Source of the DNA: a virus
Taxonomy: Duplodnaviria > Caudoviricetes
DNA length: 64,000 nucleotides
Virus record (IMG/VR): IMGVR_UViG_3300028886_000028
Coordinates: 224,001-288,000 of that record
Strand: one strand, 5' to 3'
How positions within the stretch are numbered: the stretch's first letter is position 1; every line of letters begins with the position of its first letter. The notes under the pieces were generated by a model. It was given only the letters and a program-made list of their open reading frames with translations. It was not told the DNA's origin and made no database searches. Both the position numbers and the translations under genes were made by a program. Positions 1 to 64,000 of this stretch are shown here, one piece after another.

Positions 1-1
1 A

Positions 2-553
2 CCTGATGAAGAATTTAAAGAAACGTTTGATGATACAATGTCTTTTTTAATAACAAAAATTGAGAATTTTAATCCGGAATCTGGTTATAAGGCATATTCT
101 TATTGCGGCACTATAATTAAAAATTATTTGATTTATAAAATTAATCAATTTGCTAAAAATCAAAAACGTAACACTTCTTATGATGCATACAATACAGAAG
201 AATTAACAAATATAACAGATACTTTAAAATATTCTTATGATGGCAATTCAAACAACATAACCTTTTTAGGCGAATTAATGAAAAAAACTGCTTTTGATAT
301 AAAAGAAATGGTGGATGACCCGGTAAAAAATAAACTTAATGAAAATCAAATTAAAGTTGGAAAAGCATTAATAGAAATATTAACAAACTGGGAAGAGTTA
401 TTTGCTAGAATGGGAAGTGATAAGTTTAACAAAAGTTCAATATTACTTTTCCTAAAAGAAACCACTCTTTTATCAACAAAAGAGATAAGGGATTCAATGA
501 AAAATTACAAATCGTTGTATTATCTTTTAAAGAAGACAATGCTAGAAGAATAA
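2..553 (+). CDS. 5'-truncated sigma-factor-like protein (possible phage late sigma)
   Basis: Frame is open to the window start; KIENFNPESGYKAYSYCGTIIKNYL resembles sigma region 2 (FDPxxGxKFxxY). Confidence 0.5.
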   Translation, partial: PDEEFKETFDDTMSFLITKIENFNPESGYKAYSYCGTIIKNYLIYKINQFAKNQKRNTSYDAYNTEELTNITDTLKYSYDGNSNNITFLGELMKKTAFDIKEMVDDPVKNKLNENQIKVGKALIEILTNWEELFARMGSDKFNKSSILLFLKETTLLSTKEIRDSMKNYKSLYYLLKKTMLEE

Positions 554-582
554 AATTTAAAACAAAATATTTATTATAAATT

Positions 583-1137
583 ATGGATGTTATAAAAACT
601 GATATAGATGGTGTTGTTATTATAGAACCAAAAATATTTAAAGATTCTAGGGGATATTTTTTTGAATCATTTAATGAATTGGAATTCATAAACAAAGTAG
701 GTATCGTTGAATTTGTTCAAGACAATGAAAGCAAATCATCTTATGGAGTAATGAGAGGCCTTCATTTCCAATTACCACCTTATACACAAGCAAAACTTGT
801 AAGATGCGTAAAAGGCTCTGTATTAGATGTAGCCGTAGATATAAGAAAGGGAAGTCCTACATATGGAAAACATGTTGCTGTTGAACTGACAGAAGATAAT
901 CATAGGCAGCTTTTCATCCCAAAAGGATTTGCTCATGGCTTCGCAGTATTAAGTGATGTTGCAGTATTCCAATACAAATGCGATAATTTTTACCATCCCG
1001 AATCAGATGGAGGTATTAGCATATTAGATGAATCTTTAAAAATAGATTGGAAAATACCGTTAGAAAAAGCAGTATTATCTGAAAAAGATACAAATCATCC
1101 ATTGTTAAAAGATTTTAATTCACCTTTTAAAATATAA
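583..1137 (+). CDS. rfbC: dTDP-4-dehydrorhamnose 3,5-epimerase
   Basis: DSRGYFFESF, VQDNESKS, RGLHFQ, KLVRC, DVAVDIR, GFAHGF motifs. Confidence 0.95.
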   Translation: MDVIKTDIDGVVIIEPKIFKDSRGYFFESFNELEFINKVGIVEFVQDNESKSSYGVMRGLHFQLPPYTQAKLVRCVKGSVLDVAVDIRKGSPTYGKHVAVELTEDNHRQLFIPKGFAHGFAVLSDVAVFQYKCDNFYHPESDGGISILDESLKIDWKIPLEKAVLSEKDTNHPLLKDFNSPFKI

Positions 1138-1142
1138 AAAAC

Positions 1143-1544
1143 ATGGCTAAATTTAAAATTGAACTTAATGATTCTGGAAATGTTAGAGACGTACTTCAAC
1201 AAGCATACGACCTTTCTGATGCTCAAATAGTTCAAGCTCAAAATGAAATCAATAAGATGGCAACAGCTACAAGACTTCAAGATGAAGTAATGGAGTCAAA
1301 AAGCAAATATGGCAAAATTATTAACGATTATTTGAATATTATTGATAAATCTATTTCAAAAAAAGTTGAAATAGCAAAATTAATGACTGAAATATTGCAC
1401 CATAATGGTAACGTGTCAGGAATATCATCAGATTCTCAAATGCAAGGAAAGCAATCTTTTGACCTTTCAAAGATAAAAGAAATGGTTAAGAACATGCATG
1501 AAGAAAAAGAAAAAACTAAAACTATCGAATTGAACAAAAAGTAA
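1143..1544 (+). CDS. hypothetical coiled-coil protein
   Basis: 133 aa ORF in tightly coupled operon. Confidence 0.7.
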   Translation: MAKFKIELNDSGNVRDVLQQAYDLSDAQIVQAQNEINKMATATRLQDEVMESKSKYGKIINDYLNIIDKSISKKVEIAKLMTEILHHNGNVSGISSDSQMQGKQSFDLSKIKEMVKNMHEEKEKTKTIELNKK

Positions 1545-4036
1545 TGGCTAATTCTCTTATAGACGGTAAAGGTAGGCTAAATGTTGGAAATTACAATGAA
1601 AAGGTAAGGAAGCAACGTGAAACTTTTAGTAGAATTGATTCAACTATGGCGATTTTAGAAAAATTGCCAGATTTTACTGATTCTACTCTAGATTATTTAA
1701 ATGCCAATTCATTTACTTTTTCAACAAGTCCGCTTGGCTTTATTTTTAATATTTTAAAGTCTCTTGGAGTAGATGAAGAAACTCTTAAAGAATGGATTGT
1801 TGAAATTTTAGTTTATGTTTTGCCTACGGTCGAAACTGGCGTTAAAGCAACTTTATTAGCCAACATTAAATCTCTTATTTCTTGTAATTCTGACCCAAGG
1901 ATACCCCTTAGAATGAGGAAAAAAATTTCTAATAGCGTATACACTAATATACTGACTGATGTAGAGCAAACCGGGCCAATAAGGGGTATTGATATTAATA
2001 TAGATGCTATAGACCCACAAGGGTTACTTGATTTATCTCCATTTACTGACCCAGGCAAATTGTATTATTTTGGCTGCACTGATGACTCTGAACTTGATTC
2101 ATCAATTAAAAAGGTTGTATCAAAGTATGGCGATGAGTTGTATTTAGATACAAAAAGTGTTGTTGGTGACGCTAATGCAAGGACAGCAAGACTAGTAAGG
2201 GCTGATGATTTTAATGCTTTTCTTTGGTATGTTATACATAAAGGCAATAAACAAAATCCGGCTAGAGTAACTATAAATGGTAATACATTTAAAGTTGAAG
2301 ATGACGATTTAGAATATAGCATAAAAACTGGTAATTTAGGTTTACTTGGAACTCTTGAAATAGAAGCACCAAGTGATAAAGAATCAAATATAGTTGCTGG
2401 TAACACATTTTATGACTCTAACAACGCTAACTATATAGGAATATGCATAGAAAGTAAAGTAAATGATGAAGGAATAGTTACCGGCAATACTATAGTTCCA
2501 ATATCTTCTGATTGGTATAGTTGTAATTGGTATGTTGATAAAACAAATTATTATAGTTCTAATTTAGGTATAAAAAAAAGAAAGCCTAGAAATTATTCTG
2601 AAGAAAAGGCAATATGTAATTTAAGATATTGCAAGCAATTTGACTATAGAGGGCGTGATATACCTAATTCTCCTAACAATCTGAGATTTACAATCTTGCC
2701 TAAACCTTACGTGTTTTTGCCTTCTGTTGGCTCTGAAGGTGGCGGTATAAATAAATTGCATGTGCAGTGGAGGCCAATAAGATTAATGTTTGATTATGAT
2801 GGTACGCCTAATCAAAAAGGGAAGTTTTCATTAATATCAGAAACTTATGATTTGCAACCAACATTAAGGAATAAAACAGTTAGCGGAGAGTATTTTATTT
2901 ATGATGTATATGGAATTGAAGAAAATGGCGTTCATTCTAAAGGTGCTGAACTTAGAGTTAATACAAAAACAGGAGATTATTCATTACAAAATATAACAAA
3001 TTTAACATCTGTGTTGGTAGAATGTTATCCTGGTTTAAGTGTATATGAATTTAACTATGATTATATAATGGGTATGAAATTATTTGACCCAAAAGTAGTG
3101 TGCCAAAAGATTTTAGACAACGCGGCAAATCCTGATTATAATGTTTCATTCCATTACACATTAAACAAAGAAAAAATGCCTTTCATAGAAAAAAAGCAAA
3201 GAATTATAGAAATTGTAAAATCTATACTTGAAGAAGATGAAGATGAAATAACAGATTGCTTTTATGCGTTTTCTAATATTCAATATGATGAAATGCTCAG
3301 GAAAACTGAGGAAATAAAATATAAACAACTACCATATAATCAGGGGTATAATAATGGAGAAACAATTGATTTTACAGAGGTAAGCAAAATATTAGAAACA
3401 TATCCAGAAAATGGAAGCTTAGAGGACCAGAAAAAAGTTATAAACCACGCTTTAACAAAGGCTTGTGATTTATTAGATGAAAGAAATAATATTACAATAC
3501 CAACAGATAAAAGCACAACTAAAAATGAGTTTTTAACTAATATTTTACAGCAATTAGTTGCAGCAATAGTTGATGCAGTTCTAAGCCCAAAAGTTCTTAT
3601 GCTTCTTATAGTAAATAGGGCTTTAATGGACACAGATACAGAAGAGCCATTAGATACTGAGGCGTTAATGAGAATGTTGAAAAATGTAGTTAAATCATTA
3701 GTAAGAGAAGTAAGAGACTTAATTATAAAAAAATTACTCGATTACATAATAAAGTATTTAACTCCATTAGCTTTACAATTGCAAGCTAAAATATTAAGTG
3801 AACAATTTGCTGCATATATGGCTATAATTAGGCTTTTACTTTCTTGGTTTAATAAGGGAGTTGAAGTAACTTCTAGATTAAATTCAGTTTTGTCTTCTAT
3901 GCTTAGTAAATTCAAGAAAAAAGGGTATGGAGATTTAACAGAAATTGATTTACCATCAATTTTGGATGATTTCACTTATGCTGATATTTACCCAATTGAT
4001 ACTAAAGATAAAGAACCAGTAAATAATAATTGTTAA
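1544..4036 (+). CDS. large hypothetical protein, probably virion-associated
   Basis: 830 aa ORF coupled to neighbours, upstream of spike-like gene; function inferred from context. Confidence 0.6.
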   Translation: MANSLIDGKGRLNVGNYNEKVRKQRETFSRIDSTMAILEKLPDFTDSTLDYLNANSFTFSTSPLGFIFNILKSLGVDEETLKEWIVEILVYVLPTVETGVKATLLANIKSLISCNSDPRIPLRMRKKISNSVYTNILTDVEQTGPIRGIDINIDAIDPQGLLDLSPFTDPGKLYYFGCTDDSELDSSIKKVVSKYGDELYLDTKSVVGDANARTARLVRADDFNAFLWYVIHKGNKQNPARVTINGNTFKVEDDDLEYSIKTGNLGLLGTLEIEAPSDKESNIVAGNTFYDSNNANYIGICIESKVNDEGIVTGNTIVPISSDWYSCNWYVDKTNYYSSNLGIKKRKPRNYSEEKAICNLRYCKQFDYRGRDIPNSPNNLRFTILPKPYVFLPSVGSEGGGINKLHVQWRPIRLMFDYDGTPNQKGKFSLISETYDLQPTLRNKTVSGEYFIYDVYGIEENGVHSKGAELRVNTKTGDYSLQNITNLTSVLVECYPGLSVYEFNYDYIMGMKLFDPKVVCQKILDNAANPDYNVSFHYTLNKEKMPFIEKKQRIIEIVKSILEEDEDEITDCFYAFSNIQYDEMLRKTEEIKYKQLPYNQGYNNGETIDFTEVSKILETYPENGSLEDQKKVINHALTKACDLLDERNNITIPTDKSTTKNEFLTNILQQLVAAIVDAVLSPKVLMLLIVNRALMDTDTEEPLDTEALMRMLKNVVKSLVREVRDLIIKKLLDYIIKYLTPLALQLQAKILSEQFAAYMAIIRLLLSWFNKGVEVTSRLNSVLSSMLSKFKKKGYGDLTEIDLPSILDDFTYADIYPIDTKDKEPVNNNC

Positions 4037-4037
4037 T

Positions 4038-4430
4038 ATGAATATTTCAGATATATCAAATAGTATTAAATCTTTATTTAACATAACAAGACAGCCAGCC
4101 CCCGAAGTGCCTGGGATGCTAATGGCTATAGGCGGCACACAAAAGCCAGGTTTATCAACTGTTGTATCTGTTGGCAATATAGTTAAAGCACTAAGCAAAC
4201 ACAGTATACCAACAGAACCATTGCCAGATGGAACAGAAAATAAAACTGTGGCGTTGGTAATTGCTGTTGTTGAAGAAGTTTTTAGGGCAATAAGAGAAGA
4301 TGCAAATATACAAGTAGCGCACACACCTGGTGCCATTTCAGTATTAACTACAGGTGCTAATTCAGCAGGCCCTGTTGTTTCTCAAGGTATTAATATTAAT
4401 TTTAGTAAAGGTCAAGCAGTAGTACAATAA
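4038..4430 (+). CDS. hypothetical protein (putative baseplate-associated)
   Basis: 130 aa, coupled ORF. Confidence 0.55.
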   Translation: MNISDISNSIKSLFNITRQPAPEVPGMLMAIGGTQKPGLSTVVSVGNIVKALSKHSIPTEPLPDGTENKTVALVIAVVEEVFRAIREDANIQVAHTPGAISVLTTGANSAGPVVSQGININFSKGQAVVQ

Positions 4431-4639
4431 TGAGTAAAACAAATGTTGAAATAGTTGGTAAAACGGATTTTAAATCTATGTCAAATAATGACATAAAAAT
4501 AGAAATGAAAAATCTAGAAAATAAGTATGAAAGCGTGAAAAGCCAAATATTGAAATTAGTTAACAAAATGAAAGAACTTGACGCTTTATATATTGAAGGC
4601 AAAAAGGAACTAATAAACAGGAGTAAAGGAATATTCTAA
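4430..4639 (+). CDS. small coiled-coil hypothetical protein
   Basis: 69 aa, overlapping stop/start. Confidence 0.6.
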   Translation: MSKTNVEIVGKTDFKSMSNNDIKIEMKNLENKYESVKSQILKLVNKMKELDALYIEGKKELINRSKGIF

Positions 4640-4640
4640 A

Positions 4641-5561
4641 ATGGATAATGGAGAATCAATAATTAAGAAAGGGCAAGTTGAACTTATTGAAGATACTGCT
4701 GACGGCTTAAGAATTAAAGTTAGGATAGAACAAGATGGTACTACACCACTTGAAAACATTCCATATGCGTTTCCTTTATTACCTAAAACGTTTCAATCTG
4801 TTCCTAAACGTGGAGAAGGTGCTTTCATTATTACTACAATGTCAGATAGCAAAGAAAGCCAACGATATTATATAGGGCCAATTATATCGCAACCACAATT
4901 TCAAGAAAAATGCGATTATTCTTATGGTAGAGGAAATGCTTTATCTTTAATTAAAGGTGGAACAATAGAGCCGCTTGAAAAAATATCAAACTATAGAGAA
5001 ACTTTCGGAGCATTCCCTAATGTTGAAGATGTAGCTATGGTAGGTAGAGGAAGTCAAGACATTATAATGAAAAATATAAACGAAAGCAGTAATGAAATAG
5101 ATATTAGATGTGGCATAAGAAATGATTCAACTTTAGGAGATAAAAAAAATGGAGAAACTATGGTTGGAAAGGTTGTTTTCAATAAATTAGACCCTGCTTA
5201 TATACAATTGAAATATAAAAGAGGAATAACAAAAGAAACAGACCAAGAAGCCAATAGCGTTTTAAATATGGTTGCTGATAAAATAAACATAATTAGCAAT
5301 AAAGATGTTAATGGTTTTAATTTAACAGATTATGACCAACTCATTAAAGAAGAAGAACTTGATGATATAATGTCTAAATTGCATCAGATTCCTCATGGTG
5401 ATACGTTAATTAAACTGTTAAGAGTTATGATTTACGCTATTATAACACATATACATCCATATGCTGGCATACCGCCATCTATAGTAAGTTATACAAAAGA
5501 ATCAGCAGAATGGCTTGGAAATTTGGAAACAATTTTATCTAAACATGTCCGCATTTCATGA
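4641..5561 (+). CDS. putative baseplate central spike (gp5/gpV-like)
   Basis: N-terminal RIKVRI...AFPLLP...VPKRGE OB-fold-like segment; C-terminal HxH (THIHPY) typical of spike tips. Confidence 0.6.
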   Translation: MDNGESIIKKGQVELIEDTADGLRIKVRIEQDGTTPLENIPYAFPLLPKTFQSVPKRGEGAFIITTMSDSKESQRYYIGPIISQPQFQEKCDYSYGRGNALSLIKGGTIEPLEKISNYRETFGAFPNVEDVAMVGRGSQDIIMKNINESSNEIDIRCGIRNDSTLGDKKNGETMVGKVVFNKLDPAYIQLKYKRGITKETDQEANSVLNMVADKINIISNKDVNGFNLTDYDQLIKEEELDDIMSKLHQIPHGDTLIKLLRVMIYAIITHIHPYAGIPPSIVSYTKESAEWLGNLETILSKHVRIS

Positions 5562-5602
5562 TATTTATAGTAAATTATAAATTTAGAATTTAAATAAAAA
5601 CC

Positions 5603-7108
5603 ATGTATTATAGAACATATGTTAGCAAAATGTGTAGTATAATTAAAGATTCAGATTTAAACACATCTTTAAATCCTGTATCTGAACTTTTATACGGAAA
5701 AAATACGTCAAGAGTACTTTTATATTTTGACCACTATAAAATAAAGCAAATGATGGAAGATGGCACAATGCCGGATAAATCAAAAATAAAACATATTCTT
5801 AAAATAACCAATGCAGGCTCTTTAGATTTTACTCTGTTAAATCATAAAGATACAAGTTCAGTTAATGGGTGCATTAGAAAAAGAGCATCATCATTTGATT
5901 TAATCTTTTTTTTAATACCAAAAACTTGGGATGCCGGTAAAGGATTTGATTATTCAAGAAGCATATTTCAAGAAGACTTTTATGATACAAAATCAGAAGG
6001 TTGGGGAAATAGACTTATATCAACAGATGGGTGTAATTGGTTTCAAAGAAGAAATGGGTTAAAATGGGATGAACCTGGGATTTATTCTAACAATAAATTA
6101 TCTGAAGAATATGATAATTTTTCATCAAAAAATGGAAGCGAAATTGTTTTTGCTAGGCAAAGATTTGAAGTTGGTGGGGAAAATATAAATCTTGATATAA
6201 CAGATATAGTTAACAAATTTGTTTCAGGGGAAATTCAAAACAATGGCATAGGCATAGCATTTACGCCTGCATTAGAACGCATAGGAGAAGATAAAAGAAG
6301 CCTATTAAGCAGCATAGAAAATTATCTTGGCTTATTTTCCAATAAAACAAATACGTTTTTTGAACCTTTTGTTGAAACCCATTATCAAGACTATATAAAT
6401 GATGATAGGGCAAATTTTGTTTTAAATAAAGACAATAAATTGTATTTGTACTGTAATTTAGGCGGTCAATTAACAGATTTAGACGAACTTCCTCTAGTCA
6501 CAGTAACAGATACAAATGAAGAAGTTGTAACTGATGCTAATGGAATGCTACTTGAAAATATTGAAGCAAAACATTTTTCTAAAGGCGTTTATTATTTAGA
6601 TTTAAAAATAACAGGAAGAGAAGCAGATACAATGTTATTTGATACATGGAGCAACATTAAGTATCAAGGAAGTGATTTAGATAATGTTGAACTAGATTTT
6701 ACTCTAAAAAATGTTAACATGTTCTTCAATATAGGAAATAAACTTGAATCTAATGAAAGATTTACTCCAAATACAAGTGGAATAAATGACAGTGAAGATA
6801 TTAAACGTGGAGATATTAGGAAACTTAAAATTACTGCTCGTGTACAGTATTCTACGCAAGATTATGAACTTATAAATGGCATAGAAACAAGATTGTATGT
6901 CAGAGACGGAACAAGAGAATTAGATGTTTTTCCTTGGGAACCTGTTAATAAAACTTTTTTGGAAAATTATGTGTTAATTGATACAAGCATTTTAATACCT
7001 CAAAGATATTATGTTGATATTAAAATAAAATACGGAATGGAAGAAATAATACATCATGATGTATTACATTTTAATATTGTGGATGATATTAATAATAAAT
7101 ACGCATAA
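5603..7108 (+). CDS. hypothetical protein, putative structural
   Basis: 501 aa, preceded by GATATTTATA late-type motif. Confidence 0.6.
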   Translation: MYYRTYVSKMCSIIKDSDLNTSLNPVSELLYGKNTSRVLLYFDHYKIKQMMEDGTMPDKSKIKHILKITNAGSLDFTLLNHKDTSSVNGCIRKRASSFDLIFFLIPKTWDAGKGFDYSRSIFQEDFYDTKSEGWGNRLISTDGCNWFQRRNGLKWDEPGIYSNNKLSEEYDNFSSKNGSEIVFARQRFEVGGENINLDITDIVNKFVSGEIQNNGIGIAFTPALERIGEDKRSLLSSIENYLGLFSNKTNTFFEPFVETHYQDYINDDRANFVLNKDNKLYLYCNLGGQLTDLDELPLVTVTDTNEEVVTDANGMLLENIEAKHFSKGVYYLDLKITGREADTMLFDTWSNIKYQGSDLDNVELDFTLKNVNMFFNIGNKLESNERFTPNTSGINDSEDIKRGDIRKLKITARVQYSTQDYELINGIETRLYVRDGTRELDVFPWEPVNKTFLENYVLIDTSILIPQRYYVDIKIKYGMEEIIHHDVLHFNIVDDINNKYA

Positions 7109-7136
7109 AAAATGCAGCTAGAAATAGCTGCATTTT
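7109..7136. terminator. bidirectional intrinsic terminator
   Basis: aaaaatgcagcta-gaaa-tagctgcatttt between convergent genes. Confidence 0.8.
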
Positions 7137-7149
7137 CTATTTAAAATTG

Positions 7150-7689
7150 TTAATTGTAATAAAATATATTATTGTAATTGAAATCTTTTAGTTCAGAATG
7201 ATAATCTTGTACTTCTACCATCATATTAGGTATAAGGTCAAGAGAATAATGCCTCATACAATATTCCAAATCGCTAGCAAATTGCCTATTACAATCATAT
7301 ATGTTTTCTCCTATAACATCAATACCTAACATATCTGCTTCGCTTTTTTCGCTAACTATCATTCCAGAAAACAATCCTTTTAGGTTATACTTTTCTGCAA
7401 ATTCATTAGCGTTGCACCATATGCCTATACATGTATGTTCTTTTAATAGATAAACAAGTCTATCGTCTACAATAGTTCTAGCAAACTGATTATCTCCATA
7501 TGGAGCAAATAAGCCTCCATTATAACCGTGCCCAAGCATCATTACTATTTCTTCTTTAGGGGCACTTCCAATAGCCTCTCTAATACTTCTATTATTCCAC
7601 GTTTCGTCTATTAAAGTAACGTCCTTCTTCCCGGCGTATATCTTCGTCAAAAAAGAAGTCGTTTTGTCTTTTGGATGAATCACTATCAT
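7150..7689 (-). CDS. hypothetical protein
   Basis: 179 aa ORF. Confidence 0.7.
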   Translation of the reverse strand: MIVIHPKDKTTSFLTKIYAGKKDVTLIDETWNNRSIREAIGSAPKEEIVMMLGHGYNGGLFAPYGDNQFARTIVDDRLVYLLKEHTCIGIWCNANEFAEKYNLKGLFSGMIVSEKSEADMLGIDVIGENIYDCNRQFASDLEYCMRHYSLDLIPNMMVEVQDYHSELKDFNYNNIFYYN

Positions 7690-7957
7690 TTTTAAAATAT
7701 TTTTTATTGTATTTTGAAATATATCCTAATGATAAGCCTATAAATATTAATAACATTATGCCGGTAGCATAATATCTTACAATTTCTTCTTCTTTTAACA
7801 ATTTTGCCGCAAAGTATGCTATTATACATAATAATGCAGCGATAAACAAATTGCAAATAACATATACTAACGTTTCTAAAGATACATATAGTACTTTTTT
7901 AACCTTCTCATATGTTAGCATTGCTTTTACCATAGTTTTTGTAAATATTTTTTTCAT
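7592..7957 (-). CDS. membrane protein (2 TM)
   Basis: Two hydrophobic segments; TAnnTTTG promoter on minus strand near 7975. Confidence 0.6.
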   Translation of the reverse strand: MKKIFTKTMVKAMLTYEKVKKVLYVSLETLVYVICNLFIAALLCIIAYFAAKLLKEEEIVRYYATGIMLLIFIGLSLGYISKYNKKYFKNDSDSSKRQNDFFFDEDIRREEGRYFNRRNVE

Positions 7958-8156
7958 ACCTCTTTTATTATGTTACAAAGATACAAAAATATAATTAAAT
8001 GACAAAAAAATGTTTTATTTTTTAACTTAGTTTAACATAAAAGAGATATTTATAATAAAAGTTAACACAAAATGAATTTTGATATAACTAATAATAATGA
8101 AGGCGAAAATATTCCAGTCTAAGGGATAATTTCGCCTTTTTTTAATTAAATTTAAC

Positions 8157-8957
8157 ATGGGTAAAAAAAAGAATTTAAAAGGATTAGATGAATTTGACCT
8201 AGATTTTATTAATGAAAAACTTGGCAAAAGTGTTACTGATTACATAAGTCCTGAAGATGTTGTGAGTGCTTCAGCATTAAAAACATTGAATTTTAAATTG
8301 GAAATAAAATGTAAAAACGAAAAGCAAAAAGAGTTTTTAAAAAGCCTTAAAGAAAAAAAGCATCAAATTTGTTTTGCAAGCGGAGCAGCCGGGGCAGGAA
8401 AGTCTTATATTAGTTTAGCTTATGCGTTAAGCGCTTTAAAAGATGGAGGAAATCAATTTGATAAGATAATAATAATAATTCCAACATGCCCGGCTGGAAA
8501 TATGGACATAGGCTTATTAAAAGGCACTTACGAAGATAAGATTAGACCTTATTTGGAAGCAGATACTTATACAATGGAAAAGATATTGAAAAACAGTGGA
8601 AATAATATACCAAGTGAAACAGTAAAAACATTAATTTCTCAAGGATATATAGACTACCAATTGGTCAATTTTGCGAGGGGAAAAACATTTGATAATTGCA
8701 TTGTGCTTATAAATGAAGCAGAAAACTATTCAAGAGAAGAAATGCTGTTACTTTTAACACGTATGGGAGAAAATTCAAAATTTATAATATCCGGAGACCC
8801 TATACAAAAAGATAGAAAAGATTTGAAAAAAAATGGCGATGGATTAACATATGCAATAGAACATTTAAAAAATTTGGAAGAAACAAGTATTACTACATTT
8901 ACAAATGATGACATTGTAAGAAACCCATTAATTTCTAAAATTCTAGAAAACTGGTAA
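8157..8957 (+). CDS. phoH: PhoH-like ATPase
   Basis: GAAGAGKS Walker A, RGKTFDN, NEAEN, LLTRMG, GDPIQKD, DIVRNPL. Confidence 0.9.
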   Translation: MGKKKNLKGLDEFDLDFINEKLGKSVTDYISPEDVVSASALKTLNFKLEIKCKNEKQKEFLKSLKEKKHQICFASGAAGAGKSYISLAYALSALKDGGNQFDKIIIIIPTCPAGNMDIGLLKGTYEDKIRPYLEADTYTMEKILKNSGNNIPSETVKTLISQGYIDYQLVNFARGKTFDNCIVLINEAENYSREEMLLLLTRMGENSKFIISGDPIQKDRKDLKKNGDGLTYAIEHLKNLEETSITTFTNDDIVRNPLISKILENW

Positions 8958-8994
8958 ATATTTATATTATAAATAATAATATATATATTATATC

Positions 8995-9414
8995 ATGAAT
9001 AATAAAAGATTTAATGAAATTATAAAAGAATCAATAGATTATGTAGTTAATTCAGCAATCCCAACATTTGTAAAGCCTAATACTACTTATGATTATTCTA
9101 CTGCTAATGATGAAGAAGAACTAAATGATTCTAATTCTTTAGTATTATCTTATAATGATGGTACTGTTAAAAAATGTAATATAAAATATATTCATGCTTT
9201 TAATAGCGGACATGACCATATGATAATTAATATGTTAGATGGGGCTATATTTTACCATTACATGGGAAAAAATATCGAAGTTAGCGAAAAAGAACACAAT
9301 CGTATAGTAAAAAAAATGAGATGGTGGGTTGAAGAATATAAAGGCGAAGAGTATAAAGGGTACGTTGAAGAGGTTGCAAAAATATTAAAATATGCAGAAA
9401 AATACAATAGATAA
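8995..9414 (+). CDS. hypothetical protein with IIxES leader
   Basis: 139 aa; ATATTTATA upstream. Confidence 0.65.
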   Translation: MNNKRFNEIIKESIDYVVNSAIPTFVKPNTTYDYSTANDEEELNDSNSLVLSYNDGTVKKCNIKYIHAFNSGHDHMIINMLDGAIFYHYMGKNIEVSEKEHNRIVKKMRWWVEEYKGEEYKGYVEEVAKILKYAEKYNR

Positions 9415-9447
9415 ATGAAGGGAACTATCAATTTGTGATAGTTCCTT

Positions 9448-9828
9448 TTATCTTTTTCTTCCACATTCGTCACCGCATAATCCGTTAATCTTACATTTTT
9501 TACAAGGATTTTCAACCGGATGAACTTCTCCTCCTATCTTTTCATATCCATTATTACCAGAATAATATCCTTTTACATGTGGTGGATTATAATCGTTTAT
9601 CGCTAGTTTATATCCATCATGCACTAATCTTGAAAACCACCTATACAATGAATCTTCAGGAAGCCTTGAAACATGGTAAACATTACTTAGTATTTTTTCA
9701 CTTGGCCCATTTGTTGGATACAAATAGCCATTTATTAATTGCATATAAATTGTTTTATCTGTTGATTCATTTATGGACTCAATTGCTTTTAAAAGTTTTG
9801 ATTCCGTTAATATTATAGTTTTTTTCAT
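9448..9828 (-). CDS. hypothetical protein with LTES leader, C-terminal Cys cluster
   Basis: 126 aa; ATATTTAT upstream on minus strand. Confidence 0.65.
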   Translation of the reverse strand: MKKTIILTESKLLKAIESINESTDKTIYMQLINGYLYPTNGPSEKILSNVYHVSRLPEDSLYRWFSRLVHDGYKLAINDYNPPHVKGYYSGNNGYEKIGGEVHPVENPCKKCKINGLCGDECGRKR

Positions 9829-9901
9829 TATGACGTTTTTATTTAATAAATATTTTGTTTTTTAATATTTTTTTTGTATATTTGTAATAAAACATATAGA
9901 A

Positions 9902-10756
9902 ATGGATGAAAAAACTAACATAATTGTTGTACCTAATGAGCCGAAAGAAGTAACTGAAATAAGAAATAAAATATTAGATGAGTTTAAAGATTTAGTATTT
10001 GATGAAGAGCCTCATAAATATTACATAGGAGATAAAGAATTACCAAGTGTTTCTCATGTAACTCATAAATATCTTGTTCCGTTTGATAGTGATAATGTTG
10101 CTGAAAAATATGCAGAAAAAAATGGAATGACTAAAGAATATTGGCTTGACCAATGGAAATTCAATAATTTAAAGGCTACAACATCAGGAACATTGGTACA
10201 TGCATATGGAGAATCTTTGGGATGGTTAAAGAACGGGCATCCAGAAAAAATAACAGAAGAAAACATATGCAAATACATAAAAGAAAAGAATTGGTTAATT
10301 CCAACTAGGAAAAAAGAAGAAGCAATATTAAAATTTTATAACGAATTAAATGATAATCTTCATTTCGTTCTTGCTGAAACTAAAGTATATACAGGAAAAA
10401 ATAAAGAACTAACAAATCTCAAACAGGATTACGCAGGTACTTTTGATATTTTGTTTTATTATAAAGACCCAAAAGATGATTCAAAAAGTGGGCTTGTAAT
10501 AATGGATTTCAAAACAAATAAAGAGTTATATAAAGAATTCAATAGGTCAAATGGAATTATGATGTACGCTCCATTCACAGATATGTATTCAGAACCTTTT
10601 GGCGCGTATGTTTTACAGCTTTCAGCGTATCAACTACCATTAGAAGATATTGGGTTAAAAGTCATAGCAAGAAGAATTATACACCTTAAAGATGATGGAA
10701 CATATGAATTAATACCTGTAAAAGATGTTACAAAACAATTAAGAGAAGTGCTATAA
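9902..10756 (+). CDS. PD-(D/E)XK exonuclease (Cas4/RecB-like)
   Basis: PSVS, GTLVH, E..AGTFD..DFKT, QLSAY motifs. Confidence 0.8.
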   Translation: MDEKTNIIVVPNEPKEVTEIRNKILDEFKDLVFDEEPHKYYIGDKELPSVSHVTHKYLVPFDSDNVAEKYAEKNGMTKEYWLDQWKFNNLKATTSGTLVHAYGESLGWLKNGHPEKITEENICKYIKEKNWLIPTRKKEEAILKFYNELNDNLHFVLAETKVYTGKNKELTNLKQDYAGTFDILFYYKDPKDDSKSGLVIMDFKTNKELYKEFNRSNGIMMYAPFTDMYSEPFGAYVLQLSAYQLPLEDIGLKVIARRIIHLKDDGTYELIPVKDVTKQLREVL

Positions 10757-11475
10757 TGAAAGTCGGAGATATTGTATATTATAAAGGAAAAGAATACTAT
10801 CTCTATAGTTTATATAAAGGAGATTTGTGTAGAATAGTTAGACTCAGGGATGGCAAATATACTCATACTAAAAATGGCGAAGAATGTTTGAATGCTAATA
10901 TAGTTAATTTAAATATAAATGAATTAAAGTATATGCTTGATTGTAAAAAAGTTGAATCATTAGTTGAAGAAAAAATGAACAATAAAAAAACAATAACAGT
11001 ATTACCTCAACTGAAATTTGATGAGTATTGCATTAAAACTGGATTGGATGATTCTAATGTAGAGAATGCAAATGATAAGGCGTTTATCTCCATAATTGGA
11101 ACTCCTGAATGTTTAATCTATTATCTTGATGAGGGCGATACAAAGCATCATTTTAAGGGTAATCATTCAAATGTGTTGAACCTTGATTTTGATGATATAG
11201 GATATGATGAATTCGAATGGGAAGGCCATATTTTTAAGGGTATGTCAATGGAACAGGCGCAAGAGCTGTTTGAATTCATAGAGAAAAACATAGATAAATC
11301 ATTTATAATCCATTGTAGAGCAGGCTTTAGTAGAAGTCAGGCTGTAGGTAATTTTATAAATGATTTCTATAAGGGAGAATTTTATTCAGATACTCTTTTA
11401 TCGCATCCTAATAAGGATGTTTATAGGAAGCTAAGTAGGTGCTATTATAAAAAATATAGGCCTGACTATGAGTGA
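10756..11475 (+). CDS. Cys-based protein tyrosine/dual-specificity phosphatase
   Basis: HCRAGFSRS CX5R loop; FDD acid loop. Confidence 0.8.
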   Translation: MKVGDIVYYKGKEYYLYSLYKGDLCRIVRLRDGKYTHTKNGEECLNANIVNLNINELKYMLDCKKVESLVEEKMNNKKTITVLPQLKFDEYCIKTGLDDSNVENANDKAFISIIGTPECLIYYLDEGDTKHHFKGNHSNVLNLDFDDIGYDEFEWEGHIFKGMSMEQAQELFEFIEKNIDKSFIIHCRAGFSRSQAVGNFINDFYKGEFYSDTLLSHPNKDVYRKLSRCYYKKYRPDYE

Positions 11476-11515
11476 TTTATTGATTTTATAGGAAAATAAT
11501 TTAATTTTTAAAAAG

Positions 11516-12067
11516 ATGAACGTTGACAAAATTTGCGAAGAAATAATATGGTATTCAAAAAAAGATGAAAAAACAGGAATGTGGATAATTCCTATTGTTA
11601 TTGATTTCGATTTTACTATTACAAAAGATTCTTCGTGGTTAAAAGGAACATTTACAGAAAATGACCATTGTATAGAAACAATGAAAAAATGGGAAAAAGA
11701 ATTTGGAGTCAAATTTATTCTTGAGACAATGCGTGGGGAAAAACATATTCAGCCAGCAATTGATTTTTGCAATTCAAAAGGGATAGGATTTTTTGGAATA
11801 GGAAGAAACCCTTTGCAAGACGCAGATGGGGACACCACATGTAAATGTTGGGGTATATGGGACATTGATGATAGGAATGCCGGAGTTTTTCTTGAAACTC
11901 CCAAAAATGGAAGACCTTATATTAATTGGATTTTGTTAGATATGTACCTTACTCCAATTTTGAAAAATGTAGTTAAGAGAATTTCAGAAGTTGAAGAAAG
12001 AGTTCTTGAGGCTAAAAGACTGGCAACAGAAGAAAATAAATATGTAGAAATAGATTATAGTTATTAA
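11516..12067 (+). CDS. HAD-superfamily protein
   Basis: IDFDFTI motif I, IDDRN motif IV. Confidence 0.7.
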   Translation: MNVDKICEEIIWYSKKDEKTGMWIIPIVIDFDFTITKDSSWLKGTFTENDHCIETMKKWEKEFGVKFILETMRGEKHIQPAIDFCNSKGIGFFGIGRNPLQDADGDTTCKCWGIWDIDDRNAGVFLETPKNGRPYINWILLDMYLTPILKNVVKRISEVEERVLEAKRLATEENKYVEIDYSY

Positions 12068-12070
12068 ATC

Positions 12071-12289
12071 ATGGATGAAACAAACGTATACATTTTTAAA
12101 AAGAAATATGAGTGCCAATTAGGCAAAATAGATGAAGGCAGAGCAATAACCACATTCAGGGGAATGATGTTTATTGATGGAGGTATGATTCCTGAACCTT
12201 ATGCCTCGGATATAAAAAAACTTTTTACAGATGACAAGTTTGTAAAAGAATATATCAGGGTTGAAAAAGCAATTAAAAATAAAGTATAA
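12071..12289 (+). CDS. hypothetical protein
   Basis: 72 aa operonic ORF. Confidence 0.6.
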   Translation: MDETNVYIFKKKYECQLGKIDEGRAITTFRGMMFIDGGMIPEPYASDIKKLFTDDKFVKEYIRVEKAIKNKV

Positions 12290-12302
12290 AATATAAAACA
12301 TT

Positions 12303-12716
12303 ATGAAAACAAAATTTTTTAGTTTGTGGGCAGAGGCCATAGATACAAACGGCGAGAAGCACTATGTTACAGTTGTTGGCAAGTTTACTCAAAATTATTT
12401 GCCGAAAGAAGTCACGCAGGAAGTTCCTGTGGAAATTAAGCCAGGAAGTGTTGTTAAAGGAAAATTATCATTCAATAAAAGAACTTTACACAGGGCTTTG
12501 ACGGTTGGAGTTTCAATTTGCCATCCTCTTGATGAATTTGACGAAGAGTTTGGAGTTGAACTAGCAAAAGCCCGTATTGAAAAAGGAGAAGATGCTGGAA
12601 CAATCGAAACAAATGATGTTACTATGTTAACTGAAGATTTGATTATGGCTGAACTGATTGGAAAACTTAGCTATATATGCAATAACATCGACAATTATTT
12701 AGGCAATAACATATAA
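12303..12716 (+). CDS. hypothetical protein
   Basis: 137 aa, followed by terminator at about 12737-12770. Confidence 0.65.
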   Translation: MKTKFFSLWAEAIDTNGEKHYVTVVGKFTQNYLPKEVTQEVPVEIKPGSVVKGKLSFNKRTLHRALTVGVSICHPLDEFDEEFGVELAKARIEKGEDAGTIETNDVTMLTEDLIMAELIGKLSYICNNIDNYLGNNI

Positions 12717-12808
12717 GTTGGCCCACAATAATTATAAAATGCAGTCAGAAATGGCTGTATTTTTTTTTTTGTTTACTGATATTTATTAGAAAAAAATACG
12801 TATAGAAT

Positions 12809-13321
12809 ATGAATAAAAAACTTATAAGATTAACAGAGAATGACCTTCATAGTATCGTTAGAAAAGCTGTAAACAAAATCATTAGAGAATCACAAGGATA
12901 TGTTCCTAATGATGGAAATGGAATGGTTGGAGGTTCTTGGGGTAGTAGAACATTATCTGCCACATATTATTTATACAATTATATAGATGATGCTTTATAT
13001 GATGCTGGTGCATTTGAAAATGAAGAAGATGGCAACAAAATTGATGAATTTATTAAACGTTGTGATTCAGAAGGCATTTTCAATGTAAAAGTAAATGTTG
13101 TAGAATCGTATGACAATTCAGTTGGAATTGATTATGATGCAGAAATAGAAAATATTGATTATGATGCAATTGATAGGGTTGAAAAGGTACTAAAAAATTT
13201 ACCAACAAAAAATCTAAAATTCAAGAAGGCAGCTTTGAATGGTCTTAAAACAGGGGTTGATAGACTTGAATCAGATAAATCAGTTATCGAAGATTTAGAT
13301 ATTGATTATGGCGAATACTAG
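12809..13321 (+). CDS. hypothetical protein with LTE leader (putative virion-internal)
   Basis: MNKKLIRLTENDLHSIVRKAVNKIIRE; GATATTTATT upstream. Confidence 0.65.
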   Translation: MNKKLIRLTENDLHSIVRKAVNKIIRESQGYVPNDGNGMVGGSWGSRTLSATYYLYNYIDDALYDAGAFENEEDGNKIDEFIKRCDSEGIFNVKVNVVESYDNSVGIDYDAEIENIDYDAIDRVEKVLKNLPTKNLKFKKAALNGLKTGVDRLESDKSVIEDLDIDYGEY

Positions 13322-13531
13322 TATTAGTAAAACATTTTGGGTCAACTTCTATGTTATTGCCATTATTTATAAAAAAGTTGATTTTTTCTTTCTGTAGCGA
13401 TATTTACTACGTCAAAAAGAGGATAGATATAGTAAAAATACATCCTTTAACATTATTTAACGCGGAATATTTGTTTATTCCGTGTTTTTTTTGTATCTTT
13501 GCTATAAATGTGTACATATGCTATGTTATTA

Positions 13532-13627
13532 TGACAAAATGGCAGAACAAGTTTGTCACATATGTTAAAAAAATGTTAAAAATTAACTGACAAAATGGCA
13601 TAAAACATTGTTTGGCACGTTATTTGT
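13532..13627 (+). promoter_or_regulatory. sigma-54-like promoter with duplicated upstream TGACAAAATGGCA boxes
   Basis: TGGCACG-TTAT-TTGT at 13613-13627; exact 13-bp repeats at 13532 and 13588. Confidence 0.55.
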
Positions 13628-13630
13628 GAT

Positions 13631-13870
13631 ATGAAAGTATATAAATTTGATAAAGAAAGCAATATTTGTTACAATATTATAATAGAAGAAGATAGTGGAG
13701 AAATAAGAGTTGCTTTTGTTGGCAGCAAACACATCACTGAATATATAGCACACGTTGTTAAACCTGAATATGGTTTTTCAAGGTTAATATATGGAAGTGG
13801 GTCATCAATGCCGTATAAAGATAGTAATGGTAAGTTATGCGAAAAATATTTTTTGATATATGAAGATTGA
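13631..13870 (+). CDS. hypothetical protein
   Basis: 79 aa ORF. Confidence 0.5.
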   Translation: MKVYKFDKESNICYNIIIEEDSGEIRVAFVGSKHITEYIAHVVKPEYGFSRLIYGSGSSMPYKDSNGKLCEKYFLIYED

Positions 13871-14162
13871 TAAAAAATATATTTTCAGACGCTTCTTTAA
13901 ACGCTTCTTTAAAGAAGAATTTCTTGAAATAGAGAATAAAAAACGGGCTATAAAGATTGCCAATGAAAATCTTCAATCTGTTAAAATAGAATTAAAAAAT
14001 TCTATTGAACGGGTAAATAAACTTATTGAAGAAAATACCATATTACGGCGTGAGAATGGTCAATTAAGAAACGAGGTAGATAAAACTAAAAAAGATATTA
14101 TTAATAGCAATGAATATAGAACGTTGCTTGAAAAATATAATGAATTATTATATAAAAAATAA
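13860..14162 (+). CDS. coiled-coil hypothetical protein
   Basis: 100 aa ORF. Confidence 0.6.
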   Translation: MKIDKKYIFRRFFKRFFKEEFLEIENKKRAIKIANENLQSVKIELKNSIERVNKLIEENTILRRENGQLRNEVDKTKKDIINSNEYRTLLEKYNELLYKK

Positions 14163-14183
14163 ATTTTTAAAATAAAAACAATT

Positions 14184-16070
14184 ATGTCTAAAATTATTGG
14201 AATTGATTTAGGAACTGGTAACAGTTGTATTTCTGTTTTTGAAGGTGGAGCACCTGTTGTTGTAGTTAATTCTGAAGGAAAACGTACAACTCCTTCTGTA
14301 ATTGGTTTTGACAAGGGAGAAATTAAAGTTGGTGAAAGTGCAAAACGTCAGGCTGTAACTAATCCTAAGAACACCGTTCACTCAATTAAGCGTTTTATGG
14401 GTAACACCTATAAAGAATGTGAAGAAGAAGCTACAAGAGTTCAGTACGAAGTTGTTAATGACGGTGGCTTTCCTCGTGTAAATATTGACGGTAAAAAATA
14501 TACACCGCAGGAGTTATCTGCTATGATTCTTCAAAAAATGAAGAAAACAGCAGAAGACTATCTGGGAGAAGAAGTAAAAGAAGCAGTGATTACTGTTCCT
14601 GCATATTTTTCTGATTCTCAACGTCAAGCAACTAAAGAAGCAGGCGAAATTGCTGGGCTAAATGTGAAACGTATTATTAACGAGCCAACAGCAGCAGCAC
14701 TTGCATACGGTATTGATAAAGCAAATGAAGACCGCGTTGTTGCTGTAATTGACGCAGGTTGCGGAACATATGATGTTTCTATACTTTCTTTTGGCGGTGG
14801 TGTGTTTGAAGTTCTTTCTACCAATGGCAACACTCACCTTGGAGGTGATGATTTTGACCAGGTAATAATTGATTGGCTGGTTGATGAATTTATGCATAAA
14901 GAAGGGGTAGATATTTCAAAAGACCCAATGGCTATGCAGCGTTTGAAAGAAGCCGCTGAAAAGGCTAAGATTGAACTTTCAACCTCAAAAAGCACAGACA
15001 TTAGTCTTCCTTATATTGTGGCTGTTAGTGGAGAGCCAAAGCATCTTAATGAAACTCTAACTCGTGCTAAGTTTGAGCAACTTGCAAGTAAGTTAATTTC
15101 TCTGCATAGAGGCCCTATTATTGAAGCATTAAAGGCAGCATCATTGGACGCTAAAGATGTTAACGATGTAATACTTGTAGGAGGTACTACACGTATACCG
15201 GCTATTCAAAATCTTGTTAAAGATATATTTGGAAAAGAGCCATCACACGCAGTTAACCCTGATGAAGCAGTGGCTTTAGGGGCATCAATACAAGGCGCAG
15301 TTCTTAATAAAGAGTCTGGAGTGGGAGATATTGTTCTTCTTGATGTTACTCCACTTACGTTAGGAATTGAAACTATGGGTGGAGTAATGACAAAGTTGAT
15401 TGAAGCAAATACTACTATCCCATTTAAGAAAAGCGAAACATTCTCAACAGCAGCTGATAATCAAACTGAGGTAACAGTACATGTTTTGCAAGGTGAGCGT
15501 CCTATGGCGGCAGATAATAAGTCTATTGGAAAGTTCAATCTAACAGGAATCATACCAGCAAGGAGGGGAGTACCTCAGATTGAAGTAACATTCGACATTG
15601 ATGCAAATGGCATTCTCACTGTGTCTGCAAAGGATAAGGCTACTGGCCGTGAGCAGAAGATTCGTATTGAGGCTTCAAGTAATTTGTCGAAAGATGAAGT
15701 TGAGCGTATGAAAGCTGAAGCCGCTGCAAATGCTGATGCGGATAAAAAAGTACGTGAAACTGCTGACGCGATAAACAAGGGCGAATCTATTGCTTTCTCT
15801 AATGAAAAAATGCTAGAAGAACAAAAAGATAATGTCAACGAGGAAGAAAAATCTAAGATTGAAGGCCTTATAAAAGACATGAGAGAAGCAGTAGCAAATA
15901 AAGATGTAAAACGTATTGGAGAAATAGAAGAGGCATTTAAAACAGCTTGGAATTCTGTTTCAGAACGTGTATATAGCACTCAGTCAGCGCAGCCAAATGA
16001 TAGCACTGTTAATACAGAGCAGACTAACGCTGAAAATGTACAAGATGCTGAATATACAGAAGTTTCGTAA
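14184..16070 (+). CDS. dnaK: chaperone DnaK (Hsp70)
   Basis: [47 protein letters not shown]. Confidence 0.98.
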
Positions 16071-16175
16071 ATTCAGTTACTAGCATAAACGCCCCAAAAT
16101 GGTAAACTCTGTTTTGGGGCATTATTTTTAATGGAAAATTTCTTTTTTTCCAAAAAAAAGTGTATATTTGTATAT

Positions 16176-16619
16176 ATGACATTAAAACAGTTATTGTTAA
16201 GGTATTTAAAAGAAAAAGGATTTTATAGCATTTTAAGCGAGAAAGCATATTCTAGCTTAGTTAGAAACAACATAAGAAATGGTAAAGAGTCTTTTTTTCT
16301 TGCTAATTTTATAATTGTGTTAAGTGATTCCATGAAACGTTATGAATGGCAGAAATATCAAAGTAATGTATTAAAATTTTTTAACGAATGGGCTAGAAAT
16401 GAATACAGCGTAAAATCAGGTGACACAATAACTGTTAATACAATTGATGGGAAGTATTCATATGATTTTATAGTTACATGCGTTAATGAATATACTTTAT
16501 CTGTTTTATTAGAAAATGGAAATTCAATAGATTTAGATAGAATTATTGCGGTTAATGGAAAGCCTACTGATTTTTTACATGGCTGGCATTTTAAAAAAAA
16601 TATTGATTACATATATTAG
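16176..16619 (+). CDS. hypothetical protein (RxLKE family)
   Basis: ATG directly after TGTATATTTG box; [11 protein letters not shown]. Confidence 0.6.
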
Positions 16620-16621
16620 GA

Positions 16622-17704
16622 ATGAATAATATGAAAGATTATTACAATATATTAGGCATAACAGAAGAAGAAAAAAAATTGAGCAATGAAGAGTTTGCTA
16701 AAGTTTTAAAGAAAAAATATCGTTCAATCTGTTTGAAGTATCATCCTGACAAAAATCCTGGCAATAAGGAGGCAGAAGAAAAATTTAAAGAAGCAGCTGA
16801 AGCCTATTCTGTTCTTAGTGATGAAAAGAAAAGAAAAGAATATGACAATCCAGTAACAGGAGGAAACAATTTTAATTCAGGCTTCAATTTCAACGATTTC
16901 AATATTGATGAAATACTCAATAGCTTTGGGTTTGGTAGCATGGGTGGTTTCAGAAGCAGTGTGAAAACAGTGCAAATAGGAGGCAATATAAGACTTAGAA
17001 TGCGTTTATCGTTGAAAGAAATGTATGATGGCATAAAAAAGAAAATAAAATACCATAGAAATAATAAATGCACTGATTGTGATGGTAAAGGCACTACTAA
17101 AGATAGTAAAACAGAAAGATGCAAACATTGTGGAGGGACAGGCAGGCTTTATACCAATAATGGATTCTTCCAACAAATAACTACGTGTCATTATTGTGGC
17201 GGTAGTGGAAGTGTTACAACTAACCCTTGCCCTAGTTGTGGGGGAAATGGTATTGTTGATACCGTTCAAGAAATAGAAATTGATGTTCCAAAGGGGGCTT
17301 TCCAAGGTATGCAATTAACAGTACATGGTTATGGTCATGCTCCTAAAAATATGAACGGGCAATTTGGTGATTTAATAATTGAGATACTAGATAAAGAAAA
17401 TGATGAAAAATACGAAAGGGAAGGCAATGATTTAAAAATGGACATAGAAGTTCCAGTAATAGATGCTATACTTGGGTGTGATATTACAGTTGAAACCATT
17501 AACGGCAAAAAATTGAAAGCTAAAGTGCCAAGTGGTATTGAAGACGGATATACAATGCGTTTTTCTAAATATGGTATGCCCATATATGGAAGAAATGACT
17601 TCGGCGATTTGTACGGCGTTATAAAAATTAAAATGCCAAAAAAGATAAATGACGAAGAAAGAAAAGTTTTAGAAGGTTTAAAAAAGAATAATAATTTCGC
17701 GTAA
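16622..17704 (+). CDS. dnaJ: chaperone DnaJ
   Basis: HPD J-domain, G/F region, four CxxCxGxG repeats. Confidence 0.97.
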
Positions 17705-17713
17705 AAATATATT

Positions 17714-18772
17714 ATGAGACAAGAAAAAAATAGTTCGTTTGAAAGATATTGTCAATATACTATAAAAGGCGATGGGTATTACCCCATGCACAGTACAGTA
17801 ACAATAATTCCTGCCGGCTTTTATAAACCTGCTCAGGATTCGTATAGTGGGGAATATTTTTTGCAGAAAAAAACGGTAATAACCCCCAAACTTTATCTTT
17901 TGCCAAATGAAGCAAAAGAGATTATTTTTAATGACATACAACGATTCTGGGAATCAGAAGAAAGGTATAGAAAATTTCAAAGTGTATACAAAAGGAATAT
18001 TTTGTTATACTCTATACCAGGTAACGGAAAAACTTGTCTTATTAATTTAATGTGTAAAGAACTTATTGAAAAATATGATGGCATAATTATTTGCATTGAT
18101 ACACATAAAGAGTTGGATTATTACACTAAAGTAATGAGTAAATTTAGACAAGTAGAGCCTAATAGGAAAATTATAACTATAATAGAGGATTTTGAAAGGC
18201 TTGCAAAGGACGATTATTATTCTGCTCTTCTTTTACAAATATTAGATGGTAATGAACAATTGGATAGTATTGTTACTATTGCTACTACAAATTACCCTGA
18301 GAATTTGGAAAAAAGATGGACATGTAGGCCAAGCAGATTCAATCTAATTCTTGAATATAAAAAGCCTGATGCTAAAGTAAGGGAATATTACATATATAAT
18401 AAACTTAAAGACGGGGGTATTAACGTTGAATCCGATGAAGTTAAAAACGACATACGACGTTATGTAGAAAAAACAGAAGGCTTTACTTTCGACTTTGTTA
18501 AAGAGGCTATACAAGGTATATATGTAGATAACATATCAGAAGAAGAAATATTCGAAAGAATCGAAAAATCAAGGAAAAATAATGGCTCTTATAAAATAAC
18601 AGAAGACGATGGGAGGCAAATTGGTTTCCATGATGAAGGAGAATGTTGTTGCAATGAAGGAGTGATAACTCATACAGAGCATGGGCCAATAATTTATCCT
18701 GAAGAATATGAGGAATATGATGATATGTATGAGAGAGACGATGTTATCATAAAACCATTGCATGAACATTGA
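17714..18772 (+). CDS. AAA+ ATPase
   Basis: IPGNGKT Walker A, IIEDFE Walker B, ATTNYPE, RPSRF. Confidence 0.85.
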   Translation: MRQEKNSSFERYCQYTIKGDGYYPMHSTVTIIPAGFYKPAQDSYSGEYFLQKKTVITPKLYLLPNEAKEIIFNDIQRFWESEERYRKFQSVYKRNILLYSIPGNGKTCLINLMCKELIEKYDGIIICIDTHKELDYYTKVMSKFRQVEPNRKIITIIEDFERLAKDDYYSALLLQILDGNEQLDSIVTIATTNYPENLEKRWTCRPSRFNLILEYKKPDAKVREYYIYNKLKDGGINVESDEVKNDIRRYVEKTEGFTFDFVKEAIQGIYVDNISEEEIFERIEKSRKNNGSYKITEDDGRQIGFHDEGECCCNEGVITHTEHGPIIYPEEYEEYDDMYERDDVIIKPLHEH

Positions 18773-18777
18773 AAAAT

Positions 18778-19383
18778 ATGATTAAAATTATAAGTGATAC
18801 TGATTTATATGAAGATATTGATAAATATGATGTAATTTTAATAGGGACAAATATATACTGTAGTATGTCTCAGGGGTTTCAGAGGAAAATAATGTTAAAT
18901 TTTCCATATGTTCAAGATAAAAATATGAGTACAAAGTATGGCGATGAAGCTAAACTAGGAACAATAATTGAATGTAAAAAAGAAGGAAACCCAACATTTG
19001 TATTACTATATATAAATAAAGGAAATTTTAGGCCGGATTTAAAAAAAGATTATTTATCATATGAATCACTTGAAAAAGTATTAAAAATAATTAATATTTT
19101 ATACAAAGGAAAAAAAGTGGCCAGCACCATAATAGGCGCAAGTAAATTTGACGGAAATGGAGACAAAGATAAAATATTAAATATAATTTCTAATAATACA
19201 TCAAATATTGATTTAACTTTATATGATTATGTTCAATTAAGCCGTTCGGAAGAATTAAAAAAAATAAGAACGAATGAGTTGAAAATTAAAGAAACAGATT
19301 TAGATGCTTATTATGATGCAGTCAAAAAAAGGAAAGAAGAGGCAAACAAAAGAATAAAAAATAATGGACACGCTAGATATTAA
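18778..19383 (+). CDS. macrodomain-like protein
   Basis: DLY..DVILIGTNIYCSMSQG and IIGASKFDGNG resemble macro-fold loops. Confidence 0.55.
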   Translation: MIKIISDTDLYEDIDKYDVILIGTNIYCSMSQGFQRKIMLNFPYVQDKNMSTKYGDEAKLGTIIECKKEGNPTFVLLYINKGNFRPDLKKDYLSYESLEKVLKIINILYKGKKVASTIIGASKFDGNGDKDKILNIISNNTSNIDLTLYDYVQLSRSEELKKIRTNELKIKETDLDAYYDAVKKRKEEANKRIKNNGHARY

Positions 19384-19388
19384 GAATT

Positions 19389-19766
19389 ATGATTAAAAGA
19401 ATTGAAATTACAGAAGATATTTTAAAAGTTATACCTATTATATTTTTACAAGAAAAAGTTGGACTTGATGGTAGTAAAGAAGTAAATATTGATTCGAATC
19501 ATTTATATAGTATAGGATTTGGATTAATTGAAGATTTGGCTATGGCTTTAGGAATATATGATAGGGCAATAAAAGGTACAGAAGATGACCCCGAAGGTAG
19601 AGCCTTTAGCGAAGAAGATACGAACTATATATTGTCGCTTCATAAGTATGTTTCTGATAACATATATTATATAGAATCTCTTATACATCAATTTGTGGTT
19701 AAAGGCGGCTTGGAGGTAGGAGTATATAAAACAAAGGATAATGAATTAATTTGGCTACGAGAGTAG
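19389..19766 (+). CDS. hypothetical protein
   Basis: 125 aa ORF. Confidence 0.65.
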   Translation: MIKRIEITEDILKVIPIIFLQEKVGLDGSKEVNIDSNHLYSIGFGLIEDLAMALGIYDRAIKGTEDDPEGRAFSEEDTNYILSLHKYVSDNIYYIESLIHQFVVKGGLEVGVYKTKDNELIWLRE

Positions 19767-19800
19767 ACTTTTAACATTTTTTAACTGAAAATATTTGTTT

Positions 19801-20094
19801 ATGTCAAAAAAAAGCAGTACCTTTGCAAACGATTATGAAGAACCAACAGTGTTAGCAACATATCCTAAAAAAGGAATACCTGTGCTTACTGGGGAAGCAG
19901 CAGAGAGATTTATAAAGATTGCTGAAGAAAATGAAAGAAAGGCTAAAGAAAGAGAAAATAGGCCCGTAACAAAAGAAGAGGCTAAAAAAATTATAGGCTT
20001 CAAAAAAGTAATGCTAGAGTATGAAAAAAACAATATTGAAAAATTAGAAAAGGAAATAAAAAAATTAGAAGAAATTATTAATTCACATAATTAA
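19801..20094 (+). CDS. hypothetical coiled-coil protein
   Basis: IPVLTGEAAERF; start uncertain. Confidence 0.5.
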   Translation: MSKKSSTFANDYEEPTVLATYPKKGIPVLTGEAAERFIKIAEENERKAKERENRPVTKEEAKKIIGFKKVMLEYEKNNIEKLEKEIKKLEEIINSHN

Positions 20095-20621
20095 TGGCAA
20101 AAAACAAAAACATTTTAAACACGCCAAAATTTCGTATCAATGACGAAATAACAGGCTACAATGATGTAAGAATCGTTGGAGAAGGAATTGAAAGTAAAGT
20201 TGTTGGACTATCTGAGGCTAAAAAAATAGCCGATGAAATGGAAATGGATTTAATTGAAATTAATTCATCGTCCAAGCCTCCAATTCTTAAAATTGCTTCT
20301 TATGAAAAAATGATTTATGAATTAAAAAAAGCCGCTAAAAAAAACAAGCAAGCATCAAAGCCATTAAAGGAAGTACAGTTATCAGTAAATATTACTGACC
20401 ATGACTTAGCGACAAAGGCTAATAATGCAAGGAAATTCATTGAAAGTGGTAGCAAGGTTAAAGTTACACTAACAATGAAGGGACGAGAATTGGCTAGAAG
20501 GGATGACAATAAACGTTCTATACTTGAATTTATTGTAATGCTTGAAGATGTTGCAGTACCAGAGTCACAACCACGCGATGATGGTAATAAAACAATTGTT
20601 ATACTTAAAAAGAAAGGTTAA
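20094..20621 (+). CDS. infC: translation initiation factor IF-3
   Basis: RINDEI..VRIVG, MDLIEI, PPILKI, KEVQLSVNITDHDL, KVKVTL..KGRE. Confidence 0.92.
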   Translation: MAKNKNILNTPKFRINDEITGYNDVRIVGEGIESKVVGLSEAKKIADEMEMDLIEINSSSKPPILKIASYEKMIYELKKAAKKNKQASKPLKEVQLSVNITDHDLATKANNARKFIESGSKVKVTLTMKGRELARRDDNKRSILEFIVMLEDVAVPESQPRDDGNKTIVILKKKG

Positions 20622-20629
20622 ATTAAAAT

Positions 20630-21589
20630 ATGGCAGTTACACCTAACATTAAAACAACAAACAACTATTTTGAGAGGACTGAAACTCTTGTAAAATACTA
20701 TCATGATGCTAACGAGTATGATGTGATGGATGCCGATAAAGAAAAAGAAGTTTTTATGCTTCTTGATGAAGGCAAGAAAAACATCAAAAAAGCGCATGAT
20801 ATTGGCGATAAAAAACTAGAGGCAGAATATAAAAAAGAAGTTGCGTCTCTTCGTGACTTTATCATAAATTCAAACCTTCGTTTTGTTATTTCCGTCGCAA
20901 GAGTGTATGCCACAAATAATAACATTCTTGATTTAATTGACGAAGGTAATATTGGCCTCATTGAGGCAGTTGACACTTTCGATGTGAGCCTTGGCAATCG
21001 TTTCCAAACTCATGCAATTTATCTAATTAGGCAGAAAATAAATTTGTTCCGCCAAAATGATGATTTGCTTATCCGGAAAAATAACGAGTCTAAAACTTAT
21101 CATATTATTTCTAATATGACTAACAAGTTCATACAAGAGTTCCACAGAGAGCCTAATAGTGATGAATTGAAGGACTATATTAATAAGCATTATCCTAACG
21201 CGAAAATTAAAGATTCGGCTGACGTTCTTAATGTAAGAGTTTCTTCAATTGATGAACCAGTTAGTTCTGATGATGATGATGCTAATATTGGTAACATAAC
21301 AGCATTTAATGCTTACAGCGCTTCAGCAAATGATTATGAGAATAGAGTGGAAATTGAACACCTTAGTTCTCTAGTCAATACTTTAATGAGAAATTTATCC
21401 GAAAGGGATAAAAAAATTATTAAGATGTATTTTGGAATAGAACAGAAATTTAACGCACCCTGTCCTGTTTCAGAAATTGCTGAAAAAACAGACCTTACAA
21501 AAGAACGTGTTCGTCAAATTGTGGCAGATGTGCAGAAGAAAATGAGAGACGAATATGAAAAGAATATTGAAAGGTTTTTAAATAATTAA
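20630..21589 (+). CDS. sigma-70 family RNA polymerase sigma factor (RpoD-like)
   Basis: NLRFVISVAR, DLIDEGNIGLIEAVDTFD, TKERVRQI. Confidence 0.92.
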   Translation: MAVTPNIKTTNNYFERTETLVKYYHDANEYDVMDADKEKEVFMLLDEGKKNIKKAHDIGDKKLEAEYKKEVASLRDFIINSNLRFVISVARVYATNNNILDLIDEGNIGLIEAVDTFDVSLGNRFQTHAIYLIRQKINLFRQNDDLLIRKNNESKTYHIISNMTNKFIQEFHREPNSDELKDYINKHYPNAKIKDSADVLNVRVSSIDEPVSSDDDDANIGNITAFNAYSASANDYENRVEIEHLSSLVNTLMRNLSERDKKIIKMYFGIEQKFNAPCPVSEIAEKTDLTKERVRQIVADVQKKMRDEYEKNIERFLNN

Positions 21590-21615
21590 AGGGCAACAAA
21601 AGTTGCCCTTTTTTT
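21588..21615. terminator. bidirectional terminator
   Basis: aaagggcaac-aaaa-gttgcccttttt. Confidence 0.8.
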
Positions 21616-22141
21616 ATATTTGTTCTTTCGCTAGTTCTCTACGTATTTTATATGCTTCTTTTTTCTTAAGCCTATATTTAGAACCATTATCATTTCTAAG
21701 ACCCTTAATCTTTTTTCTTAACTGTGATTGAGCACCTTGAGGCGTATGCCCAGGATAAACACGTTTAGCTAATGCAGCAACATCAATCAAATCGCTGTCA
21801 ATGATGTCAGCCAAATCTTCTGCGTCCTGGTTGTTAAGGTTTGGGTTAGTTTCTCTATCAAGTTTTGCATTGAAATCAGTCCTTAAACCATTTTTAAGTT
21901 TTTTACCATTCTTAATTATATCCTTTGCCTTTTTCACCTTTTCTTTTGCTGTTTTCTTTCCTTTTTTCGCAGCATCCCTAACATCTTTTTTAAGCCTTTT
22001 AACGTCTTTTTTCTCTTTTTTTTCTTTTTTACTTATTTCTGAAATGATGCATTCATCAATAATAGAATCCATTCTATTTTCATTAACTATATCATATATG
22101 TAATTGTTGATGCTTTCAGCTATAATTTTGTTTATATTCAT
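21614..22141 (-). CDS. basic hypothetical protein with IIAESIN leader
   Basis: Lys-rich, 175 aa; GATATTTATA upstream on minus strand. Confidence 0.7.
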   Translation of the reverse strand: MNINKIIAESINNYIYDIVNENRMDSIIDECIISEISKKEKKEKKDVKRLKKDVRDAAKKGKKTAKEKVKKAKDIIKNGKKLKNGLRTDFNAKLDRETNPNLNNQDAEDLADIIDSDLIDVAALAKRVYPGHTPQGAQSQLRKKIKGLRNDNGSKYRLKKKEAYKIRRELAKEQI

Positions 22142-22225
22142 AATGTTTTTATATTTTTATATAAATATCTTTTAACATCAATTTAACATTTTTTTACAAA
22201 TAAAATTTTTTTATTTGATTTTTTT

Positions 22226-22239
22226 CTTGTATATTTGCA
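22226..22239 (+). promoter_or_regulatory. representative host-type (Bacteroidota sigma-A) early promoter, about 25 copies
   Basis: T-run + GTATATTTGCA (TAnnTTTG); also near 9874, 16161, 23982, 27764, 32378, 33768, 37842, 40413, 41581, 45076, 48158, 52303, 56119, 57492, 61519, 63749. Confidence 0.85.
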
Positions 22240-22259
22240 TAAATCAAAAAGACAAAAAT

Positions 22260-23882
22260 ATGATGGAAAAGGAAAAGCATAGTTTCGTACCTAATTTTGC
22301 TAACATAGCATTTACTGAAAATGGCGCAATATCTAAGTTTACAACTGGCAAGGTTATTACCGACCAATTCGGTAAGGCCGCTAACTATCGTGGACGTGAA
22401 ATTAGTGACGTTTTTAAAGACCAGGAATTACTTTGGCTTGAAAATAAAGAACAAGCAGTTCGTTTCCCGTTCTATTTGAGAATGGTGACTCGTAAGGTAA
22501 AGGTTAACGATAAAAACACCACTGATAAAGTTCAGAAAGGACAAGGCGTTCGTGACGAATCCTTTAAGCGTTTGCTTTGGCTTGCTGCCAATCAGCCGGA
22601 TTCGTTTTATAAGAACATATGGGTGTTACCTATGGTTGGCTGCTGGAAGGATTTGTGGACTTTGATGTATTACGATGTAATTCTCAAAACAAATGCCATT
22701 GACCGTTCCATAATCTTCGACCTTATTAATCAAGGTTTGAAGTGTTCTTCCCATATGGAATTGATTAAGAAGTTTATGCCTCGTGTTAAGACTAACACTA
22801 AGTGCAAAACTGATTGGACCCAGATTACAAACTCTCTTGCTCGTGAATTCGCAAATTATAACGGAATGTCATACAAGGATTATAACCATTTGAAGACAAG
22901 TGGCACAGCCCATGACTTTCAGAAACTTATTTGCAGCGGTCGTTTCAACGACATCAATTGGAATTTAATTCCAGGACGCGCTCTTAGCAAGATAACTACT
23001 CAGAAGTTCTTGTCAAAGCATGACCTTGAAAAAGGTTACACAGAATGGGTAATTTCTCAGCCTACTGTGAAATATACTGGCTATGTGTATGAATTGGCAA
23101 AGGAAGTGATAACTTCAGTCGGTTGGAGCGCAAGGGCCAATAAAATGCCTATTTTCAAGAAAATAACTATTGATAAACAGTTCGATGAATTAGTTAAAAA
23201 GGCAGTAGAAGACGGCAATGTTCTTGGAAACGTATGGTGCGCACTTGACACCAGTGGCTCAATGGGCGCTAGAGTTGTGGGAGATATAAGTGCATACGAT
23301 ATTTGTGTATCGTTGGGAGTATTCTTTTCTACAATTAACACAGGCGCATTCCATAAAAATGTAATAATGTTTGACAACACTTCGCAGGTTAAACAACTCA
23401 AAGGTGGTTTCTGCGATATGATTAATGACATTATTCATTCTAAAACTGCTTGGGGAGGTACTAACTTCCAAAGTGTCATAGACGAAATTGTAAGGGTTCG
23501 TAAAGAAAACCCTAGCATTCCTCTTGAAGATTATCCTCAGACATTGCTTATAGTTAGTGATATGCAATTCAATCCGGTTGGAGGCAACGAAGATACTAAT
23601 TATCAAGCAATGAAAAAGAAACTCTATACTGTTTTCCCAGAGGAATTTGTTAACAGTATGAAGTTTATTTGGTGGCAGGTAACTGGCCGTACAAATGATG
23701 CCCCTGCTACACTCGATGATAATGGATGCTATTTCTTTAGCGGATTCGATGGAAGCATAGTTTCTCTTCTTCTTGGTGGAGAAATGGCAGAAACTGAGGC
23801 TGAAACGAAAGTAAAGCCAACAATGGAGGAAATGATTAACGCCGCACTAGGACAAGAAATATTATCTTATGTAATAGCATAA
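22260..23882 (+). CDS. DUF2828-type helical + vWA protein (Ro60/TROVE-like architecture)
   Basis: N-terminal TENGA; GQGVR and GCWKDL segments; C-terminal MIDAS DTSGSM, WGGTNFQ, IVSDMQF. Confidence 0.75.
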   Translation: MMEKEKHSFVPNFANIAFTENGAISKFTTGKVITDQFGKAANYRGREISDVFKDQELLWLENKEQAVRFPFYLRMVTRKVKVNDKNTTDKVQKGQGVRDESFKRLLWLAANQPDSFYKNIWVLPMVGCWKDLWTLMYYDVILKTNAIDRSIIFDLINQGLKCSSHMELIKKFMPRVKTNTKCKTDWTQITNSLAREFANYNGMSYKDYNHLKTSGTAHDFQKLICSGRFNDINWNLIPGRALSKITTQKFLSKHDLEKGYTEWVISQPTVKYTGYVYELAKEVITSVGWSARANKMPIFKKITIDKQFDELVKKAVEDGNVLGNVWCALDTSGSMGARVVGDISAYDICVSLGVFFSTINTGAFHKNVIMFDNTSQVKQLKGGFCDMINDIIHSKTAWGGTNFQSVIDEIVRVRKENPSIPLEDYPQTLLIVSDMQFNPVGGNEDTNYQAMKKKLYTVFPEEFVNSMKFIWWQVTGRTNDAPATLDDNGCYFFSGFDGSIVSLLLGGEMAETEAETKVKPTMEEMINAALGQEILSYVIA

Positions 23883-24212
23883 GACAAATAACACTAAACG
23901 GAAATGGGTGGTGCTACATTGTAGTGCTACCCATTTTTAAGTTTAATTAACTAAACTTTTTTTCCATTGACACTTTTTTTTTGTATATTTGCAATATAAA
24001 TGTTTTAAAAGAAATTACATATTATGATGTTTTTTTACAAAAAGAAGAAACATAAGAAGCATAAGAACAAAGGGAATTGCTATAATACAAGTGGTAGCAT
24101 GAAAGAAAAAAAACGCTTTGGGCTTACTAATGCTGAAATGGATGGGCTTATTTTGCAAATGATATGTAAGCCTAAAATACCTATTGAATCTGTAAATTAA
24201 ACTTATATAAAA

Positions 24213-25490
24213 ATGACATTATTAGAAGAACTAAATTTTAGAGGGCTAATTGCCAGTACGTCAGGTAATCTTACAGAATTACTTAGTAAACCAACTGTTT
24301 TTTATGTAGGAACAGACCCTACTGCCGATAGCCTTCATCTAGGGCATTTGCTTGCGTTTACAACTGCTAAACTGTTGCAAAGTTATGGGCACAAACCAAT
24401 TGTTCTTTTAGGCGGAGCAACAGCATTTATTGGCGACCCATCATTCAAATCAGAAGAGCGTAAACTGCTTAGTGCTGATGTTGTTTCCCACAATATTGAT
24501 GGTATTCGTGCTCAGGTTTCAAAATTGCTTGATTTTAATTCAACTGCTGATAATGCCGCAATAATGGTAAACAATTACGATTGGATGAAAGATATGTCTT
24601 TCATAGATTTTGCCCGTGAAGTAGGAAAATGTATTACCGTTAATTATATGATGGCAAAAGATTCTGTTAAGAAACGTTTGGAGCGTGAAGGTAGCGGAAT
24701 GTCATTTACTGAATTCACATATCAACTTATTCAAGGCAATGACTTTGTTGAGCTTTACAAAAAGTATGGCTGTAAGTTGCAAATAGGTGGCAGCGACCAG
24801 TACGGAAATGGAACAACAGGTATTGAACTTATACATAAGATGTTGAAAAAAGATGACGCTTGTGTTCTCACTTGGCCGCTTGTTACAAAGGCTGATGGCA
24901 CAAAGTTTGGTAAATCTGAAAAAGGTAATATTTGGTTAGATGCAAGTAAGACTTCTCCTTATGAATTTTATCAGTTCTGGCTCAACCAATCTGATGATGA
25001 TTCAGAACGTTTCATTAAGTTGTTTACTCTTATCCCTCTTGATAACATAAAGTCAATTATTGAGCAGCATCGTGAAGACCCTGGTAAAAGATATTTACAA
25101 ACTGTGTTAGCAGAGTATATGACAGAAATGATTCATGGCAGAGAAGCTTTGCAAGGAGTTAAGCAAGCCACTTCATTTTTGTTCGGCGGTGGTGACATTA
25201 ATAAAATGGATGAAAACGGGTGGAAGTACGTAGAATCTGAGGTAACTACTGTTGAAGTAAGTAAAGATGTTTTTGAAAATACAAATATGCCTGTTATTGA
25301 ATTGGCTATAATGCACGATAAAGTGCCTTCAAAATCAGAAGCACGTAAGCTCATTAAAAGTAATGGCTTTTCAGTAAATAAAACTAAAGTTAGTGAAAAA
25401 GATACTGTTGATGCATCTAGTCTTATAAACGGCAAATATCTTCTTTTACAAAAAGGTAAAAAAGACTATACGTTGGTTATCTGTAAATGA
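24213..25490 (+). CDS. tyrS: tyrosyl-tRNA synthetase
   Basis: DPTADSLHLGH, QIGGSDQYGN, KFGKS, C-terminal S4 domain. Confidence 0.97.
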   Translation: MTLLEELNFRGLIASTSGNLTELLSKPTVFYVGTDPTADSLHLGHLLAFTTAKLLQSYGHKPIVLLGGATAFIGDPSFKSEERKLLSADVVSHNIDGIRAQVSKLLDFNSTADNAAIMVNNYDWMKDMSFIDFAREVGKCITVNYMMAKDSVKKRLEREGSGMSFTEFTYQLIQGNDFVELYKKYGCKLQIGGSDQYGNGTTGIELIHKMLKKDDACVLTWPLVTKADGTKFGKSEKGNIWLDASKTSPYEFYQFWLNQSDDDSERFIKLFTLIPLDNIKSIIEQHREDPGKRYLQTVLAEYMTEMIHGREALQGVKQATSFLFGGGDINKMDENGWKYVESEVTTVEVSKDVFENTNMPVIELAIMHDKVPSKSEARKLIKSNGFSVNKTKVSEKDTVDASSLINGKYLLLQKGKKDYTLVICK

Positions 25491-25640
25491 TATAGTGGGA
25501 TGGGAAAACCATCCCACATTTTCGTTTAATATACCAATAGTAAAAATAAACAATCAATTAATATTTTTTAACTCAATTTTTTTGCATACGTCAAAAAAAA
25601 ATATTACCTTTGCAGCGAAATAATTTAAGCATAAAATATT

Positions 25641-26531
25641 ATGGAAAAAAAAGTTTTTAAAGATTGTGAAGTAGGAGATAAATTATATCTAATAGAGTTT
25701 AATAATAATTTAAACATTAAAGAAACTACGTTTAAAAGTAAAACACATTATTGGCATGAAGCAAGTTATACCATTTATTTAGAAAATGAAACGCCTTCTA
25801 CGGGCTGTATAGATGCCAGAAGTAGAAATAAAAATCTATTCACCACTAAAGAAGAAGCTGAAGAATTTAGGAATGAAATTATTAACGGCAAAAAAGTTTT
25901 TCTTACCGCCAAAAAAGGCGATACTGTTTATATAGTTGTACGTGGGGAATCAGACATTTTAAAGTCTAAGCTAGATTATGATTATGATAGAAGTACTCCT
26001 ACTGAGCGAGTAAGATTTTATTTTTGTAAATATAAAAAATATATAACTGATTTTCCAAGCGAACTAGAAGATAAAGCAGAAATTTCTTTTTATAATGATG
26101 CTTATAAACGTGTAATTGTAAAATATTTTTTAAACGAAAAAGATGCTATAAATTACATCAAATATTCAGAAAGAAGGAAGAAGAAAAACGCAACAGATAA
26201 ATACATAAAGTCAATTGAAAATCATGATGGAAAGCCTATTTCATTAAAAGATAACGCAGGAAATGATTTACACTATGGCGACACTGTTGTTTATATAAGG
26301 AGAATTGGGTACAACGCCCATCCAGAATTAAGGAAAGGTGTTATAATTGGTGAGTCAAAAACCACGATAAGAGTGCTTGACGAATGTGAAAAGAAAAATG
26401 GTATACCGATGGGATTTCGAGGAGAAAGAACTAAGGAATCTGATGGAACGCATTCTGTGCAGTCTCAAAGCGTTATGCTGTTTAAAACAGCCGAGGTTAA
26501 TACCAAAAGTGGATTTGTTTTTACAAAATAA
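25641..26531 (+). CDS. hypothetical protein
   Basis: 296 aa with repeated GDxVY modules; early promoter upstream. Confidence 0.65.
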   Translation: MEKKVFKDCEVGDKLYLIEFNNNLNIKETTFKSKTHYWHEASYTIYLENETPSTGCIDARSRNKNLFTTKEEAEEFRNEIINGKKVFLTAKKGDTVYIVVRGESDILKSKLDYDYDRSTPTERVRFYFCKYKKYITDFPSELEDKAEISFYNDAYKRVIVKYFLNEKDAINYIKYSERRKKKNATDKYIKSIENHDGKPISLKDNAGNDLHYGDTVVYIRRIGYNAHPELRKGVIIGESKTTIRVLDECEKKNGIPMGFRGERTKESDGTHSVQSQSVMLFKTAEVNTKSGFVFTK

Positions 26532-26534
26532 TAT

Positions 26535-26792
26535 ATGGAAGAATTACTAGAAAATACATGGTATTTAATTTTGTTTCTCATAGAAATAGCAGTAGTACTT
26601 GTTATAATTGATGCTATTATGAGCATTATAGGGAGTATGCTAGGTTTTTCTTGGAAAAAAGTATTAATGTGGGCAGCAACCGTGTTTGGAATTTTATGGT
26701 TAAGAGACTTCATTAAAAAACGCAAGCAAAAAGCACAGAAAGAGATAGTGCAAGAGTTAACAGAAGATGATTTTGAAACAATTAATAATTAA
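26535..26792 (+). CDS. membrane protein
   Basis: Hydrophobic N-terminal two thirds. Confidence 0.6.
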   Translation: MEELLENTWYLILFLIEIAVVLVIIDAIMSIIGSMLGFSWKKVLMWAATVFGILWLRDFIKKRKQKAQKEIVQELTEDDFETINN

Positions 26793-26800
26793 ATAAAAAA

Positions 26801-27712
26801 ATGATTATAGGAAGAAATGAGCCTCTTGATTACAAGAGTGTATTTGAAACAATTGTAAATACGACTGCTGAATATATTAAGTCGTGTAAGTTAGAAACAA
26901 TGGTACTAGGCTTAAGCGGTGGGCTGGATTCTACAGTTTGCGCTGCCATTTGCAGCAAGGTCGCTGAAAAAACTGGCGCTGTGCTATATGGCGTAAATTT
27001 ACCGTGCTCTACAAATAAAGAAGATGAAAACAATTCTGCTGATTTGGCAGGACAAGAATTTTGTAATGCATATGTTAAAGCGGGGATTCAAGAAACGTTT
27101 GAGTGCGTTGAAAAGTTATGCGATACTGTATCTACTTTACCAAGTACTAAAATATCACAAGGTAATATAAAAGCTCGTCTGAGGATGATTACTCTATATG
27201 ACATTGCAAGTAAAATGCATGGTATTGTAATAGACACAGATAATTTAACAGAACATTTCCTTTCTTTCTTCACCATAAATGGCGATGTTGGAGATTTAAA
27301 CCCAATAGGTAATCTTTGGAAAACTGAAGTATATGGGTTGGCTGAGTATATGTGTAAAGAAGTGTTCAATGATTCTGCCGCATTGAGAGCCGCTATTGAA
27401 ATAACTCCTACTGATGGCAATGGCGTGTCTAATTCAGATTTAGACCAAATCATGCCGGGTTATACATATGATGATGTTGACTCAATTCTTATGCCTTGGG
27501 TTACTCTTGATAATCGTATTAAAGAGTCTTTTTTAAAGAATGGCTTTAATCAAAAAGGTACTGTATTTGCTAAATTGGTTGAAAAATATGGAGAAGATAA
27601 CGTGAAACGTGTTATTATGCGTTCTGTTACATCTGAATTTAAAAGATTTCCACACCCAACACCAATTGATGTGTTTAGAGGGCAAATAGTTAAGAAATAT
27701 ACTATCGAATAA
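26801..27712 (+). CDS. nadE: NH3-dependent NAD+ synthetase
   Basis: LGLSGGLDS, GNIKARLRM, GDVGDLNPIGNLWKTEVY. Confidence 0.9.
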   Translation: MIIGRNEPLDYKSVFETIVNTTAEYIKSCKLETMVLGLSGGLDSTVCAAICSKVAEKTGAVLYGVNLPCSTNKEDENNSADLAGQEFCNAYVKAGIQETFECVEKLCDTVSTLPSTKISQGNIKARLRMITLYDIASKMHGIVIDTDNLTEHFLSFFTINGDVGDLNPIGNLWKTEVYGLAEYMCKEVFNDSAALRAAIEITPTDGNGVSNSDLDQIMPGYTYDDVDSILMPWVTLDNRIKESFLKNGFNQKGTVFAKLVEKYGEDNVKRVIMRSVTSEFKRFPHPTPIDVFRGQIVKKYTIE

Positions 27713-27794
27713 AAATATTTTTTTAAAAAAATTGGAGAATAATTTTGTTCTTCAATTTTTTTTTGTATATTTGCGATAGTTAAAATATTTGAAA

Positions 27795-28043
27795 ATGAAT
27801 ATACATGAAATTAAAACGTTGATAAGAGGCAGCACAAAAAAAAATGATACGTTACCTCTTTCTGATTTAGCAGAACTTAAATCTATTGCAAATGTTACAT
27901 TAGAAATAGACAGGGAAACAAATGATTATTATTACAAAGTTGATATTAACGATTTAATTGATAAAGAATTTAACACTACTATAATAACAGATAATGGATG
28001 GGAATTATCACTAGATGAACAATATATATATTTATTTATTTAA
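27795..28043 (+). CDS. hypothetical protein
   Basis: ORF after early promoter. Confidence 0.55.
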   Translation: MNIHEIKTLIRGSTKKNDTLPLSDLAELKSIANVTLEIDRETNDYYYKVDINDLIDKEFNTTIITDNGWELSLDEQYIYLFI

Positions 28044-28055
28044 TTTTTATAAAAT

Positions 28056-28490
28056 ATGATAAACATAAACGTATACGGTAGATTAGGCGCAGATGCCGAA
28101 CTTATAAATGGAAAAAATGGTCAATTTGCATCTTTTCGTTTAGCAGTTGATGACAGAAAAAACAGTGAAAAAACGACAACATGGTTCAGGGTGACTCTTA
28201 ATGGAGATAGAGCCGGAAAAATTGTAGAGTATTTAACCAAAGGAAAACTTGTATATGTTACAGGAACAGAAACGGTAGGGACATATCAAGCAAAAGACGG
28301 CTCAATACAGGTATCAAGAGATATTAGCGCCACAAATATAGAATTTATATCTGTTGGCAGTGGAGCAACAGCATCAGAAACAACAGTGGAAAAATCTGAG
28401 CCTGCTGTTTCAACTGGCACATTGAAAAAACCTTCTGAAGTAAAAGTACCAGTTACAGCAGCAGAGCCTGAAGATGATTTACCATTTTAA
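28056..28490 (+). CDS. ssb: single-stranded DNA-binding protein
   Basis: GRLGADAE, YLTKGKLVYVTG, C-terminal DDLPF. Confidence 0.92.
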   Translation: MININVYGRLGADAELINGKNGQFASFRLAVDDRKNSEKTTTWFRVTLNGDRAGKIVEYLTKGKLVYVTGTETVGTYQAKDGSIQVSRDISATNIEFISVGSGATASETTVEKSEPAVSTGTLKKPSEVKVPVTAAEPEDDLPF

Positions 28491-28697
28491 ATGGTACTAT
28501 TTTAGTAAAAGCAGTCAGTAATGGCTGCTTTTTATATTTTTTTAACACAAAATATTTGCCTATATGCAATTTTTTTATTACCTTTGCAGTATGAAAAATC
28601 AAATAATACATTAACTTTATTTAACATAAATAATTTTGTTTTATTAGATTAATTTTGTATATTTGTAACAAGTGTTCATTACTAAATAAAAAAGAAT

Positions 28698-30041
28698 ATG
28701 GCAAATAATAAGAAAAATGAATCTCCTATTGTAGAGGTTTCAGTATGTACTACTCAGGTGGCAGAAAAGCCAAAAAGGTCAAGAAAGAAGTCAGCAACAT
28801 CTACTAGGGGGGTTGAGGCTGTAATCAGTGAAATTACTGAAAGGAAAGGCACTGTTGGAGAAACAACCACTGCCATTGCTAACATTTTAAAAGATAAGGA
28901 GCAGAAAGAAGTCAGTACGTTCAGAAGAATTAACGATGATGGAATGGTTAATATGTCTGAATTTACTCAAAAAGAACTTGATGAATACCATGCCATTGGT
29001 AAGAAATTGAACGTCCATGATAAGATGTCAATATCTAATTATGGTTCTGAATTAAGTGAGCAACTTAACCGCAGCACGAAGGAACTGATGGCTCGTGGCT
29101 CTACCACAAAACTGGGTGACGAAACTAAATCCATAATGAAAGAAATAAGTTCAAAACTTACCAATATAGATTTGGATGAAATTAAACGCCCCAATTGGTT
29201 TGTTAGAACTATTCGTGAGATTCCTCTTCTTAATAAAATGTTTTTCTCAATTAAAGCATTCATCAATAAATGCGAAAGCCTTGAGAAAGATGTTGAATTG
29301 ATGCAAGAAAAACTACACGCCGCACAGGCAATTGCCCTTCGTGATAACACAGAATTAGAGCAAAGATTTCAAGAAACTATATCATATATAGAAGTATTGG
29401 AGAAGTTAATTATTGCAGCAAAGCTTAAGTCAGAAGAGTATGGCAAGGCGCTTGAGGTGATGGAATCACAGCCAGAAAAATACTCAGCTATTGATATACA
29501 TGATACAAGAAACTTTAAGCACGAACTTGACAAGAGAGTGGAGGCTATGCTTACTTGGCACTTATCATTTAATCAGTCTTTGTTCCGCATCCGTGATATC
29601 CAGGATGCTAACATTGCTCATAGCAATTCAATTTCACAAGACATTGATAACATGATGCCAATGCTTCGTGACCAGTTACAGCAAGCAGTGTATTTGTATA
29701 ATCTTGAACAAGGTCTAAAGGCGCATGAAGTTATGATAAATGGCTTCAATGAAATACTGGCACACAATGCGGATGCAACGCACGACCTTAAAGTTCGTGT
29801 TACTAAGATGACTGAAAGCCCATCAATTAAGCTTGAAACTCTTAAGCATAACCAAGAAAAAATCAAAGAAACTACCCGTGATTGCTTGCGCATTATTGAC
29901 GAAGCAGCTAAAGAACGCTTGAATAACGAGCGAGAAATGGCTAAAATGAGGGCTGAACTTGATTCTATGATGTCAGGCATTTCTGTTGATAGTAATACTA
30001 AAAGTGCTGCTGCAATAGAGGCTAAATATTCTACAGACTAA
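28698..30041 (+). CDS. TelA/KlaA toxic anion resistance family protein
   Basis: SISNYGSE, helical coiled-coil, DN..LE..F pattern. Confidence 0.65.
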   Translation: MANNKKNESPIVEVSVCTTQVAEKPKRSRKKSATSTRGVEAVISEITERKGTVGETTTAIANILKDKEQKEVSTFRRINDDGMVNMSEFTQKELDEYHAIGKKLNVHDKMSISNYGSELSEQLNRSTKELMARGSTTKLGDETKSIMKEISSKLTNIDLDEIKRPNWFVRTIREIPLLNKMFFSIKAFINKCESLEKDVELMQEKLHAAQAIALRDNTELEQRFQETISYIEVLEKLIIAAKLKSEEYGKALEVMESQPEKYSAIDIHDTRNFKHELDKRVEAMLTWHLSFNQSLFRIRDIQDANIAHSNSISQDIDNMMPMLRDQLQQAVYLYNLEQGLKAHEVMINGFNEILAHNADATHDLKVRVTKMTESPSIKLETLKHNQEKIKETTRDCLRIIDEAAKERLNNEREMAKMRAELDSMMSGISVDSNTKSAAAIEAKYSTD

Positions 30042-30122
30042 AAAATTAAATATGCTAAACCATTCTAAAATGTTTGGTTTAGCATATGATTATAAACAAA
30101 CAAATTATGATAAAAATTTCGT

Positions 30123-31220
30123 ATGCGAATAAAATTTGAAAATGAAACAAATTCCATAGGCTTGCAACTGGGACTTCCTATTGATTCAATTATAAGAGAT
30201 TTAAATGAATTTTCGCCGTTAACTAAAGTTGCTCCAAAATGGGTGTCTCTTTCGAACGATAACATTTCTTTGATGCAACTGTTAGACGTTGACGTAGAAA
30301 TGCTTAAAGGAGGGAAAACCAATGGTAATAGTGATGGAGAAAATTTTATTCCTGGAGAAATATATTCTATTAGCAAAGAATCAGTAGAAGGAGTCGAATT
30401 TGGGCGTTTATATTTTAGATTGTATGGGCTAATCAAAGAATATAAAGGGGTAAATCTAGATTCTTTAATTGTAAAAGAAGTAAGTATAAATGATAAAGGA
30501 GAAATAATAGAGGGTGTAAACGTGTCTGGTAGGCGAACATTCTCCATGTCTCCGTCGATGTGCAAAATGATGGGCATTAAATACAGCCCTGGATTTGAAC
30601 TTTGGCCAATAAACAGTGGATTTGAAAAGGTAGAACTTAAGCCAAGCAATTATCATGACGTTAGTAGAATTAATTATGGTAATATGTTAACGTATCCTAC
30701 TTCTGAAATAGATGGAACAATAAGGAAAATTATAGTAGAGTTGCATGGCTTTTCACCATTCAATAATTCTCATATTATTACTCCAACCGGGGCACTGATA
30801 CCTACTAATGAGTTTGTTTCCTCTCTAACAATATTTGCTAGGCAAAACATATCAACAGATAACGGCTGTGCCGGATTTAAAAAAGGGGAAACATTGCCAT
30901 TTAAAATTGTTTCTAGACAGGATGACGATAGGCCAATTTCTATTTGTGACGAAAAGCATAATATTTATGCAGAAGTGTCGCTAACAAAGCAGTCGTTTAA
31001 TGTAACAACACCGGATGGTATAATAGGAGTGTCCCCTACAGCATTAGATGGCAAAGATATTGATGATGTGATTGGCGTTAAATGGGACGAATCTAGTGAC
31101 GAAAGTAATAAAAACCCAAGCGAACATTTAACAGCAAATTTATCTGCTGAAAATATAGAAAACGTATTCAAAGCGTTAGATAGACATTTTTGCAAAACAC
31201 GATTTAATAGACTTTTTTAA
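30123..31220 (+). CDS. hypothetical protein
   Basis: 365 aa ORF. Confidence 0.7.
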   Translation: MRIKFENETNSIGLQLGLPIDSIIRDLNEFSPLTKVAPKWVSLSNDNISLMQLLDVDVEMLKGGKTNGNSDGENFIPGEIYSISKESVEGVEFGRLYFRLYGLIKEYKGVNLDSLIVKEVSINDKGEIIEGVNVSGRRTFSMSPSMCKMMGIKYSPGFELWPINSGFEKVELKPSNYHDVSRINYGNMLTYPTSEIDGTIRKIIVELHGFSPFNNSHIITPTGALIPTNEFVSSLTIFARQNISTDNGCAGFKKGETLPFKIVSRQDDDRPISICDEKHNIYAEVSLTKQSFNVTTPDGIIGVSPTALDGKDIDDVIGVKWDESSDESNKNPSEHLTANLSAENIENVFKALDRHFCKTRFNRLF

Positions 31221-31222
31221 AA

Positions 31223-31663
31223 ATGAAAAAAGAAATTGTTAATGAACCAAAAGAAATTAATTCTTATAGAGTTGTTCAAGACGGAAAAGAAATAATGGAC
31301 GCTCTTAAAAGTGGAGAAACAGTAATGCATTGGGAAAGCGGTTATTCTATGCACCCAATCATTAGCCATATGGAATATTGTAAAATAACTCCTTTGGAAA
31401 AAGTATTTGAAAGAATTAATGCTAAAGGTTGGGATTATTTTGTTGGCAAACCAGTGTTTTGCCATTTTGTTTATCCTCTTAAAGAAGGTGGGCATGGAGA
31501 TTTCTATATGGTTCATCGTTGCACAGAGGTATATGAACGTGATGGCGAAATATATTATAGAATTGATAGTACCGATGGAACATGTTTTGGATGGACAAAA
31601 GATGTATATGGCATAGCAGAAAGTACAGGTATATTTCAAAACGAAGAAATACTATGGAGTTAA
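31223..31663 (+). CDS. S24/S26 peptidase-like protein
   Basis: GYSMHP ... VHR pattern. Confidence 0.5.
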   Translation: MKKEIVNEPKEINSYRVVQDGKEIMDALKSGETVMHWESGYSMHPIISHMEYCKITPLEKVFERINAKGWDYFVGKPVFCHFVYPLKEGGHGDFYMVHRCTEVYERDGEIYYRIDSTDGTCFGWTKDVYGIAESTGIFQNEEILWS

Positions 31664-32118
31664 CAAAAGTTTTAGACGTTATTAACTACACAGGTAGAAT
31701 ATATTATATAAGGCCATATATTTGGGATGGCAAAATTGTAAGAAACACTGTTGGCACTGCTATCAAAGAAACAACTAAGTATAATAATTTTGGTAGGACG
31801 TATTCACTTGGAAGATTAGGTAGTTTACATTGGGACGATACAATTTTTCACCATATCAATGAAGGCGAAACTGTAGACGAAAATACAGTTATAAACAACG
31901 GTGGCGCATTAAGATTTTTTACAGATAGAGAAAGTGCAAAAAAAGCACTTGAAGATTATAGGGCACAACATGTTTATAAACTAAATGAGTCAATAGAAAA
32001 GGAATTGAGGCGTCTAGAAGCAGAAAAGAAAAAAATTGAAGATAATATAAATAAGTTAAAAGAAAGAAGAAAAGAGTGCTTTAAATCATTGTCAACTAAT
32101 TTTATAAAAAAATCTTAA
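31654..32118 (+). CDS. hypothetical protein
   Basis: ORF overlapping upstream stop. Confidence 0.6.
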   Translation: MELTKVLDVINYTGRIYYIRPYIWDGKIVRNTVGTAIKETTKYNNFGRTYSLGRLGSLHWDDTIFHHINEGETVDENTVINNGGALRFFTDRESAKKALEDYRAQHVYKLNESIEKELRRLEAEKKKIEDNINKLKERRKECFKSLSTNFIKKS

Positions 32119-32165
32119 ACTTTTTGAAAAATTAATATATTTATATAAAAACAAAAAATTAAAAA

Positions 32166-32258
32166 ATGAAAAACGTAACAATTTACATACCAGAATATAT
32201 TTATGGCGGCTACGAAGAGAATTATCTTTTCGGAGGTGAACCTATTGCGTTTGGTTAA
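32166..32258 (+). CDS. 30-aa small ORF (MKNVTIYIPEYIYGGYEENYLFGGEPIAFG)
   Basis: A-rich leader, ATATTTATA upstream, terminator at about 32301-32336. Confidence 0.45.
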   Translation: MKNVTIYIPEYIYGGYEENYLFGGEPIAFG

Positions 32259-32404
32259 GTAGATTGTCTTGATATGCGTTTTATTATAAATAAGGCTTAT
32301 TAGGTGGATAATCTACGCGGTTATCCACCTTTTTTGCATTTTTTAACTCATAAAATTTTTGTTTTATAAATATTTTATGTATATTTGCAAAGATTTAACA
32401 AACA

Positions 32405-32463
32405 AGGAAACATACAGCAAGTTTAATTTATGGATTGCAACTCTTTAAAAACAAATGTTTCCT
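32405..32463 (+). ncRNA. ACAGCAA cassette 1 (Cys GCA anticodon-loop cargo)
   Basis: aggaaacat/atgtttcct 9 bp; acagcaa; gga-ttgcaac-tct. Confidence 0.75.
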
Positions 32464-32469
32464 AAACAT

Positions 32470-32541
32470 GGCCGGTTAGTGTAGCGGTCAGCACACGAGA
32501 TTTTCATTCTCGGGACGGGGTTTCGACTACCCCACCGGCTA
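32470..32541 (+). tRNA. tRNA-Glu(TTC)
   Basis: Cloverleaf; cgaga-ttttcat-tctcg. Confidence 0.9.
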
Positions 32542-32566
32542 CTTAATAGAATTTTAAAATGATGTT

Positions 32567-32818
32567 ATGGCTAAACTTGTAGCAATTAACTGGGAAAGTT
32601 TGAAAAGTGGAGCGATGCTTCGAATGAAAGATTTTCCATCAATAAAACTTTTGAAACTTAGTAACTCTAAAGCCTGTTATTTTCCATATGGCGACGATTC
32701 AATTATAGTTGATATAAAAGAATATGAATCTGAAATTAATGGCTTTTATTATTATTTTCAGACAAAAAAAGACGACTGGCATCCATTAACAATAAGACTT
32801 TGGGAAGAATATGATTGA
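32567..32818 (+). CDS. hypothetical protein
   Basis: 83 aa ORF. Confidence 0.55.
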   Translation: MAKLVAINWESLKSGAMLRMKDFPSIKLLKLSNSKACYFPYGDDSIIVDIKEYESEINGFYYYFQTKKDDWHPLTIRLWEEYD

Positions 32819-33275
32819 AAATAGTATTAGCCTTGCGTATAAAAGGATGAAAGAAAAAAAGTGGGATAAAATATATGTGCTGATTGATATACATAACACT
32901 ATATTTAGACCTTCTTATCGTAACGGAGAAACTTATCAATGGTTTAATGGTGCTAAAGAAGCACTACAGTTTTTAACCAAAAATAGTAAGATTTGTTTGA
33001 TATTGTGGACTTCATCACATAAATCAAATATTGATGAATACATAAAAGTGTTTGAAGAAAATGGAATTCATTTTGATTATGTTAATGAAAATCCGGAAGT
33101 AACAAATGACGATATTGGAAATTTCGATAAAAAATTATATTTCAATATAGGAATTGACGATAAATTTGGCTTTGATGCAGAAAATGGAGACTGGATGTCA
33201 TTGTTGAAAAAAGTGACAACATTATTTCCATTAAAAAATGATGAGAAATGGGCAGAAGATGAACTGAAAATATAA
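32811..33275 (+). CDS. HAD-like protein
   Basis: LIDIHNTI, ILWTS, VNENPE, IDDK. Confidence 0.65.
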   Translation: MIENSISLAYKRMKEKKWDKIYVLIDIHNTIFRPSYRNGETYQWFNGAKEALQFLTKNSKICLILWTSSHKSNIDEYIKVFEENGIHFDYVNENPEVTNDDIGNFDKKLYFNIGIDDKFGFDAENGDWMSLLKKVTTLFPLKNDEKWAEDELKI

Positions 33276-33283
33276 AATAACAC

Positions 33284-33351
33284 GGGAATTTACAGCAATT
33301 TTTGTTAAAACATATGAATATCTTACATAGAACGTTGAACACTTAGTTCCC
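33284..33351 (+). ncRNA. ACAGCAA cassette 2
   Basis: gggaatt/agttccc; tacagcaa; inner gttaaaaca...aacgttgaac shared with cassette 8. Confidence 0.75.
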
Positions 33352-33373
33352 TAATTTTAAAAGTACAGTAAAT

Positions 33374-33628
33374 ATGTTAAGAGGAAGTGATATTGAAATA
33401 ATATGCAAAAACAAAATGGAATACTTATTTATGGCTTCATTAATAAGTTCCGATAATATAAGAACTATAAAAGACGCAGAGGAATCATTGAAATTTATAA
33501 GTGAAGTAGAAGAAGCATTAAAAACGGCTCAAATTTCAGAAGATAAGAAAAAAGAATTTGAAAAATATATAGAAAAAGGAAAAAATATATTACAAACAGA
33601 TGTAGAAAGATTTAAAAACGAAAAATAA
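33374..33628 (+). CDS. hypothetical protein
   Basis: 84 aa ORF. Confidence 0.55.
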   Translation: MLRGSDIEIICKNKMEYLFMASLISSDNIRTIKDAEESLKFISEVEEALKTAQISEDKKKEFEKYIEKGKNILQTDVERFKNEK

Positions 33629-33630
33629 AT

Positions 33631-33711
33631 TGTGTGGTTCCAGAGTGGTCAAATGGGCTTGACTGTAAATCAAGTGCTTCGGCTTCGGAGGTCCGAATCC
33701 TCCCCACACAA
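33631..33711 (+). tRNA. tRNA-Tyr(GTA)
   Basis: cttga-ctgtaaa-tcaag; long variable arm. Confidence 0.9.
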
Positions 33712-33837
33712 CAAATAATAAATTAACATTTTTTTACAAGTTTTATTTTGCTTTTAAAATGTTTTTTTGTATATTTGCATAAATAACTCTAAATTTGAAA
33801 TTTCTCAACCTTGGCAAAGGCTAAAAACAATAAAGCA

Positions 33838-33973
33838 AGGAATCTAACAGCAAAAACTATATTTAGCAATTGGGGCCGTTGACGGTAGTTCGATTCTGCC
33901 TGCCCTGACGAACAATATGCGCTAAACATCAGGGTATAGTTCAGTGGTAGAATAACGTATTTAAATGATTCCT
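33838..33973 (+). ncRNA. ACAGCAA cassette 3 with circularly permuted tRNA-Pro-like domain
   Basis: aggaatc/gattcct; 3' half (T-arm, tgccctga) precedes 5' half (tcagggta, D-arm). Confidence 0.85.
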
Positions 33974-33981
33974 AACATTAA

Positions 33982-34055
33982 CGGGGTGTAGCTCAGTAGG
34001 TTAGAGTGCTAGTTTTGGGAACTAGTTGTCGCAGGTTCGAGTCCTGTCACCCCGA
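33982..34055 (+). tRNA. tRNA-Pro(TGG)
   Basis: ctagt-tttggga-actag. Confidence 0.92.
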
Positions 34056-34345
34056 CAATAACCGCTGAGGCGCAAGAGCAATCGCAAGTGAGACGATAGT
34101 AAATAATGGACGGCGTGTAAACAACACATAAAAAGCCTCACCCATTTGAGGGTAGAATCAATCCGATAATCACTCTACGCAGTCAGGTTATAAAAATAAT
34201 ATCAAATAATCGTTCCACGTAAGTCCAATAAACTGTGGGTTCGTGAAAATCGAAAGAATGTACCAGGTTATCTTCCTGGAGAGGTATGGGTGGAGGTAAG
34301 GTCTCTAGCAAAAGCCCAAACGTGATAGTTGATATTATATCGTCA

Positions 34346-34458
34346 AGGAGTCTAACAGCATATGTATAATTACGACGGTTAGCTTAGTGGTTAAAGCCTT
34401 GGATTTTACTAAGAGACGTTGGTTCGAATCCAGCACCACCGGGTTTAAAATGACTCCT
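34346..34458 (+). ncRNA. ACAGCA cassette 4 with degenerate tRNA-Lys(TTT)-like body
   Basis: aggagtc/gactcct; D- and T-arms intact, acceptor mismatched, 6-nt anticodon loop. Confidence 0.8.
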
Positions 34459-34495
34459 ATTTTTTGAAAAACATTAATTTAAAAAAATAAAGATT

Positions 34496-34831
34496 ATGCT
34501 ACATGTTTATGAAAAAGTAACAAAGGATAAAATAGACTTTCCTGCGTATACATTATGCTTTCTTGGCATAATAATGAATAAACTTGAGTTTTATGGTTTA
34601 ATAGACGGTAAAAAAGGTAAGATTGATACAGAATCTCCTACTACACTCGTTATACCTGTTGTAAGCAGAAAGTTTGAATATTGCTATGATGGCATAGAAC
34701 TTATTAAAAAAACATTGAAACGTAGAGGCTTTGTGTGTGATATGGCTCATTACAAAACCATCGAAATTGACGAAAAAGATGGAACAAAAAGTAAAGGCTA
34801 TTCATACGAATATAAAATCTCAAAAGCCTAG
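34496..34831 (+). CDS. hypothetical protein
   Basis: 111 aa ORF. Confidence 0.6.
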   Translation: MLHVYEKVTKDKIDFPAYTLCFLGIIMNKLEFYGLIDGKKGKIDTESPTTLVIPVVSRKFEYCYDGIELIKKTLKRRGFVCDMAHYKTIEIDEKDGTKSKGYSYEYKISKA

Positions 34832-34843
34832 TATATAATACAC

Positions 34844-34907
34844 GGGAGCGTACAGCAAAGTTTATGCATATTCACAGTAATTTTTGGGTAGTTAAACAGG
34901 CGTTCCC
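34844..34907 (+). ncRNA. ACAGCAA cassette 5 (minimal)
   Basis: gggagcg/cgttccc; tacagcaa. Confidence 0.7.
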
Positions 34908-34959
34908 TTTTTTTGAATTTATTGTTTTAAATTATAATAATTGTAATTAAAAAAAAAGA

Positions 34960-35982
34960 ATGAAGAAGTTTTTGTTTATGTTTGCCCTAATGTTGGGCGT
35001 AGTAAGTGCAAATGCGCAGATTGCTACACAGAATAGTGCTGCGCTTGATAATGTTAGTGTTGGAGTTACAGCTGGCGTATCTACTCCGCTTGATTTTAAC
35101 AGTGTTTTCCCTCTAAATACAAACTTGGGAATTAAGTTGCAGAAGGATTTTACAACTGCATTTGGCGTACAAATAGAGGGATTGGCGTTTCTTAATGATA
35201 ACCATTTTTCTGATATTAGTACCGCAGTAAAAGCAACAAATGTTGGCGCAAATGGCGTATTTAACCTTTCTAACATTTTTGGCGGATATAATGGAACGCC
35301 TAGGGTTTTTGAGGTTAGCACTGTAACTGGTATTGGGTGGTTGCATAGTTGGGACACAAAAAGTAATTTCCTAACTTCAAAGACAGGTATTGATTTTGCA
35401 TTCAATCTTGGTAATGAAAAGGCGCATTCAATTGTTATTACTCCAGCCGTCTATTGGAATCTTAATAAATTCGGTCATGTTCATTTTGACAAGCGTGGTT
35501 CACAGTTAGCAATTAATGTGTCATATGTTTATCACTTCAAGACTACTAATGGTACTCGTCATTTTAAGACGTATGATGTTGGAGCCATGATAGGTGAGAT
35601 TTCACGCTTGAATGCATCACTTGCTGAATGTGAAAAACGTGAGCCAAAGGTTATTGAAAGAGTAGTAGAAGTACCAGCAATCAATGGAGCAGCAGTTAAA
35701 ACCGGCAATGAAATGTGGGTAGTACCATTTGCTGTAGGAGAATCTACTCTTAGCAGTATCGCACAGGAAGTACTTAATCAGATTGGTAATGATGCAATCG
35801 TAGATGTTACTGCAACAGCATCACCGGATGGCCCAACTTATTTCAATAAGAGGCTTTCAGAGAGACGTGCAGCAGCAGTTGCTGATTATCTTACCAAACG
35901 TGGCGTTCGTGTGAATAGTTGGGCAGGAGAAGGCGTAAATCCTGAGACTGGACGTTCAGCAATCGTTAAGACTATTCAGTAG
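34960..35982 (+). CDS. OmpA-family outer membrane protein
   Basis: Signal peptide, beta-barrel-like N-terminus, C-terminal ASPDG..NKRLSERRAAAVADYL. Confidence 0.85.
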   Translation: MKKFLFMFALMLGVVSANAQIATQNSAALDNVSVGVTAGVSTPLDFNSVFPLNTNLGIKLQKDFTTAFGVQIEGLAFLNDNHFSDISTAVKATNVGANGVFNLSNIFGGYNGTPRVFEVSTVTGIGWLHSWDTKSNFLTSKTGIDFAFNLGNEKAHSIVITPAVYWNLNKFGHVHFDKRGSQLAINVSYVYHFKTTNGTRHFKTYDVGAMIGEISRLNASLAECEKREPKVIERVVEVPAINGAAVKTGNEMWVVPFAVGESTLSSIAQEVLNQIGNDAIVDVTATASPDGPTYFNKRLSERRAAAVADYLTKRGVRVNSWAGEGVNPETGRSAIVKTIQ

Positions 35983-36253
35983 TTATATATAGATATATTT
36001 GGCAGTGTTGATGAAGTACACTGCAAGCCTTATGAATCACGTTTTGGGTAGTAGTTTTTTGTGTTCTTTCATTATCAGAGGTTTTACTTTACCAAGCGTG
36101 GTAAAGGAGTGATTCAAATAAGGCGGTTGCCGATAAACGTAAACGGCTCGTGGCGTGTACCAAACGAGAGAATTGCAAAATTTTCAAGAAGCACGTTTAT
36201 CCTGTTTGCTGCTGCAAATAAAAGGTACTGGGCAAACCTAAATTGCCCAATTC

Positions 36254-36328
36254 GCAGGCGTCGCCTAGTTGATTATGGCACTTGGCTTCCAACCAGGAAT
36301 AACGTGGGTTTGAATCCCATCGCCTGCT
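36254..36328 (+). tRNA. tRNA-Gly(TCC)
   Basis: cttgg-cttccaa-ccagg; U73. Confidence 0.88.
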
Positions 36329-36397
36329 CATAATAAATGTCAGTTCTATTTACATTTTTCGCTCTTTTACTAATATTTATATACAAATAGATGTATT

Positions 36398-37168
36398 ATG
36401 GATATTAGTAAATTAAATGAAATTTTAGAGAAAAGTAAAAGTATGAGTGATGTTGCCAGATGTATTTTTGGCAAAGAAAATTATACTAATCGTGAAAAAT
36501 GCAAAAAAATCATTGAAGACTATGGTATAGACTGGAAAAAATGGTTAGCAGAAAAAAATATTAAGCCAAAAAGATATTGTCTTTATTGTGGTAAAGAAAT
36601 AACAGAAGGTGATAGTAGAAAAAAATTTTGTAACTCTTCTTGTGCAGCCAGCTATAACAATAAAGGTAAAAAACATTCTGATAATACAAAAAAGAAAATT
36701 TCAGAAGTATTACAAAAAAAAAGTGCTTCTTTTGATGGGACTATAAAACCAATAAAGGCAAGGTATAGAAGAAGTAAAGAAAATACCAATTGTTTGTATT
36801 GCGGAAAAGAGCTGAATGGCTATAGATTTTGTGATAATATATGTCGTTCAAAGTATAAAGCAAAACAATACATAGAACGTTGGAAAAAAGGAGAGGAAAC
36901 AGGATTAAGTGGTAAATATGGAATGGCAAGGGCAGTAAGAAATTATATTTTTGAAAGCAAAGAAAATAAATGTGAGTGCTGTGGCAATAACTATATAAAT
37001 CCATATACAGGTTTATCAGTTCTTCAAATACATCACAAGGACGGAGATTGCACGAACAACAAGGAAGAAAATCTTCAATTGCTTTGTCCAACTTGTCATG
37101 CAATGACAGAAAATTTCGGAAGCAGAAATAAAAATGCTACTAGAATAGATAATAGGAAAAGATATTAA
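36398..37168 (+). CDS. free-standing HNH endonuclease with Zn-ribbon repeats
   Basis: CLYCGK..FC repeats; LQIHHKDGD..NN..NLQLLCPTCH. Confidence 0.9.
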   Translation: MDISKLNEILEKSKSMSDVARCIFGKENYTNREKCKKIIEDYGIDWKKWLAEKNIKPKRYCLYCGKEITEGDSRKKFCNSSCAASYNNKGKKHSDNTKKKISEVLQKKSASFDGTIKPIKARYRRSKENTNCLYCGKELNGYRFCDNICRSKYKAKQYIERWKKGEETGLSGKYGMARAVRNYIFESKENKCECCGNNYINPYTGLSVLQIHHKDGDCTNNKEENLQLLCPTCHAMTENFGSRNKNATRIDNRKRY

Positions 37169-37209
37169 ATATCGGGTAGACTCCCTGTTAGTCACAGGAC
37201 CGGCTCTAT

Positions 37210-37282
37210 GCGGATATAGCTCAATTGGTAGAGCGTCTGCTTGCCATGCAGAAGGTTGGGGAATCGTGCTCCCTTATCCGCT
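37210..37282 (+). tRNA. tRNA-Gly(GCC)
   Basis: tctgc-ttgccat-gcaga; atypical T-loop atcgtgc. Confidence 0.85.
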
Positions 37283-37316
37283 CAATGAATTTAATAACTA
37301 ACTAAAAAAATCAAGA

Positions 37317-37640
37317 ATGGTAACAACAGCATTATTTACAGAAGCATTTTGGTACTATGCACCGATTTTGGCTTCTTTAACAGTAACAATTGCAGGAGCA
37401 ATTAATGGAAAATTTAACATCACAAATGGTATGTGGCCTCAGATTGTAGCATGGATTGTAGGCGTGGTGCTAACAGTAGGTGGATGGTTTATCGGTCTTG
37501 TACCACTAGGCGAACCTACTTGGCTTGCTATCGTTTGTTTGTGTGGTGTTGTAGGCCTTAGCAGTAATGGTATTTATGATATTCCATTTATCAAGAATTT
37601 GATAGATAAGATGCTGCCAGACGAAAAGTCTAAGGCTTAA
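37317..37640 (+). CDS. holin-like membrane protein
   Basis: Three TM segments, GLSSNGIYD motif, charged C-terminus. Confidence 0.55.
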   Translation: MVTTALFTEAFWYYAPILASLTVTIAGAINGKFNITNGMWPQIVAWIVGVVLTVGGWFIGLVPLGEPTWLAIVCLCGVVGLSSNGIYDIPFIKNLIDKMLPDEKSKA

Positions 37641-37855
37641 ATTTATACGCCGAACAAAGGGCTACAGTAGGCAAACGTCAAACCAAAGCCCTTGAACCTC
37701 GTAAACGTCTCAACCGCATTATGCAAAGAGAGAGGTAACAGACCATTGGGCAATTCCATAGGAGTGTTGTTAGGACGTTTATTGCACCATCAATATGGTG
37801 CAATTTTTTTGTTTGTATATTTCTTTTTTTTAACTTTTTTTTGTATATTTGTATT

Positions 37856-38074
37856 ATGAAAAAATATGCAGAAAAATGTTGGCGATGTGGAAAGCCATTA
37901 ATATGTCACGGAAGCTTTATGATTAGTGACTGGGAAGGTATAGAAATGGATGAAAATGATGACGCTGTTATAACAGATTATTATTGTCCATATTGTGGTA
38001 TGGAATATTCTATTACAGATACGCCTAAAAATCAAATGAACAATTATCAATATTTTAAAAAAGAGCAAACATGA
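37856..38074 (+). CDS. small Zn-ribbon protein
   Basis: CWRC...CPYC. Confidence 0.6.
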   Translation: MKKYAEKCWRCGKPLICHGSFMISDWEGIEMDENDDAVITDYYCPYCGMEYSITDTPKNQMNNYQYFKKEQT

Positions 38075-38457
38075 AATTTGGAGAAAGTTATGAGATTTTA
38101 ACAAAGGGAGGTTTTGTTGCCAGAAAGATTTGGGAAGGAGTTTTTATTTGGCTTAAACCTTCAGCAATAGTTAAATCAGAATGGTGCAGAGACCCAATTT
38201 TGAAAATGATTGCTGATGCAAATGGTGGAGAAGTGAAAGCTGAAGCTGTTTTGTGCAAGCATAACATTTATAAAAATGAAGTTATGACTGGTTGGATTCC
38301 GCAACAAGATGATTTGGCAGCAGATGATTGGCATGAATGTAAACCAGAAATAGTAAATGGCATATCTGGTAAACTTATTGTTATTGATAGCGCTAATAAA
38401 AATGATGGCTATGTTGGTGATTTGTTTGATGGGGCAGATGTAATTAAAAAACCATAA
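38071..38457 (+). CDS. DUF2829 / Tad2-like anti-defence protein
   Basis: MKFGE..L..G..VARKIW ... GWIPQQDDLAADDW. Confidence 0.7.
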   Translation: MKFGESYEILTKGGFVARKIWEGVFIWLKPSAIVKSEWCRDPILKMIADANGGEVKAEAVLCKHNIYKNEVMTGWIPQQDDLAADDWHECKPEIVNGISGKLIVIDSANKNDGYVGDLFDGADVIKKP

Positions 38458-38614
38458 ATTGTATTTTCATGTATAAAGTGCTATTCATTTATGACATTTA
38501 TGATGTAGATGAAGAACCAGATATTGAACCATATTTTGGAATAATGCCTCAAAAAAGGTCAATATAATTGCGTTTTTATTTACTCCACAAATTAATTTAT
38601 TATATTATATAAAA

Positions 38615-38700
38615 GCACCCGTACCCGAACTGGTATAGGGGCTACACTAAGGATGTAGTGTTCCGAAAGGGCATTGTGGGTTCGAGTCCCACCGGGTGTA
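38615..38700 (+). tRNA. tRNA-Leu(AAG)
   Basis: ctaca-ctaagga-tgtag; long variable arm; A73. Confidence 0.85.
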
Positions 38701-38728
38701 CTAAAAATAATATAGTAATTTTTTTTAT

Positions 38729-39280
38729 ATGTCTGAATTTAAAACAATTGATGAAGATGGGGTTTTATTGAGAAGGTGTTGGGCAATGCCTAATAAAAAC
38801 ACTTTCTCAATAAAGCCGTTTAAAGAACTTATTGAAAAATACAAAGCTGAATTACCTGAAGGGGCTATCATATTAGACCCATTTGCTAATTCAAATAAGC
38901 ATGGCACGATAACAAATGATATAGACCCACAATATGATACAGATTATCATTTAGACGCAAAAGATTTTCTTAAGTTGTTTAGCGACAGCTCAATAGATAT
39001 GATATTGTATGACCCACCATTTTCGCCTACACAAGTTGTTACTTGTTATAAAAAACTAGAAAAAACCGTTGATTGGGAAAGTACATCTGCTTCTTTTTGG
39101 TCTAAACAAAAAGAGGAAATAGGAAGAATTTTAAAACCTGGAGGTATTTGCATAACGTTTGGATGGAATTCTGGTGGAGTAGGTAAAAAATATGGATGCG
39201 AAATAAAGGAAATATTACTTGTAGCACACGGAGGTCAGCATAACGATACTATTGCAGTTGTTGATGAAAAAATAAAATAG
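38729..39280 (+). CDS. small adenine DNA methyltransferase-like protein
   Basis: ILDPFA, YDPPF, RILKPGG. Confidence 0.75.
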   Translation: MSEFKTIDEDGVLLRRCWAMPNKNTFSIKPFKELIEKYKAELPEGAIILDPFANSNKHGTITNDIDPQYDTDYHLDAKDFLKLFSDSSIDMILYDPPFSPTQVVTCYKKLEKTVDWESTSASFWSKQKEEIGRILKPGGICITFGWNSGGVGKKYGCEIKEILLVAHGGQHNDTIAVVDEKIK

Positions 39281-39283
39281 AAT

Positions 39284-40060
39284 ATGGCAATAGAAGTAAA
39301 CAAAATATATAATGAAGATTGTTTTGATACTATGAAACGTATGGAGGACAGGTCTATCAATGTAATATTGACAAGTCCTCCATATAACATGACGAAACGA
39401 AAAGGAGGCTATGCTGACAGTGGAAGGTATGATGTCTATAAAGATTGGAAAACTGAAAAAGAATATTTAGATTTTACTAAAAACTTGTTTAATGAATTTA
39501 ATAGAATCATATCTGATAATGGAGTAGTATTATATAATTTCGGCTACAGTATTGAAAATCCTGCATTACCTTATAAATTAGTAACTGAAATAGTTGAAAA
39601 TACTAACTGGCGTTTAGTTGACACTATATGTTGGAAAAAAAGTAGTGGTTTGCCTTTTCCTGCTAATAAATGTAGATTAAGCAGAACTTGGGAATATGTA
39701 TTTGTTTTTGCGAAAAATGGTATGATAAATGATTTTTTCATTGATAAAGGAATAGCATCAATTAGTGAAAAAACAAATCAAATATATTATAATGTATTTT
39801 ATAACTATATTGAAGCTAGAAACAATGATGAAAAAACAAATAAATTGAATCAAGCAACGTTTAGTAGTGAATTAGTTGTTAAACTTCTTGACTTATATTC
39901 AAGTGATGGCTTTATAATATACGACCCATTTATGGGGACAGGGACAACAGCAATAGGTTGTTTGAAGTCAAAAAAACAATTATATTATATTGGTAGTGAA
40001 ATATCAGAAGAACAGGTAAAATATTCTATAGAAAGGATAAACAAAACTCATTTTGTCTAA
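39284..40060 (+). CDS. N4-C/N6-A DNA methyltransferase (beta class)
   Basis: TSPPY before DPFMGTGTT. Confidence 0.9.
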   Translation: MAIEVNKIYNEDCFDTMKRMEDRSINVILTSPPYNMTKRKGGYADSGRYDVYKDWKTEKEYLDFTKNLFNEFNRIISDNGVVLYNFGYSIENPALPYKLVTEIVENTNWRLVDTICWKKSSGLPFPANKCRLSRTWEYVFVFAKNGMINDFFIDKGIASISEKTNQIYYNVFYNYIEARNNDEKTNKLNQATFSSELVVKLLDLYSSDGFIIYDPFMGTGTTAIGCLKSKKQLYYIGSEISEEQVKYSIERINKTHFV

Positions 40061-40081
40061 TATTTATTAAGAAAAAACATT

Positions 40082-40387
40082 ATGAATATAGACAAAATAA
40101 TAACAGAATCTATTAATAAAGTATTAAAAGAAGTTTGCGAAATAGACAATGCTCCTAATGGTTGGCATAGTTGGGCTGAAACAGATGCTGAAAATGGTAT
40201 GACGCCGGAAGAAGGTAAAGCAATTAGAATGCAGCCTGGTAATGCTGCTCGCGCTAAAGAACCAACACCAGTAACAACTGATTTCAGTAAAAGACCAACT
40301 GTTGAAGAATGGGAAGAAGTATATAAACCTATGGGTATGAAATATGGTGATTATTGTGAAAAAATTTATGGTGTTAAATTACGTTAA
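40082..40387 (+). CDS. hypothetical protein with IITESIN leader
   Basis: 101 aa; AATATTTATT upstream. Confidence 0.65.
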   Translation: MNIDKIITESINKVLKEVCEIDNAPNGWHSWAETDAENGMTPEEGKAIRMQPGNAARAKEPTPVTTDFSKRPTVEEWEEVYKPMGMKYGDYCEKIYGVKLR

Positions 40388-40586
40388 TTGCTTGTTTATT
40401 TGATTTTTTTTTTGTATATTTGCATTGTTAATTGAAAAAATAATAAATATGGTATACGTTTTAACATTTTTTGGCTTTATGACAGTGTTGGGCGCAATTA
40501 TAGCAGTAATTGAGGCAAGAAAAGCCCCATTGGTAAGTGATAAAGAGCCTTTTTTACATGATGATTATGTAGGAAATTAATATAAT

Positions 40587-40661
40587 GCACCTGTAGCTCA
40601 GCCGCATCAGAGCATGGCACTTCTAATGCCAGGGTCCCGGGTTGGAATCCCGGCAGGTGTA
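40587..40661 (+). tRNA. tRNA-Arg(TCT)
   Basis: tggca-cttctaa-tgcca. Confidence 0.88.
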
Positions 40662-40675
40662 CAAATTAAAATACA

Positions 40676-40848
40676 AAGGAACGTACAGCAAGTTTGTTTT
40701 AAATGTAATTTATTTATTTATTCAGACTGAAGCGAGAATAGAGAAGCACAAAATAATAATTGCGAGGCACTATTCTTATTTTTTACCGCAAATAATGAAG
40801 AATTTCATAATTTGCAAAGTCATTCCCGGACTTAAAAGGGCGTTCCTT
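40676..40848 (+). ncRNA. ACAGCAA cassette 6 (long, cargo unclear)
   Basis: aaggaacg/cgttcctt 8 bp; tacagcaa. Confidence 0.7.
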
Positions 40849-40852
40849 AAAT

Positions 40853-40926
40853 GCACCAGTAACTCAGTGGATTAGAGTGTTTGATTACGAATCAAATGGG
40901 CGGGGGTTCGAGTCCCTCCTGGTGTA
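40853..40926 (+). tRNA. tRNA-Arg(ACG)
   Basis: tttga-ttacgaa-tcaaa. Confidence 0.9.
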
Positions 40927-41242
40927 CTAAAAAAAATTAAAAAAAGTTTTGTAAAAAACTATACTTTTCAAAATTAATTAATAATTATAGAAAAATAACT
41001 TCTAAAACTATGGCAAAAAACAGTAAACATAATGTATCATTTATCAATGCTGCGTTTATTTCTAATAAATGCATTGATAATAGTATGTCTACATCAGTCG
41101 TAGATTTTAGTCGAAAAGTTCATAAACAGCATAATTGTATGAGTACTTAGATTGCACTTACACTTCACTATAAATGCCAAGCTGTTGATGAACTCCTAAA
41201 AAAAGTTTTCAACAGCTTTTTTTTGATGTTAAAACAATTGTT

Positions 41243-41539
41243 ATGAAAAATAATTGCAATAGAACTAAGTTGTTTAGGTTTTTAAAAGAACGAAATATAT
41301 TTAAGCCTTTTATTAAGGCATTTTATGACGAATATCAAATTAATACAAGAGTTGAATGGTGTGACACAAGCCATAAATTTAACGGCCATGTACCCGCATC
41401 AATTTATGATTATTGCTATGAAATAAATTGTATTGAAGAAATTATCAATTACGCTTTTGAATGGGAAAAAACAGCACAGGGGTATGATTTTTGGTCAAGG
41501 GTAAATAGAGAGTGGAGGTATTATTGCGATAGCAATTAA
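41243..41539 (+). CDS. hypothetical protein (RFLKE family)
   Basis: LFRFLKERNIF ... FEWEKTAQGYDFW. Confidence 0.6.
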   Translation: MKNNCNRTKLFRFLKERNIFKPFIKAFYDEYQINTRVEWCDTSHKFNGHVPASIYDYCYEINCIEEIINYAFEWEKTAQGYDFWSRVNREWRYYCDSN

Positions 41540-41599
41540 TAAAATTTAACATAAAATATTTTGTTATCAAAATTTTTTTATGTATATTTGCGCAAAAAT

Positions 41600-41673
41600 T
41601 GGGAGTTAGCACAGTTGGTTAGTGCAGCTGACTGTTAATCAGCAGGTCGTGGGTTCGAGTCCCACACTCCCAG
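41600..41673 (+). tRNA. tRNA-Asn(GTT)
   Basis: gctga-ctgttaa-tcagc. Confidence 0.92.
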
Positions 41674-41680
41674 CACAAAT

Positions 41681-42519
41681 GGTGAGGTGGCAGAGTGGTC
41701 GATTGCACCGGTCTTGCGCCTAATTCGAGTGCTATGGCGAAAAATCCCATAGTAGAATCTCCCTAAAACGGTGGAAGTCCTTTGAGACTCCTATGAGAAT
41801 CCTTGTTGATTCAATAATGAGGTGACAATAATAACAAACACTAACCAATAATGTGTAAGGATAATACCGTGCTAAATTGAGAATAATACTAAAATTTATC
41901 ATATATGAGATAACAAATAGAGGAAACTAAATATGGTACTTGCGCAAAATTTTAGTTAGTATTAAAAATGAGTTGTATTCTTATATGGTAGACAGCCATT
42001 AAGTTGAGACGCTTAGTATAAATATGAGCATCAGGCGAGAGTGGGTTCAAACACCACCAACTCATTTATAAATTGAAAAGCATACAGAATATCCAAAAGT
42101 ATGTAAAAAGACGATGGTGCAACATAGTCAATTTTTAATTTATTTCTCATAAATGTGTAGAGAGTATATAGGAGATACCTAAGTTGAAATTAATTTGAGG
42201 GAAAGTACTCAGCGTAGTAATACGTAATACATGAAAATTGTATTTTAAAGGAGGTTTGCCAATTGGGATAGCCCTATCAAATTACTTGCAAGAATTTCAA
42301 TATGGTAAATATGTATTCCAGACTACAACGAACATAGGAGAAATAGCGAGGAGATAGTTCAAGACTAGAGCAGCAGTTCTTGTAAACTGAAGACAGTGGG
42401 TGTAATTCCCACACTTTTCGCCACGACTTTCTTCTAAATTTGGTTATGGCAACATAAAGTAGCAAGGAAAACCGGCGGACGTGACGAGCGTTCCGGGGGT
42501 TCGAATCCCTCCCTCACCG
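41681..42519 (+). tRNA. tRNA-Ser(TGA) split by an intron (exons 41681-41715, 42467-42519)
   Basis: Joining exons gives ccggt-cttgaaa-accgg, ggtgagg/cctcacc acceptor, long variable arm, G73. Confidence 0.9.
41716..42466 (+). mobile_element. group I intron (751 nt, no endonuclease ORF)
   Basis: Exon ends in U with P1 cttg/cgag; P3 atctcc/ggagat; Q-like aataccgtgctaa; R-like gtagagagtata and S-like aatatgtattcc with compensatory P7; ends in G. Confidence 0.85.
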
Positions 42520-42522
42520 CAT

Positions 42523-42873
42523 ATGATAAAACTTGAACATTTTAAAAAAGGCAATTATTATTATATAAATGCTTATAGTGGTGATACTAGAGTTGGAAAA
42601 CTTGGTATTGAATACAGAGGAAGCCAAAATATACATATTAATTATGTTATCACTAGCGTAAGTTACACCGGAAAAGGTATTGCTACTATGATGATTAACA
42701 AGGCTATTGAATTATTTAAAGGATATGATATAAGTCTTTATGTAGTACCAATGCCTAGGAGTGAAGAAAAAATTAAATATAAAACAATAAAAGGCCTTTC
42801 TGAATTTTACAATAAGTTTGGGTTTGTTCGTACTGATGACCCTTGTTTAGTTGAAATGATATTAAAAAGATGA
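42523..42873 (+). CDS. GNAT acetyltransferase
   Basis: YTGKGIAT acetyl-CoA motif, FYNKFGF; ORF-track start lies inside the tRNA, so start moved to 42523. Confidence 0.8.
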   Translation: MIKLEHFKKGNYYYINAYSGDTRVGKLGIEYRGSQNIHINYVITSVSYTGKGIATMMINKAIELFKGYDISLYVVPMPRSEEKIKYKTIKGLSEFYNKFGFVRTDDPCLVEMILKR

Positions 42874-42945
42874 AAATAAAACAGAAAACATATAAACAGA
42901 TGTAAGTCTGCGTCAGTTAAGAGTTATGACGCAGTTATGTAAAAT

Positions 42946-43019
42946 GCGCTCGTAGCTCAGCTGGTAGATGCACAACACTTTTAATGTTGGGGTCCTGGGT
43001 CCGAGTCCCAGCGGGCGCA
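42946..43019 (+). tRNA. tRNA-Lys(TTT)
   Basis: caaca-cttttaa-tgttg. Confidence 0.88.
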
Positions 43020-43218
43020 CTAAAATGTTACTATTATACGACATTTTATAGAAACTTTTAAGGATGTTTAATTTAAAGTATTTGAAAATTATGTTGACAT
43101 TTATTTTCGGTGCAGCAGTAGGCGCAGTCGCTTATAGCTGGTGGACTAAGCGATAAGTCCAAAAACATGGAGAGTAAGGTGGCGCACTCCGCCAATTAAA
43201 ACGTCACAATTATAAAAT

Positions 43219-43293
43219 TCCGTGATGGTGTAGGTGGTTGTTGCTCGTTGGACTGAAAATCCAAAGGCCCTTGTTCAACTCAAGGTCGCGGAA
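43219..43293 (+). tRNA. tRNA-Phe(GAA)
   Basis: ttgga-ctgaaaa-tccaa. Confidence 0.85.
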
Positions 43294-43549
43294 CAAATAA
43301 AAAGTTGAAATTTATCTGTGGAATACAAACACGTTCAATCCAAGCAAGAAGGGGAACGATTTATAGGTATCAATCATAGACAGATAAAAATCTTGCAAGT
43401 ATTTCAGCTTTACTTTTAATGGTATGAGATAAACTAAGGGCTTATGTGAGGTTGTCACGAGCGTAGCATAGGAGGTGCAAGCCCACGTTTCACGAAGCTC
43501 AATGATTGACATCTATTTGTGACGTGGTTGTTTATCAATTGCCATATAT

Positions 43550-43632
43550 GGATGCGTGTAAGGACTCCTCTGGGGAGTGACCGTGTGATTGACATCAGGT
43601 AACAAACATAGGTTCGAATCCTATTGCATCCA
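43550..43632 (+). ncRNA. tRNA-like element (acceptor + T-arm, aberrant D/anticodon arms)
   Basis: ggatgcg/tgcatcc; atagg-ttcgaat-cctat. Confidence 0.55.
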
Positions 43633-43818
43633 CAAATGCTTGATAATGAGTTTGGAGCAGTTAAAAAGGTGTGTGAAGCTCTAAATTAGTAGTTAGGCGG
43701 TATTATGTATGTGCTCTCGAAAGATTGAGCTGATTTAATATCGGTTAATGAACATGAAACAATTTCTCATTTCCGCAAGCATCAATAAAAATTGGGATGA
43801 AGATTAAGTAGTAGACAT

Positions 43819-43897
43819 GCATGGGTATTCAAGCGGCTGAAGCGCCTAGTATTACAAACTAGTACACCATACGTATGTTCGAATCCTATTGCATCCA
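43819..43897 (+). pseudogene. chimeric tRNA-Val(TAC)-like sequence
   Basis: ctagt-attacaa-actag; 3' end identical to 43612-43636; acceptor unpaired. Confidence 0.5.
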
Positions 43898-44047
43898 CAA
43901 AAGGTGTTCGAAAAAACGTAGTTCGAAATGCGTTGAAGTAGATTAAATGTGGAAAGTCGTACCCTTCCGAGCAGACGTGTTTTCCACGCCTCGTTTGGGC
44001 TAAAGTGGGCAGAGATTCACGCCTCCAACACAGCATCTTTTTTATAT

Positions 44048-44127
44048 AGGGTATTAGCTCAGTTGGTTTAGAGCGTCTGACTTACATTCAGAAGGTTTCG
44101 TGGGTTCGATTCCCTCATACCCTACCA
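44048..44127 (+). tRNA. tRNA-Val(TAC)
   Basis: tctga-cttacat-tcaga; encoded CCA. Confidence 0.9.
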
Positions 44128-44249
44128 AGGAAACTAACAGCAAGGTTAAAAATGGCTTGTAACCCGTGGGTCACAGGTTCGAATCCTGTCTTAGGCTTTA
44201 AAAGTCTGGGTAGCTCAGTTGGCAGAGCAACGTTAATAAAATGTTTCCT
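44128..44249 (+). ncRNA. ACAGCAA cassette 7 with circularly permuted tRNA-Thr(TGT)
   Basis: aggaaac/gtttcct; gg-cttgtaa-cccgt, T-arm, acceptor closed by ttaaa, D-arm, acg. Confidence 0.9.
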
Positions 44250-44255
44250 AAAAAT

Positions 44256-44329
44256 GTTGGTGTAGCTTAGTTGGTTAAAGCATTTGACTGATATTCAAAA
44301 GACCGGGGGTCCGAGTCCCTCCATCAACA
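44256..44329 (+). tRNA. tRNA-Ile(GAT)
   Basis: tttga-ctgatat-tcaaa. Confidence 0.88.
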
Positions 44330-44344
44330 CACAATACAATTTTT

Positions 44345-44416
44345 GGGCTGTATAGTGTAAAGGCTAACACGAGACTTTTGCAAAGTCTAATTGCGGTTCG
44401 AGTCCGATACGGTCCA
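44345..44416 (+). tRNA. tRNA-Ala(TGC), 8-bp acceptor variant
   Basis: agact-tttgcaa-agtct; G3:U; gggctgta/tacggtcc. Confidence 0.75.
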
Positions 44417-44423
44417 CTAGACA

Positions 44424-44500
44424 AGGGAACTAACAGCAAGTTATTATTTATGTTAAAACATCAGACTGCAAATTTGAAAACGTTGAACAAATAGTTCCCT
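44424..44500 (+). ncRNA. ACAGCAA cassette 8 with isolated Cys(GCA) anticodon arm
   Basis: agggaacta/tagttccct; tcaga-ctgcaaa-tttga. Confidence 0.82.
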
Positions 44501-44516
44501 AATATTCATATTAAAC

Positions 44517-44924
44517 GGGCCTAAATTGGTATAGATTGGCAGTAGTTTGGTAGAAATCAAGCAGTGGGCATACACTAGAAATAGCAAAAAAAATATAAAC
44601 GGCGAGAATGTAGATTCTCCTGCTTATGCTTACGCAATGGCTGCGTAAGGCATGAGTCGAGAGACTAGGCTCTTAGGAACAGAACATCCTAGTAATTTTT
44701 CTTAGCGTTGTACGTTAAGATGGTGGAACTGATGACTTCTAGTCATCCCCTAGTTTTCCTCGTTTTCACAAAATGAGGTGGCGGTGAGTTAACTTTCCAA
44801 TGTTTTCCTCGTTTTCTCAAAATGAGGTGGTCTCAAAGGCGGTGTCTTCGGACACTTTGGGTAAGCTTGTATAAATTTCTATGGAACACTGAACAAGACG
44901 AGGGTTCAACTCCCTCTAGGTCCA
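44517..44924 (+). ncRNA. ssrA: tmRNA
   Basis: gggccta/taggtcc with G3:U, T-arm; tag ORF 44601-44648 GENVDSPAYAYAMAA*. Confidence 0.92.
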
Positions 44925-45100
44925 CTAAATACTAAAAAAAAACTTATGAAACATTTTAGCGAAGGAAATCAAGAAGAAGAGTATGATTCTATGAAAGAAT
45001 ATGAAACTAACATACCTTCTCATTTTAAAGACGATTAAAAAAGTAACTTAAAATTTCTTTTTTACAATTTTTTTATGTATATTTGCAAAAAATATTGGTT

Positions 45101-45352
45101 ATGGGAAAAATTTTAGATGCAGAATTTAGAAAAGAACTTTATAAAAATCTTGTAGAGGCCGGGTATGAAAAGACAGAGGCTCAAAAGATTGTTGGTAAAA
45201 AGTATTATGGAGAGTTGCATGAAGAAGTAAAGAAGGAAGTTGATGTGTTTTTAAATGCATTAGTAAAAGAGGATTTTAGTGTTGTTTTTGATTGCGATTC
45301 AGTGACAAAGAAAGTAGAAGAACTTAAAAAGTTAAAAGAATTACTTAGTTAA
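45101..45352 (+). CDS. hypothetical protein
   Basis: ORF after early promoter. Confidence 0.6.
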   Translation: MGKILDAEFRKELYKNLVEAGYEKTEAQKIVGKKYYGELHEEVKKEVDVFLNALVKEDFSVVFDCDSVTKKVEELKKLKELLS

Positions 45353-45358
45353 TAATAT

Positions 45359-45431
45359 TGTGGGGTAGAGCAGTTGGTAGCTTGTCAGACTCATAATCTG
45401 GAGGTCGTGGGTTCGAGTCCCACCCCCGCTA
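45359..45431 (+). tRNA. tRNA-Met(CAT), initiator-like
   Basis: 1:72 mismatch, gagcagttggtagct D-arm; lacks the three G:C anticodon-stem pairs. Confidence 0.8.
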
Positions 45432-45444
45432 CTTTATAAATACA

Positions 45445-45573
45445 AGGAAGTTGACAGCAAACGATAAGAAATTTTCCCAAGCCGGAGGTCGTTGGTTCGA
45501 ATCCAACTAGGAATTGTGTTTATCCTATAGCTCAGATGGTTTAGAGCGCCAGCTATTTCATTTAATGCTTCCT
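45445..45573 (+). ncRNA. ACAGCAA cassette 9 with circularly permuted tRNA-like domain (CCC loop)
   Basis: aggaagt/gcttcct; ttcccaa-gccgg, T-arm, tagga/tccta, D-arm, ccagc. Confidence 0.85.
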
Positions 45574-45578
45574 AAAAT

Positions 45579-45655
45579 AGCCTCAGGGGATGCTAGGCGT
45601 GTCCGTCACTCTGTCACAGTGTTCAATCAGGTGGGTTCGAATCCCATTGGGGCTG
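45579..45655 (+). tRNA. tRNA-Asp(GTC), atypical D-arm
   Basis: cact-ctgtcac-agtg; G73. Confidence 0.75.
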
Positions 45656-45682
45656 CGTAGTATAAAACGTTTCCTAAAATAT

Positions 45683-45756
45683 GGTGTACGTGGTTGAGTG
45701 GTTTAGGCGCAAGATTGTGGTTCTTGTCTACGCAGGTTCGAATCCTGTCGTACACC
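45683..45756 (+). tRNA. tRNA-His(GTG)
   Basis: G-1:C73; caaga-ttgtggt-tcttg. Confidence 0.9.
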
Positions 45757-45944
45757 CTAGAATAATTTAATATTTTTAAATAAAATTAGTTATGAAAAGT
45801 TTTTGGTAGATTATCAATCAGTTTTGGTAGCTGAATCGTGTTCGTGGTACTCCTAGAGTTAATTTATTATCATCGAGTGAAAATAAGGGCGATAATAGTC
45901 CTTTTACAACATTAGAAAAATATAATAAATTAATATTAGGAATT

Positions 45945-46259
45945 ATGGAAAAATTACAATTTACAGACAAAGCAACCACAAAAGAACAGTATTTAAAGTT
46001 CAAGGAGTATATTAAGCAAAATTGTCACGGTCACGCTGCTTATGTAGCATACTACATTTTCAAGCATCGTATTGAAGGTGAAAAACGTGATGAATATCTT
46101 GAAGACGAGGTTAGACATCGTTGTTGGAAAGGCCTTTATCATGGTAGAATTCTACTCAGTGGTGGAGACATGACAGAAAACTATGCAATACCACTCTTTA
46201 AGAATAGGGTAATTAGAAAGTATAACGAATTTGCTGACCCAGATGGAAAAGAAAAATAA
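45945..46259 (+). CDS. hypothetical protein
   Basis: 104 aa ORF. Confidence 0.6.
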   Translation: MEKLQFTDKATTKEQYLKFKEYIKQNCHGHAAYVAYYIFKHRIEGEKRDEYLEDEVRHRCWKGLYHGRILLSGGDMTENYAIPLFKNRVIRKYNEFADPDGKEK

Positions 46260-46539
46260 GTTATACGTATTAATTGACAAATCCCTTGATGCTGTATACG
46301 GTTGTGTTCAAGGTGGTCACGCAGTGGCGCAATGGTTACTTGAACATGATTATGGTTGGGAAAACGAGTACTTGATTTATTTGAGTGCTGATGTCTATAA
46401 GTGGAAAAACAAGTTATCTGTTCTTGGTGTCGGTTATACTGAATTTAAAGAACCAGACCTTGACAATAAAACCACATCTTTAGCTGTATTAGGGCACGAT
46501 AAGTTATTTAAGAAATTAAAATTAATCAGTGCTAATTAA
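46243..46539 (+). CDS. peptidyl-tRNA hydrolase type 2-like protein
   Basis: KLYVLID..L...VQGGHA ... EPDLDNKTTSLAV. Confidence 0.65.
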   Translation: MEKKNKLYVLIDKSLDAVYGCVQGGHAVAQWLLEHDYGWENEYLIYLSADVYKWKNKLSVLGVGYTEFKEPDLDNKTTSLAVLGHDKLFKKLKLISAN

Positions 46540-46568
46540 GCGTTACGGCTGTAGAAATACAGCCTATT

Positions 46569-46645
46569 GGCCCTATGGCAGAGTGGTCGATTGCGGTCGC
46601 TTCTAAACCGATTTATCATCGTGGGTTCGAATCCTACTAGGGTCA
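46569..46645 (+). tRNA. amber suppressor tRNA (CTA)
   Basis: gtcgc-ttctaaa-ccgat; ggcccta/tagggtc; canonical T-arm. Confidence 0.75.
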
Positions 46646-46829
46646 CTACGGCTTGGTGTATCCATTGAGATACTGAAATAGGTTAGACAAGCACAAGTCA
46701 CGTAAGAAATGACAGGCAGGCAGTAATGCTGTGCGAGGATTAGTCCCTTGCTCTAATCTCTTGATGGTAATAGAGACCTTTTTAAGTTAGAGGTTAAACT
46801 TATATTTTTTTAAAAAAGTATTAATAATT

Positions 46830-47078
46830 ATGGTAGTACAAGATATTAAGCCTTTAGTGAAAGGCATCGCTCAATTACAATATGTATTAGCCGGAGGTAT
46901 AGCAGTATATAAAATAATTGCTGTAGATGGCACGGAATATCAACTGGAAATAGATGTGAGCAATAAAAATGATGTTGGAGCAAGTGCTTCTTTTAATACA
47001 ACTGAAAAGGCTTTACTTCTAATGAGGTGGATAAGGAAAGCTAATGAAAATGATACTCTTATCAAAATAAAGGGCTAG
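46830..47078 (+). CDS. hypothetical protein
   Basis: 82 aa ORF. Confidence 0.6.
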   Translation: MVVQDIKPLVKGIAQLQYVLAGGIAVYKIIAVDGTEYQLEIDVSNKNDVGASASFNTTEKALLLMRWIRKANENDTLIKIKG

Positions 47079-47152
47079 CAGTAAAAGGTTCATCCTAAAG
47101 CTCTATTCGTAGGAATGCTGAAGGACTGAGTGTTCGAATCACTCCTAGTCCA
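47072..47152 (+). ncRNA. tRNA-like mini-RNA with Ala-type acceptor (G3:U) and no D-arm
   Basis: gggctag/ctagtcc-a; gagtg-ttcgaat-cactc. Confidence 0.65.
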
Positions 47153-47170
47153 CAAATTTAAATAAAAGTT

Positions 47171-47359
47171 ATGGCTATAATAGTTACAAAACATGGAGAT
47201 AGAATGCTTCATGGAAAATGCACAAAATGTGGCTGCGAATTTTTGTATCAATTTACTGATATAGTATATGATTATGATAGAATTAATGCATATGATTCAG
47301 AATTAAGGTGCAAATATGTACGTTGCCCAGAATGTAATGCTGTTATAGGATTAGATTAA
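47171..47359 (+). CDS. small Zn-ribbon protein
   Basis: CTKCGCEF...CPEC. Confidence 0.6.
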   Translation: MAIIVTKHGDRMLHGKCTKCGCEFLYQFTDIVYDYDRINAYDSELRCKYVRCPECNAVIGLD

Positions 47360-47365
47360 ACAAAT

Positions 47366-47698
47366 ATGGGAGAAAAGTACACTTATAGTGGATTTGAAAA
47401 CAGAGAAACTTGCGAACATTTAAGAGCAGGAGAAACATGCAAAGTAACTGGTATAGGAAATAGTATGACACCAGTTCTTCAATCTCACCAACCTGTTATT
47501 TGCGAACCGGTTACTGTTGAAACTGAATTGAAGAAAAAAGACATTGTTCTTTGTAAAGTGAAAAGATATTATTATTTACATTTTATTCATGCAATAAAGA
47601 ATAATGGAGAACAGTTTCTAATAGGCAACAATCATGGTCGCATGAATGGTTGGATAAGCAGAAATCAGGTATATGGTAAAGTTATAGAGATACTTTAA
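47366..47698 (+). CDS. S24/S26 peptidase-like protein
   Basis: GNSMTP, DIVLCKV, LH, IGNNHG. Confidence 0.55.
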   Translation: MGEKYTYSGFENRETCEHLRAGETCKVTGIGNSMTPVLQSHQPVICEPVTVETELKKKDIVLCKVKRYYYLHFIHAIKNNGEQFLIGNNHGRMNGWISRNQVYGKVIEIL

Positions 47699-48430
47699 AA
47701 ATCTCTTTTATACACCCTAGTAGTTTAAATCGTGAAAACTAGATGTATTCTAATGGTGAGTCGAATCATCCTGGGGCACTTTAGTCCTATTATTCCCTGA
47801 GAGTTGCCTAGCGTCACTCAAAGTAGTAGGTTTTGTGAATGGGTAACTGTATGAAATGGCTGTTTGTATCTTATCGTGTAGATGCATGGCACGTCATACA
47901 AACACAATGGAGATAAATCATGCAACTTATCATCCTTGTTCACACAAAGTACCCATTCAATTTTTTTAAAAGTTTGTGATAATTATGGATGGGTTTGATT
48001 ACAAAAATGGAGAACTAGTCTGTAAAAGATGCGGAAGCAGAAATGTATCAGTAAGAGCTGGTATGATGACAGACAGAGCGATATGTAATAGTTGTGGTAA
48101 TGAAGATTACATTTAACAAAAATTAATATTTTTAATTTCTTTTTTATAATTATTTTTTGTATATTTGCGTTGTAATAAGAAAAACATATGGCTTCGCTAT
48201 CAAGAAGTCAAAGGCATAACAGCCTATCGCATTTGTCCATAGCGCTTGTAACTTTGCGAACGGCGGGCTTTTCTCTAGTACAGCCTAAAAACTTGAGGGT
48301 TAGTTGTTTATCCACAAAGCAAGCACGGGTTCGAGGAAATTGGTGGTGCGTCTATAAATCCTCCGAATAACCCACGATAAGGGTGTCGTTTTGTCTGTTG
48401 TACGGCACTAGTAAAACAATAGATAATTAT

Positions 48431-48503
48431 GCTCCGTTAGCTCAGTTGGAAGAGCACTAGATTTGTAATCCTGAGGTCGTGGGTTCAAGTCCCGCACGGA
48501 GCT
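48431..48503 (+). tRNA. tRNA-Thr(TGT), weak anticodon stem
   Basis: ctaga-tttgtaa-tcctg (two mismatches). Confidence 0.75.
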
Positions 48504-48575
48504 CAGAATAAGGGGGAGAGCCTGTAGTTACGGCAGAACAGCATTCGGCTTCTACGCCAACCTCCCCAAATTTTT

Positions 48576-48649
48576 GCTCCATTAGCTCAGCTGTATAGAG
48601 CGTCATCCTCCTAAGATGAATGTCACAGGTTAGAGTCCTGTATGGAGCA
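48576..48649 (+). tRNA. tRNA-Arg(CCT)
   Basis: tcatc-ctcctaa-gatga. Confidence 0.88.
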
Positions 48650-48703
48650 CGGAAATCCCTTCTCAGTTGGGGGATAATAATATCACTGAGTGGCGGCTAA
48701 TTT

Positions 48704-49000
48704 ATGACAAAGAAATATTGGAAAGATTGGCAAAATAGAATTGGAGAAACCAAAAACATATACAAGTTTTGGAATTATTCAGATGGCAAAAAAATGAAAA
48801 GGTTTGGAGGTATATTAAACAACCTTGCAGGCGATAAATTATCTAAAGCAACATTTAATCATACAACAGATACTGTTGATTTGGTTATTGAAAGGTGGCA
48901 TCAAACGTTTTCAAAATCAATTCACATTCAGAATGAATATATAACATTGAATCGTGAAGATATTGCTTGTATAGAATTTAATAAAGAATATAATACATAG
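48704..49000 (+). CDS. hypothetical protein
   Basis: 98 aa ORF. Confidence 0.6.
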   Translation: MTKKYWKDWQNRIGETKNIYKFWNYSDGKKMKRFGGILNNLAGDKLSKATFNHTTDTVDLVIERWHQTFSKSIHIQNEYITLNREDIACIEFNKEYNT

Positions 49001-49117
49001 AAGGACATACTGGGGTAAAATCTCAGAGAAGTTACCGTAGGCAACGAATAATTGCATCCTACATCAAGGCGTTGTTACAGTTGTACGGGATAGTGGAATG
49101 TAAGTATTATATATAAA

Positions 49118-49204
49118 GGAGGGATGGGTGAGTGGCTTAAACCAGCACATTGCTAACGTGCCGGCCCTTAATTGGGCCCGGGGGTTCGAATCCCTCTCCC
49201 TCCG
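49118..49204 (+). tRNA. tRNA-Ser(GCT)
   Basis: gcaca-ttgctaa-cgtgc; long variable arm. Confidence 0.9.
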
Positions 49205-49225
49205 CTTAACTAAATTTAGTTAAAT

Positions 49226-49430
49226 GCTGTGCATCAGTGGTCCAGAGTGGTGCGCGGCTGCTACGCAAGGAAATATTCGAATAATGGTAATGCGTAGAAA
49301 ATCCCGGGCCGATGGATAGGAACGGAGAGCACCTGGTAGAGTGCGAAAGTGCGCGAAGGCGTTTACGGGTAGCTTAATGGTGTCGGTTAAGGCTTACGAT
49401 AGCCTTGTTTCATATTAGGTGATGTACAGC
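49226..49430 (+). ncRNA. unknown GC-rich structured RNA
   Basis: 11-bp closing helix gctgtgcatca/tgatgtacagc; internal hairpins. Confidence 0.55.
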
Positions 49431-49523
49431 CCTTTTATGGAAAAGTTATGAGGGTATATTAACTTAATGTTACGTTATGCCCTCATTTTTTTTATTTTAG
49501 TCTAACTAAAAATTTTATATCAT

Positions 49524-49769
49524 ATGGCGCAAAAGAAATTTTCTGAAATGGATATGATTATGATGGAACTACAGAAAATCGGAAACGATGAATTTATGTT
49601 GGGGTTCCAATATCCAGGGAACACTTTGGAAGAAGTTTTAACTGAAGCAATAAAAAAATTGCAGGATTATCTGGAAAACAATAAAGAAAATAAAGACAAA
49701 GTTTCTCCTTATGGCTACAGAATAAATCTTGAGCTTTTTAAAAAGGGAGAGCCAAAAAATATTTTCTAG
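49524..49769 (+). CDS. hypothetical protein
   Basis: 81 aa ORF. Confidence 0.55.
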   Translation: MAQKKFSEMDMIMMELQKIGNDEFMLGFQYPGNTLEEVLTEAIKKLQDYLENNKENKDKVSPYGYRINLELFKKGEPKNIF

Positions 49770-49818
49770 GTGTATTTTCCTATCATAATTTGATATTTAT
49801 TAAAAATATTCAAATAAC

Positions 49819-50319
49819 ATGATAGGTTCATTACATACAATGAGTTATCTTAAACCTTGCAATGTTTTTTTAAAATTTTTTGCAAGGTTTAAAAGGACTC
49901 AAACAGTTAATATAAAAGAGCAGTATGAAAAATACAATATAAGGGTGTTTGACTTTCATATATACTTTGTTGGAATAAATGGCAAAGCCATTTTTAAATA
50001 CAGTGGTATAAAATACGAAATATCTTCTATGTACAAAATATTCAATTATTTAGAATACGTTGGCAATTCTTATGTTAGAATTGTATTAGAAGATAATGGT
50101 GAGAAAATCACAGAAAACGATAGGCTTTTACTTGAAAAACGTTTTATTGATTATTGTAAGATAATAGAGACTATATATCCCAGAATAAAATTTTTCGGAG
50201 GGTATAGAGAATATGATTCAAACATGTTATATAGATTTAAAAATGACGCTCCTAATGATTTAATCTTTTATAAAAGAGTTGATAAATTAAATAAATTCGC
50301 CGGTGGGGGAGTGGTTTAA
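49819..50319 (+). CDS. PI-PLC X-domain-like protein (degenerate)
   Basis: IGSLHTMSY..TQTVNIKEQYE..IRVFDF resembles the PLC-X N-terminus. Confidence 0.45.
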   Translation: MIGSLHTMSYLKPCNVFLKFFARFKRTQTVNIKEQYEKYNIRVFDFHIYFVGINGKAIFKYSGIKYEISSMYKIFNYLEYVGNSYVRIVLEDNGEKITENDRLLLEKRFIDYCKIIETIYPRIKFFGGYREYDSNMLYRFKNDAPNDLIFYKRVDKLNKFAGGGVV

Positions 50320-50384
50320 CCCAGCAGTCTCCAAAACTGCCGTAGCTTAGGCTACCGCATGTTCGAATCGTGCCCGGCGAGCCA
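50297..50384 (+). tRNA. tRNA with CCA (Trp) anticodon and long variable arm
   Basis: gcagt-ctccaaa-actgc; gtagc/gctac arm; GCCA end. Confidence 0.85.
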
Positions 50385-50389
50385 TTTAC

Positions 50390-50466
50390 GGCGTGATAGC
50401 TCAGTTGGTCAGAGCAACAGACTCATATTCTGTGGGCCGTAAGTTCGAATCTTACTCACGCTACCA
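50390..50466 (+). tRNA. tRNA-Met/Ile2(CAT)
   Basis: acaga-ctcatat-tctgt; ACCA end. Confidence 0.88.
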
Positions 50467-50578
50467 AGGGAACTTACAGCAAGTATTCATCGTGAAGGAA
50501 TGGTCTACTTGAAAGTCTTAAGAGCTTTTGTGCGTAAGCACTTGTGGGTTCGAATCCCACCGAAAATAAAAGTTCCCT
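50467..50578 (+). ncRNA. ACAGCAA cassette 10 with acceptor-less tRNA-Leu(TAA) body
   Basis: agggaactt/aagttccct; aaagt-cttaaga-gcttt, variable arm gtgc/gcac, T-arm. Confidence 0.85.
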
Positions 50579-50728
50579 AATTTCTCCATTTTAATAATTT
50601 TAATATTGCAGTGCGTTTTTTTTTAAAAATGCACCGCAATTTTAGTTTAACTATTATTAACTATTATAATTTTGTTTTTCAATGTTTTTTTTGTATATTA
50701 CATATAATAAAACGAATTTAGTTTAAGT

Positions 50729-51118
50729 ATGACAATAGAAAAATTATTAAAAAGGTTTATGAAAGAAAATGGCATTTATGGAACAGAGTTATCAAAGGAT
50801 GCACTTATTTTTTTATTAAACCACGGCGAAGCAATGATGCCTTTTAATTCTTTTATATGGAGAAATACATTACAAGGCCATAATTACTGGTATGAAAAAG
50901 CCCTAAAGTGGGTTATTTGTTTATACGAAAATTATGAAAATATAAATTTAGCAGAAAAAGAAAAAAAATCTTTGTCTCTTGATGCGTTAATGATAAGTTG
51001 TTATAATTTACTTAAATATTATTGCTTAGAAGAAGAAAAAAAGGAAAATTTAATGAAAATTGATGCATATAATAAAGTTACTGAACTATATCATAAACTT
51101 CACAGCGAATCCCATTAA
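50729..51118 (+). CDS. hypothetical protein (RFxKE family)
   Basis: LLKRFMKENGIY ... FIWRNTLQGHNYW. Confidence 0.6.
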   Translation: MTIEKLLKRFMKENGIYGTELSKDALIFLLNHGEAMMPFNSFIWRNTLQGHNYWYEKALKWVICLYENYENINLAEKEKKSLSLDALMISCYNLLKYYCLEEEKKENLMKIDAYNKVTELYHKLHSESH

Positions 51119-51215
51119 CAATTGATTTTTGTCAAGTATTGGCATAAAAAAACGCATAACACATCGTTTTTTTTCTTTATTATATTATTTTTATGTATAT
51201 TTGCAGCGTGAAAAG

Positions 51216-51650
51216 ATGGAGAAACATATAAAAATTATTACAAGGTTATTTAAAGAAGCAGGTGTATTTCCTAGTAAACAATATCGTCATATCATCAATT
51301 ATATAGAAGAAAAAAAATGTTGCGTTTTTTACGGAAGAGACGACATTAGTTATGGAAAATTAGGTGTTGAATATGAAATTAAATTTTTAAAATTACAATT
51401 TGACATTGTAAAAAAATTAATTGAATATGATTTATTAACAATACCTGAATATAATATTATACTATTTGACACAATAGGTAGATATGACATTAGATTTGCA
51501 AGCGAAGATTATAATAAATGGTACAGAGTTGCAAAAGAAACAAATAAAAAAGAGTTCGTTGATTATTTTTTTAACGTATATGAGGATAAAATTGGTAGCA
51601 TTAAAGAAAGCAAAAAAGTATCTGTAAGGATGGGCTTGCCAAGGGATTAA
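51216..51650 (+). CDS. hypothetical protein
   Basis: ATG after early promoter; ITRLFKEAGVF. Confidence 0.55.
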   Translation: MEKHIKIITRLFKEAGVFPSKQYRHIINYIEEKKCCVFYGRDDISYGKLGVEYEIKFLKLQFDIVKKLIEYDLLTIPEYNIILFDTIGRYDIRFASEDYNKWYRVAKETNKKEFVDYFFNVYEDKIGSIKESKKVSVRMGLPRD

Positions 51651-51819
51651 CCTTGGCTTTTTAAAAGAAAAAACTTGTGTGCGCACACATTTATTTGATG
51701 TAAGTCAAAAAAACAGCCTTTACACATAAAAATACCTGTGAAAATGGTTGCATAATAAAAAATAGTGATATATATTAATTGAAGTGTAATAATAATTAGT
51801 GATTTAAAAGTGCAAAAAG

Positions 51820-52188
51820 ATGAAAAAGATTATTTTAGCAGTAGCGATGTTACTGGCTACTAATATCACTGCTATAGCAGAGGATAAAAACAGTAACGAA
51901 ATTAATATGGTTGAGGCATATGATATTAAAGTTAATATCAACAGCTTGGCAAAGTGTTTAGGTCTTTCTCGTGACCAAATTGGGTCTGTAGAAGACGTAC
52001 AGAAAATATTCTCTGAATGCTTAAAAGGCGCAGCCTTTTGTGATAGTGAAGAACTTCGTAAGAAAATGGTAAACAATGTTATAAACTATGATTTAAAGCA
52101 TATGAAATACATTCTTACGGAAGAACAGTATAGGAAATATTTATCGTTATTAAACGCAACACTTAACAATCGTGGAATAGAAAGATAA
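51820..52188 (+). CDS. secreted hypothetical protein
   Basis: Signal peptide MKKIILAVAMLLATNITAIA. Confidence 0.65.
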   Translation: MKKIILAVAMLLATNITAIAEDKNSNEINMVEAYDIKVNINSLAKCLGLSRDQIGSVEDVQKIFSECLKGAAFCDSEELRKKMVNNVINYDLKHMKYILTEEQYRKYLSLLNATLNNRGIER

Positions 52189-52339
52189 GAAAAATAAAAT
52201 TAGTGAAATGTAGTGCAAATACATTTATCCGGTAAGCATTCATTGAATATATTAAAAAGCTCACATTTATTGTGGGCTTTTTTTTGTTTTTTCATATTTT
52301 TTTTGTATATTTGTGAAAAAGTTAAAAAACCATAAAGAT

Positions 52340-52792
52340 ATGATTGACATTAATAAAGAAATTGCAGTGGCAATGAAGAATAGAGACAAGGAGAGATTGG
52401 ATACCTTGAAATTAATTAAAACAGAGTTGGTTAAAGTAGAAAAATCAGGAGTAATAATTGATGAAGCGAAAGAAGTTAACACTCTTCTTAAAATGATTGA
52501 CCAACGGAAAGAATCTATTGTCCAATATTTAAAAGGTGGAAGAAATGATTTGGCAGAATGTGAGCAGAAAGAAATAGACATTATTAAGCAATACATACCT
52601 GAGCAGCCAACTGATGAGGAAATAGAGAAATATACAGAAGACTCTATTAATGCTTATATAGAGCAAAATGATGCGGATTATAAAATTTCAATGAAAGATA
52701 TGAAATCTATTTTGTCTATGGTTCAAGAGAAATATCCAACCGCAAATGGAAAAATTGTTTCTAAAGTATTAAAGGAAAAAATAAATAACTAA
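52340..52792 (+). CDS. GatB/YqeY domain protein
   Basis: AMKNRDKERLDTLKLIK, QRKESI..Y..GGRNDLA..E..EI. Confidence 0.88.
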   Translation: MIDINKEIAVAMKNRDKERLDTLKLIKTELVKVEKSGVIIDEAKEVNTLLKMIDQRKESIVQYLKGGRNDLAECEQKEIDIIKQYIPEQPTDEEIEKYTEDSINAYIEQNDADYKISMKDMKSILSMVQEKYPTANGKIVSKVLKEKINN

Positions 52793-52796
52793 TATC

Positions 52797-53591
52797 ATGG
52801 CAGATTCAACAAAGGTAATTAAAAGTGTAAACTATAATCAACATGCAATCATTCGTGATATTATTGAGTTGCATAATAACGGCAAGCCTTTTGATTGCGA
52901 TATTACTTATAGCATAGGTAATTTTTATGGGAATTTTAAACGTACAATACAAGAAAAACAAAATGATGGAAGCATAATAGAGAAACAAGAAGAATTTGAA
53001 ATACCGCAGCCTAAATATAAGTTTGATGTTGACCCGCAAGTAGAAGGAGTTGAAAAAATTGACCCTTGGGGACCGATTCCGTTGCCTGACAATAGTATTG
53101 ATAGTATGATGGTAGATTTACCATTTGTCATCGGACCAAGGGATTGTGCTTCAATGATAAACAAAAAAGAGGGTAGTAATGTTATTGGAAAGCGGTTTTC
53201 AAGTTATTATCCTCGTCATGAAATGTTCGAATCGTATGAACATTGGCTAAAAGAATCATATAGAGTGTTAAAGCCAGGAGGTGTTCTTGTTTGGAAGAGT
53301 CAGCCTGTTATATCAGGAGGTATAAATCTTATGACAAGTTATTATTCTTGTAGAGTAGCAGAAGATTTGGGATTTTATATTAAAGATGAATTTGTGTTGG
53401 TTGCAAAACAAAGATTAATATCAGGAAAAGTTAAAAACCAAATGCACTCAAGAAGATACCATTCTTTTTTCCATGTATTTGTTAAGGATGACCCTAAGAG
53501 AGATAAAACAAATTACTGGAAAAGGGAATTTATGGAAAAAAATAAGGAGATTGCTATAAAAACTCCAATTACAGATGCAGACATGAAGTGA
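52797..53591 (+). CDS. DNA methyltransferase-like protein
   Basis: DITYSIGNFY, VDLPF, RVLKPGGVLVWK. Confidence 0.7.
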   Translation: MADSTKVIKSVNYNQHAIIRDIIELHNNGKPFDCDITYSIGNFYGNFKRTIQEKQNDGSIIEKQEEFEIPQPKYKFDVDPQVEGVEKIDPWGPIPLPDNSIDSMMVDLPFVIGPRDCASMINKKEGSNVIGKRFSSYYPRHEMFESYEHWLKESYRVLKPGGVLVWKSQPVISGGINLMTSYYSCRVAEDLGFYIKDEFVLVAKQRLISGKVKNQMHSRRYHSFFHVFVKDDPKRDKTNYWKREFMEKNKEIAIKTPITDADMK

Positions 53592-54367
53592 AATTTTTAA
53601 CAGAAGAAGAAATAAAATGGAAAGGCGTAGATTATTATGTTTCGTTAAAAAAGAAGTGGAATAAAGATGAATATGGCAAATATTGGCAAAGAATTTATTC
53701 TGGTAAGCCTTCAGTAGGGGCTATGGTATATCTTTGTGATAAATGGAAACCTGAATCTTATGAAGATTTTTTTAATATGTATATTACAAATTATTCAGGA
53801 AATGATAAAATACATAGAGGAAGAAGTTTAGAAGAACTAGAAAATATTGCAGTTAATTGGCAAAAAGATACCGGAGATTATAATACTCCTTTATCTGAAT
53901 ATTTTGATGCTATAATATTGCATACTATAGTTGAAACATATGCCGGCAATGATTTTGAGAAAAAAGCCATACAAGCAATGTTAGACACAAAAAAATTTAT
54001 TATAGAAAAAAGTTCTGATGAAGAAGATTCTGCCATGAGCATTGATTTTAAAGTGTTTAATCTTGAACATAAATTATTGTATTTTATACAGGTGAAGCCA
54101 ATATCTTTTATTACTAGTGATAAATTACATACATTTAAAGACAGAGTTAATGCTTTTGAAAAGCATAAAAAGGGTAATGAAATATATCCGGGAATACCAT
54201 ATTATTATCTTGTATATGATGCTTATACTAATAAATGGGTAGTAAATCCAAATAAAAATAGATGCTTATTTAAATACGATGAATTAGTAAAATCAAATGG
54301 AGAGCCACAAAGAAGCAAATATATAATGCAAAAATACGAAAGCGAAACATTATTTAACAATAATTAA
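53588..54367 (+). CDS. restriction endonuclease-like protein (MjaI-like PD-(D/E)XK)
   Basis: ETYAG..E, SIDF..FIQVKPISF. Confidence 0.55.
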   Translation: MKFLTEEEIKWKGVDYYVSLKKKWNKDEYGKYWQRIYSGKPSVGAMVYLCDKWKPESYEDFFNMYITNYSGNDKIHRGRSLEELENIAVNWQKDTGDYNTPLSEYFDAIILHTIVETYAGNDFEKKAIQAMLDTKKFIIEKSSDEEDSAMSIDFKVFNLEHKLLYFIQVKPISFITSDKLHTFKDRVNAFEKHKKGNEIYPGIPYYYLVYDAYTNKWVVNPNKNRCLFKYDELVKSNGEPQRSKYIMQKYESETLFNNN

Positions 54368-54427
54368 CACGAAATATTTGTTTGTTTCGTGTTTTTTTTG
54401 TACTTTTGCATTCGTTATTAATATAAT

Positions 54428-54709
54428 ATGGTAATGTTAGCAATTGATGAAAGTAGAAAAGAGGTTTTTAAACGATTTACTCGTTTTTTAAAAGAAAATA
54501 AAGTATATTACAGATATTTTTCAATTTTAAAAGAATGCCCAAACGGAGATTTTCAACATTTTTATAACGGAAGTATAGAATATTTTTTTAATAACTGTGG
54601 CTATTATGATTGGTTAAATTCTTGTTTTATTTGGACTATGTATTCAAAATACGCTGATTGGTCAGATTTATGCTGTAAATGGAGAAAAGACTATTCTTTT
54701 TTAGCATGA
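54428..54709 (+). CDS. hypothetical protein (RFLKE family)
   Basis: FTRFLKENKVY ... CFIW. Confidence 0.6.
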   Translation: MVMLAIDESRKEVFKRFTRFLKENKVYYRYFSILKECPNGDFQHFYNGSIEYFFNNCGYYDWLNSCFIWTMYSKYADWSDLCCKWRKDYSFLA

Positions 54710-55491
54710 GATATAGTGGTAGTAAGGCTAAAATAGCAAAATACATAATTCCTTTTATAATGAAGGAATTAAAACCAGGTTTTAAATATGTAGAACCATT
54801 TGTAGGTGGCTGTAATGTAATTGATAAGGTTGATTGGAAGTGTAAGTACGGCTACGACACCAATAATTACGTTATTTCCTTATGGAATGCGATGAAAATG
54901 GGTTTATTTGGCAACATTCCGAAGGAAGTTACAGAGGAAGAATATAGCAAAATGAAAGAATTAGCTAGGAATAATAGTTGCTCTGTTAAATATCCACGCT
55001 ATATTATAGGATATGTTGGTAACGCATGTTCATATGGTTCTGCTTGGTTCAATGGCTATGCAAAATTTAACGAAAAACGTGGAGAAGACCATATAAAAGA
55101 GGCATATAATGGTTTTAGAAAACAGGTATTTTGGTTTGAACATTTACATGACACGTATTTTATCACCGCTGATTATAAAACAGCAATTGCACTTGAAACT
55201 GGCTTAGGAAGCAATAAAAACGTTGTAATATATTGTGACCCCCCATATAGAGGTACTAAAGGCTATAAAGATGGAAATTTTAACAGTGATGAATTTTGGG
55301 ACTTTATAAGAGAATATTCAAAACTCGGCATTAAAATATTTGTATCTGAATATGAAGCACCTGACGATTTTAAATGTATATGGAGTGCTGAAAGAAAAGA
55401 TGGTATGGCTACAACAAAATGCGGTTGCAAGCAAAAAACAAAAATAGAAAAATTATTTGTGTATAACGGTATAAATTTAAATGAAATATAA
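54706..55491 (+). CDS. Dam-like (D12 class) N6-adenine methyltransferase
   Basis: RYSGSK, YVEPFVGG, YCDPPY, VSEY. Confidence 0.9.
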   Translation: MRYSGSKAKIAKYIIPFIMKELKPGFKYVEPFVGGCNVIDKVDWKCKYGYDTNNYVISLWNAMKMGLFGNIPKEVTEEEYSKMKELARNNSCSVKYPRYIIGYVGNACSYGSAWFNGYAKFNEKRGEDHIKEAYNGFRKQVFWFEHLHDTYFITADYKTAIALETGLGSNKNVVIYCDPPYRGTKGYKDGNFNSDEFWDFIREYSKLGIKIFVSEYEAPDDFKCIWSAERKDGMATTKCGCKQKTKIEKLFVYNGINLNEI

Positions 55492-55493
55492 TT

Positions 55494-56057
55494 ATGTTAG
55501 AGAAGTTAAAAAGTTTTTTCACGAAAAAGAACTATAATACTAATTTTTCCACTGTTAACCAACCATGTTTCAACAAAGACGGAAAATTTTTAGGTTGGTT
55601 TAGTCGTTCAATGGCAACTGCAATGTTCTTTTTCTGTAGGGATAAAGAAAACAATTTGTATGTTCTAGCGTCAGAAAGAGGTAAAGGAGCAGCTGATTTC
55701 CAAGGTTATTGGAATTGTCCATGCGGCTATCTTGATTTCAATGAAACAACAAAGCAATGCGCAATACGTGAGCTTGAAGAGGAAACAGGTATTGGAGTTT
55801 CAGAGGATATTGTGAGGTTCATTGCTTACGAGGATGACCCTATTACTGCAAATCATCAAAACGTTACGTTTAGGTTTGGGGCATATGACCCAGATAACAC
55901 TATTGAAAATTTGTCAAGTTTTTCCAAAAAGCATAATGAAAAAGATGAAGTAGGGCAGATTGCTTGGATTCCTGTTAATAACATTGATAAATACCAATGG
56001 GCATTTAATCATAAAACAAGAATAGTTGAGATTGCTCGTGAAATGCAGTTGATTTAA
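55494..56057 (+). CDS. Nudix hydrolase
   Basis: GYLDFNETTKQCAIRELEEETGI Nudix box. Confidence 0.9.
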   Translation: MLEKLKSFFTKKNYNTNFSTVNQPCFNKDGKFLGWFSRSMATAMFFFCRDKENNLYVLASERGKGAADFQGYWNCPCGYLDFNETTKQCAIRELEEETGIGVSEDIVRFIAYEDDPITANHQNVTFRFGAYDPDNTIENLSSFSKKHNEKDEVGQIAWIPVNNIDKYQWAFNHKTRIVEIAREMQLI

Positions 56058-56188
56058 ATCAAAATGATGTTGAAAAACGAAAAAATAATTATATTTATTT
56101 TTGTTTTATAATATTTATTTGTATATTTGCATAGATTTAAAACAATAAATAATAATAACAAATTGTTTAATTAAAAAAAAAGAAAGAA

Positions 56189-56356
56189 ATGAAAAAGTTA
56201 GTTTTTATGGCATGCTTTATGGCTATTGCTTCATTTATGGCATGCGGCAACAAAACAGAAGCAAGCGTTTCTAATGCCGACAGTGACACTGTAGTGGTAG
56301 ATTCTCTGGATACACTTGTTGTAGATTCACTTGATTCAATTGCTGTAAGTGAATAA
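56189..56356 (+). CDS. 55-aa lipoprotein (missed by ORF track)
   Basis: MKKLVFMACFMAIASFMA|CGNK lipobox; DT/DS repeats. Confidence 0.8.
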   Translation: MKKLVFMACFMAIASFMACGNKTEASVSNADSDTVVVDSLDTLVVDSLDSIAVSE

Positions 56357-56511
56357 AAAAATCAGCACACAACAATGTTAATTGTGTGCTGTTTACTTTG
56401 GCCAATTTAATGGTAAAAACAATAATTTAACATTATTTAACGTGAGATATTTGCGTATCTCACGTTTTTTTTGTATCTTTGCATAGAATAATGTATAATT
56501 TATAAATAACA

Positions 56512-56856
56512 ATGAATGAAAGTATTACATTAAGCAAAACAGAAATACTATCTCGTGCAAAAAGCAAATGGGATGGCGAAAGCAATGCTAATAGAGTAAG
56601 GGCAGGTTCAAAATATCAACATTTTATTGATAAGTTTAAACTTAACGTTAATGATTGGGAAAATGACTTTGAACGCCTTTCCAAGCATCAGCAAAACTTG
56701 ATAGTAAAGGGAGAATTAATAAGGACTTATGATTCTTTACCCAATTCTGTTAAGACTAAAATTATGCTTGATTTTGGCTTATCATCATTTTCAAGTAAGT
56801 GGTATAGAATGTCTAGTAAAGATAAAAAAATTTTACTTAATTACGTTATAAAATGA
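56512..56856 (+). CDS. hypothetical protein
   Basis: 114 aa, internal repeat ending in LS/MSxxxK/Q. Confidence 0.6.
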   Translation: MNESITLSKTEILSRAKSKWDGESNANRVRAGSKYQHFIDKFKLNVNDWENDFERLSKHQQNLIVKGELIRTYDSLPNSVKTKIMLDFGLSSFSSKWYRMSSKDKKILLNYVIK

Positions 56857-57092
56857 AAAAAGACTATACCCGTGATTTCAACGACATAGCATATTTTATC
56901 GACCACGTTAATGATATAGACGCAAGGGTTGATGTGTTACAGAAACTAGGGTATAAAATAGGAGTTGATATTGTAACAAAAGAAACCAATGTGGTTAAAA
57001 GGGTTATTAAAGGAAAACGCGGAGAACTAAGAGTTCAAATAGCCCCAGCCCCTAAAGGACTACCATTAGCAAAATGTGTAATATTAGAATGA
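56853..57092 (+). CDS. hypothetical protein
   Basis: 79 aa coupled ORF. Confidence 0.6.
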   Translation: MKKDYTRDFNDIAYFIDHVNDIDARVDVLQKLGYKIGVDIVTKETNVVKRVIKGKRGELRVQIAPAPKGLPLAKCVILE

Positions 57093-57445
57093 ATAAAAAA
57101 CTTACTGAAATTCTCACTGCTTGGAAAGAAAAGTATGGAGAAAATATGAGCGTTTATCCGGACGAACGCATTGCTGAAATAGCAACAAATTGTATGTCGT
57201 TAGCACAAGTCTGGCTTGAAAGCATAAAAAACGTGAAAAACATATCTTTGGAACTCAGTTTATATAATAAAGATAATGTTTTATGTGATATACTTCATGG
57301 CATAAATGATGATAATTTGGTTGAAACAATGTTAGATATTTTGGTTAATAAACACGAAAAATATTCTAAAATATCTCTCAATTATTATTCTTATGTTAAT
57401 GGAAGTAAAAGAGAAGGTTTGGTGGGAGAAATGGATATTAGTTAA
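57089..57445 (+). CDS. hypothetical protein
   Basis: ATGA overlap with upstream stop. Confidence 0.55.
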   Translation: MNKKLTEILTAWKEKYGENMSVYPDERIAEIATNCMSLAQVWLESIKNVKNISLELSLYNKDNVLCDILHGINDDNLVETMLDILVNKHEKYSKISLNYYSYVNGSKREGLVGEMDIS

Positions 57446-57532
57446 AAAAGATTAAAAAAAACAATTAGATTTTTCTATTAAGAATATTTTTTGTACATTT
57501 GCAGCAAAACATAAAATTTAACATAGTATAAA

Positions 57533-58927
57533 ATGAATAACTCAAACGATGTAAAGGCCAATGGCCAAGAGAAAGAAACTGCCGTTGTAAACGGCGAAAA
57601 AGTCAACACTACAACTGGTGAGGTTCTTGGTAAGGCTGCTGAGAATAAAGCAGAAAAAAATGGCGCGACAGAAAAACGTCCTATGACTGAAAAAGAGGCC
57701 CGTGAGTATATTGCAAGCCTTCCTTTTAAGCACATTGATGTTAAAGAACTTTATGAGGTTATGCAAGTGCCATCTTGTAGTAAATACGAGTTCCGTATGG
57801 CAGCTTACATTATTTTATGGGCACGTAGAAATGGCGTAGACTACAAGTTTGATAAAAAAGGAAATGTGTATCTTACAAAAGGTACTCTTTCGGAAGGAGA
57901 ATTTTATCCCTGTGTCACTTCACATATGGACACGGTACAAGACAAATCTAAGCCTTTTGCATTGGCTGGTGCGGAATTACCTCTTCGTACAAGAAGAGTA
58001 AAATCTACCACTACTGATGAATGCCGCCACGAAATTTATATTGATGGCCAAGGAATAGGTGCAGACGATAAACTGGGAGTTTACATATCTTTGCAAATTG
58101 TAAAGAATGTTGAAAAATGTAAAGCGGCATTTTTTGTTGAAGAGGAAATTGGAATGCAAGGCAGTAAAGAACTTGACAAAGAATTCTTCAATGATGTTGC
58201 GTATGTAATTGGTTGGGACTCTCCAGACCTTTTACGAGCCGCTTGGAAATGCAGTGGCACTCAGTTGTTTACCAGCGATTTTTATAAAAGCCACCTTAAA
58301 CCTGTCGTCTCAAAATGGGGATTCACAGACAAATGCTTCCATTCAGAGCCGTTCACTGACGTAGTTAATATTCGTGAAAAAACAGGCGTTATATGTATGA
58401 ACTTTGGTAATGGCGGTTATCAAGCGCATTCTTCCACTGAATATCTGGTAATAGAGCATGTTGACCACGCTCTTGGAATGGGTTTGGACATTATCAAAAC
58501 GATTGGTAATAAGGAGCAGTTTAAGTTTACTAAAACATATAACAGAACTGGTGTAGGTGTTACGTCCTCATACGAAGATGAAAGAGAATGCGAAAAAATG
58601 TTCAGCACATATATCGGTAGTACTTATGGAACTAGTACCACACGCACCTCTACAGCATCAAGCACAGCTAGTTCAACTAACCGTTCAGATGGTTATGTGA
58701 ACAAAGCGCCTAATGAAGACGCTATTAATGAAGAAACCGTTAAATACATTGTAGACACATATGATGAATATGTTAACGGAATTAAGGCTGAGATTGAAAA
58801 GAAATGCAATGTTATTGAAGACTTGATTAAAGACAAGTTCCGTGAGGTTGGCATTGATTATAGCACTTTTGATGTCAATATCAAAAAAGAGTTGTCAGAA
58901 GTTTTCAGCAATGAAATAAAATTCTAA
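57533..58927 (+). CDS. M20/M28-family zinc peptidase-like protein
   Basis: SHMDTV, GADDKLG, EEEIGMQGS, AH. Confidence 0.8.
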   Translation: MNNSNDVKANGQEKETAVVNGEKVNTTTGEVLGKAAENKAEKNGATEKRPMTEKEAREYIASLPFKHIDVKELYEVMQVPSCSKYEFRMAAYIILWARRNGVDYKFDKKGNVYLTKGTLSEGEFYPCVTSHMDTVQDKSKPFALAGAELPLRTRRVKSTTTDECRHEIYIDGQGIGADDKLGVYISLQIVKNVEKCKAAFFVEEEIGMQGSKELDKEFFNDVAYVIGWDSPDLLRAAWKCSGTQLFTSDFYKSHLKPVVSKWGFTDKCFHSEPFTDVVNIREKTGVICMNFGNGGYQAHSSTEYLVIEHVDHALGMGLDIIKTIGNKEQFKFTKTYNRTGVGVTSSYEDERECEKMFSTYIGSTYGTSTTRTSTASSTASSTNRSDGYVNKAPNEDAINEETVKYIVDTYDEYVNGIKAEIEKKCNVIEDLIKDKFREVGIDYSTFDVNIKKELSEVFSNEIKF

Positions 58928-58940
58928 AATTTTTAAAAAA

Positions 58941-61418
58941 ATGATAGGGACAAAAGTAAAGGGTTTTCGCCATTTGATTAGAATGGCGAAAACCTTATCA
59001 GAAGTAGAATTTTTCTTTAAGCATGACATATTCCATATTGGGTGTGGAATTGCTTTGTACGTTAGTGCGGACAAAAGCAAAAATCCATATATGCCTAAAA
59101 ATGGGGATTATGTCATGATTTTTAATGAATCAGTATCTAATGTTAGGTATAATAGTTCATACCATTCAGATGATAGCATTGGAAAAAGAATCAAAGAAAT
59201 AGCAGAAAAATATCCTTATTTGTGGATAATAACAGTTGATAGAAAAAACTTCAATGATGATTACCACATGTTTTCTCAAATGCTCGCAGTTCCTAGCGAT
59301 TTCGAAGAAAAATATAGTGCGTTTTGCGAAGCTAATAAAAAGCAAATGCCTAATGCCACAAAATATGCTGACATCAATAGTGCGGCTCTGAGGTATTTTT
59401 TTGCTATAACAAACGGCTCTAAAAACTTTTTCTTTTGGGCTGTTAATGCATACTTCAAGCAAAATGTGTCTATTTTCTTGTTGGAAAAACTTATGATTTG
59501 GAATGATAACTATAATCAGTTATCAAACAAACTTAAAAAAGGTACTATTACTGGTTATACTAATGGGCGTGATATTTTCAATCTTGTGATTGAAATGTCT
59601 AAACTGAGGCGTAACAAAAGAGCAAATGACGTTATAAATATGTTCAACACCGCTCAGAAAAAGGCATTGAAGGGGTATAAACTTAATGATAGAGACTATG
59701 ACACTTTATCTAAATTTGGTAAAATGTCATGTAAGAAAAAAAATAATTTTATAAGAAAAATGTCAACTATAGAAGATGCTGCTGAAATTTTAAAACAGAT
59801 GTCTTTTTTAGCTGATATTCATTTCGAATGGAAAAAAGAGTCTCTACTTGAATTTATTAAAAATTCTGAAGGATTTAATTGCGATGTTGCTATTGATAAG
59901 GATGACATCATTTTGCTTAAAGTAAAAGATTACGAGACTGTCAAACGACTAGCAAAAACCACAAACTGGTGTATTTCAAAAGATAAGAAATACTGGAACG
60001 AATATGTGGAGAATAAGCGTAACGCCACTCAATATGTCTTGATGGATTTTTCCAAAAAAGAAGATGATAATTTATCTATTGTAGGATTCACATCAGTACA
60101 TGATAGAGGTATTACAAACGCACACGATTTCCAAAATAAAGACCTGATGAAAGGCAGAATGTCTAGCGCAGCTTCTGAAATAAAATCTTTTGTTTCAAAA
60201 TATATTGATTGCAGCAGTATATATGGTGTGCTAGATAAATATGGAATCAAATTGTCTGATGTGGTAACATATGAGCCGAATCAATATAAATGGAATAGAG
60301 AAAGTATGTTTGATTATCTTAATCAATGTATAGATGAAGATGATTATTACATAATTTATGATGATGGCGATAAAGTGGCATTTATTGCTGAAAATAGAAA
60401 TATTAGATATTTCCTTGGCGATGCTTATATTGATAACAGAAGGGGCGATGAATCTGATTATCAGCACATTATTTTTGCTGATTTTACAAAGAAAGCAACA
60501 GACCCTAATAAGTTAGTTTTTGGAATAATCACCCATGATTTTGATGAACACGAAAGCGCATGTGCTAGGCTATATAATGAGAGATATGAGCCAATACCTC
60601 AATCTTTCGATTCTAAATTAGAGGAATATGGTTTACCTTATGACATCATTTGTAGGCAAGAAGATGTGGTTGAAAGGTTTTATAATGCCATTTCTTCACT
60701 GGAACTTGCTACTGCAAAAGACCTCTTAAAGGACGAAAAAGTGAAAAAAGAGCTTCTTTCTTGTGATAGGGCTAATTTTGTCAGAGACTATATAGTTAAT
60801 GTAACTTTCGGGTATAATTCAGCAGATTACATTAATATGTTTTATGACTGCGGATATAGTCTTGTAGATATTATTGGTATAAGGAGTGCTTCTGATATAG
60901 CAAGGCGTATGTTGAACAATATAACAGCTACTGCTGTTAATTTTCCTAACTCTACAGCATTTGTGCCAACTTCTGAAGACATTAAGGAGTTCAATAATGG
61001 AAAGATAAACGATTATAACAAAGCTTTTTATATTGGCTATTTCTTAATGCTAATGAAGATGCTAGACAAAGAAAATAATAATGATTTTTTGTGTAGAGTA
61101 GTTCAAAATGTTTTCGAAAGGTCTGAAACGTCAGATGTCTTTGACTTAATAATGTCTAGGGTGTTTAACAAAATTGACGCTGAAACAAATTACGATGTTG
61201 GAAAATATGTTGTAACTTATGCTTTTGTCTATAATAGGCCTAGGGTTATTAATGTTATAAACTCTAAGAAAAAACTAGATGAAAGATTGGTACAAATAAT
61301 ATCTTCTAAAAAAGTAGATGTTAAGACCACAGAAATGTGGGTTAAAAATGGCGACGGCGTATATGTTATTGATGGAATAAATGAAGAAGCAGCAATTCAT
61401 TCGCCCAGACGTAGGTAA
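58941..61418 (+). CDS. large hypothetical protein (WCI-motif domain)
   Basis: 825 aa; TNWCIS..W..Y..QY..DFSK domain shared with next gene. Confidence 0.7.
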   Translation: MIGTKVKGFRHLIRMAKTLSEVEFFFKHDIFHIGCGIALYVSADKSKNPYMPKNGDYVMIFNESVSNVRYNSSYHSDDSIGKRIKEIAEKYPYLWIITVDRKNFNDDYHMFSQMLAVPSDFEEKYSAFCEANKKQMPNATKYADINSAALRYFFAITNGSKNFFFWAVNAYFKQNVSIFLLEKLMIWNDNYNQLSNKLKKGTITGYTNGRDIFNLVIEMSKLRRNKRANDVINMFNTAQKKALKGYKLNDRDYDTLSKFGKMSCKKKNNFIRKMSTIEDAAEILKQMSFLADIHFEWKKESLLEFIKNSEGFNCDVAIDKDDIILLKVKDYETVKRLAKTTNWCISKDKKYWNEYVENKRNATQYVLMDFSKKEDDNLSIVGFTSVHDRGITNAHDFQNKDLMKGRMSSAASEIKSFVSKYIDCSSIYGVLDKYGIKLSDVVTYEPNQYKWNRESMFDYLNQCIDEDDYYIIYDDGDKVAFIAENRNIRYFLGDAYIDNRRGDESDYQHIIFADFTKKATDPNKLVFGIITHDFDEHESACARLYNERYEPIPQSFDSKLEEYGLPYDIICRQEDVVERFYNAISSLELATAKDLLKDEKVKKELLSCDRANFVRDYIVNVTFGYNSADYINMFYDCGYSLVDIIGIRSASDIARRMLNNITATAVNFPNSTAFVPTSEDIKEFNNGKINDYNKAFYIGYFLMLMKMLDKENNNDFLCRVVQNVFERSETSDVFDLIMSRVFNKIDAETNYDVGKYVVTYAFVYNRPRVINVINSKKKLDERLVQIISSKKVDVKTTEMWVKNGDGVYVIDGINEEAAIHSPRRR

Positions 61419-61574
61419 AATCCGTGTTGCAAGGTAAAATGCTTTACCTTGCAATATTTTAAAGAAAATTTGTTTAACGTTAATTAACTTAAATAATTTA
61501 TTTTTGTTGATTTTTTATTGTATATTTGCAGAGTTAAAAGTATTTTGAATCGTGAATAATAAAAAAATAAAAAA

Positions 61575-63656
61575 ATGTCAGAATTAAATTACTCTAAAAA
61601 GCAAATTCAGCCTTTGATTGAAAAGTATGCAATCAATCCTGAAACTAACACAACTTTTGCTAAAATCATCAAAATGTTTGATGGCCAGCCTAACTACCAA
61701 TTGTGGGGCGTTAAAGTTGTTTTTAGCAAAGCAGTAAGAATTGAGGAGCTAGAGGCAATCAAAAGCTGGGCTGATGAGAATCCTAGCCTCATTAAACTTC
61801 TTAGTAAGAATGGTAACATAATTTGTTACTCTAGTGCTACTGATATTATAACGCTACGTATAGAAACTGATGGCTTGAGCAAAATATCGTTTGTTAAGAA
61901 TATCATTAGTCGCTTCAACACAGACCAACGTAAGATTCTTACAGAAGTTATAGAGCCTGATAAATTAAACGGCCTTACTTGCCAAAAAAACGCCAAGTTT
62001 AATGAATGGTTTGATTTATTTACCAAATTCAATCGCCTTTCAGCCAGCACAAAAGCTAATGTGATTGGCCGTATGTCAGCAGTAAGGGACGCTAATGAAA
62101 TTAAAAATTTGCTTAAGCAGTCACTAAAAGAAAAATATGCGTGGAATAAAGAGGACTTACTTTCTTTCGTTTCCAACAACACTCCAAAGTGTAATGTGAT
62201 TTTTAATGATAAGGATGTGGTCATTCTTGATGTTACTAGTTACAACGATTCTAACACTCTTTGCTATGGACGTACATCTTGGTGTATCACATCTTCAGAA
62301 AGTCAGTGGAAGAACTACGTATCAAGTAAGGGTAATAAGCAGTACTTCTTATTTGACTTCTCTAAGCCAGAAAGCGATGAACTTGCTCATATTGGGTTTA
62401 CTGTAAACGACTCTATTGGATTCCATGCTGCTCATTCAAAGAGTGACGGTAATTTGATGAATTCGGGTATAAGTTACCACGGAAAGCATGTTAATATTCA
62501 GCAAGCACTGATTAAGGCTGGCGTTAAACTTGGAACGTTCCTAAAATTAAAGAGAAACAACAATTTTAAATGGGATGAAAAATCTCTTATTAAATTTGTT
62601 GAGGAACATAATAGTGATTTGGCTATAGCATACTCAAAAGGAGGCCGCATTATTGTCAATGCACTTACAAGTCAGGGATTTAACTATCTTTGTTCTCATA
62701 GCTTTATTAAAGTCTCAACAATGCCAATAACGGCAGAAACTAAGTGTTATGTGCTGTTCGATTTTAATTTGGATTCTAACGATGACAAATGCATAGTTGT
62801 AGTATATTACAAAAAGGATAACTACAAAATTGACACTCTCAACCAGTCTTGGGATGCCTATGGCACAAACCTTAAAGATGAGAAGTATTTATCAAAACTT
62901 GGTATCAAGACTGACGAGTATCTTAACAGAGAAGAAGTCAATCCTAGCATATTGCTTCACAAACTAATTGATGAAGGCGATGAGGAAGGGGCAATTGAAC
63001 TTATTGATAACAACAAAGAAGTTGATGTCAACTATGTGTTTAACGAAAGACGCCCTATTTTCAGTGCTATTGATGCTAAAATGCATAGGGTTGTTGGTAA
63101 AATCATCATAAACGACAAGTTTGACAGTAATGTTGATGATGGCTTTGGAGAGTCATTGATTCAGAACTTGCTTTACACTTATTATCTTGATGAAACCAAT
63201 AAGCTCAAGCCAGGTAACGAAGCAAATGTAAAAGAAATGATAAATGCCATTGTTGATAGCGGTAAATTTGATTTGAACTTCATTGATGATAACGATGATA
63301 CAGCAATCAACATTGCTTGCACTGATTCTAAAATGAATTGGTTGGTCGAAAAGCTTTCAGCACGTAAAGACATTCTTGTCAATTGCGTTAATGATATTGG
63401 ATGGACAGCACTTGGTAATGCTATTCGCCACAAAAATGTTGAGGCTATTAGAATACTTGGAAAACGTCCAGACCTTGAAATCCGTGAACGAGACATGGAA
63501 TTGGCAAGTAAACTTGGTATAGACCTTAATAAGCTTATCAAGCCAGAACCCTTCAATGAGGTTACTGAAACAAAAGTTGGAGATACAGTTGTTACCGCAG
63601 AAGTGGCTGATGCTGATAAATACAACGAGATTTTCAAAAAGGTGTTTTCAGTATAA
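61575..63656 (+). CDS. WCI-motif protein with C-terminal ankyrin-like repeats
   Basis: TSWCIT..W..Y..QY..DFSK; DDNDDTAINIAC, NDIGWTALGNAI. Confidence 0.7.
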   Translation: MSELNYSKKQIQPLIEKYAINPETNTTFAKIIKMFDGQPNYQLWGVKVVFSKAVRIEELEAIKSWADENPSLIKLLSKNGNIICYSSATDIITLRIETDGLSKISFVKNIISRFNTDQRKILTEVIEPDKLNGLTCQKNAKFNEWFDLFTKFNRLSASTKANVIGRMSAVRDANEIKNLLKQSLKEKYAWNKEDLLSFVSNNTPKCNVIFNDKDVVILDVTSYNDSNTLCYGRTSWCITSSESQWKNYVSSKGNKQYFLFDFSKPESDELAHIGFTVNDSIGFHAAHSKSDGNLMNSGISYHGKHVNIQQALIKAGVKLGTFLKLKRNNNFKWDEKSLIKFVEEHNSDLAIAYSKGGRIIVNALTSQGFNYLCSHSFIKVSTMPITAETKCYVLFDFNLDSNDDKCIVVVYYKKDNYKIDTLNQSWDAYGTNLKDEKYLSKLGIKTDEYLNREEVNPSILLHKLIDEGDEEGAIELIDNNKEVDVNYVFNERRPIFSAIDAKMHRVVGKIIINDKFDSNVDDGFGESLIQNLLYTYYLDETNKLKPGNEANVKEMINAIVDSGKFDLNFIDDNDDTAINIACTDSKMNWLVEKLSARKDILVNCVNDIGWTALGNAIRHKNVEAIRILGKRPDLEIRERDMELASKLGIDLNKLIKPEPFNEVTETKVGDTVVTAEVADADKYNEIFKKVFSV

Positions 63657-63678
63657 TATAGATACAATTTCATAAAAA

Positions 63679-63720
63679 ATAAGCACTGTTAATAATAGTT
63701 AACGGTGCTTATTTTTTTTA
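63679..63720 (+). terminator. intrinsic terminator
   Basis: ataagcactgttaa...ttaacggtgcttat followed by T-run. Confidence 0.75.
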
Positions 63721-63805
63721 TTTTTCATTATTTTTTTTTAATTATTTTTTGTATATTTGTAGAAAATAGTTAAAAAATGTATTAACCAAAATTATTGAAT
63801 GAATT

Positions 63806-64000
63806 ATGAATACTTATTCTTTAGAAAACGTTAGCAATATTTTTGTTCTTGGAAGCTGCAATGGAGATTTAAAAAGATGTTTCGATAATATTAAAAATGG
63901 GTTATCAATTAAAGATGGCGATGAAGATAAGCCACACCCAAAAGAAATTGAAAGGTTGGCAAGAAAGGCTGCTAAAGAGCAACAGATGCTTGATGAAATA
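63806..64000 (+). CDS. 3'-truncated ORF, possibly metallophosphoesterase-like
   Basis: MNTYSLENVSNIFVLGSCNGDL resembles a degenerate GDxHG start. Confidence 0.4.
   Translation, partial: MNTYSLENVSNIFVLGSCNGDLKRCFDNIKNGLSIKDGDEDKPHPKEIERLARKAAKEQQMLDEI

Follow-up and report, generated by a model that had tools for sequence, protein, structure and literature searches.

The stretch of DNA considered here, referred to throughout as the window, comprises 64,000 nucleotides (bases 224001-288000) of a 401,138-bp virus record that belongs to a rumen phage. Between 32.4 and 50.6 kb, the window carries an array in which 25 tRNA genes and a tmRNA are densely packed on the plus strand. On the 3' side of tRNA-Asn in this array, there is the 5' half of a class II tRNA (41681-41715), and the matching 3' half is located at 42467-42519. 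When introns are allowed, ARAGORN reads the two halves as one tRNA-Ser(tga) gene with a 751-nt intron after tRNA position 35, between U34 and G35. Parts of this region are contained in rumen and bovine gut metatranscriptomes. The gene is composed of the following parts:

41681-41715, plus strand: 5' exon of tRNA-Ser(UGA), ending in ggtcTT (U34), from ARAGORN and the sequence
41716-42466, plus strand: ORF-less group I intron of 751 nt, with large inserts in P5, P6, P8 and P9.1
42467-42519, plus strand: 3' exon of tRNA-Ser(UGA), with the anticodon bases GA, a long variable arm, the T-arm, the acceptor strand and discriminator G

No open reading frame longer than 62 aa is present in the intron under table 11. 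With TAG read as glutamine, the largest is a 102-aa minus-strand frame (41639-41947), which needs three recoded TAGs and extends outside the intron. The Rfam model Intron_gpI (RF00028) has no match in the window region or in two crAss-like relatives at E-values up to 10, and a likely cause is the large inserts in four helices. For this reason, membership in group I is based on P1, the terminal omega-G and the order of the core elements, and not on a match to the Rfam model. The intron core occurs as a single copy in the phage genome, and it is presumably closer to the phage td/IA type than to the small IC3 type.

The core helices were assigned from covariation among about 40 relatives, with 31 distinct members used for the P7, P9, P9.1 and P9.2 pairs. 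The canonical order of P1, P2, P3, P4, P5, P6, P7, P3', P8, P7' and P9 was assigned by eye, as follows:

41727-41729, plus strand: internal guide GAG, pairing with exon CUU 41713-15 as P1, with a U-1.G pair
41733-51: P2
41757-41762, plus strand: P3 5' strand AUCUCC, with GGAGAU 42171-76 as partner (perfect 6-bp complement; the 3' strand is fixed by the search pattern)
5' half of the intron: P4 to P6, with long inserts
42162-42167, plus strand: P7 5' strand GAGUAU, with GUAUUC 42313-18 as partner
42178-91 with 42292-305: P8
42313-42318, plus strand: P7 3' strand GUAUUC, with A-rich J8/7 just before it
42323-42326, plus strand: P9 5' strand CUAC, with GUAG 42459-62 as partner; P9 is the closing helix after P7
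42329-42343, plus strand: P9.1 5' strand (cgaa, loop cau, aggagaaa), from covariation of the base and the fold
42428-42442, plus strand: P9.1 3' strand (uuucuucu, loop aaa, uuug), from covariation and the fold
42444-42457, plus strand: P9.2 hairpin uuaug-GCAA-cauaa with a GNRA loop
42459-42466, plus strand: P9 3' strand GUAG, followed by caa and then omega-G 42466

At the 5' splice site, U41715 pairs with G41727 of the guide. Exon positions -2 and -3 covary with the guide, as judged by eye: CUU/GAG is found in the window, L045 and L039, UCU/GGA in L038 and L052, and CAU/GUG in L037. The variable pair of P7 is C-G in 18 of the 31 distinct members, G.U in 12 and A-U in one, and the variable pair of P9 is C-G in 18, U-A in eight and U.G in five; neither shows a mismatch in any of the 31. 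An assignment of CCAGACUAC as P7, with the helix of the tRNA-like element as P8, was rejected since the block GA(C/G)UAU covaries with AUAGUC/GUAUUC. P9 encloses the long helix P9.1 and the short hairpin P9.2. The base of P9.1 covaries strongly (CAAACAA/UUGUUUG, CAACCAA/UUGGUUG, AACUUAA/UUAAGUU, CCACUUA/UAAGUGG). In window-type members, P9.2 takes the form cuaug-GUAA/GCAA-cauag, its closing pair covaries from C-G to U-A, and the GCAA loop is replaced by GUAA in a strain variant from RNA run X2. The mapped relatives end in G where ARAGORN set the 3' boundary after P9; the boundaries of L040, L073 and the L047 type look displaced.

The tip of P9.1 in the window is not a simple hairpin. An earlier note on this DNA, made from the sequence alone, had described a tRNA-like element near the 3' end of the intron, in the P9 region and on an extra helix. 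Both statements about its position are right, because the element caps P9.1 and therefore belongs to the 3'-terminal P9 domain. All of the pairings named in that note are present, namely the 8-bp acceptor-like stem (gcgaggag 42346-53 with cttttcgc 42414-21), the D-arm (gttc 42357-60 with gagc 42368-71), cagtt-cttgta-aactg (42374-89), the T-arm (gtggg 42396-400 with cccac 42408-12) and the 3' gcca (42420-23). The extra helix (aggagaaa 42336-43 with tttcttct 42428-35) supports the cloverleaf when 42318-42466 is folded. In tRNA terms, the element is laid out in the following way:

42346-42423, plus strand: tRNA-like cloverleaf, with acceptor stem 42348-54 paired with 42413-19 and lengthened by gc/gc
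42357-71: D-arm
42373-90: anticodon-like arm
42391-95: variable loop
42396-412: T-arm
42420 and 42421-23: G73 and CCA

At minimum free energy, 42346-42423 folds into the cloverleaf (-22.8 kcal/mol, z = -2.1), and 10 of 200 shuffled sequences fold equally well. The Rfam tRNA model RF00005 aligns over its full length to 42348-42420 with 30.0 bits against a gathering threshold of 29, which gives an E-value of 0.031 for the whole 64-kb window and of 0.00063 for a 1.3-kb region. The earlier note had spoken of a tRNA inside the intron of a tRNA. The element is indeed tRNA-shaped and nested in the intron of a tRNA gene; it does not have the features of a working tRNA. Depending on the stem register, the anticodon-like loop contains 8 nt (UCUUGUAA) or 6 nt (CUUGUA) in both known copies and is thus not the 7-nt loop with U33 and a purine at 37. 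No GG is present in the D-loop (AAGACUA), and the T-loop sequence is UGUAAUU here and UGCAAUU in the homolog described below, so that neither G18G19 nor Psi55C56 is available for the elbow. An A7-A66 mismatch closes the acceptor stem and is conserved in both copies. ARAGORN calls neither the window element nor its homolog.

The anticodon-like loop holds CUUGUAA, which is the usual loop of tRNA-Thr(UGU), and the best match to a real tRNA of the element's own model in the genome is tRNA-Thr(tgt) at 48431 (38 bits). A Thr-type origin is plausible on these two grounds. Judged from its sequence, the module is tRNA-derived, closest to tRNA-Thr(UGU), and is not a decoding tRNA. There is no close paralogue of the element among the window tRNAs. 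A permuted tRNA-Thr mimic at 44128 has canonical loops and was rejected as a relative. A weak match to the Rfam Tymo_tRNA-like family (15 bits, E = 2.9) is not significant, and the loops of the element match other parts of the intron, as in GUAAUU with AAUUAC at 42281-86, no more than expected by chance for AT-rich sequence.

The module also exists outside the intron family. The 16-mer of the anticodon-like arm has 31 matches in IMG/VR, 30 of which are chance matches. The remaining one, on contig L033, shows 93% identity over 70 bases that cover the cloverleaf only. The same sequence recurs on a 102-kb contig (L083) and a 2.6-kb contig (L085) and belongs to another rumen phage. When L083 is compared with the window's genome, the cloverleaf is the sole match and the flanks are unrelated; the homolog lies outside any intron of the window's family. 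It starts directly 3' of the stop codon of a 204-aa gene, which belongs to no Pfam or PHROG family and lacks a homolog in the window's phage, and stands on its own 14-bp stalk (z = -5.2, with no shuffled sequence folding as well). The copy scores 43.9 bits against the Rfam tRNA model. It opens a non-coding stretch of about 950 nt with several further long tRNA-like folds, which is followed by a 130-aa ORF that is taken, from its residues, to be a putative primase.

The two copies differ at eight positions. Six of these are located in stems, and no pair is broken. Four positions form two double compensations in the acceptor stem (G4.U69 to U4-A69 and A5-U68 to G5-C68), and a simulation gave a probability of about 0.002 for at least two double compensations arising from eight random substitutions. 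From the window copy to the homolog, a D-stem U.G becomes C-G, and a G-A mismatch in the anticodon-like stem becomes U-A. The remaining differences are one T-loop base, which is the only change in the four loops, and the last base of the 3' end, CCA in the window and CCG in the homolog. A strain variant from an RNA run also replaces the D-stem U.G with C-G. The double compensations and the simulation point to selection on the pairing of the cloverleaf in at least one of its two settings. The window copy is the weaker of the two (30 vs 44 bits); it has two more wobble pairs than the homolog and, in addition, the G26-A43 mismatch. Both copies retain G73-C74-C75; in the L083 copy, the GCC lies in an internal loop opposite ACA. 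The outcome that the earlier note had named as fatal to its reading, a region folding as nothing more than a usual P9 extension that lacks a conserved cloverleaf, is not what is found here, since the cloverleaf is conserved in another phage. No third lineage of the module came to light when IMG/VR, JGI metagenomes and GTDB genomes were scanned with exact and degenerate patterns. When the two copies were combined into a covariance model (R1), its matches in 46 related loci and the phage genome were all ordinary tRNAs, and none lay in other P9.1 inserts. The module appears to have been captured ready-made from among the tRNA and tRNA-mimic genes that these phages carry.

The intron itself belongs to a family that can be followed through other phages. 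A stretch of 53 bases matches an unannotated gap that splits the primase gene in two crAss-like phages, and a degenerate pattern derived from this stretch identifies 43 loci in IMG/VR. At most of them a tRNA gene is interrupted (Leu(taa), Arg(tct), Lys(ttt), Met(cat), Ser and one with the anticodon tta), and the introns are about 460-600 nt long. The contents of the P9.1 tip range from about 30 to 160 nt, are unrelated between lineages and are mostly not tRNA-like; L072 has only a small hairpin there. Because of this variation among relatives, the tRNA-like module is probably dispensable for catalysis, and the sequence comparison suggests that the catalytic core probably needs no particular insert at this tip.

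Tips of another kind with a tRNA shape are found in nine crAss-like tRNA-Leu(UAA) introns. Their P9.1 insert combines a long variable region and a GGGUUCGAAUCCC T-arm with a D-arm that nearly matches the one in the host tRNA-Leu. The insert aligns over its full length with the Rfam tRNA model (34.1 and 33.0 bits); the acceptor stem in this alignment is provided by the top of P9.1. Since this Leu-derived insert is unrelated in sequence to the window module, tRNA-shaped tips arose at least two times in the intron family. The crAss-type insert of L048 lacks the D-loop and the T-loop, and other members have shorter arms, which indicates weak constraint on these inserts.

The fate of the intron RNA was assessed by comparing contigs of four rumen metatranscriptomes from four studies with 41560-42620; such contigs do not show RNA ends. 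The conserved core blocks have very deep contig cover, which comes from many family members. In run X1, a 378-nt contig (record 3, depth 43) runs through 42280-42466 and continues directly with 41983-42173 without a mismatch, and the cloverleaf is uninterrupted within it. The feature that it defines is the following:

41983-42466, plus strand: back-joined intron part of 484 nt, from the run X1 contig, cut after CUU 41980-82

The join connects the intron's last G, 42466, to A41983, directly after a CUU that is the same triplet as the one ending the 5' exon and pairing with the guide. Contig cover in run X1 extends over 41983-42466 and is essentially absent from 41884-41982. The formation of 5'-truncated circles through attack by omega-G is established group I chemistry (PMC13168695). 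The join in X1 matches such an attack, directed at an internal mimic of the 5' splice site, and a 5'-truncated circle of 484 nt would be its product. The excised intron RNA was thus apparently circularised and carries the module intact, according to one contig of one run from an RNA library that may contain DNA. This lends indirect support to the earlier suggestion that the excised intron could deliver a mimic.

The other runs add further detail. In run X2, a contig of 315 nt from a strain variant starts at 42207, crosses the cloverleaf and the 3' splice site and ends at 42513; it represents precursor RNA or DNA. No ligated-exon contig of this tRNA-Ser(UGA) gene is present in the four metatranscriptomes. 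A joint in X1 (41716/42492) and a loose end in X4 (42489) were considered as spliced tRNA-Ser(UGA) and rejected; these uninterrupted tRNA-Ser(UGA)-like contigs represent another tRNA, because their variable arm is different. Runs X4 and X10 have no contigs over 42352-42459, although other window-specific intron parts are covered in them; a gap in contig cover is not informative on cleavage.

The best explanation for these observations, tentative and a little short of an even chance, is that the tip of P9.1 displays a tRNA mimic on the excised intron. A tRNA-derived cloverleaf that folds by itself would have been grafted onto the tip of a hypervariable outer helix, and a mimic carried on a long-lived excised or circular intron RNA could then act as a handle or decoy for a tRNA-recognising protein. 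Candidate partners would be a defence nuclease that targets tRNAs, a modification enzyme or RNase P. The module is unlikely to form part of the ribozyme or to serve as a tRNA in translation. Display of a mimic is favoured by the structural selection, the near-identical loops of the two copies and the recurrence of tRNA folds at this tip. The hypervariable tips, the weaker window copy, the loop losses in crAss-type inserts and the finding of only two lineages of the module in the collections scanned count against it, and the first three of these suit a neutral passenger. In that case, tRNA-derived sequence would have recombined into a permissive intron loop and been tolerated there as a self-folding unit without a function. 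This is a serious possibility, although not the favoured one: P9.1 tips differ wholly among members, tRNA and tRNA-like genes, as potential donors, abound in the phage and its relatives, the intron copy is more degenerate than the free-standing one, and D- and T-loops have been lost from crAss-type inserts in some lineages. However, a sequence that is only tolerated does not readily account for the two double compensations in the acceptor stem, the stronger D-stem of the strain variant, the gain of tRNA-like folds at this tip on at least two occasions or loops that are identical between the copies except for one base. A more specific form of mimic display extends to the whole family. Its introns would present tRNA mimics at P9.1, and a nuclease-resistant circle would be a decoy that soaks up or recruits a host tRNA-recognising factor; this form is unlikely at present.

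The cloverleaf might instead be a handle for RNase P. Cutting by this enzyme and a 3' nuclease would open or destabilise the intron, leading to turnover and preventing reverse splicing, or would release a small RNA of 73-76 nt. The stack of a 7-bp acceptor stem on a 5-bp T-stem, the G73-C74-C75 of both copies with the CCA encoded in the window, and the unpaired GCC of the free-standing copy would suit such a substrate. There is also an established precedent for a tRNA-like fold excised from a long RNA in mascRNA, which is cut from MALAT1 by RNase P. However, in the window, pairing of positions -1 and -2 with G73 and C74 is possible and would extend the acceptor stem, and contigs cross both ends of the element in two runs, although partial cleavage is compatible with them. 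Overall, this role is distinctly improbable. Still less credence can be given to a genuine nested tRNA gene whose product matures out of the intron and serves in translation, either as tRNA-Thr(UGU) or, with its 8-nt anticodon loop, as a reader of frameshifts or quadruplets. The CUUGUAA loop, the 38-bit match to tRNA-Thr(tgt) at 48431, G1-C72, G73 and the encoded CCA agree with it. Nevertheless, it is very hard to reconcile with a 6- or 8-nt loop in both copies, a D-loop without GG, a T-loop of UG(U/C)AAUU, the conserved A7-A66 mismatch, the lack of an ARAGORN call for either copy and the CCG end of the other copy, and the phage already encodes a canonical tRNA-Thr(UGU). Finally, a chance cloverleaf in an AT-rich peripheral helix might be suspected from a score of one bit above the Rfam cut-off, z = -2.1 and the 10 of 200 shuffles that fold as well. 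The 43.9-bit homolog with compensatory changes in a different context leaves it next to no probability, and it is regarded as refuted.

Display of a tRNA mimic can be set beside several known systems. The classical group I intron of tRNA-Leu(UAA) is likewise ORF-less and inserted in the anticodon loop between nucleotides 34 and 35. In the window intron, as in other tRNA group I introns, U-1 pairs with the guide G, the terminal base is G and the excised intron apparently circularises. In contrast, the window intron is encoded by a phage, resides in tRNA-Ser(UGA), measures 751 nt and has four expanded outer helices, one of which bears a tRNA-shaped fold. P9.1/P9.2 extensions such as those of Tetrahymena are also 3'-terminal accessory helices after P7, and their length and sequence vary among relatives. 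GNRA loops of P9-type extensions dock into the core, and here the GNRA loop is located on P9.2. The tip of P9.1 in the window is different from such extensions in being a four-way junction homologous to an independent tRNA-like RNA and not a hairpin or kissing loop.

Among non-decoding tRNA mimics, bacterial and phage Y RNAs of the YrlA type (RF02553) resemble the element in standing on a helical stalk. The tRNA-like domain of YrlA is attached to a Ro-binding helix through its anticodon side, whereas in the window it is the acceptor end that enters the stalk and the anticodon-like arm is closed. RF02553 has no match in 41500-42800 at E-values up to 10, and the element lacks the ACAGCAA handle seen in the window's cassettes. 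The mascRNA, the 3' tRNA-like structures of the TYMV type and the tRNA-like domain of tmRNA are comparable as mimics of the acceptor and T-arm inside a larger RNA and as possible substrates of RNase P, but no sequence relationship to them was found, and the RNA that harbours the fold here is a self-splicing intron. A link between group I introns and recognition by tRNA-binding proteins is also known from introns that reportedly depend on tRNA synthetases such as CYT-18 and mitochondrial LeuRS, where the intron core itself is said to be bound like a tRNA. The window intron differs from them in having a discrete cloverleaf appended to an outer helix.

The literature compared covers introns of crAss-like phages (PMC7886860), tRNA group I introns (Williams 2020) and circularisation (PMC13168695). 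In this limited literature, no description was found either of a tRNA-like fold in a peripheral helix of a group I intron or of the window's intron family in phage tRNA genes. This family, which is widespread and unannotated, is documented here. It is missed by the Rfam group I model and by default tRNA finders, and split tRNAs consequently go uncalled.

A tRNA-shaped fold under structural selection is thus located on an outer helix of a phage intron, the same or analogous folds are present in other phages, and in the rumen the excised RNA with this fold apparently persists in circular form. Should the fold have a partner, it would represent a new way for phages to deploy tRNA mimics, beside the tRNA arrays of the same genome, and a natural circular RNA scaffold in a bacterial virus. 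If the decoy reading is true, an intron discarded as "waste" from a phage tRNA gene would act as a circular decoy RNA. If the fold is only a passenger, it would show the movement of tRNA modules between phage RNAs.

In one rumen metatranscriptome contig, the terminal G of the intron that splits the tRNA-Ser(UGA) gene (position 42466) is joined to A41983, directly 3' of a CUU that copies the end of the 5' exon. This back-joined junction implies a 5'-truncated circular intron RNA of 484 nt (41983-42466). The circularisation cut lies 267 nt inside the intron, which is unusually deep, with the guide and the 5' strands of P3-P6 all upstream of it. The circularisation site is contained in the first hairpin of the P6 insert (41966-42067), which displays a second four-way junction in the predicted fold (z = -2.9). 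The junction is built from a closing stem of 10 bp and three hairpins, one of which carries a GUUCAAA loop. No match of this insert to the tRNA model was found at E values up to 10.

A strain variant was observed in another RNA run (X2). In the tRNA-like element at the tip of P9.1, its substitution T42358C changes a U.G pair of the D-stem to C-G, which is the state found in the cloverleaf copy of another phage. The same variant carries C42450T, by which the P9.2 loop changes from GCAA to GUAA and remains a GNRA loop. Leu-derived tRNA-like inserts at the same tip, in the tRNA-Leu(UAA) introns of crAss-like phages (L045-L068), were compared in one alignment. In L048, the losses coincide precisely with the D-loop and the T-loop, which are partners in the tRNA elbow; in other members, parts of the middle arms alone are lacking.

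On the 102-kb contig L083, the free-standing cloverleaf copy is located at the start of a non-coding stretch of about 950 nt (6616-7560), bounded on one side by a 204-aa gene and on the other by a primase-like ORF of 130 aa. At least four further long folds are present in this stretch, each with an acceptor-like stem, a canonical GGUUCGA T-arm, and an expanded middle, and none of them is called as a normal tRNA. In the window's own array, a further non-standard tRNA is reported by ARAGORN at 34373-34442; its type is given as undetermined, and its "anticodon" has two bases (tt), i.e., a short anticodon loop. In a further phage (L073), the intron-bearing tRNA array is adjoined by two minus-strand matches to the Rfam YrlA (Y RNA-like) family, at 637-765 (41 bits) and 3448-3561 (31 bits), both below the 69-bit cut-off.

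A single group I intron family is found in many gut and rumen phages (IMG/VR loci L036-L078), where it splits the tRNA genes for Leu(taa), Arg(tct), Lys(ttt), Met(cat), and Ser. In the crAss-like phages cr116_1 and IAS virus, the primase gene is also split by this family. The family is missed by Rfam Intron_gpI, and the tRNAs that it splits go uncalled by default tRNA finders. In IMGVR_UViG_3300045988_127185 (extract approximately 341-1001), ARAGORN reads a tRNA with the anticodon tta into which a 572-nt member of this intron family is inserted, with boundaries as predicted by ARAGORN. Such an anticodon would read the stop codon UAA. The product would be a possible suppressor tRNA, the supply of which would depend on splicing.

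What the first reader, a model, noticed from the sequence alone, without database searches (positions are those of the whole stretch)
44128..44249. Perfectly circularly permuted tRNA-Thr(TGT)
The 3' half (44154-44197: gg-cttgtaa-cccgt, T-arm acagg/cctgt, cttaggct) precedes the 5' half (44203-44232: agtctggg, D-arm gctc/gagc, acg), linked by ttaaa. Joining ...acg to gg... restores a perfect anticodon stem acggg/cccgt. Permuted tRNA genes are established in some algae and archaea; I do not know of them in phages. The phage's ordinary Thr(TGT) tRNA (48431) has a mismatched anticodon stem. This RNA either matures through a circular intermediate or acts as an uncut mimic.
Basis: partly seen in the sequence, partly recalled or inferred. 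Interest (0 to 1): 0.85.

Follow-up and report, generated by a model that had tools for sequence, protein, structure and literature searches.

The report
Permuted tRNA mimic on Y-RNA-like handle
The flagged stretch really is a complete threonine tRNA written in rotated order, but it is most likely not a tRNA gene: it is one of about ten small phage RNAs that share a conserved 'handle' and probably partner a Ro60-like ring protein, a variant of the known bacterial Y RNAs that mimic tRNAs.

Summary
At 44128-44249 the 3' part of a tRNA-Thr(UGU) precedes its 5' part. Rejoining them gives a canonical 73-nt cloverleaf. Seven orthologues in related 300-412 kb rumen phages keep every helix, with 9 compensatory pairs, including one that bridges the break.

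The element is not alone. It sits in a bracket made of a 6-9 bp terminal stem followed by unpaired NN-ACAGCAA. This bracket recurs 9 times in the window and 9-12 times in each relative. It encloses permuted tRNAs broken at different sites (D-loop, 29/30, 31/32), normal-order tRNA bodies, bare anticodon hairpins and non-tRNA cargo.

Rfam's YrlA (Y RNA) model aligns end to end but below threshold. The canonical CGAA handle motif is absent. The phage encodes a DUF2828/DUF7788+vWA protein whose predicted fold matches Ro60 (Z 14-19). In distant phages such cassettes lie within 700 nt of this gene on the same strand.

Best reading (0.62): a Y-RNA-like tRNA mimic bound by the Ro60-like protein.

This scan has noted the same family in at least 33 other genomes. 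I found no publication describing it.

The parts
44128..44134 (+). 5' strand of the terminal handle stem (A-GGAAAC). It starts one base after the encoded CCA of tRNA-Val (44048-44127).
   Evidence: It pairs with 44243-44249 in the MFE fold. The 6 core pairs are invariant in the Thr orthologues. Across the family 88 different 6-mers keep the pairing.
44137..44144 (+). Unpaired conserved box ACAGCAA(G), the signature of the family.
   Evidence: The motif occurs 5 times in the window against 0.6 expected, 9 cassettes are found by the strict scan, and the relatives have 9-12 copies each against 0-2 for the control.
44145..44153 (+). A/U-rich 5' linker between the box and the cargo.
   Evidence: Its length and sequence vary among orthologues.
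44154..44167 (+). Anticodon hairpin: nt 30-31 (GG), the loop CTTGTAA (anticodon TGT at 44158-44160), and nt 39-43 (CCCGT).
   Evidence: Loop positions 33-38 are invariant in 7 orthologues (position 32 is C or T), and pair 31-39 covaries.
44168..44189 (+). Variable loop GGGTC and the T arm (ACAGG-TTCGAAT-CCTGT).
   Evidence: Two covarying T-stem pairs. It aligns to the YrlA T arm.
44190..44210 (+). Acceptor helix sealed by a loop: 3' strand CTTAGGC, T73, loop TTAAAA, 5' strand GTCTGGG.
   Evidence: 5 of its 7 pairs show compensatory changes among orthologues.
44211..44232 (+). U8-A9, the D arm (GCTC-AGTTGGCA-GAGC), A26 and nt 27-29 (ACG), which pair with 44165-44167.
   Evidence: Pair 29-41 covaries across the break. 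It aligns to the YrlA D arm.
44233..44249 (+). A-rich 3' linker and the 3' strand of the handle stem (GTTTCC-T). tRNA-Ile starts 7 nt downstream, at 44256.
22260..23882 (+). Gene for a 540-aa DUF2828/DUF7788 + vWA (MIDAS DxSxS) protein with a Ro60-like predicted fold. It is the proposed protein partner.
   Evidence: Pfam DUF7788 at 1.4e-20. AF2 model pLDDT 78 and pTM 0.75. The Foldseek top 10 are all Ro60/TROVE. VIA Z is 19.1-14.4 over about 410-420 residues. Cassettes lie next to its homologues in distant phages.
32406..32462 (+). Sister cassette with a short hairpin cargo.
33839..33972 (+). Sister cassette: a permuted tRNA-Gln(TTG)-like cargo, broken at 29/30, with A at position 33.
40677..40847 (+). 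Sister cassette with a 171-nt non-tRNA cargo.
44425..44499 (+). Sister cassette with a bare anticodon-type hairpin (CAGA-CTGCAAA-TTTG), just upstream of the tmRNA.
45445..45573 (+). Sister cassette: a permuted tRNA-Gly(CCC)-like cargo, broken near 31/32.
   Evidence: YrlA 27.6 bits; orthologues L006, L027.
50468..50577 (+). Sister cassette: a normal-order type II tRNA body (Leu TAA-like) with only a 3-bp acceptor.

Best explanation
The element is a gene for a non-coding RNA of about 120 nt of the Y-RNA type. It is transcribed within the tRNA array. I infer that it is released by the processing of its neighbours: the 3' end of tRNA-Val lies one base upstream, and the RNase P site of tRNA-Ile lies 7 nt downstream. 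The RNA folds into two modules. The first is a handle: a 6-7 bp stem formed by the two ends, followed by unpaired UA-ACAGCAAG. I infer that this handle is the docking site for the phage's Ro60-like ring protein (DUF2828/DUF7788+vWA, window 22260-23882), just as the CGAA-bearing stem of Y RNAs docks Ro60/Rsr. The second is a cargo: a complete L-shaped look-alike of tRNA-Thr(UGU). Its acceptor end is sealed by a 6-nt loop, and its anticodon stem is opened between nt 29 and 30, where the handle is attached. The cargo keeps the elbow and an invariant anticodon loop, so it can be recognised by proteins that read tRNA-Thr. It is not meant to decode. By analogy with Y RNAs, the RNA would tether or gate the Ro60-like ring, or present a tRNA decoy or adaptor in the conflict over tRNA cleavage and repair; the phage also carries RtcB. 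The fold, its conservation, family membership, the Ro60-like fold of the protein and the gene-RNA linkage are shown. Binding, the RNA ends and the biological role are inferred.
For: The permuted cloverleaf plus handle is under selection as an RNA structure and is far beyond chance. The same handle occurs 9 times in the window and 9-12 times in each of five complete relatives, always on one strand. It has 88 different stem sequences and an invariant ACAGCAA. The cargo varies: permuted tRNAs broken in the D-loop, at 29/30 or at 31/32, normal-order bodies, bare anticodon hairpins and non-tRNA inserts. This fits a modular handle-plus-cargo RNA and does not fit one maturation pathway. Rfam YrlA aligns over its whole length through the closing stem, T arm, sealed acceptor and D arm (34.3 bits, E 2.5e-5; a second cassette scores 27.6). 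YrlA is an established permuted tRNA mimic bound by Rsr, and it also occurs in phages (PMC4201824). The phage protein at 22260-23882 has a Ro60 fold. All 5 further cassette-bearing contigs encode it, against 0 of 14 control genomes. In phages whose homologue is under 45% identical, 15 of 34 loci carry same-strand cassettes within 700 nt of the gene, and the controls have none there. A phage Ro60 that binds neighbouring Y-like RNAs has been shown experimentally (PMC12135203). Several points argue against decoding. Ordinary Thr(TGT), Gln(TTG) and Gly(TCC) genes exist in the genome. Pair 1-72 differs among the Thr orthologues, and the G1-C72/C2-G71 pairs seen in ordinary bacterial tRNA-Thr genes are lost. 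Some sister cargos have A33 or a 6-nt loop.
Against: No RNA or protein-binding data exist. The YrlA score is below Rfam's gathering score, and the canonical GNCGAA/CGAA motif is absent. Pfam TROVE does not match any frame of the genome, so the Ro60 assignment rests on a predicted structure. In this genome the protein gene lies about 20 kb from the element, not beside it. A mimic does not obviously need every nucleotide of a tRNA, an invariant anticodon loop, or, in the Ile class, variation confined to the wobble base (GAT/CAT/AAT). These features, the encoded ACCA in two Ile-class copies and the phage RtcB also fit a real tRNA precursor.
Confidence: 0.62

Rival explanations
1. It is a true circularly permuted tRNA gene. 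An endonuclease, or an RNA-intrinsic activity directed by the handle, cuts before G30 and after G29. The phage RtcB ligase joins the ends into a circle. RNase P and 3' processing then open the sealed acceptor, CCA is added, and a working tRNA-Thr(UGU) results.
For: The rejoined sequence is a flawless tRNA. Every nucleotide is retained whatever the break point (D-loop, 29/30, 31/32). The anticodon loop is invariant in 7 orthologues. Ile-class orthologues vary only at the wobble base, and two encode ACCA. The phage encodes RtcB. The ordinary Thr(TGT) gene has two anticodon-stem mismatches.
Against: There is no bulge-helix-bulge motif, because the flanks next to the junction are A/U-rich and unpaired. 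There is no tRNA-splicing endonuclease. The same handle encloses cargo that cannot yield a tRNA, as well as normal-order bodies that need no permutation. The element is redundant with ordinary genes. The acceptor identity pairs are not conserved. A33 or 6-nt loops occur in sister cargos. The ACCA in the Ile class is followed by AGG, as at tRNA-cassette boundaries, so it may be a recombination scar.
Confidence: 0.1
2. It is a two-piece, nicked tRNA look-alike. As shown for M. smegmatis YrlA, RNase P cuts at the 5' acceptor end inside the sealed loop and CCA is added to the other piece. The halves stay together through the acceptor, anticodon and handle helices, possibly on the Ro60-like protein, and might even be charged.
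For: The acceptor stem is exactly 7 bp, stacked on a 5-bp T stem. [quoted passage not shown] The acceptor-closing linkers are short single strands in all orthologues.
Against: There is no direct evidence. Salmonella YrlA and D. radiodurans Yrn1 are not cleaved. The first acceptor pair is not conserved.
Confidence: 0.22
3. It is debris of tRNA-array rearrangement: the 3' part of one decayed tRNA gene next to the 5' part of another, with no function.
For: tRNA arrays recombine. Chen et al. warn that tRNA dimers can imitate YrlA.
Against: The two acceptor strands are complementary and covary in 5 of 7 pairs. Pair 29-41 covaries across the break. The arrangement is conserved in 7 genomes with different sequences and sits in a conserved handle.
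Confidence: 0.02

Closest known systems
YrlA, the tRNA-like bacterial Y RNA (Rfam RF02553; Chen et al. 2014, PMC4201824)
   Same: The topology is the same: a terminal stem made by the two ends, then a closing stem equivalent to the anticodon stem, a variable region, the T arm, a loop-sealed acceptor stem and the D arm. YrlA also occurs in phages and partners a Ro60-type ring protein. The model aligns end to end.
   Different: The score is below the gathering threshold (34 against 69 bits). The handle lacks GNCGAAN0-1G and carries ACAGCAA instead. The outer YrlA stems do not align. The anticodon loop is retained, and the opening is in the 5' strand of the anticodon stem. There are 9-12 copies per genome with interchangeable cargo. 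The protein is DUF2828/DUF7788, not Pfam TROVE.
Thermus phage phiLo Ro60 with Yrl1/Yrl2 (PMC12135203)
   Same: A phage-encoded Ro60-fold protein with Y-like RNAs encoded next to the gene. 9kop and 9l5y are the best structural matches to the protein here.
   Different: Those RNAs have the CGAA motif and a stem-bulge-stem shape, with no tRNA cargo reported. Here the handle is different and the cargo is a tRNA look-alike.
Circularly permuted tRNA genes of red and green algae and of Thermofilum pendens (from my own knowledge: Soma et al. 2007; Chan et al. 2011)
   Same: The 3' half lies upstream of the 5' half, the acceptor ends are joined by a short linker, and break points occur in the D-loop and the anticodon region.
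   Different: Those genes use a bulge-helix-bulge motif, a splicing endonuclease and a ligase, and they supply essential tRNAs. Here there is no BHB and no endonuclease, the tRNA is redundant, and the same flanks enclose non-tRNA cargo.
Class I RNAs of dictyostelid amoebae (PMC7919456)
   Same: By description they have a short stem joining the 5' and 3' ends, a conserved unpaired motif directly after the 5' strand, and a variable remainder.
   Different: They are eukaryotic, 42-65 nt long, and bound by an RRM protein. I could not verify that their 11-nt motif contains ACAGCAA. No Rfam match appeared.

Membership tests
Circularly permuted tRNA genes (algal/archaeal type) | The 3' half lies upstream of the 5' half on one strand, and rejoining gives a canonical cloverleaf. 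| tested here: met
Circularly permuted tRNA genes (algal/archaeal type) | The leader and trailer form a bulge-helix-bulge motif at the junction, cut by a tRNA-splicing endonuclease. | tested here: not met
   The flanks next to the junction are unpaired and A/U-rich, and the stem lies 9-19 nt away. PF01974 is absent from the genome.
Circularly permuted tRNA genes (algal/archaeal type) | A circular intermediate and a ligated mature tRNA exist. | not testable with these tools
Circularly permuted tRNA genes (algal/archaeal type) | The gene supplies a tRNA needed for decoding. | tested here: not met
   An ordinary tRNA-Thr(TGT) lies at 48431-48504.
YrlA / bacterial Y RNA (RF02553) | A tRNA-like module in the order closing stem, V, T arm, sealed acceptor, D arm, closing stem. 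| tested here: met
   Full-length alignment to the model and covariation.
YrlA / bacterial Y RNA (RF02553) | Reaches Rfam's gathering score. | tested here: not met
   34.3 bits against 69.
YrlA / bacterial Y RNA (RF02553) | A GNCGAAN0-1G (CGAA) motif in the 5' strand of the handle. | tested here: not met
   Absent here, and present in 1 of 174 family members.
YrlA / bacterial Y RNA (RF02553) | Encoded within about 4 kb of a Ro60/Rsr (TROVE) gene on the same strand. | tested here: inconclusive
   There is no Pfam TROVE match. A Ro60-fold protein lies on the same strand about 20 kb upstream. In distant phages the cassettes lie within 700 nt of its homologues.
YrlA / bacterial Y RNA (RF02553) | Bound by the Ro60 orthologue. 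| not testable with these tools
   This needs RIP or EMSA.
ACAGCAA-handle RNAs beside DUF2828-type Ro60-like genes (unnamed; known to me only from this scan) | A terminal 6-9 bp stem whose sequence varies but stays paired, directly followed by an unpaired N1-3 and ACAGCAA. | tested here: met
ACAGCAA-handle RNAs beside DUF2828-type Ro60-like genes (unnamed; known to me only from this scan) | Co-occurrence with a DUF2828/DUF7788+vWA gene on the same strand. | tested here: met
Dictyostelid Class I RNAs | The specific conserved 11-nt motif and the DUSE promoter. | not tested
   The motif's letters are not in the accessible text. Only the architecture could be compared.

The most novel reading that the evidence does not exclude
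The handle is a processing signal. The RNA is cut on both sides of the cargo and closed by the phage RtcB ligase, so these would be the first true circularly permuted tRNA genes outside eukaryotes and archaea. They would use a handle-guided (perhaps Ro60-like-protein-guided) pathway instead of the bulge-helix-bulge pathway, and would yield working tRNAs from genes broken at several different positions.
Probability: 0.1. Interest if true: 0.9.

Novelty: new variant of a known kind. Interest (0 to 1): 0.68.

Why it matters
Y RNAs with tRNA-like modules are known, but what the tRNA module does is still open. Here a clade of 300-412 kb rumen phages carries 9-12 such RNAs per genome on a handle that is in no catalogue. 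They are paired with a Ro60-fold protein family (DUF2828/DUF7788) that has no assigned function and about 1,700 relatives. The cargo ranges from a bare anticodon hairpin to a complete tRNA, opened at different positions. That natural series shows which tRNA parts matter, and it makes the partner question directly testable: which tRNA-binding factor is tethered or decoyed, and is RtcB repair involved? It also warns annotators that these permuted tRNAs escape tRNA finders, and that once found they should not be counted as decoding capacity.

Tried and rejected
**Read mapping.** I sent rumen metatranscriptome runs X1-X4 to be laid on window 32000-51000, to look for back-spliced junctions, RNase P cuts and RNA ends. 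There is therefore no read-level evidence either way. The run search shows only that RNA-run contigs from bovine and sheep gut samples hold parts of the stretch (best share 0.50). That may be DNA carry-over, so I do not use it as evidence of expression.

**Junction scan.** I scanned metagenome contigs for the joined junction with a pattern covering all orthologues. None matched the rejoined phage sequences. This is inconclusive.

**Protein searches.** Pfam TROVE found nothing in six frames of the genome. The protein sequence matched no PDB chain. The Ro60 link came only from the predicted fold.

**Known RNA families.** The handle matched no known ribozyme or RNA family at E up to 10. I rejected a self-cleaving-ribozyme reading for lack of any support.

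**Other readings of the flanks.** I considered an integron attC-like or transposon inverted repeat. I dropped it because the conserved box lies on one strand only, the stems covary like RNA, and all copies are co-oriented with the tRNAs.

**Phage database.** The phage collection holds no close relative, only tRNA-level hits.

**Literature.** Searches for permuted tRNA in phages, DUF2828, DUF7788 and the motif letters found no description of this family.

**ARAGORN grid.** My first ARAGORN grid was too permissive, because long variable arms absorbed the flanks. I replaced it with a length-limited version with controls.

Full report
**What is there.** The window is part of a single 401,138-bp virus contig. 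It carries a long tRNA array: 26 ARAGORN calls in the window, including a tmRNA and a CTA suppressor tRNA. The flagged interval, 44128-44249, lies between tRNA-Val (ending in an encoded CCA at 44127) and tRNA-Ile (starting at 44256). Neither ARAGORN nor Rfam's tRNA model calls anything in it. Read directly, it contains in this order:
- two bases of the anticodon stem and a 7-nt loop CTTGTAA;
- the 3' strand of the anticodon stem, a 5-nt variable loop and a T arm with TTCGAAT;
- the 3' acceptor strand and a discriminator T;
- a 6-nt loop;
- the 5' acceptor strand, U8-A9, a D arm with GG, A26 and the first three bases of the anticodon stem.

Joining 44204-44232 to 44154-44197 gives a 73-nt sequence that ARAGORN draws as a canonical tRNA-Thr(tgt).

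**Is it more than chance?** I applied the same rejoining procedure to 80 random 122-nt genome segments and to 80 shuffles of the element. This made 43,200 constructs, and none gave a tRNA call. The three real elements gave 253 calls in 810 constructs.

I also found orthologues of the Thr element in six other phage genomes or contigs and aligned them. On the permuted cloverleaf plus terminal stem:
- all 189 pair cells are standard pairs;
- 9 of 27 pairs change on both sides;
- none of 500 shuffles reaches these values;
- sliding the partners by one to three columns drops pairing to 33-51%.

Five of the seven acceptor pairs covary. So does pair 29-41, which joins the two permuted halves, and pair 31-39 in the small anticodon hairpin. 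This is a selected RNA structure, not debris.

**The element belongs to a family with a conserved handle.** The interval is bracketed by AGGAAAC and GTTTCCT, and the 5' strand is followed by unpaired TA-ACAGCAAG. The motif recurs in the window (5 hits against 0.6 expected; 9 cassettes by a strict scan). Each 5' copy has a complementary 3' partner, and the changes between copies are compensatory. Five complete relatives of 295-413 kb have 9-12 copies each, all on one strand, against 0-2 for a reversed-pattern control. Across about 170 collected elements the stem uses 88 different 6-mers while ACAGCAA stays fixed.

The cargo between the strands is strikingly varied:
- complete tRNAs in permuted order, broken at 29/30 (Thr, Gln, some Gly), near 31/32 (other Gly) or in the D-loop (an Ile class with anticodons GAT, CAT or AAT);
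- normal-order tRNA bodies, one with a conserved 6-nt loop ATTTTA and one type II body with only a 3-bp acceptor, whose anticodon differs among orthologues (TAA, AGA, AAA, ACA, TGA);
- bare anticodon-type hairpins;
- inserts of 150-170 nt with no tRNA features.

**What kind of RNA is it?** At a relaxed threshold, Rfam's YrlA model (Y RNA-like A) aligns over its whole length to 44145-44255 (34.3 bits, E 2.5e-5) and to the Gly cassette (27.6 bits). The aligned part is the closing stem, T arm, sealed acceptor hairpin, UA and D arm. YrlA is therefore itself a permuted tRNA look-alike.

Chen et al. (PMC4201824) established several facts about it:
- YrlA RNAs are bound by the Ro60 orthologue Rsr and are encoded beside it in 254 bacteria and 22 phages.
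- They carry tRNA modifications.
- The M. smegmatis RNA, which has a 7-bp acceptor, is cut by RNase P and receives CCA in vivo while remaining in two pieces.

The match here is partial. It is below the gathering score of 69. The two outer YrlA stems do not align. The GNCGAAN0-1G motif thought to dock Ro60 is absent (1 of 174 elements).

**Is there a Ro60?** Pfam TROVE finds nothing in the genome. An earlier first-stage note pointed to the gene at 22260-23882, so I tested it.
- It matches DUF7788 (1.4e-20), with weak DUF2828 and VWA hits.
- It has 1,727 homologues.
- It has an invariant DxSxS MIDAS motif.
- It folds with pLDDT 78 and pTM 0.75.
- The ten best Foldseek matches in the PDB are all Ro60/TROVE proteins over the full length.
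- A second aligner gives Z 19.1 to 14.4 over about 410-420 residues for the same nine Ro60 entries, including the Ro60 of Thermus phage phiLo. The VWA-only matches reach about Z 10.

**Is the protein linked to the RNAs?** All five further cassette-bearing contigs I tested encode the protein, and none of 14 control genomes does. Those contigs are probably related to each other, so I also ran the reverse test. I fetched 78 viral loci with homologues at 24-79% identity and scanned their flanks. Among the 34 loci below 45% identity, 15 have at least one same-strand cassette within 700 nt of the gene (28 cassettes). The opposite strand and the reversed control have none there. In L164, L166, L160, L161, L150 and L130 the cassettes directly flank the gene and have quite different stem sequences. 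Some carry a T arm followed by a sealed hairpin. Rfam has no family on them. This is the genomic signature of a Y RNA and its Ro60. A phage Ro60 that binds adjacent Y-like RNAs and recruits host PNPase has been shown experimentally (PMC12135203).

**Mimic or precursor?** Several points argue for a precursor that becomes a real tRNA:
- the cloverleaf is flawless;
- every nucleotide is retained whatever the break point;
- the Thr anticodon loop is invariant from position 33 to 38;
- the Ile class varies only at the wobble base;
- two Ile copies encode ACCA;
- the phage has RtcB (197 bits);
- the ordinary Thr(TGT) gene has two anticodon-stem mismatches.

More points argue against it:
- the same handle encloses cargo that can never be a tRNA, and normal-order bodies that need no rearrangement;
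- the flanks at the junction are unpaired and A/U-rich, with no bulge-helix-bulge;
- no splicing endonuclease is encoded;
- the genome has ordinary Thr(TGT), Gln(TTG, CTG) and Gly(TCC, GCC) genes;
- the first acceptor pair is G-C, C-G or U-A in different orthologues, and the second is U.G, whereas the ordinary bacterial tRNA-Thr genes picked up keep G1-C72 and C2-G71;
- the Gln cargo and one Gly cargo have A at position 33.

The ACCA in the Ile class is followed by AGG, exactly as at the boundaries where a tRNA gene abuts a cassette. It may therefore record the recombination that made the permuted cargo.

I put the Y-RNA-like mimic at 0.62. That figure allows for RNase P nicking, which I rate separately at 0.22 as a variant. 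I put the cut-and-ligate precursor at about 0.1.

**Limits.** The decisive evidence would be RNA reads. A scan of assembled metagenome contigs for the joined junction returned only ordinary tRNA-Thr genes. Binding of the protein to the handle is inferred from fold, analogy and gene linkage. The role of the RNP is unknown. A decoy or adaptor role in tRNA cleavage and repair is my best guess.

**Relation to earlier notes of this scan.** Notes on this genome had already listed the cassette family, the Ro60-like gene and the RtcB toolkit. Notes with follow-ups on at least 33 other genomes (Enterococcus, Felix O1-type and gut phages) describe the same ACAGCAA handle beside Ro60-like genes. So this scan has found the family before on other DNA. 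My tests here were independent of those notes. One note links the handle to the Class I RNAs of social amoebae. The published description of those RNAs matches in architecture, but I could not verify the motif letters.

**Verdict.** It is a new variant of a known kind, and I found no published description of this handle or of its pairing with DUF2828-type proteins.

Noticed in passing
window 44425-44499 and orthologues (L079:3949, L081:1165, L083 rc 2238, L088 rc 19654, L005 rc 1067, L035:7082): The hairpin-only cassette upstream of the tmRNA keeps a loop of the form C-U-G-N-N-A-A. Its middle bases differ in each relative, giving anticodon-like triplets GCA, GCT, GTA, GTG and GTC, while the stem covaries. 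This looks like a variable specificity element.
   Followed up: partly
window 50468-50577 and L079:18337, L081:18238, L083 rc 19368, L086 rc 4755: A normal-order type II tRNA body sits in a cassette with only a 3-bp acceptor. ARAGORN calls it tRNA-Leu(taa), but its anticodon differs among orthologues (TAA, AGA, AAA, ACA, TGA). It should not be counted as a decoding tRNA.
   Followed up: partly
window 40677-40847; L078:8972; L080:8275: This cassette has a conserved 150-170-nt cargo with no tRNA features, which shares a GCGAGGCAC segment across the copies. Its nature is unknown.
   Followed up: no
window 48431-48504: The ordinary tRNA-Thr(TGT) has two mismatches in its anticodon stem (28-42 T.T, 29-41 A.C), although it scores 62.9 bits.
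   Followed up: partly
window 46569-46646 and 44517-44925: The phage encodes a suppressor-type tRNA with anticodon CTA, which suggests possible TAG recoding, and its own tmRNA (tag GENVDSPAYAYAMAA).
   Followed up: no
L080:2362 and L084 rc 3088: The permuted Ile-class cargo has an acceptor identical to that of the window's tRNA-Met/Ile2 at 50390-50466. It also encodes ACCA followed by AGG, as at tRNA-cassette boundaries. This is probably a scar of the recombination that created the permuted cargo.
   Followed up: partly
L078:1943, L080:1883, L084 rc 2546, L086 rc 2795, L089 rc 3374, L005 rc 1405: A normal-order Lys-like tRNA body sits in a cassette with a conserved 6-nt loop ATTTTA and a covarying anticodon stem (CTTGG/CCAAG against CCTGG/CCAGG).
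   Followed up: partly
L158:4140-4719; L164:13220-13423; L160:15714-15940: Other structured RNAs lie near DUF2828-type genes and cassettes in distant phages: a ROOL RNA (266 bits) about 1.6 kb downstream of two tRNA-like cassettes, a HEARO RNA, and a group I intron.
   Followed up: no
window 32380-32389, 33771-33782, 50690-50700: TAnnTTTG-type motifs resembling Bacteroidota -7 promoter boxes precede some cassettes and tRNA groups. This fits a Bacteroidota host in the rumen, but it rests only on my reading of the sequence.
   Followed up: no

What the first reader, a model, noticed from the sequence alone, without database searches (positions are those of the whole stretch)
44424..44500. Cassettes displaying a bare Cys(GCA) anticodon stem-loop
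Cassette 8 holds only tcaga-ctgcaaa-tttga and cassette 1 (32405) holds gga-ttgcaac-tct. I found no full tRNA-Cys in this window. Cassette 2 (33284) has the same inner scaffold (gttaaaaca...aacgttgaac) as cassette 8 but a different hairpin, as if the displayed loop were exchangeable. An anticodon loop without a tRNA body fits a decoy substrate for anticodon nucleases or modification enzymes (inference).
Basis: partly seen in the sequence, partly recalled or inferred. Interest (0 to 1): 0.72.

Follow-up and report, generated by a model that had tools for sequence, protein, structure and literature searches.

The report
Anticodon-arm mimics on phage Y-like RNAs
Two small RNA genes in the tRNA cluster of a 401-kb rumen phage carry only a look-alike of the cysteine tRNA's anticodon arm, mounted on a conserved "handle" that probably binds the phage's Ro60-like ring protein. 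This would be a new, stripped-down form of the tRNA mimicry known from bacterial Y RNAs, and its purpose (decoy or tether) is still untested.

Summary

**What is there**
- Window 44424-44500 is a 77-nt element. Its apex is a 5-bp stem with the 7-nt loop CTGCAAA (U33, GCA, A37).
- Window 32405-32463 carries a weaker copy with the loop TTGCAAC.
- These are two of nine window copies (ten in the genome) of one RNA family. The family has a 7-9-bp closing stem followed by unpaired ACAGCAA, around a variable module.

**Where the family occurs**
- It recurs in related rumen jumbo phages.
- With covarying stems, it also lies directly beside DUF2828/DUF7788 genes in unrelated phages.
- This phage encodes such a protein (22263-23882). 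The 11 best PDB matches of its model are all Ro60.

**Reading**
The elements are most likely Y-RNA-like partner RNAs whose module is reduced to an anticodon arm.
- Among 90 short members, Y-U-NNN-R loops of 7 nt occur in 16, against 1.8±1.3 in shuffles.
- GCA recurs in at least three lineages.
- The stems covary.
- One stem carries different triplets in relatives.

**Limits**
- The decoy or tether role is plausible (the phage also has RtcB) but untested.
- The scan has reported this handle family before on other DNA (46 notes, at least 41 genomes).
- I found no paper on it.

The parts
44424..44500 (+). Cassette 8: small RNA gene of the ACAGCAA-handle family, lying between tRNA-Ala (44345-44417) and the tmRNA (44517-44925)
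   Evidence: Sequence. Covariance model R1 scores it 85.6 bits. The ortholog L026:8243-8319 differs at 4 of 77 positions, 2 of them in the triplet.
44424..44432 (+). Cassette 8, closing stem P1, 5' strand (pairs with 44492-44500)
   Evidence: 9 bp in every fold. The P1 columns covary across 39 distinct family members: 7 of 9 pairs show double changes and 89% of cells are paired.
44433..44440 (+). Cassette 8, conserved single-stranded handle motif ACAGCAAG
   Evidence: Invariant in all window copies and in all homologues.
44461..44477 (+). Cassette 8, anticodon-arm mimic: 5-bp stem, 7-nt loop 44466-44472, GCA at 44468-44470
   Evidence: Pair probabilities are 0.70-0.80 with the handle motif held unpaired. 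The apical helix covaries in the family: 5 of 5 pairs show double changes. 24 of 39 aligned members have exactly a 7-nt loop.
44492..44500 (+). Cassette 8, closing stem P1, 3' strand, followed by TAA
32405..32463 (+). Cassette 1: 59-nt family member between a Bacteroidota-type promoter repeat and tRNA-Glu (32470). The loop TTGCAAC is at 32435-32441, and the arm at 32430-32446 is weak.
   Evidence: R1 scores it 39.5 bits, E 4e-7, although it was not in the seed. The ortholog L181 lies before tRNA-Glu in phage record G003. TGCAA is invariant in 5 lineage members while the 5' flank varies and the stem pairs change on both sides. Pair probabilities are only 0.20-0.28.
33283..33353 (+). Cassette 2: same inner frame as cassette 8, but the apex is not anticodon-like
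   Evidence: (74 bits).
34843..34908 (+). Cassette 4: short family member. It contains a possible Pro-type arm (loop TTTGGGT) that the energy model does not favour. P1 is followed by a T-run.
   Evidence: One search lists the arm. In one search its pairs have probability 0. R1 scores the cassette 34.2 bits.
33838..33973 (+). Sibling cassette with a permuted tRNA-like body
40676..40848 (+). Sibling cassette with a 150-nt non-tRNA insert
   Evidence: The ortholog is L026:13962-14135.
44128..44249 (+). Sibling cassette with a permuted tRNA-like body (Thr-type loop)
   Evidence: (weak YrlA match: 34.3 bits against a cut-off of 69).
45445..45573 (+). Sibling cassette with a tRNA body joined to the handle through the anticodon stem (YrlA-like topology)
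   Evidence: (YrlA 27.6 bits).
50467..50578 (+). Sibling cassette with a non-permuted tRNA-Leu-like body
   Evidence: 31 bits.
22263..23882 (+). Gene of the DUF2828/DUF7788 protein (539 aa), predicted to be Ro60-like. It is the proposed protein partner of the handle.
   Evidence: Pfam DUF7788 at 1.4e-20, with weak DUF2828 and VWA matches. Homologues carry PF11443 plus PF25043. The AlphaFold2 model has pLDDT 83. The top 11 Foldseek PDB matches are all Ro60, full length, TM about 0.5, E down to 8e-6.

Best explanation
Cassettes 8 and 1 are genes for small structured RNAs of about 60-77 nt, cut out of polycistronic tRNA transcripts. Each has two parts.

1. A constant handle: a 7-9-bp stem that joins the 5' and 3' ends, followed on the 5' side by single-stranded ACAGCAA(G) opposite an A-rich strand. 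This is most likely the docking site for the phage's own Ro60-like ring protein (DUF2828/DUF7788, 22263-23882), as the stem of a Y RNA docks on Ro60.
2. A variable apical module. In sibling cassettes it is a whole tRNA look-alike. Here it is reduced to a copy of an anticodon arm of tRNA-Cys type (7-nt loop, U33, GCA, A37).

The particle would thus present an anticodon loop without a tRNA body. The most likely use is to engage a protein that reads anticodon loops, such as a host anticodon nuclease, a modification enzyme or a synthetase. It could hold that protein on the ring (tether) or compete with real tRNA (decoy).

**Shown here**
- Family membership.
- The helices.
- The anticodon-like loop format.
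- The genomic linkage of the handle to DUF2828 genes.
- The Ro60-like fold.

**Inferred**
- That the RNA is made and trimmed to the stem.
- That it binds the protein.
- Anything about what the loop does.
For: **Family**
- There are nine copies in the window and ten in the genome.
- About 30 homologues with closing stems were found in other viral contigs.
- Model R1 finds cassettes 1 and 4, which were not in the seed, at E 4e-7 and 8e-6.
- R1 also finds 4-7 members in each of five related phage records.

**Helices**
- In 39 distinct members, 89% of cells are paired and 12 of 14 pairs change on both sides.
- Slid controls give only 27-54% paired.

**Link to the protein**
- In 78 loci fetched with the protein alone, my stem+ACAGCAA search gives 105 hits on the gene strand against 32 on the other strand.
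- 26 of the hits, in 17 loci, lie within 600 nt of the gene ends, and their stems differ in sequence.
- 13 of 15 cassette-bearing contigs of at least 38 kb also hold a homologue of the protein (contig names).

**Fold.** The top 11 PDB matches are all Ro60 (frog, human, Deinococcus Rsr, Thermus phage phiLo), over the full length.

**Anticodon likeness**
- See the enrichment figures.
- 24 of 39 aligned members have a 7-nt apical loop.
- Pro-type loops carry G37, and the others carry A37.
- GCA occurs on 8 different stems in at least 3 lineages.
- In the cassette 1 lineage, TGCAA is invariant while the flanks vary.

**Context**
- The element starts a few bases after tRNA-Ala and ends 16 nt before the tmRNA.
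- The phage also encodes RtcB (197 bits). In Salmonella, RtcB shares an operon with Ro60 and Y RNAs (abstract of PMC7790460, listed).
Against:
- No binding has been shown.
- Pfam TROVE (PF05731) is absent from this phage and from 10 related records. The Ro60 likeness rests on a predicted fold with TM about 0.5 and 12% identity.
- The handle lacks the bulged helix / CGAA motif of canonical Y RNAs (PMC12135203), and Rfam YrlA does not match cassette 8.
- In this phage the cassettes lie 10-28 kb from the protein gene, not beside it.
- The cassette 8 hairpin is AU-rich and is not the unconstrained minimum-energy fold. Cassette 1's arm is marginal.
- Many family members have no anticodon-like module, including 43-nt minimal forms and A-rich loops. 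The arm is therefore not needed for the family's core function.
- The counts are inflated by related sequences, because only identical copies were removed.
Confidence: 0.6

Rival explanations
1. Free decoy. The RNA acts on its own, without the Ro60-like protein, as a competitive pseudo-substrate that soaks up a host anticodon nuclease or a modification enzyme specific for tRNA-Cys. The frame only stabilises it against exonucleases.
For: - The loop format is anticodon-like and the triplet is exchangeable on a constant stem.
- The GCA loop is conserved in the cassette 1 lineage.
- The phage carries its own tRNA set and RtcB, as expected if host tRNA cleavage is a pressure.
- Isolated anticodon stem-loops are known in-vitro substrates of several anticodon-loop enzymes (established knowledge, not tested here).
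Against: - The frame is not a generic clamp. The same motif sits beside DUF2828 genes in unrelated phages, which argues for a protein partner.
- No anticodon nuclease specific for tRNA-Cys is known for the presumed Bacteroidota hosts.
- The anticodon identities across the family are broad (Cys, Tyr, Asp, Asn, Lys, Ser, Pro, Thr, Ile, Leu), not focused on one target.
- No experiment exists.
Confidence: 0.15
2. Vestige. The family's function lies only in the handle. The apical modules are decaying remnants of tRNA genes captured between the handle halves, and the anticodon arm is simply the last piece left, with no function of its own.
For: - Sibling cassettes hold full or permuted tRNA bodies, and intermediate forms exist, for example an anticodon arm plus a T arm in L071.
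- Minimal members lack any arm.
- Cassette 1 and several relatives have degenerate 5' stem strands.
- The triplet differs between close orthologs.
Against: - U33 and a purine at position 37 are kept while the triplet changes.
- The stems change by compensatory substitutions.
- TGCAA is the best-conserved part of the insert in the cassette 1 lineage.
- Only the 7-nt loop size is enriched, which neutral decay would blur.
Confidence: 0.17
3. Processing or termination element. The cassettes are spacers that guide RNase cleavage of the polycistronic tRNA transcripts or end transcription, and the anticodon-like hairpin is incidental.
For: - Cassettes begin just after one tRNA, directly on its CCA in cassettes 44128 and 50467, and end 4-16 nt before the next tRNA or the tmRNA.
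- Cassette 4 and many homologues are followed by a T-run, like intrinsic terminators.
Against: - In unrelated phages the same handle lies beside DUF2828 genes and not beside tRNAs.
- A processing signal does not explain the conserved single-stranded motif, the tRNA-like cargo or the anticodon-like loops.
- No known ribozyme or leader family matches, in Rfam at E up to 10.
Confidence: 0.07

Closest known systems
Bacterial and phage Y RNAs bound by Ro60/Rsr, especially the tRNA-like YrlA and the shorter YrlB (Rfam RF02553; Chen et al. 2014, PMC4201824; Thermus phage phiLo Ro60 with Yrl1/Yrl2, PMC12135203)
   Same: - The architecture is modular: a stem made of the 5' and 3' ends with a conserved unpaired motif, plus a variable module that in one class mimics tRNA.
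- Several different RNAs occur per genome.
- The RNAs are encoded in genomes that hold a ring protein of Ro60 fold with a vWA domain.
- RtcB is present in the same genome.
- Sibling cassettes give weak YrlA matches.
   Different: - The handle motif is ACAGCAA, not the bulged helix / CGAA motif.
- The protein is DUF2828/DUF7788 and does not match Pfam TROVE.
- YrlA mimics the acceptor, D and T arms and lacks an anticodon loop. Cassettes 8 and 1 show the opposite part, the anticodon arm alone.
- The genes lie in a tRNA island rather than next to the protein gene.
Class I RNAs of dictyostelid social amoebae (Kjellin et al. 2021, PMC7919456)
   Same: - They are 42-65 nt long, with a short covarying stem joining the 5' and 3' ends.
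- A conserved, mostly unpaired 11-nt motif lies directly 3' of the 5' stem strand, and the rest is variable.
- The paper states that T, C, C, A, A at motif positions 3, 6, 9, 10, 11 are nearly invariant. That fits ..T..C..CAA as in CTTACAGCAA.
   Different: - They are eukaryotic nuclear genes with their own promoter element.
- The motif sequence itself is in a figure that I could not read, so the identity of the motifs is unverified.
- No link to tRNA mimicry or to a Ro60-like protein is described there.
   Same: Both are phage-encoded RNA in a tRNA island that carries anticodon loops, in a phage that also carries an RNA ligase (RtcB).
   Different: Those are full, chargeable tRNAs that replace cleaved ones. 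The elements here have no acceptor, D or T arm (tRNA model 15.9 bits against a cut-off of 29) and cannot decode.

Membership tests
ACAGCAA-handle RNAs (uncatalogued family seen in this scan) | A closing stem of at least 6-7 bp formed by the 5' and 3' ends, covarying between copies | tested here: met
   Cassette 8 has 9 bp and cassette 1 has 9 bp. In the family, 7 of 9 P1 pairs show double changes.
ACAGCAA-handle RNAs (uncatalogued family seen in this scan) | Invariant ACAGCAA within 0-3 nt of the 5' stem strand | tested here: met
   44433-44439 and 32414-32420.
ACAGCAA-handle RNAs (uncatalogued family seen in this scan) | Co-occurrence with a DUF2828/DUF7788 gene in the same genome | tested here: met
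   The gene lies at 22263-23882. 13 of 15 larger cassette-bearing contigs hold a homologue. 17 loci of unrelated phages have handle RNAs within 600 nt of the gene.
Y RNA / YrlA (RF02553) | Match to the Rfam model at its gathering score | tested here: not met
   There is no YrlA match on cassette 8 or cassette 1. The tRNA-like siblings reach 34.3 and 27.6 bits against a cut-off of 69.
Y RNA / YrlA (RF02553) | Ro60-binding stem with the conserved bulged helix / CGAA motif | tested here: not met
   The handle has ACAGCAAG opposite an A-rich strand and no CGAA bulge.
Y RNA / YrlA (RF02553) | Encoded together with a Ro60 (TROVE) protein | tested here: inconclusive
   Pfam TROVE is absent. The DUF2828 protein's model matches only Ro60 structures at the top: TM about 0.5, E 8e-6.
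Y RNA / YrlA (RF02553) | Physical binding to the ring protein | not testable with these tools
   This needs EMSA or co-purification.
tRNA (RF00005) | Cloverleaf with acceptor, D, anticodon and T arms at the gathering score | tested here: not met
   Cassette 8 scores 15.9 bits against a cut-off of 29. ARAGORN calls nothing there.
Anticodon stem-loop (the structural module of tRNA) | 5-bp stem, 7-nt loop, U at loop position 2 (U33) and a purine at loop position 6 (R37) | tested here: met
   Cassette 8 has 5 of 5 pairs and the loop CTGCAAA. Cassette 1 meets the loop rule, but only 4 of 5 stem positions pair and the pairs have low probability.
Known self-cleaving ribozymes and cis-regulatory RNAs in Rfam 15 | Any match at E up to 10 | tested here: not met
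   Only tRNA, tmRNA and weak YrlA matches appear in 32000-51500. A manual attempt at an HDV-like fold fails, because there is no room for P4/P2 after the 3' stem strand.

The most novel reading that the evidence does not exclude
Giant rumen phages run a programmable bait system. A Ro60-like ring protein is loaded, through one constant RNA handle, with interchangeable tRNA parts (whole bodies or bare anticodon arms of chosen identity). These capture, inhibit or redirect the host proteins that read or cut particular anticodon loops. Swapping the triplet on a fixed stem (GCA, TGA, TGG) would be the phage's way of retargeting the bait in an arms race with host anticodon nucleases.
Probability: 0.2. 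Interest if true: 0.9.

Novelty: new variant of a known kind. Interest (0 to 1): 0.68.

Why it matters
Y RNAs are known to mimic the body of a tRNA, but why they do so is still an open question. Here the same kind of modular RNA shows the complementary part, an anticodon arm with nothing else, and relatives carry different anticodons on the same stem.

- If the RNAs bind the phage's Ro60-like protein, this gives a simple, mutable system for asking what the variable module of a Y-type RNA is for. The loop can be changed and the partners compared.
- It would also give a function to a large protein family known only as DUF2828/DUF7788.
- It would add an RNA-based player to the conflict over tRNA between phages and bacteria.
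- If the arm proves vestigial, the finding still documents how tRNA genes decay into small-RNA scaffolds.

Tried and rejected
- **Known RNA families.** Rfam at gathering score and at E up to 10 gave nothing for cassettes 8, 1, 2 and 4 beyond a sub-threshold tRNA alignment.
- **HDV-like (theta-type) ribozyme next to tRNAs.** I tried this fold by hand and rejected it. The 5' end pairs with the 3' end, and there is no sequence after the stem for P4/P2; in cassette 1 the next tRNA starts 6 nt later.
- **Hammerhead, hairpin, twister and pistol.** Their core motifs, as I recall them, are not present.
- **Canonical Ro60.** Pfam TROVE was not found in this phage or in 10 related records. The partner candidate emerged only through DUF2828/DUF7788.
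- **PDB by sequence.** Nothing was found.
- **A covariance model built only from handle RNAs beside DUF2828 genes of unrelated phages.** This would have been an independent seed, but I abandoned it. MAFFT left the 3' stem strands ragged, so no common structure line could be written. R1 was instead seeded from cassette-8-like members and is biased to this clade.
- **Reverse-complement control for loop motifs.** Invalid, because Y-U-NNN-A reads as the same pattern on the other strand. I used shuffles instead.
- **Unconstrained folding.** It does not give the anticodon-like hairpin.
- **T4-type RNA ligases.** Not found; for PF09511 the control genomes were silent too.
- **A pseudoknot between the loop and the handle** (UUGC with GCAA in cassette 1). 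This is only 4 nt and is absent in the other loops, so I did not pursue it.
- **Literature.** No paper in the library mentions a function for DUF2828.

Full report
**Setting.** The window is bases 224001-288000 of a 401-kb viral record. It holds a tRNA island at 32-51 kb with 25 tRNA calls and a tmRNA. Repeated promoter-like boxes of the Bacteroidota type (…TTTG … TAnnTTTG) lie in front of the transcription units (families D4-D9).

**The observation.**
- Cassette 8 (44424-44500) reads, from outside to inside: a 9-bp closing stem, single-stranded ACAGCAAG, an AU-rich linker, two short helices, and an apical hairpin TCAGA-CTGCAAA-TTTGA (44461-44477).
- Cassette 1 (32405-32463) has the same ends and the loop TTGCAAC on a weak stem.
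- Cassette 2 shares cassette 8's inner frame but has another apex.
- Neither ARAGORN nor Rfam finds a tRNA-Cys in the window. The genome has one tRNA(GCA) candidate with a long variable arm at G000 300639-300731, outside the window.
- The unconstrained minimum-energy fold pairs the handle motif and does not show the anticodon-like hairpin.
- When the motif, which is invariant in the family, is kept unpaired, the hairpin is the best fold. Pair probabilities are 0.70-0.80 in cassette 8 but only 0.20-0.28 in cassette 1.

**A real RNA family.**
- The pattern 'stem start + ACAGCAA' occurs 11 times in the window against 0.85 expected. There are ten good copies in the genome.
- An exact-pattern scan of viral contigs returned 94 stretches. 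About 30 of them close with the complementary stem and are clearly homologous; the rest are chance hits in coding DNA.
- A looser search of the fetched loci raised this to about 75 members in related phages.
- Covariance model R1 was seeded from eight cassette-8-like members, with only the closing stem and the apical helix annotated. It scores cassette 8 at 85.6 bits and cassette 2 at 74 bits. It also finds cassettes 1 and 4, which were not in the seed, at 39.5 and 34.2 bits. It finds 4-7 members in each of five related phage records.
- On the 39 distinct sequences it aligns, 89% of cells are standard pairs and 12 of 14 pairs change on both sides. Sliding the partner by 1-3 columns drops pairing to 27-54%. 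That alignment is fitted to the model, so it leans towards the structure.

**What the handle goes with.**
- Rfam gave only weak YrlA (Y RNA-like) matches, and only on the siblings that hold tRNA bodies.
- Pfam TROVE is absent from this phage and from ten related records.
- Earlier notes of this scan pointed to DUF2828 proteins, and I tested that lead. The window encodes a 539-aa protein (22263-23882) with DUF7788 at 1.4e-20 and weak DUF2828 and VWA matches. Its homologues carry PF11443 plus PF25043.
- An AlphaFold2 model (pLDDT 83) has as its 11 best PDB matches only Ro60 proteins: frog, human, Deinococcus Rsr and Thermus phage phiLo. The matches run over the full length, with TM about 0.5 and E down to 8e-6.
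- I then fetched 78 viral loci with this protein alone (24-79% identity) and searched them for 'stem of at least 7 bp + ACAGCAA'. There are 105 hits on the gene's strand and 32 on the other. 26 hits in 17 loci lie within 600 nt of the gene's ends, often directly in front of the start codon or in short arrays after the stop. Their stems differ completely in sequence.
- Conversely, 13 of the 15 cassette-bearing contigs of at least 38 kb reappear in the protein's locus list.
- The linkage of handle and Ro60-like gene is therefore reproduced here independently of the earlier notes. In this phage and its close relatives the RNAs sit in the tRNA island, 10-28 kb from the gene.

**Are the displayed loops anticodon-like?** I tabulated the inserts of 90 distinct short members (100 nt or less).
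- Perfect 5-bp hairpins with a 7-nt loop occur in 33, against 16.8±3.6 in dinucleotide shuffles (0 of 300 reach it). Loop sizes 3-6 and 8-10 are not enriched.
- Loops with U at position 2 and a purine at position 6 occur in 17 against 3.5±1.8. With a pyrimidine at position 1 as well, the count is 16 against 1.8±1.3.
- The effect is concentrated in the tRNA-island cassettes of the rumen phage clade: 13 of 36 against 1.0±1.0. In handle RNAs beside DUF2828 genes of unrelated phages it is marginal, 3 of 54 against 0.8, reached by 15 of 300 shuffles. Two clean examples there are a Pro-type and an Asn-type arm in one phage, L148.
- In the model-based alignment, 24 of 39 members have exactly a 7-nt apical loop.
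- The triplets seen are GCA (8 different stems), GTA, GTC, GTT, TTT, TGA, TGG, TTA, plus TGT and GAT in the permuted tRNA bodies.
- Pro-type loops mostly carry G at position 37 and the others carry A, as in real tRNAs.
- Given the AT-rich background (G 0.15, C 0.13, A 0.40), GCA is far over-represented. However, the copies fall into only about three lineages.

**Exchangeability and constraint.**
- Cassette 8 and its ortholog in a phage whose Ro60-like protein is 79% identical (L026) differ at 4 of 77 positions. Two of these turn GCA into TGA.
- A more distant copy (L040) has TGG on the same stem. It also shows compensatory changes in the closing stem and in the inner 3-bp helix, where A-U becomes U-A.
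- ATGAA/TTCGT carries GTA in L031 and TTT in L058.
- In the cassette 1 lineage (this phage, its G003 ortholog in front of tRNA-Glu, and three others) TGCAA is invariant. Meanwhile the 5' linker is scrambled and the stem pairs change on both sides.
- In a group of permuted tRNA bodies the loop stays N-A-T with A37 in six of eight members.
- The loop frame is thus maintained. The triplet is sometimes conserved and sometimes switched.

**Mechanism.** The best-supported reading is a Y-RNA-like ribonucleoprotein. The handle docks on the Ro60-like ring, and the module, here a bare anticodon arm, engages something that reads anticodon loops.
- Canonical Y RNAs have the same logic: a stem plus a conserved bulge for Ro60, and a variable module that tethers an effector such as PNPase or mimics tRNA (PMC4201824; PMC12135203).
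- The genome context fits RNA and translation work. IF3, a sigma factor and a tyrosyl-tRNA synthetase flank the protein gene, and an RtcB ligase is encoded elsewhere in the genome.
- Whether the arm is a decoy, a tether or a relic cannot be decided here. No expression data were available.
- The element is not a member of the Rfam YrlA family. Its handle lacks the canonical Ro60-binding motif, so 'works like a Y RNA' is an inference and not a classification.

**Novelty.** I found no description of DUF2828 function or of this RNA family in the searchable literature.
- The dictyostelid Class I RNAs share the layout, and, from the positions quoted in the text, probably the motif. I could not read the motif itself.
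- The scan has noted the handle family before on other DNA (46 notes in at least 41 genomes), including sibling cassettes of this window.
- What this finding adds is the minimal, anticodon-arm-only form and its statistics.

Noticed in passing
G000:C1:300639-300731 (outside the window): The only tRNA(GCA) candidate of the genome is 93 nt long and has a long variable arm like class II tRNAs. A small GC-rich hairpin ending in TAA precedes it. Its identity (Cys, or a Ser/Leu-type body with a Cys anticodon) is unclear.
   Followed up: partly
window 46569-46646: A tRNA with anticodon CTA (called Pyl by ARAGORN), that is, an amber suppressor. It suggests that TAG may be read through in part of this phage's genes.
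   Followed up: no
window 44517-44925: A phage-encoded tmRNA (tag GENVDSPAYAYAMAA; Rfam 54.8 bits) lies directly after cassette 8, in one tight array with tRNA-Val, -Ile and -Ala.
   Followed up: no
window 20094-25490: The Ro60-like gene is flanked by translation and transcription genes: IF3 (20094-20621), a sigma-70-type factor (20630-21589) and a tyrosyl-tRNA synthetase (24213-25490). DnaJ, an AAA ATPase, NAD synthase and TelA lie nearby.
   Followed up: partly
G000:C1:316545-317735 (outside the window): An RtcB RNA ligase gene (197 bits). Together with the Ro60-like protein and the Y-like RNAs, it echoes the Salmonella rsr-yrlBA-rtcBA operon, but here the parts are dispersed.
   Followed up: partly
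window 34899-34915, and the ends of many homologues (L005, L014, L074, L077, L078, L083, L084): In a subset of cassettes the 3' strand of the closing stem runs into a T-run. The whole RNA then looks like an intrinsic terminator, and its 3' end may be made by termination.
   Followed up: no
window 32358-32389, 33748-33779, 37822-37853, 40393-40424, 41561-41592, 45056-45087: A repeated box of about 32-60 nt ends in TGTATATTTGCA, which fits the Bacteroidota promoter consensus. It marks the starts of the tRNA/cassette transcription units. Cassette 1 is the first element after one of these boxes.
   Followed up: no
window 34373-34442: A tRNA-like gene that ARAGORN cannot assign (2-nt 'anticodon' tt; Rfam tRNA 38.7 bits). 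It may be another non-decoding tRNA look-alike.
   Followed up: no
L148:6581-7609 and L170:9221-11626: In unrelated phages, arrays of four or five handle RNAs lie next to the DUF2828 gene. Some carry two hairpins, one with a tetraloop and one with an anticodon-like 7-nt loop (Pro-type, Asn-type, and a TTA triplet).
   Followed up: partly

Follow-up and report, generated by a model that had tools for sequence, protein, structure and literature searches.

Ro60 and its Y RNAs form a conserved RNA-surveillance system, and we know of no established function for the tRNA-like domain of the bacterial Y RNAs. YrlA, a tRNA-like Y RNA of bacteria and mycobacteriophages, is bound by Rsr/Ro60 through a stem that carries the motif GNCGAAN0-1G on its 5' strand (Chen et al., 2014; PMC4201824). 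In M. smegmatis, where the YrlA stem has 7 bp, RNase P cuts this RNA and CCA is added to it (PMC4201824). A further feature of the YrlA family is modification by TruB/DusA. In Thermus phage phiLo, a canonical TROVE-type Ro60 binds phage Y-like RNAs as well as host PNPase; its two RNAs, Yrl1 and Yrl2, are encoded just upstream of the gene and recognised via CGAA (PMC12135203). No mention of such a domain is made in the phiLo paper, which uses the term "tRNA-like" 0 times (PMC12135203).

Here we describe a 129-nt element on the + strand of a 401-kb gut phage genome, at 45445-45573 of a 64,000-nt window of that genome. It appears to belong to a second, apparently undescribed branch of the Ro60/Y RNA system, with a divergent Ro60-fold protein and a different RNA handle. 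As in the Salmonella rsr-yrlBA-rtcBA operon (PMC7790460), a Ro60-type protein, tRNA-like small RNAs and RtcB are encoded in one genome, a combination of components also seen in the ROT/TROVE and RtcB modules of jumbo phages (PMC7824862); unlike in the operon and the modules, the three are dispersed here over about 95 kb.

The element is a permuted tRNA-like body closed by a terminal stem

An earlier note on this DNA had proposed a permuted tRNA mimic at this position, and direct reading confirmed its exact coordinates, every part and the order of the parts (Table 1). The tRNA 3' half is encoded upstream of the 5' half: when 45523-45553 is joined to 45474-45512, ARAGORN at its default settings calls a tRNA-Gly(ccc), and neither ARAGORN nor the Rfam tRNA model calls a tRNA from the native order. 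All of the nucleotides of the tRNA tertiary contacts can be read directly (U8, A14, G15/C48, G18 G19, T54-A58 and C56), as can the G26/A44 and 13-22-46 positions, and the elbow-forming nucleotides of the D and T arms are kept (G18 G19, T54-A58, C56, U8-A14 and G15-C48).

The anticodon stem has four of five pairs and a central A-C mismatch, and across the family only the two or three core-proximal pairs are kept. Four of the five Gly-type orthologues keep GCCAGC at its 5' strand, and four orthologues have TTCCAA (UCC) where the element has TTCCCAA. A helix between the two linkers, GAAAU/AUUUC, was added by the constrained fold, and three relatives (L020, L081 and L100) offer AAAUU/AAUUU at the corresponding site; this AT-rich evidence for a linker helix is weak.

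The minimum free energy of the element is -26.5 kcal/mol, compared with -20.4 kcal/mol for the proposed fold, and its shuffle z-score is -0.18. Folding by energy only recovers the handle stem alone with confidence and places the cloverleaf about 6 kcal/mol above the minimum. Since the cloverleaf is not favoured by energy, the structure rests on covariation. As for the origin of the body, a recent duplication of a resident tRNA-Gly was considered and rejected: the rotated body resembles the tRNA-Gly genes of the phage no more closely than it does other tRNAs, and its best match is Val, at 77%.

Table 1. Features of the element, its neighbours, the sister cassettes and the candidate partner gene (positions in the window)
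Feature	Position	Strand	Remarks
P0001 gene, 540 aa, DUF7788/DUF2828, helical ring and vWA/MIDAS	22260-23882	+	candidate partner
Short ACAGCAA-handle cassette without tRNA parts	32405-32463	+
Further cassette, listed with 32405-32463	33284-33351
Sister cassette, third permuted tRNA mimic of the window	33838-33973	+	covariance model 55.6 bits, E 1.9e-10; absent from the training set
Cassette with tRNA body in normal order	34346-34458
Further cassette, listed with 32405-32463	34844-34907
Further cassette, listed with 32405-32463	40676-40848
Sister cassette, permuted tRNA-Thr(UGU)-type mimic	44128-44249	+	YrlA model 34.3 bits; covariance model 119 bits, as a member of its training set
Further cassette, listed with 32405-32463	44424-44500
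Promoter-like motif TTTTATGTATATTTGC	45071-45086	+	before unit of ORF, tRNA-Met, cassette, Asp and His
tRNA-Met	45359-45432	+	12 nt upstream of the element; 61.4 bits
Handle stem 5' strand AGGAAGT	45445-45451	+	pairs with 45567-45573
Unpaired conserved TG-ACAGCAA beside the 5' stem strand	45452-45460	+	ACAGCAA itself 45454-45460
A-rich 5' linker	45461-45473	+	GAAAU may pair with AUUUC 45555-45559
Anticodon-loop-like TTCCCAA, 5' side open	45474-45480	+	CCC = Gly (ARAGORN after rotation)
Anticodon-stem 3' strand GCCGG, positions 39-43	45481-45485	+	pairs with CCAGC 45549-45553
Variable loop AGGTC	45486-45490	+	C48 available for Levitt pair with G15; direct reading
T arm GTTGG / TTCGAAT / CCAAC	45491-45507	+	covarying stem
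Closed acceptor-like hairpin TAGGA, 10-nt loop, TCCTA	45508-45527	+	5 bp
U8-A9 (TA 45528-45529), D arm 45530-45547, G26 45548	45528-45548	+
D arm GCTC / AGATGGTTTA / GAGC	45530-45547	+	G18 G19 present
Anticodon-stem 5' strand CCAGC, positions 27-31	45549-45553	+	rotation, constrained fold
A/U-rich 3' linker	45554-45566	+	A-rich strand before 3' handle in all cassettes
Handle stem 3' strand GCTTCCT	45567-45573	+	model match ends exactly at 45573
AAAAT spacer between element and tRNA-Asp	45574-45578	+	tRNA-Asp starts at 45579
Atypical tRNA-Asp(gtc), directly downstream of the element	45579-45656	+	ARAGORN; Rfam 28.1 bits, slightly below gathering score 29
Orphan 3' handle GTTTCCTAAAAT	45669-45680	+	4 nt before tRNA-His
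Cassette with tRNA body in normal order	50467-50578

Covariation in the handle, T stem and closed acceptor

Across 15 permuted cassettes, 100 of 105 handle-stem pairs are canonical, with compensatory changes, as are 75/75 in the T stem (compensatory changes at four of its five pairs) and 74/75 in the five junction-proximal pairs of the closed acceptor (all five of which covary); because the relatives used share ancestry, such counts of cells suggest more independent events than there were. The D stem is nearly invariant (58/60 canonical). Compensatory changes are found at three of five T-stem pairs in the 11-sequence alignment. When partners in alignment A4 are slid by one to three columns, the proportion of cells that pair falls from 98.3% to 35-45%, and the observed covariation score of this alignment was reached in none of 500 shuffles. 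A covariance model trained on 11 relatives, with the element left out, matches 45445-45573 over all 130 model positions (96.8 bits, E 4.6e-20), and this leave-one-out match indicates that the element is more than chance.

The shortened acceptor that the earlier note had pointed to is also borne out, as its five contiguous pairs make it the shortest among the 15 family members, most of which have 8 bp; the acceptors of orthologues vary freely in length and sequence, from 5 to 8 bp with loops of 2-17 nt, the relatives in L081 and L112 having 7-8 bp. The panel of cassettes shows that the handle and the elbow are essential, and that acceptor length and the anticodon stem are free. In GenBank phages, a blastn search with 43900-46000 matched the flanking tRNAs only, not the cassette, and two pattern scans of viral contigs gave mostly chance hits among the matches listed, the second of them with no further Gly-type orthologue.

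The element shares the architecture of YrlA, with a different handle

As in YrlA (RF02553; PMC4201824), the RNA ends form a stem, the body consists of a T arm, a loop-closed acceptor and a D arm with the tertiary nucleotides kept, and the genome also codes for a Ro60-fold protein. All 114 positions of the Rfam YrlA model align to the element, through the T arm, closed stem and D arm. Together with the covariation of the T stem and acceptor and with the Ro60-fold protein, this end-to-end alignment supports, as architecture, the YrlA-like elbow mimic that had been suggested.

Membership of the YrlA family itself was rejected, as the element, at 27.6 bits, falls below the gathering threshold of 69 and lacks GNCGAAN0-1G; by direct reading, this motif does not occur in 45445-45480, where ACAGCAA stands instead. 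The handle is without the GNCGAAN0-1G/CGAA motif by which the known bacterial and phage Y RNAs were recognised. Unlike in YrlA, conservation lies in the ACAGCAA that immediately follows a short terminal stem, the protein belongs to the DUF7788/DUF2828 type rather than TROVE and is encoded 21.6 kb away, and ten cassettes with interchangeable cargo are found here, compared with one or two RNAs beside rsr. The locus resembles that of phiLo (PMC12135203) in having a phage-encoded Ro60-fold protein, with the phage RNAs here as putative partners.

A family of handle cassettes among the phage tRNAs

There are 10 ACAGCAA-handle cassettes in the window and 11 in the genome. Every cassette consists of a covarying terminal stem followed by unpaired ACAGCA(A) (10/10 in the window), with cargo that differs each time, and the stems differ and covary, G-U pairs included, among both cassettes and phages. 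The tRNA identities displayed across the cassettes are Gly, Thr, Lys-like and Leu-like. Six of the ten end 4-16 nt before a tRNA or tmRNA (at 32463, 33973, 40848, 44249, 44500 and 45573), and three begin at most 7 nt after a tRNA (44127, 44423 and 50466).

The element lies in a unit that comprises an ORF, tRNA-Met, the cassette, tRNA-Asp and tRNA-His, and judging from sequence the motif TTTTATGTATATTTGC is the likely start of this unit. The motif has 19 copies on the + strand, where 0.21 are expected, and also precedes the Ro60-like gene (at 22223) and the first cassette (at 32373).

The orphan 3' handle end reported before tRNA-His is real: GTTTCCTAAAAT is seen once on the + strand outside complete cassettes, where 0.011 would be expected, and has no 5' partner. 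It had been taken as a sign of cassette turnover, a claim that stands in part. Slots do change cargo and position among relatives: the Met-Asp slot of L020 holds a 54-nt non-tRNA cassette, and the Gly-type cassette, which adjoins tRNA-Pro in L020, L081 and L100, occupies three different positions in four phages. The orphan handle itself has no counterpart between Asp and His in L020.

A Ro60-fold protein is the candidate partner

P0001, the candidate partner, matches Pfam DUF7788 (1.4e-20) and, weakly, DUF2828. Its AF2 model (pLDDT 81.9) has the Ro60 fold over its whole length, with a closed helical-repeat ring followed by a vWA domain with a MIDAS. In Foldseek searches, 11 of the 11 best matches are Ro60, and VIA-align superposes the model on Xenopus Ro60 (1yvp_A) with Z 20.9 and an rmsd of 4.2 A over 424 aligned residues. 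The nine best structural chains are all Ro60, the next being vWA-only (Z 9.6), and the phiLo structures 9kop and 9l5y are among the best matches (Z 17.6 and 16.3). The MIDAS residues D330, S332, S334, T401 and D434 are invariant. Pfam TROVE (PF05731) has no match anywhere in the genome, and PDB sequence searches with P0001 and with its profile missed Ro60; homology to Ro60 thus rests on the fold and on weak tblastn links, which tie P0001 to mycobacteriophage genes for a "Ro-like RNA binding protein". Divergent Ro60-fold proteins of this type occur in at least 680 sequenced phage records.

We used co-occurrence with a DUF2828/DUF7788 gene as the working definition of the phage handle-RNA family, and the element has such a gene in the same genome, not adjacent to it. 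In more distant phages, ACAGCAA-handle RNAs adjoin a DUF7788 homologue at 9 of the 10 distinct loci examined, among them Felix O1-type, Listeria, Campylobacter and cyanobacterial phages. Metagenomic loci L117, L121/122, L123, L125 and L126 carry cassettes on the gene strand beside or near a DUF7788 homologue (25-36% identity), and the same arrangement is found in Escherichia phage SUSP2, Listeria phage WIL-1, Campylobacter phage CPX and Leptolyngbya phage Lbo-JY46. In L118/L119 there is a single doubtful cassette that overlaps the gene start, and no cassette was found in L120 (2.6 kb) or in L116, a Lak-like fragment without an array. Of 42 ACAGCA sites in the metagenomic loci, 11 have a strict handle, compared with 37 among 717 sites in background phage DNA (Fisher p 2e-5), where the 5% of sites that pass the test may include some real members. 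Conversely, DUF7788 is encoded in all four records that were found via handle arrays alone.

The handle resembles that of Dictyostelium Class I RNAs

The handle matches the signature of the Dictyostelium Class I RNAs (RF01414; Kjellin et al., 2021; PMC7919456). Within the 11-nt motif of these RNAs, T3, C6, C9, A10 and A11 are nearly invariant (PMC7919456), and GTTGACAGCAA at 45450-45460 has all five (Rfam consensus CUUACAGCAA). Common to both are a short stem that joins the ends, free in sequence but covarying (7 bp in the element), an unpaired motif (C)UUACAGCAA by its 5' strand, an AAG start and a variable interior. Short cassettes that lie beside the DUF7788 genes of phages reach up to 39.3 bits over the full RF01414 model, for which the gathering score is 41.5. 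For the element itself RF01414 gave no match (E up to 10 over 32000-51500, and up to 1 over 44100-45700), and the short cassettes of the window were likewise unreported at E up to 10. Class I RNAs also differ in being 42-65 nt long and without a tRNA module, compared with 129 nt for the element, and in being eukaryotic, transcribed from a DUSE promoter and reportedly confined to Dictyostelia; the protein known to bind them directly, Rnp1A, is an RRM protein and not Ro60-like (PMC7919456).

One broader reading, which we put forward tentatively and would ourselves lean against, is that the phage ACAGCAA-handle RNAs and the Class I RNAs form one ancient class, with the DUF2828/DUF7788 branch of Ro60 as its cognate partner. 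In megaphages, the handle might then serve as a universal adaptor for interchangeable tRNA mimics (Gly, Thr, Leu and Lys-like), which would point the ring protein at different tRNA-specific enzymes or defence nucleases and would be swapped by recombination at the handles. The shared signature gives a testable candidate partner for the Class I RNAs.

Proposed role of the element and alternative explanations

We propose that the element is probably (with a probability of roughly 0.66) a small RNA, about 130 nt long, stable and non-decoding, that presents a permuted, tRNA-Gly-derived body on a handle and is a partner RNA of the phage Ro60-like ring protein. The handle, a 7-bp end-to-end stem and then unpaired ACAGCAA, would carry the permuted body, in which the elbow nucleotides are intact, the acceptor is sealed and the open anticodon loop would act as a linker. 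The element would be co-transcribed with the ORF, tRNA-Met, tRNA-Asp and tRNA-His and released by tRNA-trimming enzymes: 3' processing of tRNA-Met would set its 5' end, and the RNase P cut at tRNA-Asp would leave a short, A-rich, single-stranded 3' tail (the AAAAT spacer). The handle may dock on the P0001 ring, as Y RNA stems do on Ro60, leaving the exposed elbow to engage a factor that recognises tRNA shape. Such a particle could work in the surveillance, repair or turnover of tRNA or other RNA during infection, possibly with host PNPase or phage RtcB. Anatomy, covariation, the Ro60 fold of the protein and the co-occurrence of handle RNAs with the protein family are the parts of this proposal shown in silico. 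Counting against the proposal are the 21.6-kb distance of the P0001 gene, its failure to match TROVE, a handle that does not carry GNCGAAN0-1G/CGAA, the energy minimum, the 5% of background ACAGCA sites that pass the strict handle test, and the reported binding of the Class I RNAs to Rnp1A.

Alternatively, the element could be a free-standing decoy or sponge for a tRNA-recognising host factor, be it RNase P, a modification enzyme or a nuclease that cuts tRNAs in defence. It would act independently of the Ro60-like protein and need the handle only for stability. Phages counter tRNA-cleaving defences with tRNAs and ligases of their own (PMC7824862), and the differing tRNA identities among cassettes, the strictly kept elbow nucleotides and the conservation of the TTCC(C)AA segment among orthologues would all suit a decoy. 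We nonetheless consider it unlikely. With the anticodon loop open, the permuted cassettes imitate the substrate of an anticodon nuclease poorly, and many members of the family contain nothing of a tRNA. Stabilisation alone would leave unexplained both the adjacency to DUF7788 genes and the conservation of ACAGCAA across phyla on a stem of free sequence.

In every copy, the T stem and the closed acceptor have stayed paired through compensatory changes, which would be unexpected for a pseudogene. For this reason we find it distinctly improbable that the element is a by-product of the tRNA operon, in which the handles are hairpins that serve for processing (as RNase III sites, for example) or for insulation around a decaying, rearranged and functionless interior. 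A by-product could account for the closeness of cassettes to tRNA ends, for their changing positions between relatives and for a minimum free energy that shows no special stability, but not for the handle RNAs that lie beside DUF7788 with no adjacent tRNA (in L117, L125, L126 and Lbo-JY46), nor for an unpaired ACAGCAA that is conserved on one strand only.

Charging or decoding by the element is very unlikely because its acceptor is a sealed 5-bp hairpin and its anticodon loop is interrupted after position 31, before position 32. This agrees with the earlier suggestion that it could hardly become a chargeable tRNA, as there are no free ends, no discriminator and no CCA. Where a 7-bp acceptor with free ends and a discriminator was looked for, there are 5 bp closed by a 10-nt loop; the contiguous canonical tRNA order is absent; and the ends of the element form a 7-bp helix with ACAGCAA instead of a bulge-helix-bulge splice motif (in the constrained fold, the junction has an 8-nt bulge opposite 1 nt, not 3-4-3). 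The short closed stem, as in Salmonella YrlA, also argues against RNase P cleavage.

These features bear on a further possibility, that of a true circularly permuted tRNA-Gly(CCC) gene, the transcript of which would have its ends cut and joined (e.g., by RtcB) so that the anticodon loop closes, its acceptor opened by RNase P and a 3' nuclease, and CCA added before charging. M. smegmatis YrlA is a precedent for the RNase P cut and CCA addition (PMC4201824). The permutation is exact, the rotated sequence is accepted by ARAGORN, the genome encodes both RtcB and a CCA-adding-type enzyme, and the array has no standard tRNA-Gly(CCC). We still give this possibility very little credence, since standard tRNA-Gly(UCC) and (GCC) genes are already resident, the central anticodon-stem mismatch is conserved, the orthologues have UCC and the element CCC through a one-base insertion, the acceptor (5 bp, no discriminator) varies among orthologues in ways that the identity set of glycyl-tRNA synthetase would not allow, and the ACAGCAA handle is common to cassettes without tRNA parts. 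The permuted tRNA genes of the red alga Cyanidioschyzon merolae, reportedly described by Soma et al. in 2007, are said to have the 3' half upstream of the 5' half on one strand, and also a full 7-bp acceptor and processable flanks, yielding chargeable tRNAs through a circular intermediate. In the element, unlike in those genes, the stem is sealed and only 5 bp long, and the junction bears a protein-type handle.

Finally, a mobile cassette acting at the DNA level, with recombination at the inverted handles moving tRNA-related cargo about and the RNA incidental, is hardly credible: the same slot does hold different cargo in relatives, the Gly-type cassette moves and an orphan 3' handle is present, but every copy is transcribed from the same strand, the two sides of the handle covary in the manner of an RNA helix, with G-U pairs among them, the neighbouring ORFs (TelA, OmpA-like, HNH and methylases) include no associated recombinase, and the shuffling needs no dedicated element, as it is explained by homologous recombination between conserved handles.

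The megaphage panel of handles with different tRNA look-alikes is a natural experiment. In phage genomes, the cassette loci are unannotated or miscalled as odd tRNAs; ARAGORN, for example, called two of the handle cassettes as tRNA-??? and tRNA-Leu.

A permuted tRNA mimic between tRNA-Met and tRNA-Asp

The earlier note had described a permuted tRNA mimic with a shortened closed acceptor at 45445-45573, and all of its claimed parts were found where they had been placed; the finding is real. Bases 45445-45451 pair with 45567-45573 in a 7-bp outer stem, so the coordinates of the note are the exact ends of the element, which begins 12 nt past tRNA-Met and stops 5 nt short of tRNA-Asp. ARAGORN makes no tRNA call on the native order. 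When 45523-45553 and 45474-45512 are rejoined in the normal tRNA order, the same program at default settings calls tRNA-Gly(ccc); the acceptor of this call has 5 bp and its anticodon stem a single A-C mismatch. The element carries the complete set of elbow-building nucleotides. Energy minimisation alone does not favour its cloverleaf; a covariance model of 11 related cassettes, from which the element was left out, matches 45445-45573 over its full length (96.8 bits, E 4.6e-20).

Pairing was counted over 15 permuted cassettes. Canonical pairs make up 75/75 in the T stem (compensatory change in 4 of 5 pairs), 74/75 in the five junction-nearest pairs of the closed acceptor (5 of 5), 58/60 in the D stem (1 of 4), 100/105 in the handle stem (4 of 7) and 48/70 in the anticodon stem (4 of 5), where only the two or three pairs closest to the core are retained. 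In an alignment of 11 sequences, 98.3% of cells are paired; sliding the partners by 1-3 columns lowers this to 35-45%. The observed covariation score was reached by 0 of 500 shuffles.

The acceptor is shortened, as had been claimed: its 5 bp are the shortest, and most copies have 8 bp. The closed acceptor is free to drift in both sequence and length, so its role would be that of a helix for stacking rather than a site of aminoacylation. The view that the RNA is unlikely to mature into a chargeable tRNA, and more probably has a YrlA-like role as an elbow mimic, holds. Most cassettes abut tRNA genes and the element itself sits between two of them, which suggests that it would be freed by tRNA-processing enzymes.

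A family of cassettes with a common handle

Both ends of the RNA form a terminal stem followed by unpaired ACAGCAA (the handle), which together with the enclosed cargo makes up a cassette. Ten copies of the motif A[AC]GGRAnnnnACAGCAA lie in the window, always on the plus strand and inside the tRNA island, and the genome has an 11th, 35 kb upstream. In each copy the complement of the first 7-9 bases is found 59-173 nt downstream, and the stems vary among copies in a compensatory manner. Cargo differs widely (see table). The two normal-order bodies, which ARAGORN mis-calls, are probably not decoding tRNAs.

Cassettes and other genes (window numbering unless marked genome)
Feature	Position	Strand	Remarks
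Permuted tRNA bodies as cargo	33838, 44128, 45445		fourth copy outside window, next row
Fourth permuted tRNA mimic	genome 189039-189180		35 kb before window; AGGAAAG/CTTTCCT handle; Leu-type long D arm
Normal-order tRNA body as cargo	34346-34458	+	Lys(UUU)-like, 6-nt anticodon loop; ARAGORN tRNA-???
Normal-order tRNA body as cargo	50467-50578	+	Leu(UAA)-like; ARAGORN tRNA-Leu
Short non-tRNA inserts as cargo	32405, 33284, 34844, 44424	+	
140-nt insert as cargo	40676	+	
Phage-encoded tmRNA	44517-44927		Rfam 54.8 bits; ARAGORN tag peptide GENVDSPAYAYAMAA*
Suppressor tRNA, anticodon CTA	46569-46646	+	in tRNA island
RtcB RNA ligase	genome 316545-317735		outside window; 197 bits
PolyA_pol/CCA-adding-type nucleotidyltransferase	genome 291447-291860		outside window; 91 bits

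When viral contigs were scanned for the handle, related phages came up that have such cassettes in arrays, and orthologues of the Gly-type element are present in at least four relatives among the matches listed (L020, L081, L100 and L112). The Lys-like cassette is kept beside the Gly-type one in L020, L081 and L100. L106 carries an element similar to the fourth mimic, and the short cassette at 44424-44500 precedes the tmRNA in a layout nearly identical in L020.

The order in L020 is tRNA-Met, a 54-nt non-tRNA cassette, tRNA-Asp and tRNA-His; in the window the Gly-type cassette fills the Met-Asp slot instead, and Asp and His are set apart by 27 additional nt that include an orphan 3' handle (a 12-mer expected 0.011 times by composition). 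The Gly-type cassette follows tRNA-Pro in L020 and L081 and precedes it in L100. Slot contents and positions therefore differ among relatives, so cassettes move or are replaced. This part of the proposed cassette turnover stands; its mechanism is most simply, we infer, recombination between conserved handles. The only tRNA-Asp of the array (45579-45656) has an odd D arm and an extended variable region, scores 28.1 bits, just under the Rfam threshold, and is unrelated in sequence to the tRNA-Asp in the same slot of L020.

A Ro60-like protein as candidate partner

Pfam TROVE has no match anywhere in the genome. The ORF at 22260-23882 has a Pfam hit to DUF7788 (1.4e-20) and weak ones to DUF2828 and VWA_2. 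Its AlphaFold model (29 homologues) has a pLDDT of 81.9, and a Foldseek search of the PDB gives Ro60 proteins as all of its 11 best matches. VIA-align to Xenopus Ro60 gives Z 20.9 and rmsd 4.2 A over 424 residues; the best nine chains are all Ro60, after which scores fall to Z 9.6 and vWA-only matches. The MIDAS residues are invariant. By tblastn, homologues occur in at least 680 GenBank phage records, grading into mycobacteriophage "Ro-like RNA binding protein" genes.

Loci of distant DUF7788 homologues (25-36% identity) and four cultured phages were searched for ACAGCA after a stem whose complement follows (see table). All cassettes lie on the gene strand; ACAGCA(A) is constant and stem sequences differ everywhere. 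The strict handle test was passed by 11 of 42 ACAGCA sites in the metagenomic loci; across 1.8 Mb of other phage DNA, 37 of 717 such sites passed it (p 2e-5). Conversely, DUF7788 is encoded by all four records that had been identified through their handle arrays alone.

Handle cassettes near DUF7788 genes
Locus	Cassettes	Position relative to DUF7788 gene
L117	1	14 nt downstream
L121/L122	3	just upstream
L125	3 in tandem, first a permuted tRNA mimic	4 nt downstream
L126	1	52 nt downstream
L123	2	tRNA array 3 kb downstream
Escherichia phage SUSP2	3, one a permuted tRNA mimic	tRNA array after gene
Listeria phage WIL-1	3	directly upstream
Campylobacter phage CPX	2	directly upstream
Leptolyngbya phage Lbo-JY46	5 in tandem	directly downstream

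The permuted mimic of L125 (2647-2826) has a 70-nt insertion within the closed acceptor stem, a position that evidently tolerates large additions. WIL-1 encodes an RtcB-type "tRNA splicing ligase" 1.3 kb downstream of its Ro60-like gene, and a ROOL RNA match (2423-2974; 87 bits, gathering score 99.1) lies about 1 kb upstream of its three cassettes and that gene. Identical ACAGCA-plus-stem elements, GGGCCGCG/CGCGGCTC in L166, L176 and L201 and GAATCCCC/GGGGATTT in L132 and L202, turn up repeatedly in unrelated viral contigs of high GC content; they may belong to the family as well.

Comparison with known systems

The layout is that of YrlA, and the Rfam model aligns end to end; however, the element reaches only 27.6 bits, where the threshold is 69, and is missing the defining GNCGAAN0-1G motif (PMC4201824). 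In Dictyostelium Class I RNAs, which start at AAG, a terminal stem whose sequence is free is followed by (C)UUACAGCAA (PMC7919456). The handle of the element matches this signature, with all five near-invariant motif positions. On RF01414 (gathering score 41.5), phage cassettes score 39.3 bits at most; the element goes unreported because it is too long.

The proposed mechanism has a precedent among phages: two Y-like RNAs of Thermus phage phiLo are bound by the phage's Ro60, which also assembles with the PNPase of the host (PMC12135203). TROVE proteins of jumbo phages have been discussed as RNA-repair platforms together with RtcB (PMC7824862), and the present genome encodes RtcB and a CCA-adding-type enzyme. 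Our literature searches found nothing on permuted tRNAs in phages, or linking DUF2828/DUF7788 to Ro60 or to handle RNAs. We regard the element as part of a putative system of the Ro60/Y-RNA type in which the handle is different, the protein belongs to a divergent branch and the tRNA-mimic cargo is modular.

Genome setting and other tRNA-like stretches

The window covers bases 224001-288000 of an IMG/VR virus record that is 401,138 bp long (G+C 31%), and gene order around a TelA gene agrees with that of a Lak-like megaphage fragment. The tRNA island (plus strand, 32.4-50.6 kb) holds 25 tRNA genes and one tmRNA. A 16-nt promoter-like motif, TTTTTTGTATATTTGC, which contains a Bacteroidota-type TAnnTTTG box, has 19 plus-strand copies (22223-63760) against 0.21 expected; copies stand ahead of the Ro60-like gene and of several tRNA/cassette units, which share it, and of further genes.

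Two ORFs at 38729-40060 become one 443-aa DNA methylase when TAG is read as Gln; most of its Pfam N6_N4_Mtase match (residues 210-433, profile 1-219 of 221) falls within the downstream portion. Together with the CTA suppressor tRNA, this fusion suggests that TAG is recoded in some of the genome.

Two tRNA-like stretches, 43550-43636 (Rfam tRNA only 25.5 bits) and about 43800-43893, share a 24-nt T-arm/acceptor end (TTCGAATCCTATTGCATCCACAAA) and have long, differing interiors; they may be tRNAs that contain introns, split tRNAs or mimics. A marginal tRNA within 42348-42520 (Rfam 30 bits) is not called by ARAGORN, and after it, at 42467-42519, an isolated T arm with an acceptor-like 3' strand overlaps the start of the ORF at 42481-42873.
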